Of a DNA stretch of 64,000 nt, positions 1 to 64,000 are shown piece by piece. The notes below the pieces were generated by a model. It did no database searches, was not told the DNA's origin, and was given only the letters and a program-made list of their open reading frames with translations. The translations under genes and the position numbers were made by a program. How positions within the stretch are numbered: the first letter of the stretch is position 1; the number at the start of each line of letters is the position of its first letter. Origin of the DNA: an uncultured Planctomycetota bacterium (lineage in GTDB: Bacteria > Planctomycetota > Planctomycetia > Gemmatales > Gemmataceae); contig CAWKHF010000006.1 in assembly GCA_963849325.1 (NCBI GenBank), positions 352,001 through 416,000 on the forward strand. The letters run 5' to 3'.

Positions 1-446
1 CGGGCCTTGGCTTCGCGGGTCAGTGCGGCGGCGGCCGGGCCGAGTTTCCAGTCGGTGCTGCCGCCGATGAAGAGTGCGTCGAGTTGGTCCCACGGGATGG
101 GATGATGGTCGAGGCCATCCTGGGCGACCAGTGCGACGGGGAGGCCCAGGGCACGGATTGCCGGCGCCCAGACGGGGAGCAGCCGTAGCGTTGCGGCAGC
201 GTCCCCCACGACATCGGGACAGGCGACGAAGCGGCAACCGGCATTGCCGGCAATGCGGCCGAGCATGCGACAGAAGGCGGCCGGGTCGAAGCCGGTGAAG
301 GCGGCATTATCAGCTGCCCACGGCAGTTCGGACCGGAGCACCGTCTCGACGCTGTTACGGGCACCCGGAACGAGCAAGGCCCCCAGGTGGGGCGAGGAAC
401 CGTATCGGCGTAGGGTGGACGTGGCCCCGGAGACGAGCAGACGCAT
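1..446 (-). CDS. TGT/DpdA-like TIM-barrel protein (partial, runs off left edge)
   Basis: Own translation, absent from ORF track: MRLLVSGATSTL...WAADNAAF...FVACPDVVGDAAATL...VAQDG...WDQLDALFIGGSTDWKLG. The DN/PD/QDG/FIGG spacing resembles phage/MGE transglycosylase-like proteins. Confidence 0.6.
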   Translation of the reverse strand, partial: MRLLVSGATSTLRRYGSSPHLGALLVPGARNSVETVLRSELPWAADNAAFTGFDPAAFCRMLGRIAGNAGCRFVACPDVVGDAAATLRLLPVWAPAIRALGLPVALVAQDGLDHHPIPWDQLDALFIGGSTDWKLGPAAAALTREAKA

Positions 447-550
447 GACGGTTTCGACAGGTAGTGGTAGACAAGGTGGAAAATGCCACAGGCCGGCTCT
501 CCACGCAACCGGAATTGTCACTCACGGTCACGTGGCAGCGTTGGCAGCTG

Positions 551-1015
551 TCAATCCGCACGCCCAGGGGCGTATCGCTCCCAGAGCAGTTTGGACTGGA
601 TGGGGTGGCAGTCGTCCCGGTGCCGGGCGGGTCGGCTCCAGGAGCCGCCGCCCCGTTCGCCGACCAGTTGCCATCCGGCTGCCCGGAGGCTGGCGCCTCC
701 CTCGCTCGGCAACGTGTAGGTGCCGATCCGCCGGTAGCCCAGGGCGAACGCCGCCCGAGCAGCGGCCCCGTACAGGAACGAGCAGGCGTTCCGACTGCCA
801 TCGGTGCAAAGGCGGGTTACTTCCAGCGTGAGGCCGTCATCGCGGACGCGCGAGACGGGCCGGCCGATGATGGCGACGCCGACGACCTGGCCGCTTTTCA
901 AGGCAGCCAGGGAGAACTTGTGCCCGACCACCGGCGGGTGGTGCCGGTGGTGCCGCTGGACGAAGGCGTTGGCGTCCGCCAGCGTGATGGGGAGGAGGGC
1001 GAGCCGGCCGGTCAT
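551..1015 (-). CDS. XF1762-family / Mom-like GNAT-fold protein
   Basis: ANAFVQRHHRHH..GHKFS..VGVAIIGRPVSR..DDG.TLEVTRLCTDG..NACSFLYGAAARAA.ALGY..TYTL..E.GASLRAAGW signature. Confidence 0.8.
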   Translation of the reverse strand: MTGRLALLPITLADANAFVQRHHRHHPPVVGHKFSLAALKSGQVVGVAIIGRPVSRVRDDGLTLEVTRLCTDGSRNACSFLYGAAARAAFALGYRRIGTYTLPSEGGASLRAAGWQLVGERGGGSWSRPARHRDDCHPIQSKLLWERYAPGRAD

Positions 1016-1227
1016 GGGTCCAGAGCATACTGCTGGGCCGGCCGTGGCGCAATCGCTTTGGGGCGGCCGTTCTTTTCGGCCAGTGCTTGCTCATAGAGTT
1101 GGTAGGCCCGCTGGCGGGTGGCCTCGCTGTCGGGCCACCCCTGCCGGGCGTGTGCCTGCTCCAGGAACGCGGCGAAGGCGCAGGCGTGGAAGAGGCCGTC
1201 CAGGATTTCATCGGGATCGCCGCTCAT
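1012..1227 (-). CDS. Small hypothetical protein
   Basis: 71-aa ORF with 4-nt start/stop overlaps to both neighbours. Confidence 0.65.
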   Translation of the reverse strand: MSGDPDEILDGLFHACAFAAFLEQAHARQGWPDSEATRQRAYQLYEQALAEKNGRPKAIAPRPAQQYALDP

Positions 1228-1670
1228 GGTTGGCCTCTCCTGCGGTTGTGGCTCGGCTCTGGATAAGAGCGGCCGGTGATTCGCGCAAACACTTCCTCGG
1301 CGTGTTGGCGGGTATCGAAGTCGCCGACGGCCTGGACGCCCTCTCCGGGGATGTGGCCGTACAGGGTCCAGAAATCCGCCTCGGACGGCTCACAGGGTTC
1401 GACGAACGACACCTGCGGCTCGTCCCTGTCGAGGTAGCGTCGGCAAGGCTGGATTTCGTAATCGTCGAAGCGAACCGGGCCTTCCGTTCGCTGATGAGGC
1501 AGCTGGGATGCAGTGTCCCGGCCGGCGTCGAAGGCGGCTTTCAGGGCCGTTTCGACTTGCCAAACAGCAACGTCGTGGAAGTCCAGGCTGTCCGAGCGTC
1601 GGGTTTCCAGGGTGGCGATGCCCAGATGCTCTCTGGCAATGGACGTGAGGATTTGACGGGAACGGTTCAT
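1224..1670 (-). CDS. DUF6900-like domain protein
   Basis: IAREHLGIATLETRRSDSLDFHDVAVWQVETALKAAFDAG motif, common on mobile elements. Confidence 0.7.
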   Translation of the reverse strand: MNRSRQILTSIAREHLGIATLETRRSDSLDFHDVAVWQVETALKAAFDAGRDTASQLPHQRTEGPVRFDDYEIQPCRRYLDRDEPQVSFVEPCEPSEADFWTLYGHIPGEGVQAVGDFDTRQHAEEVFARITGRSYPEPSHNRRRGQP

Positions 1671-1682
1671 GGTGGAGTCCTT

Positions 1683-1952
1683 TCAGGATTGAGGGTTAGA
1701 CAGGCTCAGAAGGGCAGAGGCCCCGTCGGACACCTCGTAGGTGATGGTGCCGGCAGCTTCGTTGATCTCCACCGGGATGGAGCCGCTCAGTAAGCCTCGG
1801 GCCTCTTCGACGGGCAGCCCGTAGCCGTCGCTGAGGATTTGGACGGTGCGTTGGCGCGTCTTCCCCTTGATGCGGTAATCGTTCTGCAAGGCACGGAACA
1901 ATCCCGGTGTGTGGAACATCGGGGTACTGGTCAGTTGTTTGCGGGTGGTCAT
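1683..1952 (-). CDS. Hypothetical protein
   Basis: 89-aa ORF with strong RBS (AAAGGAG) inside the operon. Confidence 0.65.
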   Translation of the reverse strand: MTTRKQLTSTPMFHTPGLFRALQNDYRIKGKTRQRTVQILSDGYGLPVEEARGLLSGSIPVEINEAAGTITYEVSDGASALLSLSNPQS

Positions 1953-1980
1953 AAAAACTCCTTTCGGTTGGTGATTGGGG

Positions 1981-2739
1981 TTACTTCTCGAAGATCATGC
2001 ACGCGTCATGCAGGCCGGGGATGAAGCTGCTGCGGTAGACCTTCCGCGAGCTGCTGGCCCCGTGGCTGAACCGGATAATGTCCGTACCGTGCTGGCGAAG
2101 GCCAACGGCGAAAGCAAGCCGCTTCGTGTGGTAGGTGAGGGGGACAAACCCGGCTTCTCTGTCGCTGTAGTCGCCCATCAGGATCGCCAGCTTTCCACCC
2201 GGTTTCAAAACACGGGCGCAGTTACGAATGAACTGGCCGTAGCGGCGCAGGAACGCCTCCAGGGTCGGAGCGCGGGACAGGTCGCGGGGATCGTCGGCGT
2301 AGAGCTTCTGCCGCCAGTAGGGCGGGTGCGCCCAGATGAAGTCGAACGCCTCGGCGTCGGAAAACCCCTGCGGGTCGCAAGCGTCAATCCCGCGGTGGAT
2401 GTCCCAATCCAGGCAAGGGACTCCGAGTTCCTGGCATACTTCCGAGCATGTCCCGCTACCGCTCATGGGGTCCAGGACCAGGCCGGGCTTGAAGTAGAGG
2501 AGCAAGTCCTTGATGAGATTGCCGCCGCAGTTGCCGGGGTAGCTCCGTTTGCCGTAGTCTCCAGCCACGTGGAAGTGATACAAGCTGGTCAAGTGTGGCA
2601 CCGGGCTGGCGTTCTTCGGCGCCTTCGGTAGCTTGGCGTATAGGACCTGCCCGTGCTCAGGATGGGTTTGCGGCTGGAGCGCGGGTGCGACTCGTTTGAA
2701 GCGAGCGGCCAAGAAGGGATTGATGATAAGCTGTTGCAT
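1981..2739 (-). CDS. Orphan amino (N6-A/N4-C) DNA methyltransferase
   Basis: SAM-binding LDPMSGSGT, catalytic HPPY, RVLKPGG. No restriction enzyme recognised nearby. Confidence 0.8.
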   Translation of the reverse strand: MQQLIINPFLAARFKRVAPALQPQTHPEHGQVLYAKLPKAPKNASPVPHLTSLYHFHVAGDYGKRSYPGNCGGNLIKDLLLYFKPGLVLDPMSGSGTCSEVCQELGVPCLDWDIHRGIDACDPQGFSDAEAFDFIWAHPPYWRQKLYADDPRDLSRAPTLEAFLRRYGQFIRNCARVLKPGGKLAILMGDYSDREAGFVPLTYHTKRLAFAVGLRQHGTDIIRFSHGASSSRKVYRSSFIPGLHDACMIFEK

Positions 2740-2748
2740 GGTGATCTC

Positions 2749-3300
2749 CTATTTGTTTGTGGTTGTTGAAACGTTGGCCCAGACCCATTCCTCAATGGCG
2801 GACTCCGCGGCCTGCTGGAGTCGGATCGCCGTCAGGGGCGGGAGATCGCCGGTTTGCGCCTGGGGATAGCGCTGCACGACGACGTGCCAGAATGCGGCCA
2901 GGGCTTCTTCGGCCACCGGCCGATTCGTTTCGTTGGTTGCCTCGTGGCTCCCTTGGCTGCCGGCGAGGTAGCCGCCATAGGCTCTCCAGGTGAAATCACT
3001 GGTATCGACCACGACGATGCCGGCGTTGCCGGGACTCTCGGCTTCCATTTCGTCCGTTCGGCGAAGGTCCGCCAGCGAGAGGGCGTTGGACCATAGGCCG
3101 AGGCTCAAGTTGCCCTCGATGTTGGCGTGGCAGATGCCCACGAAGCGGGCGGCGGCGTAAGCCGCGTCGCCGAAACGTCCGTGCATGATTGCCTTGAACT
3201 GGTCCAGCCAGCGGGGCACGGCGTCGCCGTGCCAGTGCAGGTAGACGGTTGGTGAAACGCGGTTGTGGTCGAAGAAGAGGACGCAAGCTCGGTTGCCCAT
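2749..3300 (-). CDS. Hypothetical MGE protein
   Basis: Start moved to MGNRACVLFF (ATG 3300, RBS AAAGGA). Contains VYLHWHG motif; may be two fused small genes. Confidence 0.6.
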   Translation of the reverse strand: MGNRACVLFFDHNRVSPTVYLHWHGDAVPRWLDQFKAIMHGRFGDAAYAAARFVGICHANIEGNLSLGLWSNALSLADLRRTDEMEAESPGNAGIVVVDTSDFTWRAYGGYLAGSQGSHEATNETNRPVAEEALAAFWHVVVQRYPQAQTGDLPPLTAIRLQQAAESAIEEWVWANVSTTTNK

Positions 3301-3302
3301 AG

Positions 3303-3578
3303 TCAGATTCCTTTCAAATCGGTGGTGGATGATGCGGTGCGGACGGCCTTTCGCAGCGGCCCCTCGAAGCGGTCTCCCCGCCAGGAATTGGAGCCGAAGG
3401 CGATGTCTCCGGCGGTCAGCTTGTCCACGTCGAGCACGGCACAATGGGCTTCCTGCTCGAAGAGGATGGCGACCTTGCGGCTGCCTTCCGGCCCGGTGTC
3501 CTCGAAGAGGATGACGGCGAAGGGAGCGCCACCGATGCCGTTACGGTGATGGGCGAGGGCGATGATCTGGAGATTCAT
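3303..3578 (-). CDS. Hypothetical protein
   Basis: 91-aa ORF, RBS GGAGG, HRNG..G..F and NSWRGD motifs. Confidence 0.65.
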   Translation of the reverse strand: MNLQIIALAHHRNGIGGAPFAVILFEDTGPEGSRKVAILFEQEAHCAVLDVDKLTAGDIAFGSNSWRGDRFEGPLRKAVRTASSTTDLKGI

Positions 3579-3590
3579 GGCTGCCTCCTG

Positions 3591-3932
3591 CTACGCTTCG
3601 TCGGATTCGTCGTCCTGGTCGATGAACTCGACCCAGACCCTGGCGACGCGGCCTTCGTCGTTGAACTCCGCGTAGACGGGGTAGACTCCATCCCCGTAGC
3701 CGGTGGAAACCACGATGCCGAGACCGGCATGGCCCAGGTCGTAGCCGAACTGCTTGCAGACGGGGTACTGGCCGTCGTCGCGGAGGATGTCGCAGAATTC
3801 GCCCCAGGTCTTGCCGATGGCCTTGGGCGGCTGCTCGGTGTGCAGGATGTAGCAGGGGTCGCCGATCCAGCACAGGCCGGCGTCCACGCCGATTTCGCCG
3901 ATTTGTTTGCGAGTGATGCGGTTGGTATTCAT
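3591..3932 (-). CDS. DUF4241-like protein
   Basis: IGEIGVDAGLCWIGDPCY and STGYGDGVYPVYA motifs; start MNTNRIT after AAAGGA. Confidence 0.65.
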   Translation of the reverse strand: MNTNRITRKQIGEIGVDAGLCWIGDPCYILHTEQPPKAIGKTWGEFCDILRDDGQYPVCKQFGYDLGHAGLGIVVSTGYGDGVYPVYAEFNDEGRVARVWVEFIDQDDESDEA

Positions 3933-3985
3933 AGCCGATTCCTTTCGGTTAGGGCGGGCTTTTGGCCCGCCCCGGTTGATCCTGA

Positions 3986-4198
3986 TTACTTCTGCTCCTG
4001 CACCCGGAGGGCGATGCGGCCGCTGAGGGGCACCACGTCGAAGAGGATGTCGAAGCCCTTGCCGTCCTTGTGGGAGAAGGCGACGCCGATCTCCGTCCAC
4101 TTCGAGTCCTTGCCTTCGCGGTCGCGGATCGAGTAGGCGATGTGGCTCGGCTTTCTCTTGGCTTTGCCGCTGTTTTCCGTGTTCGTGTTCTCAGACAT
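3986..4198 (-). CDS. Small beta-rich protein, DUF736-like (possible ssDNA-binding)
   Basis: KPSHIAYSIRD..SKWTEIGVAFSHKDGKGFDILFD.VPLSGRIALR. First gene of the operon, RBS AAGGAG. Confidence 0.6.
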   Translation of the reverse strand: MSENTNTENSGKAKRKPSHIAYSIRDREGKDSKWTEIGVAFSHKDGKGFDILFDVVPLSGRIALRVQEQK

Positions 4199-4200
4199 GT

Positions 4201-4421
4201 GCTTTCTCCTTGTTGAAGTTTCAGCCGCCCCATGCGGCCTTTCCGGGAACGCGCCGAAAGCCGCGGCAGGCCGGGAGGCGTCAGCCCGTAGCGGGCAAGC
4301 GGAAAATTGGGGGAGACCTTCAGGGGGAACCGATTTTCCGCTTGCCTGTCCCGGCGGCGGCTTTAGCGTCCCTGAGAGAAAGGCCGGGGGCGGGCTGTTA
4401 CGGAGAGGGCAAGGAGAAAGC
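4201..4421 (-). promoter_or_regulatory. ~220-nt extended stem-loop leader (candidate single-stranded-DNA promoter or RBS-sequestering structure)
   Basis: Nested complementary arms, e.g. GCTTTCTCCTTG 4201-4212 / CAAGGAGAAAGC 4410-4421 and GGCAAGCGGAAAATTGG 4294-4310 / CCGATTTTCCGCTTGCC 4330-4346. Confidence 0.65.
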
Positions 4422-4665
4422 GGCGCGAGCATGAACCGGAAGCGGTAGTGTCAGAAGAATAGCCGGGACCGCTGGCTGGAGAGCACCGAGAAGAGACAGG
4501 ACGGGGGGCGAGGGTGGAAGGCGTTCCCGCGGCTGTGCGGGCCAGGCCCCTGATCGCCCTGGTAGGCAGGCGCGTAGCGGCCGGGTGCGAGCAGGAGATG
4601 CGTTCAACCGGAGGATGGCGGGGGCCGACCGGCGTAAGAAAGAAGGCTAAGATCCGCGTGCAGGT

Positions 4666-4974
4666 TCAGAGGCCCAGACGCGGGCGTGGCGCCAGTTGGA
4701 GTGCGTTGTCGAGCGCGTCGATGATCGTCGCTGTGTCGCCTCTCAGCACCGCCCTATCGCTCTGCACAATGCCGATGCCCTTGAGCATCCGGTCGAAGCG
4801 TTCTTCGCGCAGGGCGTTCCCCCGCGCAGGCACTTCAAACTCCAGAACGTGCGTGATCCCCGTGTCGTCCTCTTCGAGCTTCGACGTGGCCACGAAATCG
4901 TAGGGCTTGAGGCCGTGACGCTCGGCGAGCGCATTGACGCGCGTCAACACGGCGACATCCTGGTTGTCGATCAC
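4666..4974 (-). CDS. Hypothetical protein
   Basis: GTG start overlapping the upstream TGA (GTGA) after GGAGG; ends APRPRLGL. Confidence 0.55.
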   Translation of the reverse strand: MIDNQDVAVLTRVNALAERHGLKPYDFVATSKLEEDDTGITHVLEFEVPARGNALREERFDRMLKGIGIVQSDRAVLRGDTATIIDALDNALQLAPRPRLGL

Positions 4975-5414
4975 GAGTTTCCTCCCTGATGGTTGGGGAA
5001 CGGTCTGCCGGCGCCTGCCGGTCCCGGACTGTCCCTGGTAGACAGGTGCAATAACCGACTCACCCAAGAGGCCATGTCATGGGCCGTGAACGGCTTGGGA
5101 AGGAACAGCGTGGCCCCGGCCGCTTGCGCTTCCTTGGCGCTGGAATGCTCCTCGTGGCCCGAGATGGCAATGATCGGGGTGGTGGCATAAGCAGGTAAAC
5201 GACGCACCTGCTTGATGAGTTCCGTCCCGGACATTCCGGGCATGACCAGGTCCACAATGAGAAGGGCCAAGGCGTGTTCCTGCGCCTGCGTGAAGGCCCG
5301 GCTGCCGTTGGCAGCGCCCGCTACGTAGACCGGCAGGTCACGAAGGGCGAAGCGGATCAAGCTGATGATGAGCGCATTGTCGTCAACCACCAGGACGGAG
5401 GCGTTCTCCTTCAT
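4971..5414 (-). CDS. Single-domain response regulator (CheY-like receiver)
   Basis: VLVVDD, phosphoacceptor D in IVDLVMPGMSG, ISG and KPF motifs. Confidence 0.9.
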   Translation of the reverse strand: MKENASVLVVDDNALIISLIRFALRDLPVYVAGAANGSRAFTQAQEHALALLIVDLVMPGMSGTELIKQVRRLPAYATTPIIAISGHEEHSSAKEAQAAGATLFLPKPFTAHDMASWVSRLLHLSTRDSPGPAGAGRPFPNHQGGNS

Positions 5415-5511
5415 GACGCACGGTTCCCTTTCGCATAAAGCCGATGTCCCAGACTGCCACAGAATCGTTAAGCAATCGTTTCCTTTTGCAGACGAAGGGC
5501 CCGGACGCTCC

Positions 5512-6420
5512 TTACTGCATCCGAATCCGGAGGGAGCACGGCCCGGCGGTGCCCGGATGGTCTTCGGTCACGTTGTACCTCCACTCGCGGCGTTTCTGAT
5601 TTTCCACGGCGACGACACACGCGGGCTGTGTGCCGCTGGAGGCCTCTGAGGGTTCCTCGTTGACACCGGCCAGCCCCCGGGCCTGGACGAGACCGTTGTC
5701 GGGAAGTCCGTCATCGATTTTGCTGTCCAGCGCCGAGGCCAGGGCAGGGGTTAGGCCCTGGCTGCCGTATTGATAGGACGGCAAGGGCGTGGCCCGCACT
5801 TCCGTCACCGGCAAGAGCTGAAAATAGTTGGCTCCGCGGAAGGCGTAAACGATGAGGTACTGGCCGGGAGCGATGCGGGCGGCGGGAAGCAACGCCTCCA
5901 CCTCCGTGCAGTTGCCCGCGACCTGGCCTGACGTTTCCACGATCCGGGCGTTGCCTCGCCGGCCAAACGATCCCGATACCAGGTTGGCGTCGGAGAGATG
6001 ATGCCAGAATGACAAGGTTTCCCCAGCCGGCATGGTGGCCTCCGCGGCGCCGCCCTCGATGAGTCCGTTGCCGTCCTGATGGCCCTGGCGGCCCGCCAGC
6101 GTGGTCTCGGAGAAAAACCCGAACGCCGAGGCCCGGCTGGTAGGGATGTCTCCCGGCAACGCATTGTATTTCATCCGGAAGGTATTGACGGCTGATGTAA
6201 GCGTCTCCAGCTGGGCTACGGTAGCCCGCACGTGCGCGGCCTGGAGGAGATGGGTCATGCTGAGCACTCCTGCCGCAATCAAACCGACGACGGTGAAAAC
6301 CACCGCCATCTCGATCAGCCGGACTTCGGCAAGGCGTCGTGTGAGCGATGGCTGCGTGTCCTCTTCTGCTCCGTCAACGAGGACCAGCGGGCGGTGAACC
6401 GTGGAGTGGGAGTCACTCAT
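5512..6420 (-). CDS. Prepilin/pseudopilin-like protein with degenerate cleavage site
   Basis: LIEMAVVFTVVGLIAAGVL...AVNTFRMKYNALPGD...GNGLIE...LDSKIDDGLP..G. The canonical G|F site is replaced by EVR. Confidence 0.7.
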   Translation of the reverse strand: MSDSHSTVHRPLVLVDGAEEDTQPSLTRRLAEVRLIEMAVVFTVVGLIAAGVLSMTHLLQAAHVRATVAQLETLTSAVNTFRMKYNALPGDIPTSRASAFGFFSETTLAGRQGHQDGNGLIEGGAAEATMPAGETLSFWHHLSDANLVSGSFGRRGNARIVETSGQVAGNCTEVEALLPAARIAPGQYLIVYAFRGANYFQLLPVTEVRATPLPSYQYGSQGLTPALASALDSKIDDGLPDNGLVQARGLAGVNEEPSEASSGTQPACVVAVENQKRREWRYNVTEDHPGTAGPCSLRIRMQ

Positions 6421-6893
6421 CCGCGCGAAAGGTCGTCATCAAAGTTGCGTCGCATGTGGAGACGGCCGGCATGGCTGTGCCGGGCGGCGTCCAGGAGGAA
6501 GAGAGCGAGCCGGGTGTGGCCGGACGAGGAAGCCCAATCGAACGGGGTGTAACGCCACTTGTCCTGGGCCACGGGGTCAGCGCCTCCTTTTAGGAGCAGC
6601 CGCGCCAGGTCAAAAAGGCCGTTTCGGGCCGCCCCATGCAGGGCGGTCTGTTGCTGATGATCTTGGGCACGCAGGTCGGTGCCTGTCTCGATCAGCAGGC
6701 GGGCCAGGTCGCCCTGCCGCGCCTCGATGGCACAATGCAGCGGCGTCCGCTGCCTGTCATCCCGGGCATTGACATCGGCCCCGGACGCCAAGGCCGCCTC
6801 GGCGTCTTTGCGATTACCGCTGGCCGCGGCCTGGAAGAGTTGGCTGGTCGCTTCCTGGGGTGTCATGCGGTCCTCCTTGACGTGCCCATCCAT
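6417..6893 (-). CDS. Ankyrin-repeat protein
   Basis: GADVNARD..RTPLH, TALHGAA.NG, TPFDWA repeats; basic C-terminal tail. Confidence 0.9.
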   Translation of the reverse strand: MDGHVKEDRMTPQEATSQLFQAAASGNRKDAEAALASGADVNARDDRQRTPLHCAIEARQGDLARLLIETGTDLRAQDHQQQTALHGAARNGLFDLARLLLKGGADPVAQDKWRYTPFDWASSSGHTRLALFLLDAARHSHAGRLHMRRNFDDDLSRG

Positions 6894-7064
6894 GCTAACG
6901 GAAAAGGGTTAACAAACCTTTACCGCCAGCGTCTCCGCAACGCGAGCGTCGAGGTCCGCCTCAGCCGGTCCAACGAACGACACGGACCAGGCGGGTCGTG
7001 TCGGACGGGCGAGGAGCGCAAGGCAAGGCTTGCCAGAATGATCCGGATGGTGCATGGTGCGGGG

Positions 7065-7187
7065 ATGCAGAAGCGAAAGAAGTCGAAAGGTCTTTTCTGG
7101 ATCGAAGTAGCGATCGCCCTGGTAGCTGTGGGATTGTTCACCGGCATGTTCCGGCTAGGTCTGGCCTTGCGGCAGCTTATCCAGTGA
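7065..7187 (+). pseudogene. Remnant of a second prepilin-like gene
   Basis: MQKRKKSKGLFWIEVAIALVAVGL leader/TM. A short tandem duplication (CTTATCCAGT at 7176 and 7188) coincides with the stop. Confidence 0.4.
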
Positions 7188-7465
7188 CTTATCCAGTCAG
7201 TCCCAATCGGAAGGCTGCGGATGCGTGAGTGACGGAGCGGGGGCAGGCCCCGCAGCACCGGCTGCACCGAGCGGAAATTGGGTGAAGAGCGGAGGCTGTT
7301 TCCGCGCGGCCTTCCGGTCATCGCGGCTTGTCAGGATTGCGGCAGCGAAAGGCGGTCCTTGGGAACGCCATACACGGACAAGCCACTGGATGAGAACGAA
7401 GATCGTGGAGTAATAAAATGGTAACCATAACATGATACAATTTAGGAGCATGTCCAGGAAAAGGA

Positions 7466-8221
7466 ATGGTTATGGCCGATAAGATAGCCGAATTGGTGAA
7501 AGATCCCCAAGTGGCCAAGGAAATAGCGCATTTACGGAAAGTCTTGGAGCTGCCCGATTACGAAGGGATACGCCAGAAGGTTCTTCAAGACCCCGCGGTC
7601 GTTGCCACAAGGGACAACTTCAGGGCCCAACGCCAAGCCTTCCCCGCTGAAATATCCCAACTGTTAGCCGGCGGCCTTCATGAGCGTTTCGTTCCAGAGA
7701 TAACCAAAGGCAGCCGGGTGATTGACAAAGAGGCGCTCGTTAAATCCGTGACGCCGGAAGAAGCGAACAAAGAAATAAATGCGATGGAACAAGAAATGGC
7801 TGCGGTTGAAAACAGGTGGGACATGCTTGGAACCAAGCTCTCTCTGAAAGACATGAGTACGGCGACCTTTATCGCCTCGGGTATGGGCGAGGGTATGTCC
7901 TCGAAGAAGGCAGCGGTCGCACTCCAAATACTGACGGAACGTGACAATCTTGCCTACCGGATACAAGATACCAAGGAGCGCGCCATTACACCGGAAGACA
8001 AAGCCAAGCTCATGGCTCTGGATCGGAAAAATGTCGTAACGGAAGCAGAAGTCGATCTGGCAGTTACAACTCGGCTGGAAAAACTTGGTGTCCATACCCA
8101 AAAAGACCCAGCGCTAGTCGAACTGATTACGAATGCCGTGAAGAATAATAACTCTATTTCCAACACTCCCCCTGCCCCTGAGCCTAAACAATCAAGAGAC
8201 AGTGGCATAAGCCGCTTCTAA
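7466..8221 (+). CDS. Hypothetical helical/coiled-coil protein, visibly lower GC
   Basis: 251-aa charged ORF with RBS AAAAGGA; ends PKQSRDSGISRF. Confidence 0.75.
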   Translation: MVMADKIAELVKDPQVAKEIAHLRKVLELPDYEGIRQKVLQDPAVVATRDNFRAQRQAFPAEISQLLAGGLHERFVPEITKGSRVIDKEALVKSVTPEEANKEINAMEQEMAAVENRWDMLGTKLSLKDMSTATFIASGMGEGMSSKKAAVALQILTERDNLAYRIQDTKERAITPEDKAKLMALDRKNVVTEAEVDLAVTTRLEKLGVHTQKDPALVELITNAVKNNNSISNTPPAPEPKQSRDSGISRF

Positions 8222-8331
8222 GGGACTATCCACTGTCCCCTGGCTGCTATCACGGAAACGTCCCAAATATCTGGTTGCATCCGTGCGATTTCAGTCTTAA
8301 ATACGCACTCAAACCAATGTACGAGGCAACC

Positions 8332-8723
8332 ATGTCCCACTCGAATAGCCCTGCTGACAAGATCCATGATGAGGAACTACGCGCCTTCGCTGCGGACAAG
8401 GCCGCTGGCCAACGCACGGTCTTTATCACCCTCGACTTGCCCACGAGGCACGTCGATTTCCGCACCGTACCCACTGGAGACGGTCCGCACCAAGTACCCA
8501 CTCGCGTTCGTCCCCCAACCGAGGCCGAGCAGGAAGAAATGCGCGCAGGATCGCCGAGGCTCGCGCGTTTCTCGCTGAAGTCTTGAATGAGGATCCTCAA
8601 TGGATGGCTGCCGCCCGGGCCTTCGTCGTGAAGGTGACGAGCGAGCAGCTCTCCACGATTGCCGGTTCGCCCTTGATTCAAGAGATTCTCCCGAACCGCC
8701 AACTTCGCGGCCGCGGCCATTGA
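8332..8723 (+). CDS. Hypothetical protein with subtilase-propeptide (I9)-like C-terminus; one frameshift near 8545
   Basis: Joining frames gives MSHSNSP...RIAEARAFLAEVLNEDPQWMAAARAFVVKVTSEQLSTIAGSPLIQEILPNRQLRGRGH. Confidence 0.45.
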
Positions 8724-8770
8724 AACTTGGCTTGGTCGGATCAAAGAGGGGACTCTCCACCGGACGACAC

Positions 8771-9744
8771 TTATTTGCCCCGCCCAGCTTGCGGTGCCGC
8801 CACGGGCGGCGCAGACCCCTCGGCAGGTGCCAAGGTCTCGATTTGATGGACGAGGCGGTTGAACCCGGTCAGGGTGGCCTGATCCAGCGTGTTGTCCAGA
8901 ACGGCGGTGGTCAAGTGGTCCTGGAGCGCTTGCTTCGCCCGGAAGAGAGCTTTGCTATCCTTGTGGTCCAAAGCGTCCCGCGCATCCCGCAAGTCCTTTT
9001 GCAGTTCCTTGGGCAGCGTGGCCTGGCTCAACTCCTCCAGGCTCTTGACCACGGCCGCTTGTTGCTCTGCCTTCACTTGGGTTCGCTGCTCCTGCCATTG
9101 CCGGAACTGATCGACCGCCTGGACCATTCCTGGGTCTTTGGGGTCGGGCGGAGTGAAGCGGGCCAGGTTCTCTCGGTAACTACCGCTCACCTCCGCGGTG
9201 ACATCCTGGATCACCTTCTCGTAATAGGAGGCCGGATGCTTACCTTGAATCGGGAAGGTCAGGTAGGGCAGCCCGCTGGTCTTGCTGGTGCCGGTGCGGG
9301 TCGTCTCCCGGAGTTCCTCGGGAAGTCCGGCTTTGGCCGCCGCCACGGCCTCGGGGCTGTTGAAATACAGGGTGACGCTCGGCGTCGGTTCGCCTTTGAG
9401 GTGGTCTACCCGGACGTGGGCGTGCCGGTCCTTTTTGATGAGACCGTCCACTTGGGCGCCGATGCCGAGCTTCTGGCATAGGCGGAGAACTCTGGTGGGG
9501 TAAGAGTAATGTGGGATGCTAAGTATTTTCGGCCGCGACCATTTTCCTGGAGGCTGCTGTCCAGGCCGGATCGTTGGAAGAGGCGGTGAGCGGTTCGGGC
9601 ATCCGCCTCGTGGAAGGACGAGTAGCTTATTTTATACTGGCCGGCGCCATCCCGCCGGACCCCCAGGTCGATGGTCTCCGGAAGGCGCAGCGTTTTTTTC
9701 AGGAGATCGACCAGACTTCTTTCGGTTTTGGATTCGAGCGGCAT
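8771..9744 (-). CDS. Hypothetical protein (two track ORFs joined by a 1-nt indel near 9475)
   Basis: ORFs 9406..9744 and 8771..9451 join as ...FSAYAQKLGIGAQVDGLIKK...; ends APQAGRGK. Confidence 0.6.
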
Positions 9745-10073
9745 GGTACTCCTCTGCGCGAGCGGTGGTTACGACTACCAAGCATACATTAAAACATATA
9801 AATAATAGTTAATCTTTGTTTCGGCAGAGGCTCGGCTTCGGTTTCCGTCGGTTAACCTAGCGCGATTCGGGCCTGGGCGCAAGTCGCTTGGCGGCGGGGG
9901 CGGGGTGACTACCCGAACCAGGTGTCCGTCGAGGGGAGCCGAGGGCCGGTCGCAACCCGATTTCCAGGGGAAAGAAAGCGGCGGTGCCAGGGGTGGCGTT
10001 TCGGTGGCGTGAGGGTGACAGGGAGAAGGCCACAATTCTCGCCAAGCGAGGCTGGCTGCGGTGGAGCACATCA

Positions 10074-10113
10074 TCGTTAACATTCCGTTAACGAAAGTGT
10101 GATAGCGTAAAAT
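10074..10113 (+). promoter_or_regulatory. Inverted repeat plus -10 box before relaxase (operator and/or oriT candidate)
   Basis: TCGTTAAC-attcc-GTTAACGA, then AAGTGTGATAGCG, then TAAAAT 5 nt before the ATG. Confidence 0.4.
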
Positions 10114-10118
10114 GAGGC

Positions 10119-12815
10119 ATGATCCGCATCACGCAACAGGATTGTGCCCCGGACGCCAAACGCTATTACGCGACGGCGGACTATTACAGCGAAGGACAGG
10201 AACTGGTCGGTCTGTGGGGCGGTCAAGGCGCCGCCCGGCTGGGGCTGGAAGGGACGGTAGACCAATTCTCTTTTGAGCGCTTGTGCGACAATCTTAGCCC
10301 CAGAACCGGGGAGCCGCTGACGGTGCGAACGCGCGCCGATCGGACCGTGGGCTACGATTTTACCTTCTCGGTCCCCAAGTCGGTGTCGCTCCTGTACGCG
10401 CTGAGCGGCGACGAGGACATCATGGGTGCCTTCCGGTCGGCCGTGGATGAAACCATGCGCGAGATGGAAACGGAGATGAAAACGCGCGTGCGCCGGGGCG
10501 GCAAGGACGAGGATCGCACGACGGGCAACATGGTCTGGGCGGAATTCATTCACACCACGTCCCGGCCGGTGGACGGCCTGCCCGACCCGCAGTTGCACGC
10601 CCACGTCTTCGTGTTCAACACCACTTGGGATCAGGAGGAGGAACGCTGGAAAGCGGGCCAGTTCCGCGAGCTGAAGCGGGATGCTCCGTACTTCCAGGCG
10701 GCCTTCCGGGTGCGGTTGGCGAACCGGCTTCAGGCTCTGGGCTTCGGCGTGGAGCGCAAGCGGGATGACTTCGAGATTGCCGGCGTGCCCAAGGACATGC
10801 TGAAACGCTTCTCGCGGCGCACGGCGTTGATCGAGAAGGTGGCCGGGGAGCGGGGCATCACCGATCCCGACCGCAAGGCGGAACTCGGGGCCGAGACTCG
10901 CGAAAAGAAGGGGGCGGCCCTCGGCTGGGACAGTCTCCGCAAAAAATGGAACGCCCGCCTGAGCGACAAGGAGCGGGAAGCGATCACGGCCGTTCACCGC
11001 CGGGAACATCCCGCTGCCCGGCCCGAGCGGGGCGAGGGCGTGGCTGTGGATCATGCCCTGGAGCACAGTTTTGTGCGTGAGGCCGTGGTGCCCGAACGCA
11101 AGCTGCTGACCGAAGCCCTCAAACGCGGCATCGGCTCCGTCAGGGTCGAGGGCGTGACCCGCGAGATGGCGAAGCGTCCCCTGATCCGCAGCGATGTCGC
11201 CGGACGCATGATGGCGACGACGAAAGAGATGCTGGCCCTGGAATCACGCCTGACCGACTTTGCTCGCCTCGGGCGGGGACGGTGCCGGCCGCTGGGCGAT
11301 CCGCAGCGGCCTTGCTCGCGCGACTGGTTCAACGACGGACAGAAGGCGGCCGTCCGCCACGTGCTCGGCTCGCGTGACCGGGTGATGATTATCCGGGGTG
11401 TCGCCGGCACCGGGAAAACGACGTTGGAACAAGAGATTGGCGAGGCGTTGGCCGAGGCCGGCAAGCCGGTCGTTGCCTTGGCTCAATCGGTCAAAGCCAG
11501 CCGGGAAGTGCTGCGGCAGGAAGCGGGGTTTGCGACCGCTGATACGGTGGCCATGTTTCTCAAAGATGAGAGGATGCAGGAAGCGGCGCGGGACGGCGTT
11601 ATCCTGGTCGATGAGGCCAGCCAGCTCGGCACGCGCGACATGCTCCAGGTCTTCGAGGCGGCGGAGCGGCTGGGCGCCCGCGTCCTGCTCGTGGGCGATA
11701 AACGGCAGCACCGCAGCGTGACGGCCGGGGAGCCGCTCCGGCTGCTGGAGGAGAGGGCCGGGCTGCCGGTGGCCCTCGTCACGGACATCCTGCGGCAGCA
11801 GGGCAACTACAAGAAGGCAGCCGGGCTGCTCAGCGAAGGCCGCACGGAGGAAGCGTTCGAGGAGCTGGACAAGCTCGGCTGGATCAAACAGGTGCCCGAC
11901 GGCGACCGCGACAAGCAGCTGGCCTCTGCCTACCTGGCCGCTGTTGCGGAAAAGAAGCGGGGCGGGGCCTACAAGTCGGCGCTGGTGGTATCGCCGACCC
12001 ATGTGGAGGCGGAGCGCATCACGGCCGCCATCCGCGACGGTCTCCAGGCGGATGGCAAGCTCCGCGGGGAACGGGTCATCCGCAGGTGGGTTCCCGCGCA
12101 CCTGACCGCTGCCCAGAAAGCGGACCCTACCGAATACGAGCCGGGCTATTTGCTTCAATTCCATCAGAATGCCAAGGGCTATCCGAAAGGCTCTCGCCTG
12201 CTGCTGGACGAAGGAGCGGAGCCTCCGACCCGGTTGGCCCAGCGCTTCGAGGTTTACCGGCCGGCGCAGCTCGCTTTGGCGGTCGGCGACCGCGTGCGCG
12301 TCACGGCTGGCGGCAAGACCAAGGACGGCAAGCATCGCTTGAGCAACGGCTCGCTCTTCACGGTCCAGGGGTTCAGCCGGCAAGGGGACATCATCGTGGA
12401 TCGTGGCTGGGTCATCGACCGCGATTTCGGGCACCTGACGCACGGCTACGTCGTGACCAGCCACGCCAGCCAGGGCGTCACGGTGGACAAGGTGTTTGTC
12501 GGCGTCTCCAGCGACTCCTTCCCGGCGACGTACCAGCGGACGGCCTACGTAGCAGTGACGCGCGGCAAGGAACAGGCGCAGATCTTCACCGACGACCGCA
12601 AGGAGCTGCTCAAGGCGGTCAGCCGGCTCGACGAGCCGCTATCCGCCACCGAACTCCTGGAGTCTACCCACGACAAGGCGAAGGTGCGGGATGGGCTGAC
12701 CAAGCCGCTGACGCTGGCCCGGCGTCTGGCCACGTTGATGCCGCACCATCCAGCATGGCGGACGGAAACTACCAGAAACCTGCCTTCGGAACGGGACAGG
12801 AGCCATGACCGATAA
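10119..12815 (+). CDS. trwC: MOBF (TrwC/TraI-type) relaxase-helicase
   Basis: RYYATADYY tyrosines, GYDFTFSVPKSVS, HTTSR..DPQLHAH HUH motif, helicase GVAGTGKTT, VDEAS, HGYVVTSHASQG, YVAVTRG. Confidence 0.95.
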   Translation: MIRITQQDCAPDAKRYYATADYYSEGQELVGLWGGQGAARLGLEGTVDQFSFERLCDNLSPRTGEPLTVRTRADRTVGYDFTFSVPKSVSLLYALSGDEDIMGAFRSAVDETMREMETEMKTRVRRGGKDEDRTTGNMVWAEFIHTTSRPVDGLPDPQLHAHVFVFNTTWDQEEERWKAGQFRELKRDAPYFQAAFRVRLANRLQALGFGVERKRDDFEIAGVPKDMLKRFSRRTALIEKVAGERGITDPDRKAELGAETREKKGAALGWDSLRKKWNARLSDKEREAITAVHRREHPAARPERGEGVAVDHALEHSFVREAVVPERKLLTEALKRGIGSVRVEGVTREMAKRPLIRSDVAGRMMATTKEMLALESRLTDFARLGRGRCRPLGDPQRPCSRDWFNDGQKAAVRHVLGSRDRVMIIRGVAGTGKTTLEQEIGEALAEAGKPVVALAQSVKASREVLRQEAGFATADTVAMFLKDERMQEAARDGVILVDEASQLGTRDMLQVFEAAERLGARVLLVGDKRQHRSVTAGEPLRLLEERAGLPVALVTDILRQQGNYKKAAGLLSEGRTEEAFEELDKLGWIKQVPDGDRDKQLASAYLAAVAEKKRGGAYKSALVVSPTHVEAERITAAIRDGLQADGKLRGERVIRRWVPAHLTAAQKADPTEYEPGYLLQFHQNAKGYPKGSRLLLDEGAEPPTRLAQRFEVYRPAQLALAVGDRVRVTAGGKTKDGKHRLSNGSLFTVQGFSRQGDIIVDRGWVIDRDFGHLTHGYVVTSHASQGVTVDKVFVGVSSDSFPATYQRTAYVAVTRGKEQAQIFTDDRKELLKAVSRLDEPLSATELLESTHDKAKVRDGLTKPLTLARRLATLMPHHPAWRTETTRNLPSERDRSHDR

Positions 12816-13371
12816 ACCAACCTTTCAGGACCGCTTAAAGGGGATTATTCACTCCCCGATGTCCACCGATCCGGATCGTTGGCAGGAAGTCATGCACGCC
12901 AAAGAGCGTGCGGCGTCTCCCGCCAAGAAAGAGGCGGAAGGCGAGGAAACGGAGGTTTCCTGCGGGGCGTTCGGCTACCTGCGGGGAATCCGCGATGTGC
13001 CGGGTGCCTTGGAGCTGCGCTTCCGGGACGGCAATAGCACCTGGTTCCCCTACGGCTGGCTCGGTCCCTGGCACTACAACCCGTCCGAGGGGCTGCTCCT
13101 GAAGTTCTCCGGGGACCTCGTGTACCTGGTTTTGATCCGGGGCAGCAATCTCGATAAGCCCTTGAACGAAGGGGCCATCAATCTGACCACCGGGGGCCTG
13201 CAACGCCATCGCGTCGTGTGGATTCGGGAGATGAGCGAGGAGGACATTCGGCAGGTGGGGGAGAACGGGCCGACCATCGACCGGATCGAGGTCGCGGAAT
13301 TCGAGTCGCAGGCAGCGCTGAAGGAATGGCTCACCGCCAAGGCTCCGGCGTTCGTGCGGGGAGAGGGATGA
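12805..13371 (+). CDS. Hypothetical protein coupled to the relaxase
   Basis: 188-aa ORF overlapping the relaxase stop, RBS AGGAG, core-like codon usage. Confidence 0.75.
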   Translation: MTDKPTFQDRLKGIIHSPMSTDPDRWQEVMHAKERAASPAKKEAEGEETEVSCGAFGYLRGIRDVPGALELRFRDGNSTWFPYGWLGPWHYNPSEGLLLKFSGDLVYLVLIRGSNLDKPLNEGAINLTTGGLQRHRVVWIREMSEEDIRQVGENGPTIDRIEVAEFESQAALKEWLTAKAPAFVRGEG

Positions 13372-13383
13372 ACGGAGGAACCT

Positions 13384-13617
13384 ATGGATGATACGGACGC
13401 AGCGCTGGCCTGCATCCTGGCGGATTGCCAGGACGCGGACGACATGGCGTGGTACATTGGCAAACTTGCCACCCTCGTGCAGCATCTTACCTGCTGCATG
13501 GCGAGAGAGGTCGATCAGACGGAAGCCGGCATACGGACGCTGTACGCGACTTGGGCGGACATGACGGTCGAACAGTTGGCCGACCCCAGACGATTCCCCA
13601 GCAGCAAGCCGCACTGA
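13384..13617 (+). CDS. Small hypothetical protein
   Basis: 77-aa ORF with GGAGG RBS following the previous gene. Confidence 0.55.
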   Translation: MDDTDAALACILADCQDADDMAWYIGKLATLVQHLTCCMAREVDQTEAGIRTLYATWADMTVEQLADPRRFPSSKPH

Positions 13618-13859
13618 CCCACGAAGCCGCTGTCAAGGAAGGGCAGACGCAGAATGCTCCGATGTTCTTGCGGTAAGAAAGATAGGCATTGGCAGACGGC
13701 ACGCGGAAGCGTGCCGCACCGGGAGGGGCTTTGGCCTGTGGTCCGCGATCTTCATCGCCCCGCTGCTCCCGATACAGAGCCGGTAGCCACGGGAAAGAGC
13801 CAGGGATCGTTGGTAGCGAATCCTTAACCATTTCCCGTCATAGTTCGGACCAGGACTAA

Positions 13860-15602
13860 TTGCTGGTGACGGTGATGAGAAGGTGCTTACGACGAACGAT
13901 ACTCGGTACGGCGGGGCTGGCAGGGAGCCTCGTGTACCTGACCGAGCCGGGCGATGCTTGGGCCGCTGCGACGCCGGTGGTGCCCGGCAGCGCCGATGCC
14001 GGCCGAGTCCTGGAAAACCTCCAGCCGGTGCCGGAGCCAACGCTGGCGGCTCCCCCTGTCACGGTAGCACCCCAGCTCGGCCTGCCGACGCCGCCCGGTG
14101 CCGCCCAGGCACTCTTCTTGCTCAACGATGTCCGCGTCGAAGGAGCAACCGTCTATGACAACAGACAGCTGGCGGCCATCTTCCGGCCCTATCTGCACCA
14201 GTACCTATCCGTGCGGAAACTCTATGCACTGACCCAGCCCATCACCCAGCGCTACCACGAGGACGGCTACGCCTTATCCAAGGCCGTCGTGCCGCCGCAA
14301 AACTTAACCGAGGGGAGAGTAAGGATTCAGGTAGTCGAGGGCTACATCGATGCTGTGCAGACGCAAGGCCCCTTTCGCCACTCGGATGCGGCCGATACCA
14401 TTATCGACCGGATTAAGAGCTATCGGCTGCTGAAAGTCAAGGATCTCGAACGCGACATGCTCCTTCTCAATGACCTGCCCGGCGTATCGGTCCGGGCGGT
14501 GTTGAAGCTCCCGGACCCAAGCGGCGGCATCCCGCCGCCGGGAGCTTCGGACTTGCTTCTCGTCTTCACCGATGTGGCGGCACCTGCCAGCGTCAGCCTG
14601 GACAATTACGGCTCACGCTATACAGGTCCCTACGAGGCATCGTTTCAGGCTGGGCTGAACCATGACGTGTTCGGACCCTACCAGCAGACGGTCGTCAGCG
14701 GCGCGACGGCGCTACCCCAGTCGCACGAACTGCAAACCATCCAGCTATCGCATCGCCTGCTGCTCGACGGTCAAGGCACCAGCGCCACGTTGCAGGCGGC
14801 CTATGCCCATACCGAGCCGGGCTATCAGCTGACTTCCAGTGAGATCGTCAGCGACGCTTATAACTATGGTGTCTCCGTGTCGCATCCGCTGCTGCGGTCC
14901 CGGTCGCAGAATTACTACGTATCCGGGGACGTGGTCATCAAGGACATCACGGCCGACGCGCTGGACACGCCCTTGTATCACGACAAGCTCACCATCGTCA
15001 GCGTGGCCGGCAGTGGCGAGGTAGCCGATCCGTGGGGCGGGGCCAATCTCGCCCAGGTGAAGCTGAGCCAGGGTCTGAATCTGTTGGGAGCCACTCGGAC
15101 CGGCACGCCGGACTTGTCGCGGGCCAACGGCCACAGCGATTTCATTCGTTTGTCGGCCACACTCAGCCGGCTTCAGGCGGTCACGGATACCGTCCGGCTC
15201 TATGCCGCCGGCAGTGGGCAGTATAGCTGGTCCCCGCTCTTGTCGTCGGAGCAGTTTGGTTACGGAGGCCAGCAGTTCGGCCGGGCCTATGACCCCGCGG
15301 TCCTGACGGGAGACGACGGCGTGGCTGGCCTGGTCGAGCTACGCTACTCTCCACCGCTCTCGATCCCCCATGTCAGCTCCGAGCTGTATACCTTCTACGA
15401 CATCGGACGGGTGTGGACTTACCACGATACGGCAAGCATGCAAGGTGGTGCTTCGGCCGGCATCGGATGGCGCTTTGCCTATGGACCTCATCTGTTCGCC
15501 AATCTGAGCCTGGCCCAACCGCTGACCAGCAGCGTGACGGCGCCTGCGTATGGCAACGGCAAGGCGCCCAGGGCCTTATTCTCGCTCAACATCAAGAATT
15601 AA
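13860..15602 (+). CDS. TpsB (ShlB/FhaC/HecB) two-partner secretion transporter
   Basis: Signal peptide, POTRA (Y..DGY.LSKAVVPPQ..G.VRIQVVEG; LERDMLLLNDLPG), DNYGSRYTG, GGQQFGRAY loop motif, C-terminal beta strand. Confidence 0.93.
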   Translation: MLVTVMRRCLRRTILGTAGLAGSLVYLTEPGDAWAAATPVVPGSADAGRVLENLQPVPEPTLAAPPVTVAPQLGLPTPPGAAQALFLLNDVRVEGATVYDNRQLAAIFRPYLHQYLSVRKLYALTQPITQRYHEDGYALSKAVVPPQNLTEGRVRIQVVEGYIDAVQTQGPFRHSDAADTIIDRIKSYRLLKVKDLERDMLLLNDLPGVSVRAVLKLPDPSGGIPPPGASDLLLVFTDVAAPASVSLDNYGSRYTGPYEASFQAGLNHDVFGPYQQTVVSGATALPQSHELQTIQLSHRLLLDGQGTSATLQAAYAHTEPGYQLTSSEIVSDAYNYGVSVSHPLLRSRSQNYYVSGDVVIKDITADALDTPLYHDKLTIVSVAGSGEVADPWGGANLAQVKLSQGLNLLGATRTGTPDLSRANGHSDFIRLSATLSRLQAVTDTVRLYAAGSGQYSWSPLLSSEQFGYGGQQFGRAYDPAVLTGDDGVAGLVELRYSPPLSIPHVSSELYTFYDIGRVWTYHDTASMQGGASAGIGWRFAYGPHLFANLSLAQPLTSSVTAPAYGNGKAPRALFSLNIKN

Positions 15603-15734
15603 CCATGTTATTTCGGTATCTTGGTGGACGTGTGGGCGCTCCGTGTACGGGGAGCTTTGTCGTTCGTTGATGAATAATTAAGGTATCGAGAGTAGAATAC
15701 GATAAGGATCGTATTCGTGGAGGAAGCCTAACGC

Positions 15735-18700
15735 ATGATGCTCAAGGTAGGACGTGGGTGGTCTCCAGGGAGAATCCCTGACGGCACGGCATTCTGGGGG
15801 CTGGGATTTGCTCTGCTGGGCGTGGTGGCGGTAAGTTTATCCTCGCCTGCTCATGCCAATCCGCAAGGCGGGCAGGTCGCGGCGGGTCAGGCCAGCATCA
15901 CATCCAGCGGCAACACGCTGAACATCAACCAAAGCACGGACAAGGCGGTCATCGACTGGCGCAGCTTCAACATCGCCGCCGACGAACTGACGGCGTTCCA
16001 CCAGCCTTCGTCCTCCTCAAGGACGCTCAACCGCATCAACGACGCCAACCCGTCGCAGATTCTGGGCACACTGGCCGCCAACGGGCAGGTGATCCTGGTC
16101 AACCCCAACGGCGTGTTCTTCGGGCCGAACTCGAAAGTTGACGTGTCGGGTTTGATCGCCAGCACGGCCGACATTGCCAATAGCGATTTCATGGCCGGCA
16201 AGTTGACCTTCAGCCAGCCGGGCAATCCCCATGCGGCCATTATCAACCAGGGCACGATCACGGCCCAGGAGGCGGGGCTGGTGGGTTTCGTGGCGCCCTT
16301 TGTGGAAAACAATGGCGTCATTACGGCCAAGCTGGGCCAAGTGACGCTGGCCTCCGGGGACAGCTTCACGCTGGACATGGCGGGCGACCATCTGATCGAG
16401 GTGGCCGTGAGCGGCGGAGTAGCCCAGCAGCTTGCCGGCAACACCGGGAGGATCGCGGCCGATGGGGGCACCGTGATGTTGACGGCGGCAGCCGGGCGGC
16501 AGCTGGTGGATGGGGTCGTCTCCAACAGCGGGGCCATCGAGGCCAACAGTATCGGCGGCCAGAACGGGCACATCGTGCTCTACGCCGAAGGCAGCAACGC
16601 CGTCCAGAACAATGACGCGGCGCTCAAGGGCCAGAGGAGCGGCGACAGCACGGTGCTGGTGTCAGGCACCATCGACGCCTCTGGTTACGGGGCGGGGCAG
16701 AAGGGCGGTACTGTCCAGGTGCTGGGCGACCAGGTCGGTTTGCTCAACGGTTCCGTCATTGATGTAAACGGCGATGTGGGCGGCGGAATGGTGCAGGCCG
16801 GCGGCGATTTCCACGGCCAGAGCACGACGCCCACGGCCTGGGCGACGGTGATGCAGTCCGGCGCCGCGATCAAGGCCGCTGCCCTGAACAATGGCAACGG
16901 CGGCGACGTAACCGTCTGGGCCGATCATTACACCAACTTCGCCGGCAGTATCTCGGCGCACGGCGGAGCCTATGGCGGCAATGGCGGCTTCGTCGAGACT
17001 TCGGGCCAGCAAGTGTTGCAGGCGTTTGGCGGGGTGGATGCCCGCTCGCCTTGGGGCAAGGCCGGCACCTGGCTGCTCGACCCGGCGGACGTGACCATCG
17101 CCACGGCGGCCAACAGCAACGAGACCGGCGACCCGAATTTCACGCCTAGCGGCACGGCGTCCGTCATCAACACCACGACCATCCAGAACGATCTCAACGC
17201 CGGCACCAACGTCAGCGTCACCACCGGCGGCGACGCCTTTGCCGGCAACGGCGACATCACCGTGGCCAACGGCATCGCCAAATCCGCCGGCAGCGACGCC
17301 ACGCTTACCCTGTCGGCCTACCGCGACATCCTCGTCAACGCGCCCATCTCCTCCACCAGCGGCAAGCTGAACATGCTATTCCAGGCCGATAACCACGCCA
17401 ACAGCAGCGGCTATATCGACATCGCGGCGGCGCTAACGAGCAACGGCGGCAACATCACGATGGGCGGCGGCTCGGGCGTGATCTCGGCCGGTAGCGGCTA
17501 TGCCGTAGGCAATGCCGGACAAGCGACGGGTGTAGGCATTGGTGCCGTGGTCAACGCAGGCGGCGGCAATATCATTGCCAATGGTCATGGATACGACAAT
17601 GCCGGCGGCAGCAATAACTATGGCGTGTATTTAGATAACGGGGGATTTACCACCACCAGCGGCAATGTAAGTGTATACGGGATGGGCGGCAACGGCCTCA
17701 GCGACAATCATGGCGTGTATTTGTCGGGTTCCGGCAGCCAGATCGCCACTGCTAGCGGCAGCATAACGGTCACTGGCATAGGAGGCACGGCCGCTGACAC
17801 TTCCGGTTACATATCGGATTACGGTGTATATCTTGACCAAGGCACAGGCATAAGCTCAAGTGGCACCGGCGCAGGAGTTGGCAGTATTACCGTTACCGGG
17901 ACCGCTGCTTCCGCATATGGATACAGTCATGGTGTGGCACTCCTCAATGGCAGCGCAATTTCCGGTAATGCTGCCGATATTAGGGTTAACGGAACGGCGT
18001 TCGATTTCATTTCGTATGGCACAGTAATCCAGCTTGGATCGTCGATTACCAGCGGCGGGGCCGGCAATATTACCATTAGCGGTTTCAGTAGCGGTGTTGA
18101 CGGCACGGGGATAGAAACGGCGGCGGGTCCTAACGTCATCGGCGGGGCTTCCGCTACCGGCAATATCACCCTCGTCGCCGACATATTGGGCTTCTTTAGC
18201 ACCACCCCCATCCAAACCGCGGGCAACGTCACCATCAAGCCCTACACTGCTGACACGAGCATCGGCGTTGCCGGCGGGGCGGGAACGCTGCAAGTAACCA
18301 GCGGCATCCTCGATGCCATCGCTGCCGGCGGCATCACCATCGGTAACACGTCGGACAGCGGCGCGATGGATGTCGGCACGTATGCCTGGAACGCGCCGCT
18401 GACGTTGCTCTCCGGCAGCGGCAACCTCGCCATCGACGGCGCACAGGCAATGGGCAGCAACCGCTTCCTGGCCGACACCGTCTCCGGCGACATCGCCATC
18501 GGCAGCCTGGGCCGCGTCATGAGCAGCGCCTCCGGCACGCCCCTCACCCTGGCCACCAGCAGCGGCGACTTCCTCAACAATAACGGTGCATCCGCGCTTT
18601 CCGCGCCCAATGGCCGCTGGCTCATCTATTCCTCCGCTCCCTTCACCGATCATTTCCGTGGACTGGCGGCGAATTTCGCCCGGTTCGGCTGTGCCTATGG

Positions 18701-18923
18701 CGGCCCGTGCCCCGGTATCCCTGGCGCCGGCAACGGGCTACTTTACAGCTCGATGCTCCCCGACACGGTGAGCAAAGGTTTTTCCGATCCTGCCATCGGC
18801 CTGCAAGGCTTTCCGACGCAGTTCCATCCGGTCGGGACAATGGGCTTAACCGATCTCATTACGATGAATACCCGCGTTGCCGCCGACCAGGCGTCACCGT
18901 TCCTGCTTGACGCAGGCCAATAG
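15735..18923 (+). CDS. TpsA filamentous-haemagglutinin-family exoprotein
   Basis: AHA|NPQGGQV cleavage site, TPS domain with IDWRSFNI and LVNPNGV, GGFVETSG, GTWLLDP, G/N/T-rich beta-helix repeats. Confidence 0.92.
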   Translation: MMLKVGRGWSPGRIPDGTAFWGLGFALLGVVAVSLSSPAHANPQGGQVAAGQASITSSGNTLNINQSTDKAVIDWRSFNIAADELTAFHQPSSSSRTLNRINDANPSQILGTLAANGQVILVNPNGVFFGPNSKVDVSGLIASTADIANSDFMAGKLTFSQPGNPHAAIINQGTITAQEAGLVGFVAPFVENNGVITAKLGQVTLASGDSFTLDMAGDHLIEVAVSGGVAQQLAGNTGRIAADGGTVMLTAAAGRQLVDGVVSNSGAIEANSIGGQNGHIVLYAEGSNAVQNNDAALKGQRSGDSTVLVSGTIDASGYGAGQKGGTVQVLGDQVGLLNGSVIDVNGDVGGGMVQAGGDFHGQSTTPTAWATVMQSGAAIKAAALNNGNGGDVTVWADHYTNFAGSISAHGGAYGGNGGFVETSGQQVLQAFGGVDARSPWGKAGTWLLDPADVTIATAANSNETGDPNFTPSGTASVINTTTIQNDLNAGTNVSVTTGGDAFAGNGDITVANGIAKSAGSDATLTLSAYRDILVNAPISSTSGKLNMLFQADNHANSSGYIDIAAALTSNGGNITMGGGSGVISAGSGYAVGNAGQATGVGIGAVVNAGGGNIIANGHGYDNAGGSNNYGVYLDNGGFTTTSGNVSVYGMGGNGLSDNHGVYLSGSGSQIATASGSITVTGIGGTAADTSGYISDYGVYLDQGTGISSSGTGAGVGSITVTGTAASAYGYSHGVALLNGSAISGNAADIRVNGTAFDFISYGTVIQLGSSITSGGAGNITISGFSSGVDGTGIETAAGPNVIGGASATGNITLVADILGFFSTTPIQTAGNVTIKPYTADTSIGVAGGAGTLQVTSGILDAIAAGGITIGNTSDSGAMDVGTYAWNAPLTLLSGSGNLAIDGAQAMGSNRFLADTVSGDIAIGSLGRVMSSASGTPLTLATSSGDFLNNNGASALSAPNGRWLIYSSAPFTDHFRGLAANFARFGCAYGGPCPGIPGAGNGLLYSSMLPDTVSKGFSDPAIGLQGFPTQFHPVGTMGLTDLITMNTRVAADQASPFLLDAGQ

Positions 18924-19027
18924 TCGCACCTCCGGTCGAAAGGTGTCTTCGACCGACGGAAGGTGTACCTTATGACGCAGTTCAGGAATTGGCGTTGCCG
19001 CTTCACTTTATTGCTGACAAAAGGTAG

Positions 19028-19687
19028 GTGACAAAATATCCTCGTCGGATGGATGGTCCTCTTGTCTATGTCGTTGGGTACGCCCGCATTTCTTCTGCCG
19101 ATCAATCCGAAGACGGTCAGACCGACGCGCTTCACCATGCCGGGGCGTCTCGAATCATCGTGGAGCGAGCATCCGGGGTCGCCGAGCGTCCGCTGCTGGA
19201 TGAGCTGCTCTCGGGTCTGCGGGCCAGCGACGCCCTGGCGGTCACGGAAGTCAGCCGGCTCGGCCGAACGGTGCAGGAAATCCTGCTGCTCGCCGATGAT
19301 CTGCGACGGCGTGGCGTGCATCTCCGCATTCTCAATCTTGGTATCGACACCGGCACGCCAGCCGGCGAGCTGGTGCTCACGCTGATGGCCGGCCTCGCCA
19401 AGTTTGAGCGCGATTTGCTGCGCGAGCGGCAGCGGCGGGGTATCGAGGCTGCCCGCAACAGGGGAAAGCACCTGGGCCGTCCGCCGGTCTTGACGGCGAG
19501 CCATGCGGAGACAGCGATCAGGCGGCTTCAGACGGAGAGCCTGGCAGCCATCGCTAACGAATGGCGGGTCTCGGAGCGGACGCTTTCGCGCCTGGTCAAG
19601 AAGCATGCCGGCGACAGGGCGCTACCGCTCTTGCCTGGTGGGAAGGGGAAGCCGAAGCGGCGCGGGCGGATTAACCAGATGGAGTGA
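19028..19687 (+). CDS. Resolvase/invertase-family small serine recombinase
   Basis: [43 protein letters not shown]-terminal HTH. Confidence 0.93.
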   Translation: MTKYPRRMDGPLVYVVGYARISSADQSEDGQTDALHHAGASRIIVERASGVAERPLLDELLSGLRASDALAVTEVSRLGRTVQEILLLADDLRRRGVHLRILNLGIDTGTPAGELVLTLMAGLAKFERDLLRERQRRGIEAARNRGKHLGRPPVLTASHAETAIRRLQTESLAAIANEWRVSERTLSRLVKKHAGDRALPLLPGGKGKPKRRGRINQME

Positions 19688-20022
19688 GATCGATGGACAA
19701 CTTGCTTACCGTATTGCTGGAGGCCCACAACGCTGACCGGAACCATCACCGCTGGTACGAAATCCGACTCGGCCGCGATCTCTTCGGCGATTGGACCGTT
19801 TGTCTGCTCTACGGCCGCGTGGGGCGGGCCGGCCAGGTGGTGCGTCACGCGGGTTCGGACCCGGAGCCGCTCCGGCAGGTTATCCGTGACAGCCTGCGCC
19901 GTCGCCTAACCGCGCCGACGCGGATCGGCTGTGCCTACACCGTGCGGGAATTCACGGCAGCCGGAGACATCGACGTTGTGTTCTGGCTTCCGGCGAGCAT
20001 CCTGTCGGCATTCCAAGCCTGA
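19684..20022 (+). CDS. WGR-domain protein
   Basis: RNHHRWYEIRLGRDLFGDWTV...YGRVGRAGQ. Confidence 0.8.
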   Translation: MRSMDNLLTVLLEAHNADRNHHRWYEIRLGRDLFGDWTVCLLYGRVGRAGQVVRHAGSDPEPLRQVIRDSLRRRLTAPTRIGCAYTVREFTAAGDIDVVFWLPASILSAFQA

Positions 20023-20277
20023 CTGGCCGCCCGCTGCTCTGCCAGACGCGGATGAGGACCGCGCAGAGACGGCGCAGGCTCTCTGCCCAGGCAGCGGATG
20101 CTGGGTCATTTCGCGGAAGTGTCAAACTGTTAAGGTGGCGGAGCGAACCCGCCGACGGCTGGTCACGGGTTGGACAGGGCGGACGCGGGAAAGAGTCAGC
20201 CGTTCCGGCTCGCTGGCTGGGCCTCCAACCACCGGCTAGAATCATGCGCACGGTGGAATCACCAATGGAGAAGACCC

Positions 20278-21573
20278 ATGCCGCCCGCCCGGAAGCCGGC
20301 CAAACCCGCTGCGGCGGCCATCCAGCGCTTGATGAAGGACTTCCAAGGCCCCGACAGGGAAGCCAGCAGGCGGGCCTTCAAGGCGCTTGTCCGCCTCGGC
20401 TCGCCTATCCGAGAATTGCTCGGCTCACCCCAGTGCGACCCGCGGGGGGATGGTTCGTACAGCTACGACGACATGGCAGCAGTCATTAACGAAGCGGGGC
20501 CATCCAATGCTAAGGTGCTCCCCGGTCTGGCCCAGGCTGTAGTAGGGGAAGGTAGCTCCATACGGCTGGCGGCCATCCAGGTGTGCAAGCGCGTTAACCC
20601 ACCGCACCAGTTCGTCCTGGATGCACTGGTCCAAGGGCTTTGCGACCGGAATGAATACGTTCGCCGTGAGGCGGCTCGCGCCTTGGGCGAGCTGCGAGTC
20701 GCCGCGCCCTCCGTCCTCAAAGGTCTGGCAGCCGCTCTACGAGATTTAGACCCTACCGTCGTCTGCGAAGCGATGAATGCGTTAGGGGACATCGGCGCGC
20801 CCTCTCCAGAAGTGTTGGCGGGCTTGGTGCATTGCCTCGGCGATGTAAACTCTTCCGCCTGTGGCTGGGCCCTTCTCGCGCTACAGAAGATTGGTGCATT
20901 TGACCAGACCGTGCATGATGCCGTTCGTCAAGTCGCAACCAGTACCTTTTCCTTCGCTGCGGAACAGCCAAGCGGATACGGTGATGATTACGAATACTAT
21001 TGGCAGCGCTGCCGTGATGCGGAGCGGCGCCACAATGCGAACCGCCAGGAGGCCGTGGACCTTCTCACTCGGATTCCGGTGGAGCGCATCGTACAGGAGG
21101 CAATGGAGTCATCGGCGCGGCCACCCATTCTCAGCGAGGAGGACCAGCGCATCCTTACGTGGTTCCAAGACGTGGACCTGACAGAATACCTGACGCCGCT
21201 CCAGGTTTTTTGGTGCATTGGGCAGGCAGATCGTGCCGCCATCGAGTCAGAAGGTCGGGCTATAGGGTACAGCAAACTTGAAAGGAAGTTGAAGCAACTT
21301 CAACCGACCTTTACCCAAGTTCGGCTGTATATCAGCAACGGCTACATCCGCGACGGCTGTCTCGGCGTGGTTTATGCGCTGCTGGACAAGGAACCGTTTT
21401 ACTCCAACGCCTGGGCGGACGACGAACGCGGAATGGAGTTTCGGGTCTCATATGATTATAAGAGGCGTGGTGGGGGCCGGTGGACGCGAAGGGCGCGGAA
21501 GGCGTTCCATTACGTGGATCGGTTCCTCTCCATCATGAAGTGCCTGCCACAGATAACCGTCACCCAGGGGTAA
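20278..21573 (+). CDS. HEAT-repeat protein with unrecognised C-terminal domain
   Basis: L..GL.D....VR..AA.ALG repeats; start moved to ATG 20278 after GGAG. Confidence 0.75.
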   Translation: MPPARKPAKPAAAAIQRLMKDFQGPDREASRRAFKALVRLGSPIRELLGSPQCDPRGDGSYSYDDMAAVINEAGPSNAKVLPGLAQAVVGEGSSIRLAAIQVCKRVNPPHQFVLDALVQGLCDRNEYVRREAARALGELRVAAPSVLKGLAAALRDLDPTVVCEAMNALGDIGAPSPEVLAGLVHCLGDVNSSACGWALLALQKIGAFDQTVHDAVRQVATSTFSFAAEQPSGYGDDYEYYWQRCRDAERRHNANRQEAVDLLTRIPVERIVQEAMESSARPPILSEEDQRILTWFQDVDLTEYLTPLQVFWCIGQADRAAIESEGRAIGYSKLERKLKQLQPTFTQVRLYISNGYIRDGCLGVVYALLDKEPFYSNAWADDERGMEFRVSYDYKRRGGGRWTRRARKAFHYVDRFLSIMKCLPQITVTQG

Positions 21574-21647
21574 GACGGAAACTGCTTGACAATGGCGTCG
21601 TAATCTAGGCATGGTGGAACTCGTCGATCATCATTTCTTTTCTGCCG

Positions 21648-22157
21648 ATGGAACTGATACCCGAGGACAAGAGGCGAATACTAGAGAAGAGGCAAGCATC
21701 ACACGAGAGATTTCGAGCTGCCAATCCGTATATCGACCTGGAGGTTATCGAGTTCCCCAGTGACGCGCTTAGTGTAAAGCGGTTACGCGAAACCTTCCCC
21801 GCTGAATTCTTCGACAGGGGGTTTATCAGCGATGGTTGGAACTGTTTCGGCTCCTTCTTCCTCCCCCTTGGGGACGAGAACCCCCTTCACTTGGTGCAAT
21901 TGCACAACCTCCTTTCGGCGGAACGGGCGGTGGCGGAGTATGCCTATTTGAACTTCCTCTATCCCTATCCGAGCGAAACCTGCGACGACGAAATCCACGA
22001 GTACGATGTCGAAGCCAGGAAGCATCTGGAGGAGCTTTACGTGGATTTCAGGCTGGCCGACAGCCCCGAGACCGCCCGGTTTCTCATCCGACATATCGAG
22101 GAACAGGGCGTACAGCAGGCAAAGGCCCAGAAGAGCCGCGAGGGCCGCGCCCGCTAG
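21648..22157 (+). CDS. Hypothetical acidic protein with basic tail
   Basis: 169-aa ORF ending QQAKAQKSREGRAR; TTGACA upstream at 21586. Confidence 0.65.
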   Translation: MELIPEDKRRILEKRQASHERFRAANPYIDLEVIEFPSDALSVKRLRETFPAEFFDRGFISDGWNCFGSFFLPLGDENPLHLVQLHNLLSAERAVAEYAYLNFLYPYPSETCDDEIHEYDVEARKHLEELYVDFRLADSPETARFLIRHIEEQGVQQAKAQKSREGRAR

Positions 22158-22391
22158 CCCGGATCGTGGCGCGGCGCACCATCGCCAATCCCGAGAAGCC
22201 TGCCATTAATAAAGGTGGATAGAGCAACAGACCCCGTTGCCGGCGCGAGGGGGTAGCTTATTCGCAGGAAACGCACCGAATCGAGGGGGACGCCACACCG
22301 CAACCCTGTCCCCCTGGCGGCGGAAAATCTCTCAGACACTGCTGATGCGGCAGAAAAGCGACCCCAAGATCGCCCCGTGGAGGGTACGTAC

Positions 22392-23183
22392 ATGGCTGGC
22401 TGGCAGATGAAGCAGATGAAGCCCAAGGACATCGTGGTCAACCCGCAGGTCCGCAAGGCTTCTGATCCCCAAGCGCAGGAGGAACTCAATGCCTCGGTGA
22501 AGACGTTGGGCATTCTCCAGCCCTTGCTCGTGATGGCGTCCGGCGTTCTCCTGGCGGGGCACCGCCGTCTCATCGCGGCCCTGGCCGCAGGACTGGAGAC
22601 CGTTCCCGTCATTGTCACGGATCGCCTTCTTTCGGACAGCGAAATTCGCGTGATCCAGCTCACCGAGAACATGCACCGGGCCGATTTGACCGGCTACGAG
22701 AAGTGGCTGGGCTGCGCGGAGCTGATGTCCATGAACCCGCAGTGGCAACTCAAGGACCTGGCGGCGCATCTGCACCTCGATCCTTCGATGGTCACGCGGC
22801 TGCTCAGCCCGTCCAAGTGCATCCCGGCCTGGCAAGAGGCCCTCAAGGCGGGCAAGGTCGGTATCTCGGACTGCTACGCGGCCTCGAAGCTGGAGGAGAA
22901 GGAACAGGCCGAGCTTCTGGCGTTGAAGCTCAACGGGGCCAGCCGCGACGCCATCGAGCAGGCGGGGCGGAGGAACCGCACGAAGGCCGCCCCTGCCGTC
23001 CGGCTGTCGCGCGTGAAGATCGCCCTGCCGCAAGGGGCCAGCGTCGTCCTCAGCGGCAACGACCTGAGCATGTCCGACGTGGTGGAGCTGCTCGCGGAAA
23101 CGCTGAAAGAAGCCCGCAAGGCCGCCGAGCAGTACGACGTGAAGACGTGGCAGGCGATGATGCGGGACAAGGCCAGGGGGTGA
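22392..23183 (+). CDS. ParB/RepB/Spo0J-family protein
   Basis: SVKTLGILQPLLV, LLAGHRRL, QLTENMHRADL, HTH (LAAHLHLDPSMVTRLL). No parA adjacent. Confidence 0.88.
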   Translation: MAGWQMKQMKPKDIVVNPQVRKASDPQAQEELNASVKTLGILQPLLVMASGVLLAGHRRLIAALAAGLETVPVIVTDRLLSDSEIRVIQLTENMHRADLTGYEKWLGCAELMSMNPQWQLKDLAAHLHLDPSMVTRLLSPSKCIPAWQEALKAGKVGISDCYAASKLEEKEQAELLALKLNGASRDAIEQAGRRNRTKAAPAVRLSRVKIALPQGASVVLSGNDLSMSDVVELLAETLKEARKAAEQYDVKTWQAMMRDKARG

Positions 23184-23186
23184 AAC

Positions 23187-23372
23187 GTGGAACGGCTCCG
23201 GCATGACGTGGCATGGGCCACCACGCTGCACATCCTGGAGGTTTTCGACCTCCGCCCGGAAGAGAAAAACGAAGCGTTCGGGATGATCTACGAGCGCGTA
23301 AAAGCGGGATTGCTCGCCTATGACAAGGAAACCCAAGACCTGCTCCGCAGGTTGAAACCACTTAACAACTGA
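23187..23372 (+). CDS. Small hypothetical protein
   Basis: 61-aa ORF filling the gap between parB and virD4. Confidence 0.6.
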   Translation: MERLRHDVAWATTLHILEVFDLRPEEKNEAFGMIYERVKAGLLAYDKETQDLLRRLKPLNN

Positions 23373-23379
23373 GGGAACC

Positions 23380-25101
23380 ATGTACCAGTTTCTTCGCTTC
23401 GTTTCGATCGCCACCGTGCTGCTCCTGGCATACCTGGCCCTCCTGGTGCTTTACCAGGTGCCTTACGCCTGGCTCGTGGCCGCCGGCATCGGCATCGTGC
23501 TGCTATGCCGGAAGACCTACCGCTACACCGCCTATGGCACGGCACGCTGGGCCGACGCCAGCGACATCCCGCACCTGCTCGAAGGCAACGGCCTGATCCT
23601 CGGCCATATCCGGGGCAAGCCGGACAAGCTGCGCGGCACCCTCGCGCTGTTCAACCGGAACCTTCCGGCGCGGGCCGCCTGCCAGCGGTTCCTGATGGCG
23701 TTCCAGCGGAAGCCGCCCAAGTTCCTGGTCCGGCTGACCAAGGCCGTTCACACGGCGGTCTTCGCGCCGACGGGCGTGGGCAAGGGCGTCTCGTGCGTCA
23801 TCCCGTTCCTGAAGACGTGCCCCGACAGTTGCGTGGTCGTGGACTTCAAGGGCGAGAACTACCTAGAAACGGCTGCGGATCGTCGTCGGAAGATGGGGCA
23901 TAAAGTGGTCGTTCTCGATCCGTACCGGATTGTCACTCCGGAGCCAGACACTTTCAACCCGCTTCAGTTCATCGACCGGGAATCGCCCATCGCCATCGAC
24001 GAGTGCCGGGACTTGGCGGAGGCGCTGGTCATCCGGACGGGGCAGGAGAAGGAACCCTTCTGGAACGACGCAGCGGAAATGTGGATTGCCGCCATGACGG
24101 CGGCGGTCGTGGCCTTCGCCGACGACGCCGACAAGTCGCTGCAATCGGTGCGGACGGTGCTCACCAATCCCCAGCGGATGGAGGCGGTCATCCAGCTGCT
24201 GTGCGAATCGGACGTATGGGACGGGATGCTGGCCCGCCTCGGCGGCCAGCTGACGAATTTCAAGGACAAGGAGTTGGCCTCGACGCTCACGACCACCAAC
24301 CGCTTCCTGCGGTTTTTGGACACCATCGCCATCGCGGAGAGCACCAAGCAGAGCAGCTTTAACCCGGCTGACCTGCTCACTGGCAAGATGACCGTGTACC
24401 TGGTCCTGCCGCCCGAACACATGCGGGCGCAGTCGCCGCTGTTGCGGCTGTGGATTGGCTCTCTGCTCCGCGCCGTGGTCCAAGGCGGCTTGCAGGAGAA
24501 GACCCAGGTGCATTTCGTTCTCGACGAGGCGGCCTCCCTGGGACACCTGGACGCCCTCGACGATGCGGTGGACAAGTTCCGCGGCTACGGAGTGCGGCTC
24601 CAGCTTTACTACCAGTCCCTCGGGCAGCTCCAGAAGTGCTGGCCGGAAGGCGGCGCTACGACCCTGCTGTCCAACACCACGCAAGTGTTCTTCGGCGTCA
24701 ACGATCCGCAGACCGCTGGCTATGTCTCGTCACGGCTGGGCGAGGAGACGATCCTCGTGGAGAGTGGCGGGACCAGCTCCAGCACCTCCCGGCAAGCCTC
24801 CCAGCAGGGAAGCAGCAACACCAGCTATTCCACCAGCACCAGCAACAACTGGCAGCAGATGGGCCGGAAGCTGCTCAAGCCGGAGGAAGTCGAAGCGCTC
24901 GATCCGCGGGTGGCGATCACGTTCGCTCCCGGCACGCCGCCTATCTGGACCTGGCTGGTCCGGTACTACGAGCGCGATTTCGGCCGGCCACATGGCCTGG
25001 GGCCGGTGAAGGCGGCGTTGGATGCGGCGTGCCTGTTCCTGGCGGCCGGCCTGCTGGCCGTCTGGTTCACGGCGGCGCTGTTCTACCACACTTTCCCATG
25101 A
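23380..25101 (+). CDS. virD4: VirD4/TraG-type type IV coupling protein
   Basis: Two N-terminal TMs, YGTARWA, Walker A APTGVGKG, VVDFKGE, FNPL, Walker B FVLDEAA, QSLGQL, SSRLGEET. Confidence 0.93.
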   Translation: MYQFLRFVSIATVLLLAYLALLVLYQVPYAWLVAAGIGIVLLCRKTYRYTAYGTARWADASDIPHLLEGNGLILGHIRGKPDKLRGTLALFNRNLPARAACQRFLMAFQRKPPKFLVRLTKAVHTAVFAPTGVGKGVSCVIPFLKTCPDSCVVVDFKGENYLETAADRRRKMGHKVVVLDPYRIVTPEPDTFNPLQFIDRESPIAIDECRDLAEALVIRTGQEKEPFWNDAAEMWIAAMTAAVVAFADDADKSLQSVRTVLTNPQRMEAVIQLLCESDVWDGMLARLGGQLTNFKDKELASTLTTTNRFLRFLDTIAIAESTKQSSFNPADLLTGKMTVYLVLPPEHMRAQSPLLRLWIGSLLRAVVQGGLQEKTQVHFVLDEAASLGHLDALDDAVDKFRGYGVRLQLYYQSLGQLQKCWPEGGATTLLSNTTQVFFGVNDPQTAGYVSSRLGEETILVESGGTSSSTSRQASQQGSSNTSYSTSTSNNWQQMGRKLLKPEEVEALDPRVAITFAPGTPPIWTWLVRYYERDFGRPHGLGPVKAALDAACLFLAAGLLAVWFTAALFYHTFP

Positions 25102-25386
25102 AAGGCGAACGCCATGACAGCACTTCGTGGTGTCAAAGTGTCAAGGTGGCAGAGGCCGGCAGAGCCGGGTCCAACCCCGGCAAGGAGGCCGCAGTGGCTT
25201 GCTGAGAACTTGCGGGCAGATTGCGGGAAGGGTGCGCAGAGCGTACCCGACTGACGCACTCTCGATGCAGCGGTTCTCAAGAGCCGCGCCCGATAGTCAG
25301 GATCGCGCGCGCCGCGCACAATCGACAACCCCCATCACGAGCTTACGATTGAGTCGGTGAGGGACAACCAGACGGTGAGGTGAACG

Positions 25387-25674
25387 ATGTCCAAGCACAC
25401 GAAAGAGTTCTTCGAGCAGCTCAAGGCCGGCCAGCAACCGGCCCTGGTGGAATCCATCCGAGAGGCTGCGGGCGCCCTCAAGGAAGCGGGGGGACAGCTC
25501 TGGGACGGCATGAAGCCGATGTTTGACCACGGTCGCACGGAGGCCGCCGCTGCCCTGTTCGCCGGGCACGCGCATGTCCTGTACATGAAAGGCCCGGAGG
25601 GCAGCGAGCAGGGGCAGGATCTGGTCAGGGACGAGCCGCACAAGCAGCACGAGATCGGCGGCCGCGAAATGTAG
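25387..25674 (+). CDS. Hypothetical protein
   Basis: 95-aa ORF, RBS GAGGTG; ends HKQHEIGGREM. Confidence 0.7.
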   Translation: MSKHTKEFFEQLKAGQQPALVESIREAAGALKEAGGQLWDGMKPMFDHGRTEAAAALFAGHAHVLYMKGPEGSEQGQDLVRDEPHKQHEIGGREM

Positions 25675-25734
25675 CCGCGAAAGCAACTGTCAACCACAAC
25701 GTCACCTTTTTTCCCTTTTTTCAAGGAGTTCCTC

Positions 25735-25905
25735 ATGAACCTGTTCGCCGAAGCGTCCGAGAGCAACCCCCTGGCGGTCCTCATTGTCCTGTTCCTCATG
25801 ATGATGGGCATCCGGCAGTGGGGCATCTGGCTCAAAGGCAACACCGTCGTCCGTAGCGCGGCCAAGAAGGGTGTCCTCAGCATCCTGGGCCGCATGTTCA
25901 AGTGA
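25735..25905 (+). CDS. Small membrane peptide 1 (56 aa)
   Basis: Own translation: MNLFAEASESNPLAVLIVLFLMMMGIRQWGIWLKGNTVVRSAAKKGVLSILGRMFK; RBS AAGGAG. Confidence 0.7.
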   Translation: MNLFAEASESNPLAVLIVLFLMMMGIRQWGIWLKGNTVVRSAAKKGVLSILGRMFK

Positions 25906-25915
25906 GGAGGCCGCC

Positions 25916-26084
25916 ATGCTGTTCGCCGCTACCCTTGGCGAGCATTGCTTCAACCTGATGCTCGCCCTGTTCCTGCTCTTGGCCTTCGCGTTCAAGAATC
26001 CTCACCGCCATCGATGATGACGGCGCGATCAAGAAGACGGCCAACGAGGGCATCGCCGCGTGGATCACACGTTGGCTGAAGTAA
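25916..26084 (+). CDS. Small membrane peptide 2 (1-nt indel near 25997)
   Basis: MLFAATLGEHCFNLMLALFLLLAFAFK/ILTAIDDDGAIKKTANEGIAAWITRWLK; RBS GAGGAGG. Confidence 0.6.
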
Positions 26085-26136
26085 CCCACCAGCGCGGGGT
26101 GCGCCCAGCCCCGCCTCTTCGTTCCGGAGCGGTGAG

Positions 26137-26253
26137 ATGGCGTGGCTCCTGTTCCTTGTCCTGTACGGTGCGCCGCGGAGCGGGGTAGTGGATGACGTGG
26201 CGGATGCTGCGAAGTAGTGTGTGATCCGCTTCTTGATCCACTGGCTGAAGTAG
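26137..26253 (+). pseudogene. Small membrane peptide 3, degenerate (internal TAG)
   Basis: MAWLLFLVLYGAPRSGVVDDVADAAK*CVIRFLIHWLK aligns by eye with peptides 1 and 2. Confidence 0.5.
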
Positions 26254-26286
26254 CCGAGGCGTGTCTCGTTTTTCAGGGGGTGCGGC

Positions 26287-26546
26287 ATGACCGTTGAGGA
26301 AAGGCTGGAGCGCATGGAGGCCATGCTCGCCGCCCTGGTCGAGCGGCAGACCGCGCCGGAGTGGTATACCACGGAGCAAATCGCCCAACTCGTCGGCAGG
26401 GCCGAGTTCACCGTCCGGGAATGGTGCCGGCGCGGCGCATCCAGGCACAGAAGAAGGACAGCGGTCGCGGTGCCCATGCCTCGTGGGTCATCTCCCATAC
26501 CGAGTTGCTGCGTTACCAGCGCGAAGGTTTGTTGCGTAGTCGCTGA
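26287..26546 (+). CDS. HTH DNA-binding protein (excisionase/RDF-like); frameshift near 26436
   Basis: EWYTTEQIAQLVGRAEFTVREWCRRG joined to RIQAQKKDSGRG..SWVISHTELLRY. Confidence 0.75.
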
Positions 26547-26648
26547 TCCGCAACGCCACGCGCGACCTGATCTTCCCCTCTGGTGGGGAGCCGTGGAGCG
26601 TGCGCGCTCATCGAGGATTTCTTGCCCTGGTAGCGGTGGTTTCCCGTC

Positions 26649-26873
26649 ATGTCTCGAAGCAATCGAAAGAAGGATTGTCAAGTCGCGGAGGATGCTCGAC
26701 CGGGCATCGTTCCGGCCGAGACACCGGATTGGATCACACCGGAATTGATCGCAGCGACGATTCGCGTCTGGCAACCGTACTACCCAGCTACTCTCACGCC
26801 CGAAGAAGCCGTTACAATGATCTTGAACGTGGGTCGCTTATTGGACGTGCTATCTTCGGGGGCATCGCCATGA
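26649..26873 (+). CDS. Small protein coupled to the recombinase
   Basis: 74 aa (PDWITPELI..TIRVWQPYY); ATGA overlap with the recombinase start. Confidence 0.7.
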   Translation: MSRSNRKKDCQVAEDARPGIVPAETPDWITPELIAATIRVWQPYYPATLTPEEAVTMILNVGRLLDVLSSGASP

Positions 26874-28361
26874 AACAGTTCGTCGCGTTGGCACGGGTGA
26901 GCAGTCGGGAACAGGAACGCGAGGGCTTCTCGCTCGAAGTACAGGAAGAAGCGCTCCAACGCTACGCCACGCAGGCCGGTGGCGAAATCGTCAAGCTCTT
27001 CAAGATTGCCGAGACGGCCAGCAAGGCCGATGAACGCAAAACCTTCCGCGAGTTGATCGCCTACGCCAAGAAGAATGCACCCTTCCTCGATGGCCTGCTC
27101 TTCTACAAGGTAGACCGGGCCGCTCGCAATCTCTTCGATTACGTCGAGCTGGAACGGCTGGAATCGGAATACGACCTGCCGTTCATCTCCATTTCGCAAC
27201 CGACCGAGAACACGCCCGCCGGCCGCATGATGCGGCGGACGCTGGCTAACATGGCCAGCTTCTACACCGAACAGCAATCGGTCGATGTCCGCGAAGGGCT
27301 GGCTCGTCGCGTGCAAGAAGGCTGGTTCGTCGGCCCCGCTCCCTACGGCTACCGCAACGTCCGCAAGGATGGTCGCGGCATCATCGAGATCAATCCCGGA
27401 AGCCGCTGCCAACGTCCAACGCATCTTCCATCTCTACGCCTACGAGAACGTAACGCTCGATGGCTTGGTGGCGCGGGTCAATACCGAGGGCCGCGTCTTC
27501 CGTCCCTCGCAACCCCGGTTCCCGCGCAGCATGGTCTACACCATCCTGAAGGACCGAGCCTATATCGGTGAAATCCTCCACAAAGGCCAATGGTATCCGG
27601 GCAAGCAGCAACCGCTGATCGACCGGGCGACCTGGGACCGCGTGCAGGCGTTGCTGGGCGGGCATATCTATCAGTCGCACGCGCTGACCTATGCCAGCGG
27701 CCTGATTCAATGCGGTCATTGCGGGCATCCGGTTACCGGCGAGAAGGTCAAGAAGAAGACGAAGACGAGCGAGCGGTTCTACACCTACTACCGTTGCACC
27801 GGCTACACCAAGCCGGGGCATCCGCGTATCCGGGTTACGGAAGCCGATCTCGACCAGCAAGTGCTGGCCGTCTTCGACAAGATGCGTGTGGAAGACGAAG
27901 GGGTGCGTGACTGGTTCCGGCTGGTGCTGGCCTCGCAGACGCGCGATGCGCAAGCCCAATCGCTGGCTCAACGCGGCGAGCTTCAGCGTCAAGAGACGTT
28001 GTTGGTGCAGCAGCAGGATCGCCTGCTCAACCTGCGGTTGTCGGAGGACATCGATCAGGAGACGTTCGCCCGCAAACATACGGAGTTGCGGGATCGGTTG
28101 GCTGCACTCAAGCTGCAACTGGAGACCGTGGATCGCTGCCACGACGAAACGGCCGAGTTGGCGGCAAAAGTGTTTGAACTTTCGCAAACCTTGCGTCAGC
28201 AATGGCTTACGGCCGATTATGCCGCCAAGCGTCGCATCCTCGAAATCGTGTTTTTGAACTGCCGTCTCGATGACATAACTCTTGTCCCCACCATGAGAAA
28301 GCCCTTCGACGTTCTCGCCGAAGGGCCGCTTTTGGAAAAAAGCGGAGGGGGAGGGATTTGA
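26870..28361 (+). CDS. Large serine recombinase (integrase); 1-nt frameshift near 27396
   Basis: ALARVSSREQ catalytic motif, VDRAARN, APYGY, recombinase domain, Zn ribbon CGHCG..YYRC, coiled coil. Confidence 0.92.
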
Positions 28362-28429
28362 ACCCTCGAACGCCTCTCGGCGTTGCCGGTTTTCAAGACC
28401 GGTGCAATCGGCCGCTCTGCCACCCCTCC
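28343..28429 (-). tRNA. tRNA-Ser (anticodon TGA)
   Basis: Reverse complement GGAGGGGTGGCAGAGCGGCCGATTGCACCGGTCTTGAAAACCGGC...GGTTCAAATCCCTCCCCCTCCG, with long variable arm; CCA not encoded. Confidence 0.96.
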
Positions 28430-28492
28430 CCGGCGACAGCTTATCCTAGCGGAGCAACGCCGTGTGAGGAAGTGCCCGGCCGACGAAGTCGC

Positions 28493-28568
28493 TTTTTGCC
28501 GACTAGCCCGGAACGCGAGCGACGGTTTTTTTCACCCGTCGCTCGCGCTCCGGGCTAGTCGGCAAAAA
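28493..28568. repeat. REP-like long palindrome
   Basis: TTTTTGCCGACTAGCCCGGAACGCGAGCGACGG...CCGTCGCTCGCGCTCCGGGCTAGTCGGCAAAAA. Related degenerate copies near 29735-29794 and 35330-35390. Confidence 0.75.
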
Positions 28569-28591
28569 ATTAGGCATTCTTGTGATGTCTC

Positions 28592-29473
28592 TCAATAGTT
28601 GGTGGGAGTTTGGCCATCCTGAATGTTGGCGAGGTATCCCAGGGTTGTGCCACTGACACTTGTATTCAACCCATGCACGCTGCCGTCGCAGAAGACGAAG
28701 TTCACCACGCTGGTGTGACTGCTCCCGAAAATCCAGGTGCCGTTGTTGCCTCCACCTACTCCGGTCGTCTGGGTGGGGGATTGGGCCAGCGGATACCGCG
28801 CTCCGGCCTGACGACCGACCGTCAGGTGATCGCTGCCAAAGATGCAGAGGTCGCCATAAGCAGAGCTGCCGAAATTGTTCTGCGGCACCTGCTTTTCGCC
28901 GACCAGGAAGGTGTTGCTCAGTCCGTCGGTAATTTGGTTGAAGGTCACGCAGGTGCCGGCGGCGAGGGGGAAGGGGCCGCTCTGGTAGCTGTCATCTCCC
29001 AGGCACACGGCGTAATCCGCGACCGTCCCGCCGACAACGCCATTGCCGGCGGGTGCCGGACTGACGGTCCCTCCACGGCGCGAGGGACAGATGTAGGTCT
29101 TTACCGGAGTATTGAGGATCGCCGCCGGCATGCCCTGAAAAGAAGAACTACCCAGAGGCTGCGGGAATTGATTGTACAGGTTCTGTTGCTCGATGAACGG
29201 GAGCATCTCGACGGCCCAGGATCCGTAGCTGTAGTTGCCCCCGTTGTGCGTGTCGGCATAGGGGAGTCGGCCGTAGACATCGTGGTAGTTTTGCATGGCG
29301 AGGCCGATTTGCTTGAGGTTATTCGTACACTGGGCACGGCTGGCGGCCTCGCGCACTTTTTGCACGGCGGGTAGCAACAGGCCGATGAGGATGGCGATGA
29401 TGGCGATCACCACCAACAGCTCGATCAAGGTGAAGCCGCGTCGGCCTTGCGGAGTCCAACCGGAACGAGTCAT
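28592..29473 (-). CDS. DUF1559 prepilin-type protein
   Basis: [46 protein letters not shown]-x9-DG. Confidence 0.93.
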   Translation of the reverse strand: MTRSGWTPQGRRGFTLIELLVVIAIIAILIGLLLPAVQKVREAASRAQCTNNLKQIGLAMQNYHDVYGRLPYADTHNGGNYSYGSWAVEMLPFIEQQNLYNQFPQPLGSSSFQGMPAAILNTPVKTYICPSRRGGTVSPAPAGNGVVGGTVADYAVCLGDDSYQSGPFPLAAGTCVTFNQITDGLSNTFLVGEKQVPQNNFGSSAYGDLCIFGSDHLTVGRQAGARYPLAQSPTQTTGVGGGNNGTWIFGSSHTSVVNFVFCDGSVHGLNTSVSGTTLGYLANIQDGQTPTNY

Positions 29474-29812
29474 GAGAGCTACCTCCGGAGAAGTGAACCG
29501 GCAAGGACCGTTTTGGCGGAGCCGGAAGTGTCGATCCTGTGCCGACGAATCACACCGAATCGAACGAGGACTTCCCCGTTTTCGCGGCGGCGGGCGAGTC
29601 ACCCGCCGCCGTTAAACCGAGGACATGGAAGACAGGCCTGAGCTTATAACGCGGACGGGAACCTGTCTTGGCAGGTCGGGCAAAGTCGATTGGCAAATCG
29701 GGTAATGAGATGAGAACGCCTTCAGCGGCCGATCGGAGCCCAAAGCGTAAGCGCGGGACATTTCCCCATTCCCTCGCTCGCGCTTCGGACTCCGATGGAG
29801 AACCGGTGTGTC

Positions 29813-30685
29813 TCAGTAACTCCCTTCGGGGATGACGCCGCCGTCATTGATGTTGCACAGCCGTTCCAGGATGGGGTTGGCGGCGCTGACGCTCACGGAG
29901 TAGTTGATGCTGCGCACGCTGCCGTCGGCGAAGACGGCGTTGAACTTGCCGATGTGAGACGAGCCGAACTCCGACAACGAGTTGGTCAGGCCGTCCTGGG
30001 CTGGCTGGATGGTGGAATCGCGGATGGTGTCCCAGTCCCAGCCGGCGGTGTAGCCCTCGTTGTCGTCACTCTGCGCTTTGCCAAGGTTTTGCAGACCCAG
30101 CCGCTTGTCGGCGACCATCATCGTGTTCGAGGTGCCGTCCTGGATCTGGGTCATGACGACGGGAGCCAGGTTGTTCGACCGTACGATGCCGTTGTTGTTC
30201 GAGTCGCTGGCGGCGTAGTCGCACAGGGCATGAGTGACGTTGCCGATGTAGCCGTCGCTGTACTTGACGGTCTGCGGCCCACGACGGGCCGGGCAGAAGA
30301 ATACCTTGATGGGCGTGCCCACCGCGACCGTGGCGCCCGCTTTCCAGGCGTTTTGCCCCTCAATATAGGGCAGGACCTGAAAGCCCCAGCCGGCATTTTG
30401 GGCCTGGCCGACGGCTGGCTGGCCGTTGATGTAGGTCGGCGGCGTACTCCAGGTTTTGCCGCCGCCCGGGAAATAGGCGAGCGTATCGTGGTGATTTTGG
30501 AACGCCAACCCAAACTGCTTGAGGTTGTTTTCGCACTGGGCCCGGGCCGCCGCCGCGCGGACCTTTTGCACGGCCGGCAGGAGCAGACCAATGAGGATGG
30601 CGATGATGGCGATCACCACCAGCAGTTCAATCAAGGTGAACGCGGACGCCGAACGAGGACGGCAGGGAGAAGTAGGCGCGAGCAT
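29813..30685 (-). CDS. DUF1559 prepilin-type protein
   Basis: AFTLIELL..., [23 protein letters not shown]. Confidence 0.93.
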
Positions 30686-30997
30686 GGACACATCCTCCAA
30701 CCGAAAGATGAGAAGAAAGGGGCTACGCGAGTCAATGATGAGTTTATTGCTCGCCGAGGGAGAGGGTCAAGGAGAAAATGAAAAAAATGTTAGGAAGGAA
30801 TGAGGAGAAATGAGCGGGTAGCGAGGTGTTGCGCCAACGCCGGAGCAGGGGCGGGTGTTTACCTTGCAGGCAGGGTGCGAGCGTCCGACACGGGAGGCCG
30901 CGGCGAGTTGTGGTGGCGAGGCCGCGGTGCGGGCCGTACAATCGAGTAGTCGCCCCTATCCCGGCGATGCCGTCCCCCGATTGACGGCCCAAGAGCG

Positions 30998-31579
30998 ATG
31001 CGCGTGGCGGCCTTCGAGAACTCGCAAGAATCTCTGGCGGAGGAGCATCGACGGATCGTCGCGGCTCAGCACGGAGACCGTGCCGCCTTCGCCGAACTGG
31101 TCGAACGCTATTGGGATCGCCTGTATCGCTGGTTATATCACCTGACGCACGACCGGCATGCGGCCGAGGATCTGGCCCAGGAGACGTTCCTGAAGGCCTT
31201 CGCCGGTCTGAAGAAGTTCCAGGCCGGCACCAACTTCGGCGCCTGGCTGTTCCGCATCGCCCACAATAATTTCGCCAACCAGTGCCGTTCGGCGGCGCGC
31301 CGCCGCGAGGCGCTGCCCGACAACCTGCCCGACCCGCGGCGCGGCCCAGCCGAAGAGGCGGCCAGCGCCGAGGCCGTGCAAGATCTGGCGCGAGCCATCA
31401 ACCGTCTGCCCGCCGAATTTCGTGCCGCTCTGCTGCTGCGCGTCGAGGAAGGGCTATCCTTTCGGCAGATCGCCGAGGTGCTCGACCTGACCGAGGAGAC
31501 GGCGCGCTGGCGCGTGTTCAAGGCCCGGCAGAAGTTGTTGAGCGTCCTGGCCGCCTGCCAGGAGCAGGAGAAGTCATGA
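30998..31579 (+). CDS. ECF sigma-70 factor
   Basis: AEDLAQETFLKAF, FGAWLFRIAHN, region 4 (LSFRQIAEVLDL). Confidence 0.92.
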   Translation: MRVAAFENSQESLAEEHRRIVAAQHGDRAAFAELVERYWDRLYRWLYHLTHDRHAAEDLAQETFLKAFAGLKKFQAGTNFGAWLFRIAHNNFANQCRSAARRREALPDNLPDPRRGPAEEAASAEAVQDLARAINRLPAEFRAALLLRVEEGLSFRQIAEVLDLTEETARWRVFKARQKLLSVLAACQEQEKS

Positions 31580-32355
31580 ACTGCACGGTCATTCAGCGCC
31601 GGCTGCTGTCCGCCGAGCAGCCGGATCAACCGTCGGCCGAGATCGAGAGCCACCTGGCCCAGTGTTCGGTCTGCCGGGCCTGGCAGCGTCGCCTGGTCCG
31701 AATGGAGCGACAGGTTCCGCTGCTGCCGGTCCCGCCCTCGACGGCCAAGGCCGATCTGCTGCGGCGTCTTCTCGGCACGAGGGCAGGCGAGGCCGCGGGC
31801 CGGCCGGCCCTCTGGCAGTCCTCCCTGGCCCCTGGTCCCAAGGAGCGCGGCCTGCGGAAGGTATCGGTGGCCTTCGCCCTGGCCGCCGCCTTGCTGGTGT
31901 TCGCCCTGGCCTGGTGGGCCTGGCCGCACAACACGTCCCCTTCCCCGGCAGCCGGCCAGCTCACGCAGCGGCAGCTCGACCAGAAAAGACTCGACCAACG
32001 GCTGAGCAAGGTCTTGTTGGTGGAGGCGCCGAAGGAACGGGTGCTCCAGCTGGCCGACCTGGCCGAGAAAGTCCACGGTGAGGCGAGCGCGATGATGGAC
32101 AACGCGGCCAAGCTGGATCAATGGGCTCGCTTCTATGCACGGATCGTCAGCCAGCATCTGATGGAGCAGGCCCGGCAGCTGCCACCGGCCGATCAGCCCG
32201 CCGTGCTGCGGATGGTCGCCACCAGCCTGACCCGAACCGAGAGCGACGCCTCCAAGCTGGCGATTCAGCTGCAGGCCGACGCGCCAGGATCGGCGGCGTC
32301 CTTCGACCGGATCGCCGTCGCTGCCCGCAAAGGGCGAGACGACCTGCGCCTCTGA
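31576..32355 (+). CDS. Zinc-finger (ZAS) membrane anti-sigma factor
   Basis: MNC...HLAQCSVC motif, one TM, ATGA overlap with the sigma gene. Confidence 0.8.
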   Translation: MNCTVIQRRLLSAEQPDQPSAEIESHLAQCSVCRAWQRRLVRMERQVPLLPVPPSTAKADLLRRLLGTRAGEAAGRPALWQSSLAPGPKERGLRKVSVAFALAAALLVFALAWWAWPHNTSPSPAAGQLTQRQLDQKRLDQRLSKVLLVEAPKERVLQLADLAEKVHGEASAMMDNAAKLDQWARFYARIVSQHLMEQARQLPPADQPAVLRMVATSLTRTESDASKLAIQLQADAPGSAASFDRIAVAARKGRDDLRL

Positions 32356-32397
32356 TGCGGAGTTAGAGGCGGAGGAAAAAAGACGAGCGGGAGGGCA

Positions 32398-32874
32398 TCA
32401 CCCCCCCATCATCGTCCACAGATGCCCCAGCCAGGACGAAGCGAACGGCTCTTCGCGGCGGTAGGCCAGCATGTAAGTCCAGTTGGCCAGGAGCACGACA
32501 TATCCCAGGATGAGGAGAACGCGGCCGAGGCGGGACGGCACCGTGACGTCGAAGCGGCGTCCGGTGGTGAACTCGATCGCCCACTTCAGGGCCAGCACGG
32601 CGGCCAGCACCAGCACCGGCAACGTCAACGGGTTGAACAAAGTCGCATCGAACGGCCGGCCGCGCAGACACAGGGCGACGCCGCGCGTCATGCCGCACAG
32701 CGGACAGGGCAGGCCGGCCGCATTCCGCAGCAGACACACTTTCGGACCTGGTTGCGACAGCGGATTCCACACCGACAGCACGCCGACGCCCAGTGCGATC
32801 AGGCCGAAACCTTGCAGGCGCAGCGCGCGCTGCGAGGGGGTGGCGAACGGTCGGGTTTGGATGCGGACAATCAT
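32398..32874 (-). CDS. DUF2752 membrane protein
   Basis: CLLRNAAGLPCPLCGMTRG...NPL. Confidence 0.85.
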   Translation of the reverse strand: MIVRIQTRPFATPSQRALRLQGFGLIALGVGVLSVWNPLSQPGPKVCLLRNAAGLPCPLCGMTRGVALCLRGRPFDATLFNPLTLPVLVLAAVLALKWAIEFTTGRRFDVTVPSRLGRVLLILGYVVLLANWTYMLAYRREEPFASSWLGHLWTMMGG

Positions 32875-33631
32875 GGCGCGGTAACCATATCTGGTTGAGG
32901 GCTTCCTGATAGATCATACCGAGAAACGGCAATCCGCAGAACAGGCACGGGTTGAGAAAGAAGACGACCTGCCGCAGTCCCGGCGTCTCCGGTACACCCG
33001 CCAGCGCTTGCGTGCGGCGGATCAGGTCCGACAACTGGAAGACAGTCACGTAGATCGCGTACGGCGGGAAAATCAGCATCAGCGACAGTTCGGTGCGCGG
33101 GTTGAAGTCCTTGCGGCCGGTGTATTCGCCGCACTCGCGCAGGACGCGATAGGCCCAGTAAACGAAGTAAAAGCCGCACGTCAGGTACGACAGCAGAAGC
33201 ACCCCCAGCGGATGCCGCACACGGCCGAGTGGCCGGCCGGCAGTATCCGTCCGCCGCCCGGTGGTTTTCGCGCTGTAGGCTCGGCACACCTGGAACGAGT
33301 ACACCAGGCCGAAAATACCCCCCGTCAAAATGGTCAGGGTGAGGACGAGCGCGGGGTGCATGTTCTCCCAGTCGAAGGACGGACGCGGCTTGCGTGCGGC
33401 GGGCGTTTTGTCGGCCGTGACCGGCGGGATGATCGCCGAATCCGTGATGGGCTTACCGGAGGGAAACAACCCCTTGACGGAACTGGCTTGTACCCAAGTG
33501 GACATGCCATCCTGCCAGACGAGGTCGGTCGGTTTGAGCTGCCCGGAGGCCGCCAGTTGCTTGAGCTGGGTGGCCGTGGCGGGAGCGGCGGCTTGCTGAC
33601 CGTTGAGCGTATAATGCCATTCGTTCGCCAT
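32871..33631 (-). CDS. GYF_2 (DUF4339) plus DUF4234-like membrane protein; terminal frameshift
   Basis: WHY..NGQQ..LKQLAASGQLKPTDLVWQDGM..W, then two LL...TxGxY.xYW-type TM repeats. Confidence 0.8.
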
Positions 33632-33776
33632 AAACGTCCGTCGGCACCGGGAGTTTCAGGTGGGTGGAGCGGGAGACGGCGCTGTCGATTGTATCGCTCC
33701 GCGCACCTGGCCCGATAGGGTCCGGTATCGTTTCGCGGCGGCTCGCAGAGCCGCCGCGAAACGAGGCGATACCGTC

Positions 33777-35240
33777 TCAGCGAATCGCGCGCGGCGCTTT
33801 CTGCCCCTTGGGGATCTTGGTCGTGTACGCGCGCCCCTTCATGCGCTCCTGAAAATCGGCGCGGGCGTCCTGGAGAGCCTGCGGATCTTGCAGCAGATCG
33901 ACGGCGCTGAGGGCCAGCACTTTGGCGGCGACCAGCAATCCCTTGTGCCCGATAGGCGAACCGATGGCGGCGACGTTCTGCCAGCTGTGCCCTGGACTGC
34001 CGGCCGCGAAGCAGACCGTATCCAGCCCGGAGGTCGGTACCTGCCAGCTGATGTCGCCCACGTCGGTGGAACCGCCGTCGGCGGGGTACGGTTTCTCCGG
34101 CAGCGGCTCGATGCTGTCATGCAGCGGCTGGCGTTCTTTGAGGGAGAACTCGGTTCGCAGCGGCTCTTGCAAGCGGCGCGCGAGTTCGCGGTCGGAATCG
34201 TCGAACTTCGGCGGCCCGACGAGGCGGAAGTTGCGCAGGACGACGCGCGACAGCGGCAGGTTCGGGATGATCTCGTGGCAGTCCGTATCGATGTGGACCG
34301 ACACTTTCGTCCGGCTCATCTTGGCCGCGCCCTCGGCGATGTCGCCCAGCCAATCGAAGTTGCGTTCGACGTCCTCATGGACATTGGCGCGGACGAAGTA
34401 CCACACCTGGGCGGTGGCCGGCACCACGTTCGGCTGAGCGCCGCCGTTGGTGATGACGTAGTGCAGACGACTGGTCTCCTTGACGTGCTCGCGCATGTAG
34501 TTGGCGCCGACGTTCATCAGCTCGACGCCGTCGAGCGCGCTGCGGCCCTTCTCGGGACTGCCGGAGGCGTGGGCCGGCAGACCGCGGAAGGTGAACTTGG
34601 CCGAGATCAGCGCCTTGGTGGACAGGTAGGCGACGCGGTTCTTGGTGCCGGGGTGCCAGTGCAGGCAGGCGTCGAGGTCGCGGAACTGGCCGTCCAGAGC
34701 CATGTACACCTTGCCGATGACGGTCTCCTCCGCCGGCGTACCGTAGAGGCGGATGGTGCCGTGAAGATGGTGCTTGTCGAGAGCGTCCTTGACGGCCAGG
34801 GCGGCGCCGACGGCGGCGGTGCCCAGGGCGCAATGTCCGCAGCCGTGTCCGGCGTCCTGTCCGGGGATGGCCTTGCGCATGCCTCCGCCGGCCTGCTGCG
34901 ACAGCTCCGGCAGGGCGTCGTACTCGGCGAGGATGCCGAGGACCGGCTTGCCCGAGCCATACTCGGCGACGAACGCCGTCGGCATGTCGCTGACGCCTTC
35001 CTTGACGCGGAAACCTGCCTTCTTCAGCACACTCGCCAGACGCGCCGCCGAACGGTGTTCCTGCAAACCCAGCTCGGCGTAGGTCCAAATGTCCTGGTTG
35101 ACGGCCACCAACTCGGGACGCAGGTTGTCCAGGTAACGAAGAATGTCCTGCTGGAGGGGCGTCGCTTTCGCCGGTTCCTCGGCCCGGCATGCCCGTGCGG
35201 AACAGGTGGCGGCGAGGGCGAGCAGTACGAGAGAACGCAT
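33777..35240 (-). CDS. M20 amidohydrolase (AbgB-like) with signal peptide
   Basis: AELGLQE, EYDALP, GHGCGH, GTPAEE, WHP, GSTDVGD. Confidence 0.88.
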   Translation of the reverse strand: MRSLVLLALAATCSARACRAEEPAKATPLQQDILRYLDNLRPELVAVNQDIWTYAELGLQEHRSAARLASVLKKAGFRVKEGVSDMPTAFVAEYGSGKPVLGILAEYDALPELSQQAGGGMRKAIPGQDAGHGCGHCALGTAAVGAALAVKDALDKHHLHGTIRLYGTPAEETVIGKVYMALDGQFRDLDACLHWHPGTKNRVAYLSTKALISAKFTFRGLPAHASGSPEKGRSALDGVELMNVGANYMREHVKETSRLHYVITNGGAQPNVVPATAQVWYFVRANVHEDVERNFDWLGDIAEGAAKMSRTKVSVHIDTDCHEIIPNLPLSRVVLRNFRLVGPPKFDDSDRELARRLQEPLRTEFSLKERQPLHDSIEPLPEKPYPADGGSTDVGDISWQVPTSGLDTVCFAAGSPGHSWQNVAAIGSPIGHKGLLVAAKVLALSAVDLLQDPQALQDARADFQERMKGRAYTTKIPKGQKAPRAIR

Positions 35241-35397
35241 GGGGATGCTCCTCGGTGTGAAGGGAAGGGGTGCGCTCGGGGCATGGCGGAAGTGTATCAA
35301 CGGCCGGAAGGAATCGCCAATACCACCCGAACAAGCCGCGAGCGCCAGCGAGCGGGGATGCTCCCGTTCCCCGACGGTCGCGGCTCGGGTTTTTCCG

Positions 35398-36457
35398 TTA
35401 GCTCTTCGTGATCTCGCGCAGCAGCACCGTGGCATAACTCCCGGCCGGCAGCGTGAAGCTCAGACACACGCCCTCGGCGTCCACCTCCGCCGTCAAGTCG
35501 TCCACGTAGACCAGATTATGCCGCCGCGTGCCCGCCAGCAGCTTGCCGAAGGCGTGAAACGCCGCCGGTGACACGCCGGCATCTTGCAAGACCTGCTCTT
35601 CGCGCTCGGCCGCCGTGCCGGCGGCGCGGAACATCTTCCGGCCGAACATCGGCCCCGCCGGCACGATCTCGCGCGCCTCCAGCCGGGCCTGCTCGCGATG
35701 TACGTCCTCGGCCACGAACAGGCCGCCGAACGGCCAGCGCGCCATCACGTCGCCGGCAAGCACACGGCGGAGCAGGCCGTCCGCCATCCGCCGGGCCAGG
35801 CCGTGGTTGAACAGGGCCGACTGCGCCGCCGACAGAGCCAACTTGCGCAGAAAGGGACTGCGGAGGTTCGCCTTCAAGCCGGCCGGCGGAGGTTCCTGAC
35901 GCAGCAGCGCCAGACCGAGCCGAACCGTTTCGCCCTCGTGGCCAAACCGCTGCGGCCCGTAGAAGTTGGCCAGGCCGTCACGCCGCAGGCGCTCGATCAG
36001 GAGGGGCAGACGTTCGCCGGCGTCCACCGTCACGTCGCGCACGCGGATACGGAAGCGATTGCCGTGCAGGTGGCCGGGCTTGAGCTTGTTGCCGTGCCAG
36101 CTCGACGTTCAACAAGCGGATCCCATCGCCATCGAGTTGACTCAGACGGGCCTCGGCGCGGGCCGGCACCGATACCATCTGCCGCGTCACCGCTTGCCGG
36201 TCCTTCAGGCCCGCCGTGCCCACTTCGGACGGCGAAACGTCAAGGCGGCGCGCGATCTGGCGCACGAAGTATTCGGCGCCCATGTCGCGCTTTTCGACCC
36301 ACAAGAACAGGTGATCGCCGCTACCGGAGGGCGGGTAGGCCGGCACCTCCTCGACCTCGAAATCCTCCAGCCGCTCCTTGATGCGGCCGCCGATACCGGG
36401 CAGGTCGGTCGTTGCCCAAGGCGGCGGTGTCAGCGGATCGAAGACCGGAATGTTCAT
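35398..36457 (-). CDS. truD: tRNA pseudouridine(13) synthase TruD; frameshift near 36095
   Basis: EDFEVEE, AGLKDRQAVTRQ, NFYGPQRFG, AAQSALFN, FTLPAGSYATVLLRE. Confidence 0.9.
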
Positions 36458-36771
36458 GGTGGCAAGACTCGCGCTTCGTACACGAAACCTCCGCTACTGT
36501 ACCGCATTTTCACGTGGAAATCTCTTGGTGAATGGGTCGGGCCTGGCTATAGTCATCTACGTTCGCCCCCATCGCTTCGACATCTCGATTCACGCCGGTT
36601 TCCGCTGCCGGTCTCGTGCAGACGGTGCAGCCCAGAAACCCTTCGACCTCGGCCGACCCCGGCCGTCCGGAGGGGCTTCGATGGCGCTGCGTTTCCCTTC
36701 CTTCCCTTTTGCTGCTTTTCCACGTCGGCCGCTGCCACGCGCCAGCCGGCCGACAACCCGCGAGGTACACC

Positions 36772-37803
36772 ATGTTCGACGAGCACGCCCCGGATGATTT
36801 CTTCGCCGCGACGCGCATGTCGTTGGGCGACCACATCGAGGAGCTGCGCACGCACCTGCTGCGTGCCCTGCTCGGCTTCGGCGTCGCCCTCGTTGCCGGC
36901 TTCTTCCTCAGCCGGCCGGTCCTGGTTTTCCTCGCCGCGCCGGTGGATCGGGCGCTGGCGAAGTTTCACCAACGCCGCATGGATCGTCTGACGCGGCAGC
37001 TGGCCGAAGGCGATCCGCGGCTGCGCGACGCCAACCAGCCGCGCGACGTGGAACTCCTCTTCCCCGCGCGTCGCCTGGGAGAATTGCTCGGTTTGCCGGA
37101 ACAACCAACATCGCAAGAATGGGCGCCCGTGCCGGTGCGCGTCCGGCCGCTGGACTTGGCGCTGTTGACCGGCGAAGCCTCGCAGCTGGTGAATCGTCCG
37201 CCGACCCTGATGTCGCTGACCTTGACGGAGCCGTTCACCGTCTATTTCAAGGTCAGCGCCTGGTGTGGCGTGGTGCTGGCCAGTCCGTGGATTTTCCATC
37301 AACTCTGGCTATTCGTCGCGGCGGGGCTGTATCCGCACGAAAAACGTCTGGTCCGCGTCAATCTGCCGTTGAGCATCGGTCTGTTCTTGGGCGGCATCGC
37401 CCTGTGCGAATTCGTCGTGCTGCCGGCCGGGGTGGATTATTTGCTGAGCTTCAACGACTGGCTCGGCTACGAGCCGGAACCGCGGCTGAGCGATTGGCTC
37501 GGCTTCGCTCTGATGATGCCGCTGGTCTTCGGCCTCGCCTTCCAGACGCCGCTGGTGATGGTCTTTCTGGAACGGATCGGCCTGTTCAGCGTGGAGAGCT
37601 ACCGTCGCCATCGCCGGCTGGCGATTTTCCTGCTGGCCGTGCTGGCGGCGGTGATGTCGGTGACGCCCGACTATTACAGCATGTTGGCCTTGGCGGCGCC
37701 GATGTGGGGGTTGTACGAGGTCGGGATTGTGCTCTGCCGCTGGTCGCCGCGACCGCCGACCGAGCCGGACGAAACGGAAGCCGAGGAGTTGATACATGTG
37801 TAA
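36772..37803 (+). CDS. tatC: Twin-arginine translocase subunit TatC
   Basis: MSLGDHIEELR, QLWLFVAAGLYPHEKR, FGLAFQTPL, TPD, LYEVGI. Confidence 0.92.
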   Translation: MFDEHAPDDFFAATRMSLGDHIEELRTHLLRALLGFGVALVAGFFLSRPVLVFLAAPVDRALAKFHQRRMDRLTRQLAEGDPRLRDANQPRDVELLFPARRLGELLGLPEQPTSQEWAPVPVRVRPLDLALLTGEASQLVNRPPTLMSLTLTEPFTVYFKVSAWCGVVLASPWIFHQLWLFVAAGLYPHEKRLVRVNLPLSIGLFLGGIALCEFVVLPAGVDYLLSFNDWLGYEPEPRLSDWLGFALMMPLVFGLAFQTPLVMVFLERIGLFSVESYRRHRRLAIFLLAVLAAVMSVTPDYYSMLALAAPMWGLYEVGIVLCRWSPRPPTEPDETEAEELIHV

Positions 37804-37815
37804 GTGCCTGTCCGT

Positions 37816-37855
37816 TAAGCCCCTCTCCCCCGGTACTCCGGGGGAGAGGGGCTTA
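37816..37855. repeat. REP-like palindrome
   Basis: TAAGCCCCTCTCCCCCGG-tact-CCGGGGGAGAGGGGCTTA just after tatC. Confidence 0.7.
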
Positions 37856-37998
37856 CCCGACAAACTCTCTAAGCGTTTACGCGACCGAGTGATTTCCTCC
37901 CTGACGCTTGCGCGAACGACATGATAGAATACCAGGAGTTTCGTCCGGCCTTGGCCTACCTTCCGCCCCTCCGCTTGCGAGCACAGGGATATTACCGC

Positions 37999-40309
37999 AT
38001 GAGGTCCACCGCCGCTCGGCTCGTCTGCCTGTTTCTGTGGTCCGTCCCGATGGCCGCGGTACACGCCGCCGACCGGGATGATCCGCGGGCCATCGAATTT
38101 TTCGAGAAAAACGTCCGTCCCCTGCTGGTCTCGAAGTGTCAGTCCTGCCACGGTCCGAAGCGGCAGCAAGGAGGGATACGCCTGGACTCGCGCGCCGCCG
38201 TGCTCCAGGGCGGCGACAACGGAGTGATCCTCGTTCCCGGCCAACCCGACAAAAGTCTCCTCATCCGCGCCATCCGCTATGACGGCGACGTGCAAATGCC
38301 GCCCAAGGGCAAGCTCCCGGCGGAGTCCATCGCGCATCTGACCACCTGGGTCCGCATGGGCGCTCGCCTGGCCGGACGGCGAGACCAAGGTCGAGGAGCA
38401 TTCGCTGTCGGTGGCCCAGGTGCGGCGCACGCACTGGTCGTTTCAGCCGGTGAGGAAACCGGCCCTGCCATCGGTACACCATCCCGCATGGGTGCGGACG
38501 CCCGTCGATGCCTTCGTGCTGGCGCGGCTGGAAGCGAAGGGTCTGGCCCCAGCGCCGACCGCCGATCGGCGCACGCTGATCCGCCGGCTGACGCTCGACC
38601 TGCACGGTTTGCCGCCGACTCCGGAAGAAGTGGCCGATTTCGAGGCGGATCGATCGCCGAACGCTTACGCCCGGCTCGTCGATCGGTTGTTGGCCTCGCC
38701 GCGCTACGGCGAACGCTGGGGCCGGCACTGGCTCGACGTGGCTCGCTACGCCGATTCCAAGGGCTACGTCTTCACCGACGAGCGTCGCTATCCCTTCGCC
38801 TACACCTACCGCGATTACGTCATCCGCGCCTTCAACGAGGATCTGCCTTACGACCAATTCGTCGTGCAGCAGCTCGCGGCGGACCAGCTGCCGCTGGGCG
38901 AAGACAAGCGGCCGCTGGCGGCGCTGGGTTATCTGACGCTGGGCCGGCGCTTCCTCAACAACATTCACGACATCATCGACGATCGCATTGACGTGACCAT
39001 GCGCGGCCTGCAAGGGCTGACGGCCGGCTGCGCCCGCTGTCACGATCACAAGTTCGACCCCATCCCGCAGAAGGACTATTACTCGCTCTACGGCGTCTTC
39101 GCCAGCTCCGTCGAGCCGAAAGACCTGCCGTTGATCGGCCATCCCGAGCCGACGCCGGAGTTGGCGGCGTTCGAGAAGGAGTTGGCCCGGCGCAAGGCGG
39201 AGGTCGAAAAGTATCGCACCGAGCACAAGGACGAGCTGGCCAAGGGCAACCGCAAGTTCCGCGATGGTCTGCGGGCCTTGCGGAAGAAGGTCGATCAATG
39301 GCAGGTGACGGCGCCGTCCGCTCCGCCGCGGGCCATGGTCCTCGAAGACGCGCCCTCGCCGGTGACGCCGCACGTCTTCCTGCGCGGCAATCCGCAACAA
39401 CCCCGGCCCCTCGGTGCCGCGTCAGTTCCTCGAAGTGGTGGCCGGCGAGCAGCGTCAGCCGTTCCGCCACGGCAGCGGCCGGCTCGAACTGGCTCGCGCC
39501 ATCGCGGATCGTAAGAAATCCGCTGACGGCCCGCGTCCTGGTTAATCGCGTCTGGCTGCACCATTTCGGCGCCGGCCTGGTGCGCACTCCCAGCGATTTC
39601 GGTCTCCGCGGCGATCCGCCCACCCATCCCGAGTTGCTCGACTGGCTCGCCGCCGCGTTCGTGGACGACGGCTGGTCGATCAAGAAGCTGCACCGACTCA
39701 TCCTGCTGTCCAGCACGTATCAGCAGTCCGGCCGCGACGACCCGCGGCAGTTGGAGAGCGACCCGGACAATCGCCTGCTGGCCGGCATGAATCGGCGGCG
39801 GCTCGACTTCGAGGCGATGCGCGATTCGCTGTTGGCCGTCGCCGGCCGGCTCGACACGACGATGGGCGGCCGAGCGGTGGAGTTGACGACGGCCCCGTTC
39901 AGCCCGCGCCGCTCGGTGTATGGCTTCATCGACCGCCAGAACCTGCCCGGCCTGTTCCGCACCTTCGACTTCGCCAGCCCCGATACCAGCACGCCGCAGC
40001 GCTACACCACCACCGTGCCGCAGCAGGCGCTGTTCCTGATGAACAGCCCCTTCGTGGTCGAGCAGGCCCGGCATTTCGCGCAGCGCGCCGACGTGGCGGC
40101 GCAGACAAAGGATGAAGAGAAGATAGAAAGGATGTATCGACTAGCTTATGGCCGTGCTGCCGAGACCGAGGAGATCGCGCTGGGCCTGCGGTTTCTCGAC
40201 CGAGGCGCGGAAGAGCGAGGGCGCGAAGAAGGCCGGGCTTCATCTGTCGGCATGGGAGCAGTATGCTCAGGTAGTGCTGCTGTCTAATGAGTTCGCCTTC
40301 GTGGATTGA
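37999..40309 (+). CDS. PSD1/planctomycete cytochrome c protein (DUF1549/DUF1553); several frameshifts
   Basis: FFEKNVRPLL..CQSCHG, HWSFQP, YGERWGRHWLDVARYADS, CARCHDHKFDP, NPLTARVLVNRVW, QQALFLMNS. Confidence 0.9.
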
Positions 40310-40324
40310 ACGGGAGGGGGATAC

Positions 40325-40570
40325 ATGAACGAAAAACCGCGACTGGATCACGACGTTTACCGCGAGAACCGTTACCAGTTTTTGCCGGAGGATTTACTTC
40401 CGTATGCGGAAGAATGGGTAGCCTGGAGCCTGGATGGTTCGCGCATCGTCGCGCATCACCGCGACCTTCTGGAAGTAGCGAAGATGCTGGAAGCGTCTGG
40501 CATCGACTGGGGAGCGGAAGTGAACTTTGAATGGATTCCTCCTGGCGGCGAGATCGAGAGCCTGTTATGA
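40325..40570 (+). CDS. DUF5678-like small protein
   Basis: LLPYAEEWVAWSLDGSRIVAH motif. Confidence 0.6.
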   Translation: MNEKPRLDHDVYRENRYQFLPEDLLPYAEEWVAWSLDGSRIVAHHRDLLEVAKMLEASGIDWGAEVNFEWIPPGGEIESLL

Positions 40571-41022
40571 GCCTGCGCTTTCGCTACAAATCCTTTCGCT
40601 TTTCGCATCCGATCGTGCCGCTGGATGGGCGGACCATTCGCCCGCGTCCCGTGTTCAGCGTCACCGTGATCGGCCCTCGCGGTTCGATGCCCCAGGATGC
40701 GCTGCTCGATACGGGGGCCGACGACAACGTCTTCCCCGACCGAATCGCCCAGCTAATCGGCATCGATCTAACCAATGCGCCTTCGAGGCGCGTCGGAACT
40801 TTGCTGTCGAATTCTGTACTCGTTCGCTATGCTCGCGTCACTCTGCGTATCGCCGACAATCAGGAACGCCGCGAGTGGGAGGCCTGGGTCGGTTTCACGC
40901 CGGCCCCGATTCGCTTCCCAACACTCGGCTTTGCCGGCTTCCTGCAATACTTCACGGCGACCTTCCACGGCGATCGGGAAGAAGTCGAGCTGACAGTGAA
41001 TAGTCAGTATGCGGGGACGTGA
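40567..41022 (+). CDS. Retropepsin-like aspartyl protease
   Basis: ALLDTGAD active site and LGFAGFL motif; ATGA overlap with the previous gene. Confidence 0.75.
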   Translation: MSLRFRYKSFRFSHPIVPLDGRTIRPRPVFSVTVIGPRGSMPQDALLDTGADDNVFPDRIAQLIGIDLTNAPSRRVGTLLSNSVLVRYARVTLRIADNQERREWEAWVGFTPAPIRFPTLGFAGFLQYFTATFHGDREEVELTVNSQYAGT

Positions 41023-41033
41023 GGGAGGATGCG

Positions 41034-41438
41034 ATGGAAGAAGCTCTCTGGCCCATGCTCGCGGCTATCGTCGCCTGCCTGGTCGTCTTTGGCGTGCTCG
41101 GCGCCGGCCTGGTGCTGGTCATCCGCGACACGATGCGGCAGCGCGGCAAGTGGGGCATCAACTGGAAACCGGCCGCCTGCACCGAATGCGGCACGGCGGC
41201 GCCGGTGGTCCGCATGCCGGCCAATCGGCGTCAGGCGCTATGGGGCGGCTGGACCTGCGCCGAATGCGGCTTGGAACTGGACAAGTGGGGCCGGCCCATC
41301 GAGGGGCAGGACAGCCCGGCGAAATGGAAGGTCCTCCGCGCCGCCGAGGAGAGCGAAGAGCGCCCGCGCCGGCCGAGACGCCGCGACGAACGAATCCGCG
41401 ACGGAGACGATCACACGCAACGAGGAGATGCACCATGA
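41034..41438 (+). CDS. Membrane-anchored zinc-ribbon protein
   Basis: N-terminal TM, CTECG...LWGGWTCAECG.ELDKWG. Confidence 0.7.
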   Translation: MEEALWPMLAAIVACLVVFGVLGAGLVLVIRDTMRQRGKWGINWKPAACTECGTAAPVVRMPANRRQALWGGWTCAECGLELDKWGRPIEGQDSPAKWKVLRAAEESEERPRRPRRRDERIRDGDDHTQRGDAP

Positions 41439-42884
41439 ACCAGCCCATCAACCTCGCCCACCTGCCCCTGACACGGCGCGATTTCCTGTGTCGTTCCGGC
41501 ATGGGCTTCGCCTCGCTCGGCCTGGCCGAGCTTGATGGCCTCTCAGGGTCTCGCCGCCGCCACCGACTCGGGCCGGGCCGTATCGCCGCTGGCGCCCAAG
41601 GGGCCGCACTTCCCCGCACGGGCCAAGCGCGTCATCCACCTGTTCATGAACGGCGGCCCCTCGCACGTCGATTCGTTCGATCCCAAGCCATCGCTGCAAA
41701 CGTATGCCGGCAAGCTGCTGCCGCGCACCAACCTCCGCACCGAACGCAGACCGGCGCCGCCTTCCCCTCGCCCTTCCGCTTTCAGAGGTACGGCAAAGTC
41801 GGCATCGAGGTCAGCGACCTGTTCCCGCACACGGCTCGCTGCATCGACGACATCTGCGTCATCCGCTCCATGCACGCCGACGTGCCCAATCACGAGCCGT
41901 CGCTGCTGCTCATGAACTGCGGCGAGGCCCGGCAGATCCGGCCGAGCATGGGTTCGTGGGTGACCTACGGCCTGGGCAGCGACAACCAGAACCTGCCCGG
42001 CTTCATCGCCATGTGTCCGGGCGGCTATCCCATCCAGGAGACGCAGAACTGGCAGTCGGCCTTCCTGCCCGGCGCCTACCAGGGCACCTACATCGACACG
42101 CGCCACACGGAGGTGGACAAGCTCATCGAGCACATCCGCAACACGACGCTGTCGCTGGCCGAGCAGCGCCGCCAGCTCGACCTGCTGCGCCAGCTCAACG
42201 AGCGCCACCAGCAGACGCCGCCGCCACGACGCCCAGCTCGAAGCTCGCATCCAGTCGTTCGAGCTGGCCTACCGCATGCAGATGGACGCCAGCGATGCCT
42301 TCGACGTCAGCCGCGAGCCGAAGCACATCCGCGACATGTACGGGCCCGGCACGCAGGCGCGGCAAATCCTCATCGCCCGCCGGCTGCTGGAAAAGGGCGT
42401 GCGCTTCGTGCAGGTCTGGCACGGCGCCGGCCAGCCGTGGGACAGTCACGACGACATCGAGGTGCAGCACCGCCGCCTGGCCCGCGAATGCGATCAGGCC
42501 ATCGGCGCCCTGCTGGTGGACCTCAAACAGCGCGGCATGCTCGACGACACGCTGGTCATTTGGGGCGGCGAGTTCGGCCGGACGCCGACGGTGGAGCTGC
42601 CGACGCCGGGCAACAACGCCGGCAAGGTCAACGGCCGCGATCACAACCATTGGGGCTTCACGATGTGGCTGGCCGGCGGCGGCGTCAAGGGCGGCCACGT
42701 CCACGGCGCCACCGACGAGTTCGGCTTCCAGGCCGTCGAGAACAAGGTCCACGTCCACGATCTGCACGCCACCATCCTGCACCTGCTCGGCTTCGATCAC
42801 GAACGGCTGACCTACCGCTACGCCGGCCGCGATTTCCGGCTGACGGACGTGCATGGGAACGTCGTCAAAGATGTGCTTGCGTGA
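41435..42884 (+). CDS. DUF1501 protein (Tat signal); frameshifts
   Basis: [55 protein letters not shown]. Confidence 0.9.
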
Positions 42885-42982
42885 GCGAAAACAGAAAAAC
42901 CCGCGGGCCGGTGGTCGTCTCCCTTGGAGGAGAAGACCCCGGCCCGCGAATCCCAGACTTCAGCAATCCAGAGCTACGTTCT

Positions 42983-43189
42983 TCAGGAGCGCCTTGTACC
43001 GCCGAGCGGGCGGTAGATGCGCTGCCCATTCTGGTTGATGCTCGGCACGTAGCCATTACAGTCGGCCCGGCCCAGCATGTCGTCGCCGCCCTCGACGGGT
43101 CGGCCCGCCATGGCGGAATACAACTCGCGGGTCGTCAAACCGGCTTTCCGCCCCCTGTTGATGAGGATCTGATAGTGCGTAAGGCTCAT
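42983..43189 (-). CDS. Small hypothetical protein
   Basis: 68 aa MSLTHYQILINRGRKAGL..., purine-rich RBS, followed by a hairpin at ~42901-42948. Confidence 0.6.
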   Translation of the reverse strand: MSLTHYQILINRGRKAGLTTRELYSAMAGRPVEGGDDMLGRADCNGYVPSINQNGQRIYRPLGGTRRS

Positions 43190-43512
43190 CGTTGATGCCT
43201 TCTCTTTCTTTGGGTCTTGCAGTCGCAACTGCTTCTCTGTTCCTCTTCGCCAAATCCCTGCCTCTACTCTAACTCATAAAACGAGCACATTCCATGCCAT
43301 CATCAGTCCAGGAGGCGAGAGCATACGACATGTTTTTCTTAAAACCTTATTAACAAAATGCTTGCGCCGAAACCCGCTAAGGATGCCTATGGTCTGTATC
43401 GGCATGCCGGCTCGATGAAATGCAAGAAATGTTTTGAAATGGAACAGGGCCATGTTGATTTTTGTACATGAGAAGAAGCGGGGGATAAGGACGATCAAGA
43501 TAGGCCGTTAAG

Positions 43513-45012
43513 TCAAAAACCGTCCGGCCGGCACGCAAAGGCACGGTCGAGAACGAGCACATCCTGATCTGGCCAATGCTTGGCACGGACGACCTCCGGC
43601 CAGAAGCGGCGGTAGAGGACACGCAGACGCACACCGACCAGCGACGACGGGAACTCGTAGACGCTCTCATCGACCTGTCCCGGACTGAGGCGAGTGTCCG
43701 GCGGAGGATCGGGGGCGGCGAGCCAGAACGGCACCGGATGGTGGCCCTCGAAGTCCTGGAGAACGCGGGCATACAGTCGTCCCGGTTGGTCGGCCAGATC
43801 GGGACCGACCGGCGCCGGCAACCTCGGTCCCGAGCGCGGCGGCAGCGAACGACCATCCTCGCTTCGCCCCTCGACGATGAGAACCAGGTGCCGATCGACG
43901 AAGCCGGTCGGCAGGCGATGACCGACACCCTCGGTCCAGAGGCGCACCCGGGCCCGCACACCGTCCGCCTTGCGCTCGAAGAGCGCCGACGCCTTGATGG
44001 CGCGGCGCAGCATCGCCTCTCGGCTGCCATCGAAGAAGCGATGATTGGCGAGCGTGTGCGGGTCGCGCGCGATGCCGCCGTGGCCGGGGGCCATGTTGGT
44101 CATGCGGCCGGTCGGCTTCATGTGGCAATCCTGGCAGTGCTTGCCCTGGCGGCGGGCGGGACTGGCCTGCCATTCGGAGAACGTGCTGTAAACGTGGACG
44201 CCGAAGATGATACCTTCATGGCACGAGGCGCAGTAACGGCTGTCGCGGTACAGCGGCGAATAGGCGTCCTCGCCACGGTCCACGTCGTCGAGGGCACCGA
44301 AGAACAGCTGGCCCTCGGTCGGGCGCAGCAGCCGCAGGTTGAATCGGCCGTGCGTCAGTCCGATGGTTCCGTCGGCGACGTCGGCGATCTTGTGACAGTA
44401 ATCGCAGTGGACGCCACGAGCAGCGACGCCTCGGACTTTCCGGAGGTCGTAGTCTGTCGCCGTGGGAGCATGACAGGAGGCGCAGACGCCGGCGCCGTCG
44501 GGATACTGCGTGAGCAGGCCCCAGCTGACGCCCGGATGGCCGTGCCTGTCGGTGCCTTCGTAGAGGTTGCGGAAGTGTTGCCCCGTGACCGAGTGGGCGT
44601 GGCCGCTGTGCGACCATTCGCGGTAAATTTCGGCATGGCAGTTGGCGCAGTTGTGGACCTCGGCCGTGTTCGGCGCGGGATCGACCCATTCATAATCCGC
44701 GTTATCTTCGGACGGCAAACGAGTCAGGCGGATCGACAGCGGCGATTTCGTGCGTTCGACGCCGCCGATGAAGTACCCTTCTTTCCACGCCGTCAAGCGT
44801 CGCCCTGGTGATGGACGCGGCAAATGGAAGCGGCCGCCGACATCGGTGTGAGTGCTGGCCGCGGAACCCTTGAAGCGCACGCGCACGGTGGCGAGCGGGC
44901 CGTCCTCATCGAGGACCCGCCCCTCGACGCCGGTCGGTCCCGCAGGCAGCAGGGTCAACCCGGCGAGCAGAGCGAGCAGCAGCCCCAGCGTCAATCCCGG
45001 TGACAAGCGCAC
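43513..45012 (-). CDS. Multiheme cytochrome c with N-terminal beta-sandwich domain
   Basis: Five CxxCH motifs (CANCH, CASCH, CDYCH, CASCH, CQDCH); likely GTG start before the hydrophobic signal. Confidence 0.85.
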   Translation of the reverse strand: MRLSPGLTLGLLLALLAGLTLLPAGPTGVEGRVLDEDGPLATVRVRFKGSAASTHTDVGGRFHLPRPSPGRRLTAWKEGYFIGGVERTKSPLSIRLTRLPSEDNADYEWVDPAPNTAEVHNCANCHAEIYREWSHSGHAHSVTGQHFRNLYEGTDRHGHPGVSWGLLTQYPDGAGVCASCHAPTATDYDLRKVRGVAARGVHCDYCHKIADVADGTIGLTHGRFNLRLLRPTEGQLFFGALDDVDRGEDAYSPLYRDSRYCASCHEGIIFGVHVYSTFSEWQASPARRQGKHCQDCHMKPTGRMTNMAPGHGGIARDPHTLANHRFFDGSREAMLRRAIKASALFERKADGVRARVRLWTEGVGHRLPTGFVDRHLVLIVEGRSEDGRSLPPRSGPRLPAPVGPDLADQPGRLYARVLQDFEGHHPVPFWLAAPDPPPDTRLSPGQVDESVYEFPSSLVGVRLRVLYRRFWPEVVRAKHWPDQDVLVLDRAFACRPDGF

Positions 45013-45032
45013 ATCAGCTTTCCACGAAAGGT

Positions 45033-46027
45033 TCAGCGTCGAGAAGACTTGCGGCGCCGCGGCTTGGGCGACGCCGGCAGCAGTTCCTCCCAGGAACGCA
45101 CTTGCCCTAAACGCAACAGAAGCTGCTCCAGCTGTTCCAGGTCTTGCATTTCCTCCACCCGAGCCTGAAGATCGGCAGGCGCGGGCGTCTGCAAATGCCT
45201 CTGCCCCAGTTGCAGCAGCATCTTGCGCGCTTCTTGCAACGCGCCTTCCGCGCGTCCCGCGGCAAGTCCTTTCCGAATGATGGCCTGATACGTCGTGGAT
45301 TCTTCCATATCGAGGACTCTTTGTAATAACTGCTCCACCAGAACATCTTGATAGCGCAGACCCATGAGCACGTACACCGCCGTCCACCAGCGCCCCAGCC
45401 GGCCTCGGTCGCGCATCCGCGCCACGCGCCGTCTCATCTCGCGCACCACTCCCGGCAGCTCCGCTTCGCTCACGGCGCTGACCGGCGCCAGGGCCAATCG
45501 TCCCAGGCCGCCCGCCAAGAGCGACTGAACCGGAAGTTCCCAAACACGAATCACCTGATAAGAGGCCCTAACAAAATGTGGCAACACGTTTTCAACGTGT
45601 TGGATTGTACGGCACGTTACAAACGTGCCGCCACATTCGGTTCGTGCCTCTAACGAAAGATTCGGTAGGGTTGGGATGCTTGCGGGACCTGTCGCTGATA
45701 TGTGCCGGTCAGCACACCCAGGTTAGCCTGCGGCCGCAGCAGCACCACTACGCTGGCCACCGGCAAGTCATGCCGATCTTCCAGCGCCGCATTATACACG
45801 TTGACGCGCCGAGGCAGCGAGGCGTCCGGCCCCGCTTGGAACTCGAAGTGCATCAGCGACGGCGGCGGCCCGTGCAGACGCAGCACCTTGTCGGCCGCGC
45901 CGCTGATCGTGGCAATGTCGGCGTCGATGACTTCGACCTGGGGATCGGATATGCCGGCCAGAATGGGCCAGTCCTCCGGCGCATCTTCCAGCAGCGCTTT
46001 CAGCGTGACGTCGAATTTCTTCTCCAC
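45033..46027 (-). pseudogene. Rpn-family PD-(D/E)XK nuclease interrupted by a MITE
   Basis: FDVTLKALLE..AD..HFEFQ..VVLLRP and YQVIRVWE..LAP..MGLRY..MEESTTYQ halves rejoin in frame when 45562-45653 is removed. Confidence 0.85.
45562..45650. mobile_element. 89-bp MITE, IS5-family (IS1031-like) ends
   Basis: TAA duplication (45559-61, 45651-53); imperfect terminal inverted repeats GAGGCCCTAACAAAATGTGGC / GAGGCACGAACCGAATGTGGC. Confidence 0.85.
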
Positions 46028-46165
46028 CGCGCGTCTCCCGCCGCCCGCGTCGATCTTGGTGACAATTGCATGTCAGTGTTCCGCGCCTGGACAAGCCTGG
46101 AGCGTTCGCGACGAGTTGCGCCAACCCGTCGCTGGCAGGCTGTCCAGTGTAACAAATCGCGGCGC

Positions 46166-47832
46166 TCAGCGATGGCGATTCGCGTCCAGCATCAGCGGCG
46201 CCAGCGCCAGCCGCGTCAACGGCAAGAACAGCGCGATGCCAAGCACGAGGGCCGCTACGGACGTTCGTCCCTCCGGAAGCAGCACGTACAGTACGCCGAA
46301 CGACCCGCTGGCGAGGAGGAGCCACGCCGCCAGTGCTCCCCAAAGGACGCGCCGCGGCAAGATGTCTCGCCGTTTCAGAGCGCGGAGGGAGCACACGGCC
46401 GCCACGCTTTTCAGACCGGCGACTCCGCCCGCCAGCCACGGCAGAACTTCGGTGACGGTCGGCCAGTATCGAGGAGTAATCATCAACCACACGCTGAAAG
46501 CGAGCAAGGCGGTGAGACCGAAGGAGTTGAGGAGCGAGCCGGCCATCATCCACGTGCTCCGGACCATTCCCAGCCATAATGCCTGGAGCATTTGCAACCA
46601 CGTCAACACGACGGCGCCGACGACGAGCAGAGCCAGGCCGCACCAGGACGGGCCGGAGGGGTGACGCTGGCGCAGGGCGTCGAACAACGCCGTCAGCTCG
46701 GCGGCCTTGCCGTCCATCAGGGACCAGGCGAACACCACAAGCAGGAGTATGCCCCAAACAGCCAGCGTGCTCAGGGCAGCCGTTTCGAACTTGCGCGAAT
46801 CGAACAGCGCGGTGGCGACCGGCCGTGACGCCGCGAACGACGACAGCGATGTCGTCGAATGTCGCCCCGGCAACCGGCCAATGTCCCCTCCACAACCCGC
46901 TGAAAGCACGAGGACCAGATACGGCAAGCTCGCAAGGGGCAGCCATACACCGCCAACCTCAGCGGGAAGGCTCGGCGGAACGAGGCGGGCCCCATTCCGA
47001 GCCGCCTCGTTGAGGCAATGGGCGATCAGCAGCCAGGGCAGGGAGAAGCCGGCGACGAGGATGGGGAAGAGATGCCCCTTGCGTCGCCACTCGAACCAGA
47101 GTTGCGCCGCGCCGGCGACACGAATGGCCGGTCAACGGTCGTCGCGGAGGTCCAGCGCAGCCACGTCCGCCAACCCGGCCAGGCCCAGGTCGGCCCACCT
47201 CCGCGACGAGCGCGGGCGACGCCGTAGACGGCGGTCAGGTACGCAAGCGGCAACTGGATGGCGAGCGCGGCGCCACCGAGCGCTGTGCCGGGGTCGAACT
47301 CCGCGCGAAGCAATTGCGGCCCAATGACGGCGGCGACAAGCAGCGGACCAATAACGAATAGTCGTAGGCCCGGCAGCGGAAAGGGCAACCAGACGATGGC
47401 CTGCAACCAGGCCAGGGCGACGGCCAACGTCAAGGCCCCCCACCACGTGACGAACCCGAGTTCCACTCCGCCCATCCGCAGCACGCCGCAGGACAGCGTC
47501 AACCAGGCCAACGCTGGCACCGACGTTGTCCATAGCATCGGCCAGCCAGCCAGCGACCACGTCGGCAGCGGTAACGTCATCAGCCGCGAAGGGAACCCGG
47601 ACGCACCAACCTCCAGCCGTGCATCCCGGCCGACCAAAAAGACGATCACCAGGTAGCCGAAGACCACCGGGCACGGCCACACGAGCAGGAACGGGAAGTG
47701 TACAAAATGAGGGGACGTGATCGCCCACGCAGAGGCCAGGACCAATAGCAACAGCCAGTAGCCGGCGCAGAGCGTCAAACCGAGACGATGGCGCGTCCAG
47801 ACCTGCCAGCCAAATGCCAGAGAAGGAGACAT
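46166..47832 (-). CDS. Multi-TM membrane protein (ABC permease partner); frameshifts
   Basis: Hydrophobic ORFs 47026..47832 and 46166..46927 directly downstream of the ABC ATPase. Confidence 0.65.
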
Positions 47833-47835
47833 GAA

Positions 47836-48756
47836 TTACTCCGTTACGTCGGCCGCGGCAGGCCGGCCCATGCGGGCGACGAAGATTTCATCCAGGCCGA
47901 CGCCGTGCTCCTCGACGACGCGAGCGCCGCAGGCGGACACGGCCTCTTGCCAGGCGCTGGACGGACCGTGCCACACGGCCGTCCATTCGTGGCCGGCCCC
48001 TTCCCAGCTCAGCGCCCCGGACAACGCCGGCGGTTGCGCGAGCGGTTCCGCGAAACGCAGCGTCACTCGGCGATGATTGGCCTGAATCTCATCCATCCCC
48101 GCCGACAGCACGATACGGCCGTCGTCGATCATGGCCACGCGATCGACCACGCGCTCCATCTCGTCGAGCAGGTGCGAGGAGAACAGCACCGTCCGCCCCT
48201 CGTCGGCGACGGTGCGAATGATGGCGCCGAGAATGTCGCGCCGCACGAGCGGGTCCAGTCCCGACGACGGTTCGTCCAGGACCAGCAGCTCCGGCCGATA
48301 CGCCAGGGCGACGAGCAGCCCCGCTCGGGCCTGCTGGCCCTTCGACAGCTCGCCGATGCGCGACGACAGATCGAGGCCGAACTGATGTCGCAGCTCCTCC
48401 GCGTAGTCGTCGCGCCAGGCCGGATAAAAGGCCCGCGTGTAGCGGATCAGTTCGGCCACGGTCATCCACGACGGCAGATCGTTCTCTTCGGAGAGATAAC
48501 CGATCCGCGACAGGATGCCGACCGGATCGGCCACCGGGTCGCGTCCGAAGACACGCACGCGGCCGGTCTCGGCCCGCAGCAGGCCCAGGACGTGCTTGAT
48601 GAGCGTCGTTTTGCCCGAGCCGTTGACGCCGACCAGTCCGAAGACGCAGCCGCGCGGCACGCTCAGGACCACGTCGTCCAGGGCGACCTTGGCACCGAAG
48701 CGCCGCGTCACGCCCTGGATGTCGATGACGGTCGGCGCGGGACTCGTGGCGATCAT
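47836..48756 (-). CDS. ABC transporter ATP-binding protein
   Basis: GVNGSGKTT, LSKGQ, LVLDEPSSGLDP, SSH; own GGAGG RBS. Confidence 0.92.
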   Translation of the reverse strand: MIATSPAPTVIDIQGVTRRFGAKVALDDVVLSVPRGCVFGLVGVNGSGKTTLIKHVLGLLRAETGRVRVFGRDPVADPVGILSRIGYLSEENDLPSWMTVAELIRYTRAFYPAWRDDYAEELRHQFGLDLSSRIGELSKGQQARAGLLVALAYRPELLVLDEPSSGLDPLVRRDILGAIIRTVADEGRTVLFSSHLLDEMERVVDRVAMIDDGRIVLSAGMDEIQANHRRVTLRFAEPLAQPPALSGALSWEGAGHEWTAVWHGPSSAWQEAVSACGARVVEEHGVGLDEIFVARMGRPAAADVTE

Positions 48757-48761
48757 TGGCG

Positions 48762-49158
48762 TCACTCCTCCGAAGGACGTTCCGCGCAGCGCCTTGTCGC
48801 GCTGGCGAAGCAGGTCGATGATTTCGTCGGTGCCGACGTCGAGCTGGCGCGCTTCGACGAGCAGGGCGTCGATGCGTTCGGTCACGATTTTGAGACGTTC
48901 GCGGCGAGCCAAGGGCGAGCCGGCGTCGGAGACATAGGTCCCCGTCGTGCTCCGCTTGGTGACAACGCCGGCCGTCTCCAGTTCGCGGTAAGCCCGCGCC
49001 ACCGTATTGGGGTTGATGACCAGCTGCTCGGCCAGGGCGCGGATCGGCGGCAGCTCCTCGCCGGCTTGCAGTCGGCCCGAGGCCACCAGGTATTTGACCT
49101 GGTTGACGATCTGCAAGTAGGTCGGCACGCCGTTCTGGCGGCTAAGATGGATCTGCAC
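48762..49158 (-). CDS. GntR (YtrA-like) regulator
   Basis: PTYLQIVNQVK..G.L..GEELPPIRALAEQLVINPNTVARAYRELE. 3' end approximate; in frame with the ATPase in this sequence. Confidence 0.85.
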
Positions 49159-49323
49159 GACGATTCTCCCCGAGCCGGCGACGGACTCGATGAACCACTG
49201 TATGAATACAGTAATACAAAGGAGAGGGAAATGTCAAGCCCGGATTTGCCCCCAAGCTAAAGTCCATGCCATTCTTTCCTGATACCTTTTCGCCTTTTCC
49301 TCTCTTTTCTCCTCCTACTCTTC

Positions 49324-49662
49324 GTGTTCGGCCCGACGGTTCGCTGGCGCAGCAAGCAGCGCTATTACCATCTGCACGTCCCGGACACGGCGGACGACAG
49401 CGGCGCCGACGGCATGCGCGTGGACCGCGACGGCCGGCCCTACGTGGCGACGCGCCTGGGCATCCAGGTATGCGATCAGGCCGGACGGGTCAACGCCATC
49501 CTGCCCACGCCCAACGGCAAAGTGTCGAACTTCTGATTCGGCGGCGCCGACTTCGATGTGTTGTTCGCCACCTGCGGCGACCGCGTTTTCACGCGCAAGT
49601 TGAAGGTCCGAGGCGCCCACGCCTTCCAGGAGCCGCACAAGCCCGCCGCGCCTCATCTGTGA
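49324..49662 (+). pseudogene. SMP-30/gluconolactonase C-terminal fragment
   Basis: GADGMRVDRDGR.YVATRLGIQVCDQAGRV..SNF*FGG: internal stop, N-terminus absent. Confidence 0.7.
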
Positions 49663-49767
49663 CGATGCAGGGTGGTCTCCGGATTCATGCTTGCCATTTG
49701 CCTTTCGCCGACTTACCGGGTAGTTTTATGTCTGTCCGACGACCGTCCGGTTGACGCGGAGGAGCGC

Positions 49768-50912
49768 ATGGCGATGTCGATGTCCGCCGAAGTCCGCGAC
49801 CTGCTGACCCTTACTCTGGTGCCGGGCATCGGCCCGCGCCTGAGCGCCGCCCTGCGCGAGCGTTTCGGCTCGGCCGGCGCTGCCCTGCGCCGAGCGCCGC
49901 CGAGTTGTCTTCCGTGCCCTACGTCACATCGCGTCTGGCGGAGAACATCCAGCAGGCGCGACTGCGCGACAATGCCGCGGCGGAACGGGAGCGCATGGAA
50001 CGTCACGGCGTCCGCCTGGTCGCGCTGGGTACGCCGGAGTATCCGCCGGCGCTGGCGAACATCGGCGATCCGCCGCCGTTGCTCTACGTCCGCGGTACGC
50101 TGACGGCGGCCGACGCCAACGCGGTCGCGCTGGTCGGCTCGCGCCATGGCACGGACTACGGCCGACGCGTCGCGGCTCGTCTGTCGGCTGGCCTGGTCCG
50201 AGCCAGTGTCACGGTCGTGAGCGGACTCGCGCGTGGCATCGACGGCGTCGCCCATCGGGCGGCGCTGGAGGCGGGCGGGCGCACGCTCGCCGTGCTGGCC
50301 GGCGGCCTGTCGCGCATCTATCCACCCGAACACACCGACCTGGCCCGTGAGGTCGAGGCATCCGGGGCCGTGCTGACCGAGGCGAGCATGGAGCAGGGAC
50401 CGCTGGCCGGCCTGTTTCCCGTCCGCAACCGCATCATCAGTGGGCTATCGAAAATCGTTGTGCTGGTCGAGGCGGCGGCAAAAAGTGGAGCGCTCATCAC
50501 CGCCAGCCACGCCGCCGACCAGGGACGCACCGTCATGGCCGTGCCTGGCCTGGTCGAGTCGGCGTCCAGTGGCGGCTGCCACGAGCTGATTCGCAAGGGT
50601 GCCGTGCTGTGCCGCGGTGTCGAGGACATTCTCGAAGAGCTGCACGGCGTCTCGGCGATGGCCGTGGCGGAGAAGAAGGCCGCGCCCGCCGCGCCGGCGG
50701 CCCCGTCCGGTCCACCGCCGGGGCTGGACGACGGCCAGCGGCGCATCTGGGAGATGCTGACGGAGGCGTGTCACCTGGATCAACTGGTGCAGCGTCTGGG
50801 GCTGGCGGTGCCGCAGGTCTCGGGAGCCCTGATGATGCTGGAAATGCGAAAGGTCGTGCGGCGACTGCCCGGCAATCGCTACGAACGCTGCGGAGCGGCT
50901 CACCAGCGATAG
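49768..50912 (+). CDS. dprA: DNA-processing protein DprA; frameshift near 49900
   Basis: VPGIGPR, YPPAL..DPPPLLYVRG, VALVGSR, VSGLARGIDG, FPVRNRIISGLS, SGALITA. Confidence 0.92.
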
Positions 50913-52706
50913 CTGTACATGAAATACAGGGAATCCGGCGAGCCCATCGGTCCCGTTTTGCGGAGAAAGTCGCCCTGGTAAAGATGGGAATACTGCACGA
51001 ACACGTTTTGGTGAAAGTCGATCGTGAAGTTGGCGACGGCGGTGAGGACTTCGCCGACGTCCGAGCCGGCTCGGCCGGTGATGTCCTGACGGATGGCCGT
51101 GCCGGCGGCGTTGTACAGGGCGTCCTTGGGACTGTCCAGCCGAAGGACGTGGTACTGCACGAACGTCGTCAGCCATCGGGTCGGGAAGAAGGAGATCTCG
51201 GTGTGGATGTCGTTGATGTTTTGCCGGCCCACCAGGTCGGTCATGCCGAAGTAGTAATGGCCAAACGGGAACAGTTGGTTGAAGGTGCGGTGAACGCTGT
51301 CGGTGCCGGGATTGGGATCGCCGGAAGCGTAGTCGTAGTAAACCCATAGCGTCGGCACGGTTGGCACCTTGGCGAAGTGATAGCCGCCGCCCATCGTGTA
51401 CGCCTTGGCCAGGATGCCCTGGTTGGAGTAACTGCCGAACTGGAGCATCCCCTCGGTGTCCCACAGCCAGCCGTTGCGGTCGCCGTACCAGCGGCTGCCG
51501 AGCGTGCTCAGGTTCAGCGCTCCCTTGACGCCGTACTGGCCGCTGTAAAGGTGGCTCACGTCGTCCAAATTCAGATAATACAGGTCTACTATTTCTCCCC
51601 TGACCGGCCGATACGTTCCCCACACGCCGGTGAATAACTGCTCGTAGTTGACCGAGGCGAAACTGTTGGCGCTGGGCACGACCGGCTGCACCATGAAGGC
51701 GTCGAGGCTGAGCTTTTCGCTCTGCCAGAACACCTTGCCGCCCTGGAAGGTGCGGCGCGTGTTGACCCATTCCAACGGCGAGATGAGGCGCTGCGAACCG
51801 TACAGCAGCTCCTGCCGGCCGCCGCGAAAGTACACGGGTTGTTCGCGGACGGTCCAGACCTTGACGTCGGCGAACAGGTTCAGGAAGTTGGGGTTGTACT
51901 GATCGGTGGCCGTCGGCGGAAGATCCTGGTTGAACGACTGGGCGTTGATGAATTCGCCGTAGACGCGGAAGAGGTCGCGATACCACAGGTCGCCCCAAAC
52001 TGCGCGTGCGCGTCAGCTCGTAGACGTTGTCCTTGCCCGACGCCCGGCTGTCCACCTCGTCGTTGTAGCGGTAGCGGAACTCGCCGCCGGTGGTGAACAT
52101 CATGTTGTCATCGAAGAAGTGGATGCGCTTGAGGAAGTCGAACGGATCGCGGTCGGGATTGCTGGGATTATCCAGGTAACGCCAATCGGTGTTGTAGAAC
52201 GAGAACATCATGATGCCGAAGCGCGGATAGGGATAGCGCGGCGGCTGCTGCCGGCGAATACCCCACAGCGCGTCTCGGAGCGAGTAGTAGCCGGCGTCGT
52301 TGGGCGGGACGACGGTGTTGCCCGGCGGCGGGAACGGCTGGACGTTGGGTACACGCGACCACCACGAGGTAACGTCCAGGCCGGTCGGCGCGGCCTCACC
52401 GGGGCCGCCGATGCTGGGGGCTTCTTCCTCGGGTGCCGGCCGTCCTTCCGTGCTGGAGGGTGCGGCATCGGGCGTTCGCGTTTCCAGGAACGCCGACGGC
52501 GGGCCGCCGATGCTGGGGGCCTCGGTGTCCGGCGCTCCCTGCTGGCTTCGCGACACCGGAACGACGTGAGGCGAAGCGGTGGTCTTCTCTGCCGAGGGCT
52601 TGGCAGGGACATCCTGTGCGCGGACGAAATCACCAGTCCCCAGAACCAAGACAGCGGCCAGGGCCACCACGCGGCATGACACCATCGCCTCACGAACGGA
52701 TGGCAT
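50900..52706 (-). CDS. Alginate-export-family outer-membrane beta-barrel; frameshift near 52000
   Basis: Signal peptide, GGEFRYRY, GRQELLYGSQRLISPLEWVNTRRTF, YDYASGD, TFNQLFPFGHYYFG, terminal YRW. Confidence 0.82.
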
Positions 52707-53125
52707 GGCTCTCCTCTACCTGAGTCCTTCTCGCCTCCGGGTGAACGCCGCGCCGTCGGGAGAGCGGCTGGCTGGCTCACTCTCTTCTTCGGCCGCCCAA
52801 GTCGATTAATTCAGGAGAATCCGAACAATCGGCACAACAGGTGAAGCTTACCTCTCGGACCTTCTCCAGCCAGTCAACGCGGTTCGCCCTCGGGAAGTGA
52901 TCTTTTGTCCATGAATTGGACGAGGGAGTCGGGCTAAAAAGTCGCGGAACTTTTTTGCATATTTCATTGTCTTCTCATCAAGGGGAAGTTAGGATAGCGG
53001 GGTTAGAAGGACGCGATCTCGACCGGATCGCGCCGTGCCGGTTCGTATCCTCCCGCCAAGACCGACTCGTTTTTCCGAACCGGCCCGCCTGGATGACTTT
53101 TTTGTTTCCTTCCTCAGGTGCCGCC

Positions 53126-53764
53126 ATGTACGCTCGGCTTACCGTCTGCGCCGCGCCGCCTTCACGTTGATTGAGTTGCTCGTCGTCATCGCCATCATCG
53201 CCGTCCTGGTCGGCCTGCTCTTGCCCGCCGTGCAGAAAGGTGCGCGATCGCGCCGCCAAGATCCAGTGCGCCAGCAACCTGCACAACATCGGCCTCGCCA
53301 TCACCATGTATACCGATACCTATACCTACTTCCCCGATGCCGCCGACACGCCCACGGTTGCGACGGTCCCGGCCAACAAGGGAGCCTTGAATACGCTCAT
53401 TGGTCCCTTCTGCGAGAACAATCAAAAAGTCTTCATCTGTCCCGTCGATCAGTTCCGTTATCAGAAGCCGATCGGCACGCCGTGGAATAACACGGGTGTA
53501 CTGACGATGTGGTATGGTGCCCCTCCTCCTTCGGTCTCCTCGCAGGGACTCAGCTACGAGTACGGCCGCAACGCTCGGATCGTCAGCGGTCGTTGGACCA
53601 ATGGCAATCAGTCCGGACTGTGGAACTCGACTTACGCGCAGCTGGAAGGCGCCGGCCGGGGCGCCAGCAACGTCCTCATGGTCTACGACTTCGATCCGGT
53701 TCACGGCATGCCGTTCAGCGGCGTGGATCGCAACTACCTCTACGCCGACGGCCATCTGGAATGA
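53126..53764 (+). CDS. DUF1559-like prepilin protein; frameshift near 53237
   Basis: [14 protein letters not shown]..., CASNLHNIG, FICPVD, NYLYADGH. Confidence 0.85.
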
Positions 53765-53798
53765 TCGTGTCCTCCTCTCGTTTTTCCAGGAGTGTGTC

Positions 53799-54761
53799 AT
53801 GAGTCTCCAGCCCGAACCTTCGCAGGACGAAACCAGGACCGCGCAACGACAGTTGTATCGTGCCGGACAAACGCCGGCGGTCCCCAAACCGGCGCTGCCG
53901 GGCGCCTCGTCGATCACGACGAAACCCTCGTCGTCCGCGCCGAAAACGCCCGCGTCCAAGCCGAAAACTTCTCCTGGGACGAAGGACGGCAAACGCCCCC
54001 TCTGGAAGCGCCTTCTCCTCGCTCTGTTGGTGCTTCTGGCCCTTCTGGGCATGGGCAGCCTCTCCTACTGCATCTTCCTTCCCGATCCGGTTGAAGAGGC
54101 GAAGCGGGAACTGGCTGCTCTGCGGGAGGACAAAACATTGACTCGGGAGCAGCAACGGGAAAAGTTTGGGCAGATCTGGTCCAGCCTGACGGAAAAGCAG
54201 AAGAACGACATGTTCCAGGATCGGCGGGTCAAGGAGCGCGAGCGCGTCAGTGCCTTCGCCAAGCTGTCCAAGGAAGAGCAGATTGCTCAGTTGAAAAAGG
54301 AAATCCTCAAGGAGGAGGCCGACCGAGCGCGCTGGCAGGCGCAGCGGGCCCAGCGTGCCGCCAACGGGGGTGGCGGTGGTTCCGGTCGAGGGGGTAGGGG
54401 CGGTGCCGGTGCGGGCGGTCGCGGTGGTTCCGGCGGCGGTGGTCCCGGTGGCGGCGGTGCCGGTGCGGGCGGTCGCGGTGGTCCCGGCGGCGGTGGTCCC
54501 GGCGGCGGTCCCGGTGCGGGCGGTCCGGGCGGGGGCGGTCCCGGCAGGAACAGTAGTATTGACCATGCCCGATCGAAGAATAGCCTCGATAGGTCGGACC
54601 CCGAAATGCGGGCGCAGTCGAGTTACATGCGTGGATTGAAGGGCGAGGTACGTCAGCAGATGGGTCTACCCCCGGGCGGCGGACGTGGTTTTGGTGGCGG
54701 CTTCGGCGGCCCCCCTGGCGGCGGCGGCCCTCCCGGCGGCGGCCGTGGCCGGGTGCCCTGA
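53799..54761 (+). CDS. Single-TM protein with Gly/Arg-rich low-complexity tail
   Basis: ATG after AGGAG; TM, helical region, GGRGG/GGPGG repeats. Confidence 0.75.
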   Translation: MSLQPEPSQDETRTAQRQLYRAGQTPAVPKPALPGASSITTKPSSSAPKTPASKPKTSPGTKDGKRPLWKRLLLALLVLLALLGMGSLSYCIFLPDPVEEAKRELAALREDKTLTREQQREKFGQIWSSLTEKQKNDMFQDRRVKERERVSAFAKLSKEEQIAQLKKEILKEEADRARWQAQRAQRAANGGGGGSGRGGRGGAGAGGRGGSGGGGPGGGGAGAGGRGGPGGGGPGGGPGAGGPGGGGPGRNSSIDHARSKNSLDRSDPEMRAQSSYMRGLKGEVRQQMGLPPGGGRGFGGGFGGPPGGGGPPGGGRGRVP

Positions 54762-54784
54762 GCGCATTCCGACGGACGGTAGCC

Positions 54785-54872
54785 GAAATCCGAACGAAAC
54801 TCTTGGTGACGCGCACGTCCCGGCCTACATTGCCAGGACGAGCCGTGAGTGCCGGGTTTCGTTCGGATTTCG
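54785..54872. repeat. Intergenic inverted repeat
   Basis: CGAAATCCGAACGAAAC...GTTTCGTTCGGATTTCG. Confidence 0.6.
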
Positions 54873-54905
54873 CGTTTACGCCCAAGACCGTGTGGGGAAC
54901 GATCC

Positions 54906-56000
54906 ATGCTAACTGCGGAGGGATGCCGGCAGCGCCGGCAGCGTCTCTGGGACCGTCTCGATCCGCCGCCCGACAGCGATCATCTGCGACTGAATGATCC
55001 TATCCACCTCGTCTACCTGGCCAACTTTTTCGTCGATCCATTTAGCCTCGGCGCCGGCTTCGGTGGTTATCTGCTGCTGCGCCAGGACGGCCAGGCCAAG
55101 CTGCTGCACGATGACCGCCTGCCCCAGTCGGTGAACCAGGCGCATGTCGAGGAGCGAATCGTTGTTCCCTGGTACAGCGGCCAGGCGCCCGCCCGAGGCC
55201 CGCGCCAGCTGGCCTTGTTGCAGACGGTCAACCCTTCGCACGGTGGGCTGCGCATCCACGACCGGCCCGGCGATCCCTATGCCGCCACTGTCATCCGCAC
55301 CCTCGCCGAGATGCGTCGGCAGAAAGACCCCGACGAGGTGGAGTTGCTGCGCCGCTGCATGAGGGCGGCCGAGGCCGGACAAGCCTGGGCGCGGGCGAAC
55401 GTCCGTCCCGGCATGACCGAGTTGGACGTGTATTGTGGCGTCAACACCGCCTGCATCCAGACCGCCGGCCAGGCGGTGATCGTCTACGGTGACTTCGCGG
55501 TGTCACCTGGACCCGAGCGCCGCGGCGGCCCGCCCACCGGCCGCGTGCTGGAGCCGGGCGACATGCTGATCCTCGATTACTCGGTGGTGATCGGCGGCTA
55601 CCGCAGCGACTTCACCAACACGCTCGTCGTCGGACGCGATCCCACGCCGGACCAGCGACGGCTCTACGATCTGTGCGTGCAGGCGATGGCGGCGGGCGAG
55701 AAGGAGTTACGGGCCGGTCAGGCGTGCCGGACAGTTTACGAGGCGGTGCGTGACGTGTTCGATCGCGCCGGCGTGGCGCAGCACTTCCCGCATCACGCTG
55801 GGCATGGCCTGGGCCTGACGCACCCGGAAGCACCCTACCTGGTCCGCGAGGCCGACGAAACGCTACGGGTCGGCGACGTGGTCACGCTGGAGCCGGGCCT
55901 GTACGTACACGGCATCGGCGGCATCCGCATCGAGCACAACTATCTCGTCACCGCGGGCGGCCACGAACGGCTGAGCCAGCACACGATCGCGTTGAAATAG
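54906..56000 (+). CDS. M24 Xaa-Pro peptidase
   Basis: ILDYS..GYRSDFTNT, HHAGHGLGL, TLEPGLY, GGIRIEH. Confidence 0.9.
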   Translation: MLTAEGCRQRRQRLWDRLDPPPDSDHLRLNDPIHLVYLANFFVDPFSLGAGFGGYLLLRQDGQAKLLHDDRLPQSVNQAHVEERIVVPWYSGQAPARGPRQLALLQTVNPSHGGLRIHDRPGDPYAATVIRTLAEMRRQKDPDEVELLRRCMRAAEAGQAWARANVRPGMTELDVYCGVNTACIQTAGQAVIVYGDFAVSPGPERRGGPPTGRVLEPGDMLILDYSVVIGGYRSDFTNTLVVGRDPTPDQRRLYDLCVQAMAAGEKELRAGQACRTVYEAVRDVFDRAGVAQHFPHHAGHGLGLTHPEAPYLVREADETLRVGDVVTLEPGLYVHGIGGIRIEHNYLVTAGGHERLSQHTIALK

Positions 56001-56073
56001 GGAATAGGGAATAGGGAATAGGGAATAGGGAATAGAGAGAAGTTTCTTCCCTATTCCCTATTCCCTATTCCCT
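55996..56073. repeat. Inverted heptamer tandem arrays (AATAGGG)5 / (TTCCCTA)3+
   Basis: Read directly; lies between convergent stop codons. Confidence 0.9.
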
Positions 56074-56082
56074 TTTTGAGCC

Positions 56083-56811
56083 TCACGGCGGGGTCAGTTC
56101 CGGTCCACCGCTGTTTCCGCCGGGGGCGGGATAAGGATACGGCGCCTGGGGGGCCAGCGGCGGCTGCTGGATCGAGGGTCGCACCGGCACCGCCGGGAAC
56201 GGAGCGGGCGGACCTGGCTGATAGGCCGACGTGCTCCGTCCTCCGGGGACCGGCTGAGGAGCGAGGCGGCCGTTGTTGGCCGGCGGCAAGATCGTCGTGT
56301 GAATGACCGGCGGCGCGGCCGGGTCGTCGGCGAGCGGCGGCTCCTTGGTCTGCGGCAGCAAGTCGTCCTTGCGCGTGCTGTGGTAGCCGCTCCAGTGATA
56401 TTGCAGCAGCGAGCTGCGGGCCTGCAGACGCACGCGCATGGACGAGTCGTTGTTCAGCGCCTGCTCCAGGGCCATGCCGGCCTGCTGGGAGATCGGTCGC
56501 ATTTTGCCGAGACTCTGGGCCGCCTCCGCCCGCACCGCCGGCTTCTTGTCCGTCAGCAGCACCTCGACCAGCACCGGCACAATCAGGGGAAACTGATTCG
56601 GGTCGTACAGCCGCAACTCCTGGGCGGCGGCGGCGCGTTTGCTCTCGTCGCCGTCCGTCTTGACAATGGCGAGCAATTCCGGGACGCGGTCGTTGGGGGT
56701 GGGCTTCTTGCTCTTCCTGCCGAAGAAGACGCCGGCCGAGGACGAACCGGCCAGCAGGGGCAGCAGTATCAACGGAACCAGCCACAGGGCGAGAAGTCGA
56801 TAGCATCTCAT
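56083..56811 (-). CDS. Exported HEAT-repeat protein with Pro-rich tail
   Basis: Signal peptide; VRAEAAQSLG and VRLQARSSL repeats. Confidence 0.75.
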   Translation of the reverse strand: MRCYRLLALWLVPLILLPLLAGSSSAGVFFGRKSKKPTPNDRVPELLAIVKTDGDESKRAAAAQELRLYDPNQFPLIVPVLVEVLLTDKKPAVRAEAAQSLGKMRPISQQAGMALEQALNNDSSMRVRLQARSSLLQYHWSGYHSTRKDDLLPQTKEPPLADDPAAPPVIHTTILPPANNGRLAPQPVPGGRSTSAYQPGPPAPFPAVPVRPSIQQPPLAPQAPYPYPAPGGNSGGPELTPP

Positions 56812-56832
56812 GGAGAGCCTCCCCTGCTCGGA

Positions 56833-56901
56833 ATCGTTCGTCCGGGCCGCTTGCGGCTTAGCGAGGCAATCGCTACGCCGCAAGCGGCCCGGACGAACGA
56901 T
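56833..56901. repeat. REP-like palindrome (second copy 59130-59170)
   Basis: GCCGCTTGCGGCTT...GCCGCAAGCGGC core at both loci. Confidence 0.75.
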
Positions 56902-57064
56902 ACTCACGGTGAAAGCCTCTGGGGAGAGGCGGAATCTCGTCGCCTTCCTCGGATCGGCCGGGGGGACGAGGCGAAATGCGTGAAAGCAGCGAAATGGGCA
57001 GGCCGACCGCCGCCGCTTCGCCGCACGCCTGCTACAGATTGACACGAGAGGACGGCCGGGTCCG

Positions 57065-57877
57065 ATGGATCTGCTTGGGGGGACACTGCTTCTGAGTGGG
57101 GCTTATCCGTTGGCGCAGGCGTTGCGGGCCAACCGGCGCACGACCCTGCGTCAACCGCTCTGGTGGACGTTGGCTGCCTGGGCCGCCTGGACGGGCCTCG
57201 CCTGGAGTCGCGTTCCCGGTCTCGGACACGAGGAGCAGTTGGCCCCCTACGCGGCGTTGTGTCTGACCGGCTGCGCTGGCATCGCCGTCCTGGGGGCGCG
57301 ACGGCCGGGTGTGGCCGCCTGGAACTTCGTCGTCGTCGGACTGCTGGCCGTCCTTCTCTTGCCGGTGCTCAACGGGATGGGCGAGCTACGGCTGGAGACG
57401 GCCCAGGTGCTGTTCCTGGGCGCAACGCTGGCCGTGCCTCTGCTGAATTATTTGCCCACCCGACTGGGACCGGCCGTCATCCTGGTGGCGGTCGGCTGCG
57501 GGATGGAGTTGGCCCGGCTGATCGGGGCGACCTTGCCGGCGGGGCTGGGGTCCGTGGGCCTTGCGCTTCTGGGGTTGGCGCCGTGGATCGCGTGGGCCGG
57601 CCTGCGCCGTCGAGTCGCCTCCGCCACGGCGTTCGATCGTTTGTGGCTGGCGTATCGCGATCGGTTCGGCTTCGTCTGGGGACAGCGGATGCGCGAGCAG
57701 TTCAATCGGGCGGCGGCTCACGCGGGCTGGCCGGTCGTTCTGCGCTGGCACGGTTTGCACGTCGTCGCGGCCGATGCCGCGCTCGACCCGGCGGCGCTGT
57801 TGGCCACCCTGCGAGCCGTCCTCAAGCGCTTTGCTTCGGAGGACGAACCCGGAAAGCCATCCGAGAAGGAGGATTAA
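57065..57877 (+). CDS. Multi-pass membrane protein
   Basis: 270-aa hydrophobic ORF; LGARRPG..AWNF and RDRFGFVWG motifs. Confidence 0.75.
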   Translation: MDLLGGTLLLSGAYPLAQALRANRRTTLRQPLWWTLAAWAAWTGLAWSRVPGLGHEEQLAPYAALCLTGCAGIAVLGARRPGVAAWNFVVVGLLAVLLLPVLNGMGELRLETAQVLFLGATLAVPLLNYLPTRLGPAVILVAVGCGMELARLIGATLPAGLGSVGLALLGLAPWIAWAGLRRRVASATAFDRLWLAYRDRFGFVWGQRMREQFNRAAAHAGWPVVLRWHGLHVVAADAALDPAALLATLRAVLKRFASEDEPGKPSEKED

Positions 57878-58200
57878 TACCCGCGTCCACCCATGCCGCC
57901 GCCGCCCATGCCGCCGCCGCCCATGCCACCACCCATGCCGCCCCGGCCGCCCATGCCACTCATGGCGTTCATGGCGCTCATGTTCGGCGGTCCACCGCCC
58001 TTCGATTGGGAGGGACCATCCTGGTTGAGGGTGCCATCGGGATACTTGGGTGGGCTGCTGAACTTCGCCTCGGCCAGCGGAGGCAAGGTGAGTTCTTCGG
58101 GATGCTTGGGCGGTCTCGGGGTAATGTTCGGAGCGGCGCAGCCGGCCACGCTGAGCGCGGCGGTCAGCATCCAACCAAGCCCCTCCCACACCCTGCGCAT
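57874..58200 (-). CDS. Small lipoprotein with Gly/Met-rich tail
   Basis: Lipobox VAGC. Confidence 0.65.
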   Translation of the reverse strand: MRRVWEGLGWMLTAALSVAGCAAPNITPRPPKHPEELTLPPLAEAKFSSPPKYPDGTLNQDGPSQSKGGGPPNMSAMNAMSGMGGRGGMGGGMGGGGMGGGGMGGRGY

Positions 58201-58299
58201 GGACCTCTCCCGCCCTGGTGAGGTGAACGAAGCGCTTCCTCTCCTCGGAACCGGGCGGACTATAACTTGCGTGAAATTGGGGTCAAGGTCGAAGTCCCA

Positions 58300-58387
58300 A
58301 GTTCTGAGTTCTGAGTTCTGAGTTCTGAGCGAAGAACAATCCACTTGCTTTTTTCACTCAGAACTCAGAACTCAGAACTCAGAACTT
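58300..58387. repeat. Inverted heptamer tandem arrays (AGTTCTG)4 / (CTCAGAA)4
   Basis: Read directly; immediately after the sod stop codon. Confidence 0.9.
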
Positions 58388-58388
58388 C

Positions 58389-59006
58389 TTATTTGCCGCT
58401 TTGCGCCGCGGCGAAGCGTTTGCCGACTTCGTTCCAATTGACGACCTTCCACCATGCCTCCAGATAGTCGGCGCGGCGGTTCTGATACCGCAGATAGTAA
58501 GCGTGCTCCCACACGTCCACGCCCAGCAGCGGCGTCTGGCCGTTCATGTGCGGGCTGTCCTGGTTGGCGGTGCTGACGATTTGCAGTTTGCCGTTGTGCA
58601 GGACCAGCCAGGCCCAGCCGCTGCCGAAACGGCCCAGTCCCGCTTCCTTGATCTTGCCCTTGAAAGCGGCGACGTCGTTGAAGGTGGATTTGATCGCCTC
58701 GGCCAGCGGTCCCGACGGTTCGCCGCCGCCTTTCGGTCCCATGATCTCCCAGAACAGGCTGTGGTTGGCGTGTCCGCCGCCGTTGTTGATGACCTTTTGC
58801 CGGATGCCTTCCGGCACGCCGGCGATGTCGCGCAGCAACTGCTCGATCGGCTTGGACTGCAAGGCCGGCTGTCCCTCCAGGGCGGCGTTGAGGTTGTCCA
58901 CGTAGGCCTTGTGGTGCTTGCCGTGGTGGATCTCCATCGTGGTCTTGTCGATGGCGGCCTCAAGGGCGTCGGCGGGGTAAGGCAGGGCGGGCAAGGTGAA
59001 GGCCAT
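58389..59006 (-). CDS. sodA: Mn/Fe superoxide dismutase
   Basis: [40 protein letters not shown]. Confidence 0.95.
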
Positions 59007-59188
59007 CGCTGTATCCTCCTCGGGTGTTTCAATCCTCGCTCGGCCTTCGGGCCGGGCGCAACGGCTTCCCTGCTAGATACTGTATCCTCCCTTGCGCGGA
59101 CGGCAACGGCGCCGGCCCGTAAACGAAACGCCGCTTGCGGCTTGGCGGGGTGCGCCAGGCCACAAGCGGCTTGGGGAATCGCATCGGC

Positions 59189-60078
59189 TCACGGTTGGGC
59201 TATCGGGTAACTGCGATTGTAGGCCCAGAACTCCTGCCACACGGCGTCATCGTTCAATCCCAGAGGGTTACTGCTGGGGAGGTAGCCGTAAGTATACAGG
59301 CTGACGGAACCGTCCGCCCACAGTACCGGCGACGAGCCGGGATGAGGACCGCCAAAATGGTTCTCGTCCACGCCGTTGCTATCCGGGAAAAAGCCGCGTC
59401 CGGCGTTGGCGCCGCCGGCCCCATTATCGCACCAGCGCATGTGGTCGTAGCCGGTCTGAGCCTTGGCCCAGTCCCAGTAGCCCCGATCCTTGTTGCTGCC
59501 GCCATTGTAGTTCTGCGGCTGCAAGATTTTATGGGCCGCCAGGAGAGTGCCGGAGGCGCCGCGCCGCCGGTCACCACGGCCAGGGTGGTTCCCTGCGAGT
59601 TCAGGATGGATCGATTGCCGCCCGCGTTCAGGGCGGGATAACTGGTGGCAGACGCTTCGTTGATCCCTCCGGTGTATGCCCCCGCATAGTCAATCCTGGC
59701 TCCGACGGCAGTCGTGCGGCGGCTGGGGCAGATGTAGGGCTTGATCGCCACGGCCTTGGTCGAAGCGTTAGCCTGCCCCGCGGCGATGAGGTTGTTATAC
59801 AGGGCCGACTGCTCCATGAAGGGCAAAATCAGGATCGGCCAGGTGGGATAAGTGCCGTCCTCGAAAGGAAATTGCTGATACGTGTCATGGTAGTTGTGCA
59901 GGGCCAGGCCGATCTGCTTGAGATTGTTGACGCACTGGCTGCGTGCGGCGGCCTCGCGCACCTTCTGCACGGCCGGCAAGAGCAGCCCGATCAGGATGGC
60001 AATGATGGCGATGACTACCAGCAGCTCAATCAGCGTGAACGCCCAGCGCCGCCGGACTTGGGGAGGATCGTGGACCAT
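59189..60078 (-). CDS. DUF1559 prepilin-type protein; frameshift near 59555
   Basis: AFTLIELL..., [23 protein letters not shown]. Confidence 0.88.
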
Positions 60079-60124
60079 GGACGGGCTCCTTGGACAAAGA
60101 GAAAAAGAATAGGGAAGAGAAACC

Positions 60125-60532
60125 TTATGGACTTTTCAGTTCGAAATTCGCCGCCTCGGTGCCCTCCGGGGGGACCGTGAAGTTCAATTTGCTCTCCCGG
60201 TTGTACTGGGGCGGAACGAGTTCACGCAGGCTTTCCCCGCGCTCGATCCGGGAGATCTGGACGCGGTACGGGCCGGGGGCGGCGCCGTCGCGGTCGGCGA
60301 TGAGGGTCTTGAGAGAATAGCGGCCGTCGTCATTGGTGTTGCCCGACGCTTCCTTGTTCGGATCGAGGTTACCGTCCGCGCCGACGGACAGAAAGATCAC
60401 GCGGGCGTTGGCCAGAGGGCGGTTGTCCAGGGTGACGCGGCCGGACACCTTCACGGATTGTGGGCCTTTGCTGCCGCAGCCCAGAGGCAGCAAGGCGACC
60501 ATCGAGAGAACCAAAAGGAGCAAAGGACGCAT
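60125..60532 (-). CDS. Carboxypeptidase-regulatory-like lipoprotein (typical DUF1559 neighbour)
   Basis: Lipobox [30 protein letters not shown]. Confidence 0.8.
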
Positions 60533-60699
60533 CGGCCAATTCTCATCTAAGTTAACGATAGTTTAATCCGGAAGGGACAATGTTCTCATGGTACAACAAG
60601 GGAAAAGCCTGTCAACGAGAAAGCGGAAGAACGAAGGACTTTAATCTTTTCTCATACTGAGCGGACCTCCGCCTCCAACGGGCTGGCTCATCTTCGCGG

Positions 60700-61599
60700 T
60701 CAAACAATCATCTCGCCCTCTTGTTCGGTGCGCTGACGAAACAACTCCAGGAGACGACGTGTCATTGGCCCGGCCGCGCCCGCGCCGATGTTACGGCTGT
60801 CCACTCGGACGACCGCCGCCAGTTCGCCCATCGTGCCCGTGCAGAACATCTCGTCGGCACGGTAAACCTCGGTGAGCGACAGGTCCTTCTCCTCATACGG
60901 TATGCCGGCGCCGCGGCAGATCTCCAGCACCGTGGCCCGCGTGATGCCTTCGGGGCACGCCAGGGCGCGGCTTGTGAGGACAACGTCCTGGTAGACGAGG
61001 AAAACGTGCGTGGCATTCGTTTCGGCGACGAAGCCGCGCAGGTCGAGCATGAGTGCGTCGTCGGCGCCGGCGGCGTTGGCCTCGATCTTGGCCAGGATGG
61101 ACGGGAGGAGGTTGCAGTGATGGATTTTCGGGTCCAGGCAGTCCGGCGGCGGCCGGCGGACGCTGCTGGTGATGAGCGTGACGCTGCCCTTGTCGTAGAC
61201 CGGCGGCTTGTGCTCGGCCAGGACGATGAGCGTCGGCCCCGTCTGGTTCAGGCGCGGGTCCATGCCGGAGGTGATCTTGACGCCGCGCGTCAGCGTCAGG
61301 CGGATGTGAACGCCGTCGCGCATGGCGTTGGCCGCCAGCGTCCGCCGGAGCTGCTCGACGATCTCGTCGTGGCTGGGGATGGACGCGAAGGCGAGGGCGA
61401 GGGCCGAACTGCGCAGGCGGTCGAGGTGCTCGCGCAGCTTGAAAATGCGGCCGTTGTACAGGCGCAGTCCCTCCCAGACCGCATCGCCGCCCTGTACCGC
61501 GGAATCGAAGGGACTGACGCCGGCCTGGTCGCGGTGGACCAGCCGGCCGTTGATGTTAACGATGAGATCGCGGTTCTTGTCGTTGAACGTTTGCAGCAT
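60700..61599 (-). CDS. Class IV aminotransferase (branched-chain type)
   Basis: GDAVWEGLR, HLDRL, EGITR, ADEMFCTGTMGE. Confidence 0.9.
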   Translation of the reverse strand: MLQTFNDKNRDLIVNINGRLVHRDQAGVSPFDSAVQGGDAVWEGLRLYNGRIFKLREHLDRLRSSALALAFASIPSHDEIVEQLRRTLAANAMRDGVHIRLTLTRGVKITSGMDPRLNQTGPTLIVLAEHKPPVYDKGSVTLITSSVRRPPPDCLDPKIHHCNLLPSILAKIEANAAGADDALMLDLRGFVAETNATHVFLVYQDVVLTSRALACPEGITRATVLEICRGAGIPYEEKDLSLTEVYRADEMFCTGTMGELAAVVRVDSRNIGAGAAGPMTRRLLELFRQRTEQEGEMIV

Positions 61600-61614
61600 G
61601 GGGAGGTCTCGCCA

Positions 61615-62352
61615 TCACGACCGCAGCCGTTGCCGATAGAGCTGCTGATAGAGTTCTTCGCATTGTTCGTGCAGACTGCGCAGCGAGTCCGGAATGGGAT
61701 CGGACTTGGGTGTATACGGCTGAAACGTGGTCGTTTTCTCGACGGCGGCATACCAGTATTTCGCCCAGACGCCATCGGTCGGCCGCCGGCCCGGCGGCCA
61801 GGACAGCATCGTCTCGGTGAACGGAACATTCAGCGCGTCACAGAGCAGGCCGAGGATGCGACGAGGATTGTCGAGCACGTCGCGCGCGTCGAGGACTGGT
61901 GGTGTTCGTCCGCTGCGCGTCTGCACTTGCCGGAAGATTTCGAGCTGCTGCGGCAGTCCGGTGTCGGCGAGAGTGGGTCGCGGAAGGAAGTGCAACAGCA
62001 ACGTCAGCATCTCGCGCGGCTGGCGGATCAGGAAGCAATTCGTCACCCGATCGAGCCAGCCGCGTTCCATGTCCGGCAACAGATGATGGGCCATGTGCTT
62101 TTGATAGAAGATCGTCTGGCCTTCGGGGACCGGCCCGATCAGCCAGGCGACGACTTTGCGCCAGTCGTTCTCCTGATGGCGGATGACCTCGTCGGCACCA
62201 GGGTGAGCAATCCTCGTTTGCACGAGATAATGGGCGTAGAACGGCTCGTCGCAGACAACGGTGTCGGGCCGATTGCCCCACGAGCGCATGAGCGCCGTGG
62301 AGATGTTGCGCGGCCCCGACCACATGGCGATGCGTAAGGACGTTTGGCTCAT
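61615..62352 (-). CDS. Sulfotransferase-like P-loop protein associated with aminotransferase IV
   Basis: IAMWSGPRNISTALMRSW, DEPFYAHY, YQKHMAHH. Confidence 0.82.
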   Translation of the reverse strand: MSQTSLRIAMWSGPRNISTALMRSWGNRPDTVVCDEPFYAHYLVQTRIAHPGADEVIRHQENDWRKVVAWLIGPVPEGQTIFYQKHMAHHLLPDMERGWLDRVTNCFLIRQPREMLTLLLHFLPRPTLADTGLPQQLEIFRQVQTRSGRTPPVLDARDVLDNPRRILGLLCDALNVPFTETMLSWPPGRRPTDGVWAKYWYAAVEKTTTFQPYTPKSDPIPDSLRSLHEQCEELYQQLYRQRLRS

Positions 62353-62392
62353 GCTGTCCTCGGACGGGGCACGAACCGCACCGGAGTTCGGC

Positions 62393-64000
62393 TCACCGTG
62401 TTTCGACCGTCACGGCCATGACGATGGGGGCGGTACGGTCGCTTCCCTTGAGCAACTCAATCTCCTTGATCGTCTCCGCGCGCTCGGGGGTGATGGCGAA
62501 ATAGCGAACCTGTCGTCCGCGCAGGTCGAAGGCGAACTGCGAACCGGGCACGTCCACGCGGCGGATGTAGTCGGCGAAGTGTTCGCCGTTCTTCAAGGCG
62601 TGGTCCTCCGTCTGGCCGTCGGCGTAGTGCAGGCGCACGATCATCGATACGGAGCCTTTCGCGCCACCGGGGTAGCCCCAGCCACTGACGCCGCCGAGGA
62701 AGTGGATCGCCCGCGCCGCCGTGTTGCACGGCAGTGTCACCGACTTCGGCATCTTCGGCGGAAACGTGCCATTGCTACTGTTCAGCAGGATGACGTTCTT
62801 GACGCGGCCCTTCTGCGGATCGACCATCTGAAACGGCACGCCGTTGAACGTCTTGGGCTTCCAATCGGGGAAGCTCAGGCGTTCGGCGCCGGCGTCCTTG
62901 CTGTAGAACATGCCCTGCGTGCTGACGATGGTGGCGGCCTTGTCCAGCGGGATCAGCACGAATTTGCCCTTGGCCGTCAGGAACTCCAGCACGTTGACGA
63001 TGTCGTCCTTGCTCAGCTGCTTCTCGAAACCTTCCGGCATGATGGTGCGGTTGGAGGCGATCATTTCCTCGATGTCCTCGCGGAGGATGACGCTCCGTTT
63101 CGCCTCAGCGTCCACCACTTCGATCGCCGTCTTCGTTTCGGAGGCCAAAAGTCCGTTATAGACTCGCCCCGCCTTCGTGGTCACGGTGTACTGGCGATAA
63201 TTGCCCTCGACGGAGCGATTGGGATCGAGCATCTTTTGCAGAATTTTGCTCTTGGGGTGGACGTTGAAGCCGGTCAGGTTCGGGGCGATGGTCTCGCCGG
63301 TGTCGCCGTGACGGTGGCACTTGGCGCAGATGTTCTTGAAGACCTCGAAGCCCTTGTGTGGATCGCCGGTCTTCTCGACGAGCGGCAGGTATTCGTCGAG
63401 GACTTTCTGCCGATCGGGGCTGGGCAGCCGGCCGCCGCGAGCGAGGATAGCGCGAGCACGGTCGGCGATCTTCTTATCGGGGTGGTTGGTCAACTGCTGC
63501 GATTGATCGAGGCTCAGGTCGGTCGCCGAAACGGTCCCCTTGTCGAGAGCATCGAGCAGAACATTGGACCATTCGGGGCGGCGCAGCAGGATGGCAGCGG
63601 CCTGCTGGCGCAGGCGCGGCGTCAGTTGGTTCCAATAGGCAACGAGGACGGCGGCCAGCTCGGGAGTCGTCGCCTGCCCGGCGGCGTCGAGAATGCCGGA
63701 CGAGAGGGTCGGACTCGCCTTGGGCGATGCCTCGGCGAGCAGACTTTCGAGCACGGTACGGTCGGGCTGCATCTGGGCGAGGCGCTGGGCGGCCTCGATG
63801 CGTTCCTTGTCGGACTTTTTCTCGTCGGCGACGAGGGCAAGGAGCGATTTGCGCAGCCCAGCCATCGCCTTCTCGAAGCGCGGGGCCAGCCCCCAGCGGC
63901 CGGCCAGCGCGGCCAGATTTAACTGGCCATTGGGGCCAAGTCGCCCCATCAGAGCGACGAGATCGTCGCGCGCGTGCGCTCGTCGAGTTTCGGCGTGTTG
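62393..64000 (-). CDS. PVC-type heme-binding CxxCH protein, C-terminal part (start outside window)
   Basis: GDPHKG.EVF..ICAKCH, APNLT, LDPNRSV, MPEGFE. Confidence 0.8.
   Translation of the reverse strand, partial: QHAETRRAHARDDLVALMGRLGPNGQLNLAALAGRWGLAPRFEKAMAGLRKSLLALVADEKKSDKERIEAAQRLAQMQPDRTVLESLLAEASPKASPTLSSGILDAAGQATTPELAAVLVAYWNQLTPRLRQQAAAILLRRPEWSNVLLDALDKGTVSATDLSLDQSQQLTNHPDKKIADRARAILARGGRLPSPDRQKVLDEYLPLVEKTGDPHKGFEVFKNICAKCHRHGDTGETIAPNLTGFNVHPKSKILQKMLDPNRSVEGNYRQYTVTTKAGRVYNGLLASETKTAIEVVDAEAKRSVILREDIEEMIASNRTIMPEGFEKQLSKDDIVNVLEFLTAKGKFVLIPLDKAATIVSTQGMFYSKDAGAERLSFPDWKPKTFNGVPFQMVDPQKGRVKNVILLNSSNGTFPPKMPKSVTLPCNTAARAIHFLGGVSGWGYPGGAKGSVSMIVRLHYADGQTEDHALKNGEHFADYIRRVDVPGSQFAFDLRGRQVRYFAITPERAETIKEIELLKGSDRTAPIVMAVTVETR

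Follow-up and report, generated by a model that had tools for sequence, protein, structure and literature searches.

A predicted minimal DpdA relative, a Mom-related GNAT and a small DNA methylase in one tight operon of a planctomycete mobile element

A tight operon on a mobile element of a planctomycete holds genes for a predicted miniature relative of DpdA (ORF1), a cousin of Mom and a small DNA methylase. On balance we favour the view that they belong to a modular anti-restriction cassette of separate DNA-modification genes on a conjugative or mobilisable element, with ORF1 inserting 7-deazaguanine. The three genes would constitute the downstream portion of a long accessory operon, co-oriented throughout, that gathers independent DNA-modification genes, and the modifications would shield the DNA of the element from restriction in new hosts. 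A layered anti-restriction cassette had been proposed in an earlier note on this DNA, and the setting fits that proposal.

Results

Operon and genetic setting

The DNA that was analyzed, here called the window, is 64,000 nucleotides long. All three genes lie where the earlier note placed them, each on the minus strand (Table 1). They are part of a dense run of small co-oriented genes, as had been described, which begins at position 4198 and ends with the gene that follows ORF1, with gaps of 53, 12, 2, 9, 28, 12, -4, -4, 104 and 122 nt between successive genes. This last gene, just outside the window, encodes a fourth enzyme, which is PAPS-reductase-like. The 71-aa ORF has syntenic copies in a paralogous element on contig C9 and in the loci L016, L017, L174 and L175.

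Table 1. Positions and best matches of the operon genes and of two conjugation genes in the window
Feature	Position	Strand	Matches and remarks
ORF1, first 148 codons of 359 aa	1..446 (complete codons at positions 3-446)	-	phrog_15826 3.4e-53; whole gene G000:C6:351367-352446
XF1762-family GNAT, Mom-related, 154 aa	551..1015	-	NF045478 6e-63; phrog_1384 1.8e-37
71-aa ORF (p71)	1012..1227	-	no family match; start and stop each overlap neighbour by 4 nt
148-aa protein, N-terminal DUF6900	1224..1670	-	PF21841 3.1e-24; phrog_2555 3.1e-19
89-aa ORF	1683..1952	-	no family match; L174 copy 91% identical
Predicted SAM-dependent DNA methyltransferase, 252 aa	1981..2739	-	PF01555 8.4e-9, 36.1 bits; PADLOC MTase_II 8e-14
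183-aa ORF	2749..3300	-	no family match; copies in C9 element and L174
91-aa ORF	3303..3578	-	no family match
DUF4241-like protein, 113 aa	3591..3932	-	PF14025 6.3e-7; phrog_5209 3.5e-19
70-aa ORF, first gene of dense run	3986..4198	-	no family match; two more copies in C9 element
TrwC-type relaxase-helicase	10119..12815	+	PF08751 8.4e-73; AAA_30 8e-47
Type IV coupling protein, TraG/VirD4 type	23380..25101	+	PF02534 5.2e-68

The element that carries the operon is integrated, conjugative or mobilisable, and belongs to a Gemmataceae-like planctomycete. In addition to the TrwC relaxase and the coupling protein of the type IV secretion system, the window holds ParB, a resolvase and a serine recombinase, while ParA, RepA_C and a DarB-like protein are encoded in the left flank; the mobile-element setting claimed earlier is real. 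The DarB-like protein, a methylase-helicase of 1874 aa, is encoded on the strand of ORF1 with its stop ~6.4 kb downstream of the ORF1 stop, and it matches phrog_10089, 'DarB-like antirestriction' (E = 0, 1565 bits). This neighbour supports an anti-restriction setting. The minus-strand genes from position 9451 downwards point away from the relaxase gene. An oriT was not located, and inverted-repeat and promoter scans gave results at chance level, so that calling the operon a 'leading region' reflects gene orientation only.

Scans of the operon genes with Pfam, NCBIfam, PHROGs and PADLOC matched no nuclease family, in agreement with the earlier statement that no restriction nuclease is recognised. 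Six small ORFs of the operon match no family, which leaves the absence of a nuclease unproven. These ORFs could house an unrecognised nuclease that attacks unmarked DNA, with the marks meaning 'self' and the element running its own restriction-type or exclusion system, as in the bacterial Dpd system; according to part of the text of PMC10164549, bacterial DpdA acts within a restriction-modification-like island. We consider this very improbable. The operon showed no match to a nuclease, helicase or ATPase partner, PADLOC gave neither a match to ORF1 nor an adjoining Dpd partner, and anti-restriction is indicated both by the DarB-like protein and by the methylase of plasmid type, a putative orphan (see below).

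ORF1 resembles DpdA in its active site

DpdA-type enzymes exchange guanine for 7-deazaguanine in DNA. ORF1 is predicted to belong to the TGT/DpdA superfamily as a minimal form with a barrel of 200 aa. The gene had been described as truncated, but it is cut by the edge of the window only: it extends 633 nt beyond the window start and encodes 359 aa in full, with an ATG at 446 (MRLLVSGAT) set as start by homologue alignment. It is present as a single copy in the genome, intact and under purifying selection (dN/dS 0.14 in comparison with a copy of 91% identity from a metagenome contig). Homologues number more than 2,000 and fall into two architectures, of ~200 aa and ~360 aa; our searches found no assayed member of this short family.

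The N-terminal domain (residues 1-205) belongs to an unstudied family, phrog_15826, and is a minimal TIM barrel with eight strands. In the AF2 model (pLDDT 92) residues 1-200 have eight strands with a helix after each, and all of the conserved motifs are at the C-terminal ends of these strands. Invariant residues are D46, N47, D78, Q109, H154, G156, N159, R163, D176 and G177; the invariance of D46, D78, H154-x-G156 and D176 was judged over 45-67 family members. When the family was compared by hhalign with phage DpdA (a 74-sequence alignment), the probability was 93.8% (E 1.7e-7, 142 columns), as against 0.26% and 0.30% for control comparisons with a GNAT and a methylase profile. The alignment pairs D46, D78, H154 and D176 with D37, D73, H155 and D174 of DpdA, which are invariant there too. 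This result supports the earlier TGT/DpdA-like call; of the features whose absence had been named as refuting it, the model shows an eight-strand barrel, and the catalytic aspartates have aligned counterparts in ORF1. The roles of the aligned DpdA residues are given in part of the text of PMC10164549; by this alignment D46 would serve as general acid/base, D78 and H154 would recognise the base and D176 would be the nucleophile. Phage homologues with 46-55% identity to ORF1 are annotated as 'DpdA-like tRNA-guanine transglycosylase'.

Other searches gave a less specific picture. The Pfam TGT profile PF01702 matched neither ORF1 nor the 67 family members at E up to 5, and ORF1 had no PDB sequence match. 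Generic TIM barrels lead the fold search (pyruvate kinase, Z 15.9), Cap10 has Z 13.5, and the VIA-align Z scores of the ORF1 barrel are 13.8 for TGT (3unt), 13.4 for arcTGT (1iq8) and 12.8 for DpdA (7ui4); since unrelated barrels score equal or higher, the fold score does not discriminate for TGT/DpdA. A structural Zn subdomain is conserved in TGT and DpdA. It is missing from ORF1, because the barrel stops ~25 residues past the predicted nucleophile Asp: no CxCxxC...H site occurs in residues 1-205, and in the short forms D176 is followed by 20-30 residues.

ORF1 is fused to an ISL3-type domain

The C-terminal domain of ORF1 (residues ~225-355), which is encoded outside the window, is an ISL3-type Zn-ribbon plus HTH; the Zn-ribbon, of the ISL3 transposase type, is at residues ~250-300. 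Among the 67 aligned family members Zn_ribbon_ISL3 was found in 25 and an HTH in 13, and the Zn-ribbon matches occur in all 25 long members. The fused forms make up one clade (SH-aLRT 98), and the full 359 aa of ORF1 align without stops to the copy in L174, a metagenome contig. The fusion is real and conserved. The added domain may keep ORF1 on DNA or set its target sites.

Neighbours of ORF1 relatives suggest a link to 7-deazaguanine

The commonest neighbour of ORF1-family genes is a Vut_1/YhhQ-like transporter (7-deazaguanine precursor), co-oriented and abutting, in 25 of 81 loci (18 of 46 groups after dereplication at 75% identity). One such transporter, on a Streptomyces plasmid, carries a PGAP annotation of queuosine salvage. 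QueE or QueD abuts the ORF1-family gene in 4 of 125 loci; L178 has the order QueE, ORF1 homologue (62% identical), QueD, and its QueE matches PDB 4njg at 2.4e-84. In the preQ0 cluster of phage CAjan, according to part of the text of PMC7544227, yhhQ adjoins dpdA and que genes. At the present locus no transporter or que gene lies in cis, and the search of the left flank for folE and que genes that the earlier note had suggested found none there. The host encodes QueC, TGT, QueE-like and QueD-like genes, all on contigs other than that of ORF1, and a Vut_1 gene was found nowhere in the 85%-complete genome.

These contexts bear on whether ORF1 is a 7-deazaguanine DNA inserter at all. Instead, its substrate might be tRNA, it might exchange or remove a different base, or its main role might be that of a DNA-binding regulator through its ISL3-type domain. 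The missing Zn subdomain, the negative Pfam TGT search and the generic fold would agree with this, as would the ~96 of 125 loci in which a tblastn and cluster screen detected neither transporter nor que genes. Several phage members of the family infect M. smegmatis, which according to part of the text of PMC6884629 is devoid of a preQ0 pathway, so that a 7-deazaguanine substrate is doubtful for at least these members. In Arthrobacter phage Sonali an ORF1-family protein (gp81) occurs together with a bona fide DpdA and QueC/D/E (gp87-90), which suggests non-redundant roles. We nevertheless judge a non-inserter unlikely. All four DpdA catalytic and recognition residues are invariant in the ORF1 family, and this active site counts against a purely regulatory role. 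Furthermore, the transporter and que contexts are scattered across the family tree in unrelated branches, and the genes are nearly confined to phages, plasmids and integrated elements, which makes DNA self-marking a better fit for ORF1 than tRNA modification. In the reading that we favour, ORF1 would replace guanine in DNA with preQ0 or a neighbouring 7-deazaguanine, for example CDG or preQ1, drawn from the host's own queuosine-precursor pool.

The GNAT is related to Mom and the methylase is of a plasmid type

The 154-aa protein scored 211 bits with XF1762_fam (NF045478; cut-off 50) over profile positions 2-143 of 143, and the family has 3849 representatives at E up to 0.001. We predict that it is a Mom-related GNAT and not Mom itself. 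The earlier Mom-like call stands in so far as phrog_1384 is common to this gene and Mu Mom (7.8e-84 for Mu Mom). It does not extend to Mom itself, since Pfam Mom (PF25680) gave 16.7 bits (E 0.0059), below the gathering cut-off of 27.1, and the essential insertion of Mom is missing. This insertion (~residues 175-209, HTH-like, according to part of PMC13219725) appears in MAFFT as a 22-residue gap in 11 of 11 XF1762 proteins, and 75 residues follow S79 in XF1762 versus 117 after S124 in Mom. Invariant H23, R68 and S79 align with H58, R111 and S124 of Mom at an hhalign probability of only 5%; the R68 and S79 columns are the same in hhalign and MAFFT. The essential R151 of Mom (RCGR) is in a four-residue MAFFT insertion that has no XF1762 counterpart, next to a conserved Glu column, in a region where the alignment is uncertain. 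Mu Mom itself is a Gly-tRNA-dependent N6-adenine DNA acyltransferase, as stated in part of PMC13219725, and the XF1762 protein may likewise acylate DNA. The commonest neighbour of viral XF1762 genes is a Dcm-like C5 methylase (22 of 80 loci).

The 252-aa enzyme is a predicted plasmid-type DNA methyltransferase and a candidate orphan, in line with the amino-methyltransferase call of the earlier note. Its PF01555 (N6_N4_Mtase) score exceeds the cut-off of 26.7 bits. Motif I, D90-P-M-x-G-x-G-T97 (DPMSGSGT), is invariant or nearly so and precedes motif IV. The canonical motif IV of N6/N4 amino methyltransferases is (D/N/S)-P-P-(Y/F/W); here it reads H138-P139-(P/A)-Y141 in 14 of 14 aligned sequences, with an invariant His in place of D/N/S. 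There are 3027 homologues, the best 120 of these at 75-94% identity. Plasmid records with a member of the family number 861, of which 775 are predicted to be conjugative; the plasmids are mostly enterobacterial, and no ORF1 homologue was present among the matches listed.

In the surveyed loci the three genes occur together in one element lineage only

The earlier note had also raised the possibility of joint work by the three enzymes on a single base, and had named co-occurrence in other elements as a check. None of 80 genome loci and none of 80 viral XF1762 loci had the combination of ORF1, XF1762 and methylase, and of 45 metagenome loci one had it in full. The one case, L174, is a near-identical element on a 110-kb contig in which the whole operon is conserved with 86-96% amino-acid identity. 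L175, a 3.6-kb contig of the same lineage, ends before the methylase, and the other metagenome loci gave 0 of 43, many of them being short contigs. In the C9 element the methylase, DUF6900, p71 and XF1762 genes occur in this order without ORF1. The dense common operon and its conservation in L174 would suit a single new hypermodification made jointly by the three enzymes. However, L174 and L175 represent a single element lineage, the C9 element combines methylase and XF1762 without ORF1, and the methylase family is spread over plasmids as described above. Joint action on one base is thus an idea to which we give very little credence.

A partnership of ORF1 with the PAPS-reductase-like PP-loop enzyme was also considered. 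In such a two-step module, perhaps including XF1762, 7-deazaguanine would be inserted and its side chain then elaborated on DNA; DpdC, ArcS and Gat-QueC elaborate 7-deazaguanine side chains in known systems. The gene (phrog_424 1.7e-38; PADLOC SspD 6.5e-13) lies 122 nt downstream of ORF1 and is under the strongest purifying selection of the operon (dN/dS 0.08). Of the loci with ORF1 homologues, 7 of 80 from genomes and 3 of 45 from metagenomes have a similar gene no more than 8 kb away. L177 is an independent fused form in which the gene is directly upstream of the ORF1 homologue; three Micromonosporaceae loci have the order PAPS-reductase-like, XF1762, transporter, ORF1 homologue; and Arthrobacter phage Aoka has both genes (gp36 and gp40). 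Even so, we hold this module to be quite unlikely. The gene is absent from 115 of 125 ORF1-family loci, including a range of 8 kb around the close fused relatives L012 and L013, and it is common in phages without ORF1 homologues (49 versus 27 records), with Aoka as the only overlap among the matches listed. We know of no chemistry that joins PAPS-reductase-type enzymes to deazaguanines, and QueC belongs to a different PP-loop family.

Comparison with known systems

Like bacterial DpdA and phage DpdA1-DpdA4, ORF1 has a TIM barrel with Asp, Asp plus His, and Asp in the same order; it is also on a mobile element, and its relatives adjoin YhhQ-like transporters or QueE/QueD. It differs in that its barrel forms are ~200 aa rather than 280-410 aa, without Zn subdomain and Pfam TGT match. 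It belongs to a PHROG of its own (phrog_15826), whereas the Sonali DpdA is in phrog_887/7068; its clade is fused to the ISL3-type Zn-ribbon/HTH, and a family member coexists with a true DpdA in Sonali. Five phages with an ORF1-family gene were looked up in 8 supplementary files of the 2019 DpdA catalogue, and 0 of 5 are listed in these files. With the CAjan cluster (folE-queD-queE-queC-yhhQ-dpdA), as described in part of PMC7544227, ORF1 relatives share the pairing of a transporter with a transglycosylase. In contrast to CAjan, no biosynthesis genes are in cis here or in most ORF1 relatives, so that a precursor would need to come from the host or an outside source.

The XF1762 protein shares with Mu Mom the GNAT core and phrog_1384, and its phage copies are often beside DNA methylases; compared with Mom as described in part of PMC13219725, it differs in its length (154 versus 241 aa), the missing essential insertion and the lack of an aligned counterpart to R151. 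The leading-region orphan methyltransferases (PMC11541004) resemble the methylase as small stand-alone N6_N4-type enzymes of a conjugative-plasmid family with no nuclease matched beside them, and the methylase gene here points away from the relaxase gene. The H-P-(P/A)-Y form of motif IV is a difference, and at the present locus neither an oriT nor single-strand promoters were found. A term search of the main text of PMC11541004 returned no mention of Mom-like or transglycosylase genes. Finally, the DarB-like gene differs from phage P1 DarB in its setting, as it is separate from the trio and belongs to a conjugative element without capsid injection, but it has in common with DarB the antirestriction profile match, and this methylase-helicase is encoded on the same strand as ORF1.

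Genomic setting of the operon

The source genome is an 8.16-Mb assembly of 14 contigs (85% complete), and the window corresponds to G000:C6:352001-416000. The genes studied have their closest relatives in Gemmataceae MAGs, and DUF1559/N-methyl genes, which are typical of planctomycetes, occur from 28.6 kb of the window onward. The genes of the operon are encoded throughout on the minus strand, in a run of short genes that descends from window position 4198 with gaps of 53, 12, 2, 9, 28, 12, -4, -4 and 104 nt. ORF1, with its start at 446, is the last gene of this run inside the window; the left flank (L004) extends it to a 359-aa protein. The earlier note had seen three candidate modification-enzyme genes in one operon of a mobile element, an observation that is confirmed and extended here.

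Coordinates of the genes and regions mentioned in the text (G000:C6 is the contig that holds the window, L004 its left flank, G000:C9 and G000:C3 other contigs of the same genome)
Feature	Coordinates	Strand	Remarks
ORF1, DpdA-like barrel gene	G000:C6:351367-352446	-	first 148 codons at window 1..446
XF1762, Mom-related GNAT	window 551..1015	-	
p71	window 1012..1227	-	no family
DUF6900	window 1224..1670	-	
Methylase-252	window 1981..2739	-	252 aa
p183	window 2749..3300	-	no family
p70	window 3986..4198	-	no family
PAPS-reductase-like PP-loop gene	L004:16387-17244 = G000:C6:350387-351244	-	122 nt downstream of ORF1; phrog_424 at 1.7e-38; PADLOC SspD at 6.5e-13
1874-aa methylase + SNF2 helicase	L004:5386-11010 = G000:C6:339386-345010	-	phrog_10089 'DarB-like antirestriction', E = 0, 1565 bits
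RepA_C similarity	L004:12467-13603 and 12688-13236	-	two overlapping frames
Receiver, 302-aa and ankyrin-repeat proteins	window 4971-6893	-	between relaxase gene and modification operon
Two-partner secretion genes	window 13860-18923	+	between relaxase and resolvase
Block of second related element	L005 (G000:C9) ~4800-11400		p70, p183, methylase, DUF6900, p71, XF1762, p70
Second QueC-like gene, QueD-like gene directly after	G000:C3:163063-164102		QueC-like 85.6 bits
Sonali gp81, short DpdA-like protein	L010:4884-5501		
Sonali true DpdA with QueC/D/E, gp87-90	L010:7871-10417		
ORF1 homologue of Erythrobacter phage ZS04	L220:5881-6522		213 aa

The PAPS-reductase-like protein encoded downstream of ORF1 had no Pfam match, and a sequence search against solved structures gave nothing meaningful. 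Beyond its gene, the same strand carries a 186-aa ORF, ParA, a split RepA_C and the 1874-aa DarB-like methylase-helicase, whose stop lies ~6.4 kb downstream of that of ORF1. The RepA_C similarity is spread over two frames; a frameshift in this plasmid rep gene is possible and would fit an integrated element. The right side of the window contains a TrwC relaxase-helicase, ParB, a coupling protein, a resolvase and a serine recombinase. Together with ParA and RepA_C, these genes indicate that the setting is an integrated conjugative or mobilisable element, the accessory genes of which are directed away from the relaxase gene. An oriT was not located; scans for oriT, promoters and terminators returned nothing over chance. 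The two-partner secretion genes, which encode a ShlB/FhaC-type transporter and a 1062-aa TPS-domain exoprotein, are apparently cargo of the element. A stand-alone response-regulator receiver protein, a 302-aa protein and an ankyrin-repeat protein are encoded on the same strand as the modification operon.

Architecture and fold of ORF1

The sole Pfam and NCBIfam signal in ORF1 was an ISL3 transposase-type Zn-ribbon/HTH at residues ~242-353, while residues 21-203 matched phrog_15826 (3.4e-53), a PHROGs family with the annotation 'function unknown'. A large protein search with an E limit of 0.001 returned 2118 homologues; among the 120 listed, 29 have 310-377 aa and the rest mostly ~200 aa. When 67 family members were aligned, the ISL3 Zn-ribbon was present in 25 of 25 long sequences. 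The fused forms make up one clade (SH-aLRT 98, 8 rows) in a quickly built tree with midpoint root, and on a metagenome contig the full 359 aa are kept without stops at a dN/dS of 0.14. For these reasons the fusion with the ISL3 domain is a real architecture. The possibility that the C-terminus is debris of an IS insertion was rejected, since it persists in 25 divergent homologues, falls into one clade and is under purifying selection.

The family is marked by the motifs WAADN, PDVVGD, QDG, GGSTxWK, HxGRxN and GCDSxDGS. In an AlphaFold2 model obtained with the family alignment (pLDDT 92) ORF1 is an eight-strand barrel, and each motif is located at the C-terminal end of a strand. Neither ORF1 nor its profile had a match among solved structures in a sequence search, and Foldseek of the model against the PDB returned generic TIM barrels only. 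VIA-align placed pyruvate kinase at the top (Z 15.9); TGT (13.8), Cap10 (13.5), arcTGT (13.4) and DpdA (12.8) followed in one shared band. Fold searches alone hence do not decide the family of ORF1, as the wide VIA-align does not separate TGT/DpdA from other barrels. In a BFVD search several phage 'queuine tRNA-ribosyltransferases' ranked within the top 20, and PADLOC assigned neither DpdA nor another defence model to ORF1.

Relationship between ORF1 and DpdA

For a comparison of profiles we used a 74-sequence alignment grown from the DpdA of the Arthrobacter phage Sonali. Profile-profile alignment by hhalign related the ORF1 family to DpdA with Prob 93.8% and E 1.7e-7 over 142 columns; among the profile runs against DpdA and Mom this one alone was significant. 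Four invariant DpdA positions pair with D46, D78, H154 and D176 of ORF1. According to excerpts of PMC10164549, the residues of Salmonella DpdA at these positions are Asp95 as the general acid/base, Asp130 and His181 for base recognition and Asp256 as the nucleophile. Control alignments of the ORF1 profile with a GNAT and a methylase alignment gave 0.26% and 0.30%, and the family profile against the single sequence of Sonali DpdA gave Prob 0.9%. The Pfam TGT model gave no signal for ORF1 or the 67 family members scanned. ORF1 differs from DpdA in that everything past the barrel, including the Zn subdomain, is absent. At the superfamily level the earlier TGT/DpdA call holds; the substrate of ORF1, and DNA as its target, we infer.

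The short family occurs in 27 phage records at <60% identity (tblastn), and in actinophages it is annotated as 'DpdA-like tRNA-guanine transglycosylase'. Sonali has gp81 of this family as well as a true DpdA; the two are probably not redundant. The DpdA catalogues seem to have missed the short family: none of 5 phages with it appears in eight supplementary files of PMC6884629, in which Orion is present. None of 6 phage names tried was found in one supplementary file of the 2023 DpdA paper, which says little because Sonali is also absent from that file. Among the papers listed, those on 'DpdA-like' proteins were phage genome notes or DpdA papers throughout, and those on YhhQ with DpdA included none on a short family. 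The homologue of phage ZS04 carries the annotation 'DarB-like antirestriction protein'; this label may reflect a domain common with giant DarB-like proteins or be an annotation artefact.

Neighbours of the ORF1 family

All flanking ORFs were clustered for the present locus and for the 80 best genome loci out of 204 relatives. The commonest true neighbour is an abutting, co-oriented membrane protein, found at 25 of 81 loci and, after grouping by 75% identity, in 18 of 46 groups. This protein scores over the cut-off of Pfam Vut_1 and below that of the NCBIfam queuosine-precursor transporter models; in a copy on a Streptomyces plasmid its PGAP label is queuosine salvage. A cluster of neighbours with a TrwC domain in its representative (59 loci) was not counted, as it was heterogeneous and drew in spurious ORFs. 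In a search with QueC/D/E, que genes abutted ORF1 homologues at 4 of 125 loci. At one of them (L178) a homologue 62% identical to ORF1 stands between QueE (PDB 4njg at 2.4e-84) and QueD (PTPS-type structures at 1.8e-14), in this order. The transporter and que contexts are scattered over different parts of the family tree, and a 7-deazaguanine chemistry of the ORF1 family is now supported by independent gene contexts. Mycobacterium smegmatis, the host of several phage members, is said in excerpts of PMC6884629 to be without the preQ0 pathway altogether, which counts against this reading.

The present locus has neither transporter nor que genes adjoining, and a search of its left flank for que genes found none. 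On other contigs the host encodes QueC (233 bits) and TGT (515 bits), together with QueE-like and QueD-like proteins; no Vut_1 gene was found in the 85% complete assembly. Apart from the main queC on C12, the second QueC-like gene, on C3 with a QueD-like gene after it, may mark another deazaguanine-related host locus. Identical ORF1 homologues with transporter neighbours were seen on ~39 kb contigs (L050, L051, L053, L055) in MAGs assigned to Dehalococcoidia, Gammaproteobacteria and Stappiaceae; a single phage or plasmid was probably assigned to several unrelated genomes in binning.

XF1762 and the methylase

Over its full length the 154-aa XF1762 protein belongs to NCBIfam XF1762_fam, a family with 3849 representatives in a 50%-identity library. 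It shares phrog_1384 (1.8e-37) with Mu Mom (7.8e-84). Its score against Pfam Mom was under the cut-off, solved structures gave no match in a sequence search, and hhalign of the family profile with the single Mu Mom sequence reached Prob 5%. Excerpts of PMC13219725 (2026) describe Gly-tRNA(Gly) as the donor of Mom, and R111, S124, R151 and an HTH-like insertion at ~175-209 as essential. In this hhalign alignment (Prob 5%) and with MAFFT, the invariant H23, R68 and S79 of XF1762 fall on H58, R111 and S124 of Mom, whereas a 22-residue Mom stretch and, in an uncertain part of the alignment, the RCGR with R151 are absent from all 11 XF1762 sequences aligned. XF1762 is therefore a relative of Mom and not Mom itself. 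On the best 80 viral contigs out of at least 583 relatives, the commonest co-oriented neighbour was a Dcm-like methylase (22/80); an ORF1 homologue was near once (1/80), and PAPS-reductase-like, methylase-252 and transporter genes never (0/80 each). We found no paper on XF1762 by name.

The methylase scores over the cut-off of Pfam N6_N4_Mtase. It has 3027 homologues, the top 120 being 75-94% identical and ~250 aa long, and more distant relatives reside on 861 plasmids, of which 775 are predicted to be conjugative. Motif I precedes motif IV, an H-P-(P/A)-Y whose His is invariant; such methylases usually have D/N/S at this position.

Co-occurrence of the modification genes

Gene contexts were surveyed at the best 80 + 80 + 46 loci. 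Within 8 kb of ORF1 homologues, XF1762 was found at 6, a PAPS-reductase-like gene at 7 and the methylase at 3 of 80 genome loci; all three together were found at none (0/80). XF1762 and the PAPS-reductase-like gene accompany an ORF1 homologue at 3 of the 80, all Micromonosporaceae, in which a transporter is also present and an integrase and other methylases are nearby. At metagenome loci XF1762 was within 8 kb in 4 of 45 cases, and the pairings of XF1762 with ORF1 homologues lie in four separate places on the family tree. Recurrence of the trio beyond its own element was not seen in this survey: the operon repeats, at 86-96% identity, only on L174 and L175 among 45 metagenome loci (most of them short), and both are the same element. 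Purifying selection acts on every operon gene that was tested (dN/dS 0.08-0.39).

A second related element, on C9 of the same genome, keeps the order p183, methylase, DUF6900, p71, XF1762, without ORF1 and without the PAPS-reductase-like gene. The methylase copy of this element aligns as two segments that lie in different frames, has 4 stops in the translated span and may be frameshifted. The genes from the methylase to XF1762 are a shared backbone block, to which the pair of ORF1 and the PAPS-reductase-like gene was added in this lineage. The earlier note had offered a layered cassette or a single pathway; with the trio scarce in the survey and the C9 block devoid of ORF1, the cassette is favoured and the single pathway is not.

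A two-step module of ORF1 and the PP-loop enzyme is a possible though less likely alternative. Of 125 loci, 10 have a PAPS-reductase-like gene near the ORF1 homologue, as does phage Aoka, and at L177 the gene is immediately upstream of a fused homologue. A more elaborate scheme, which we consider improbable, would have ORF1 install a 7-deazaguanine with a reactive side chain (the preQ1 aminomethyl or CDG carboxylate) in element DNA, at sites set by the domesticated transposase DNA-binding domain. Recurrent companions of ORF1 would then build on it: by analogy to Mom and its charged tRNA, the XF1762 GNAT would acylate or aminoacylate this base and the PP-loop enzyme activate it, giving an undescribed hypermodified 7-deazaguanine.

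The wider pattern is a pool of modification genes that are freely combined in phages, plasmids and integrated elements. No TGT-like, Mom or PAPS-reductase genes are mentioned in the main texts of the polyvalent-protein paper (PMC5512222) and the leading-region paper (PMC11541004), and searches joining PAPS reductase, DNA modification, transglycosylase and phage returned unrelated reviews or analyses only.

Comparison with known systems

Judged from its genes, the locus suggests that elements stack chemically different marks, namely base exchange, Mom-like acylation and methylation, next to a DarB-like protein; such stacked marks bear on the passage of plasmids across restriction barriers. XF1762 is a large putative sister family of Mom, whose tRNA-dependent chemistry was elucidated as late as 2026. 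Until now, DNA modification with 7-deazaguanines has been linked to DpdA enzymes that have 280-410 aa and a Zn subdomain. The 200-aa barrel family described here, with >2,000 members, shares their catalytic residues and gene neighbours (YhhQ-like transporters, QueE/QueD) and is found across many phyla in phages, plasmids and integrated elements. Should it be active, no smaller DNA base-exchange enzyme would be known, deazaguanine marking would reach from phages to conjugative elements, and the fusion with the ISL3 domain would be a natural example of aiming such an enzyme at DNA.
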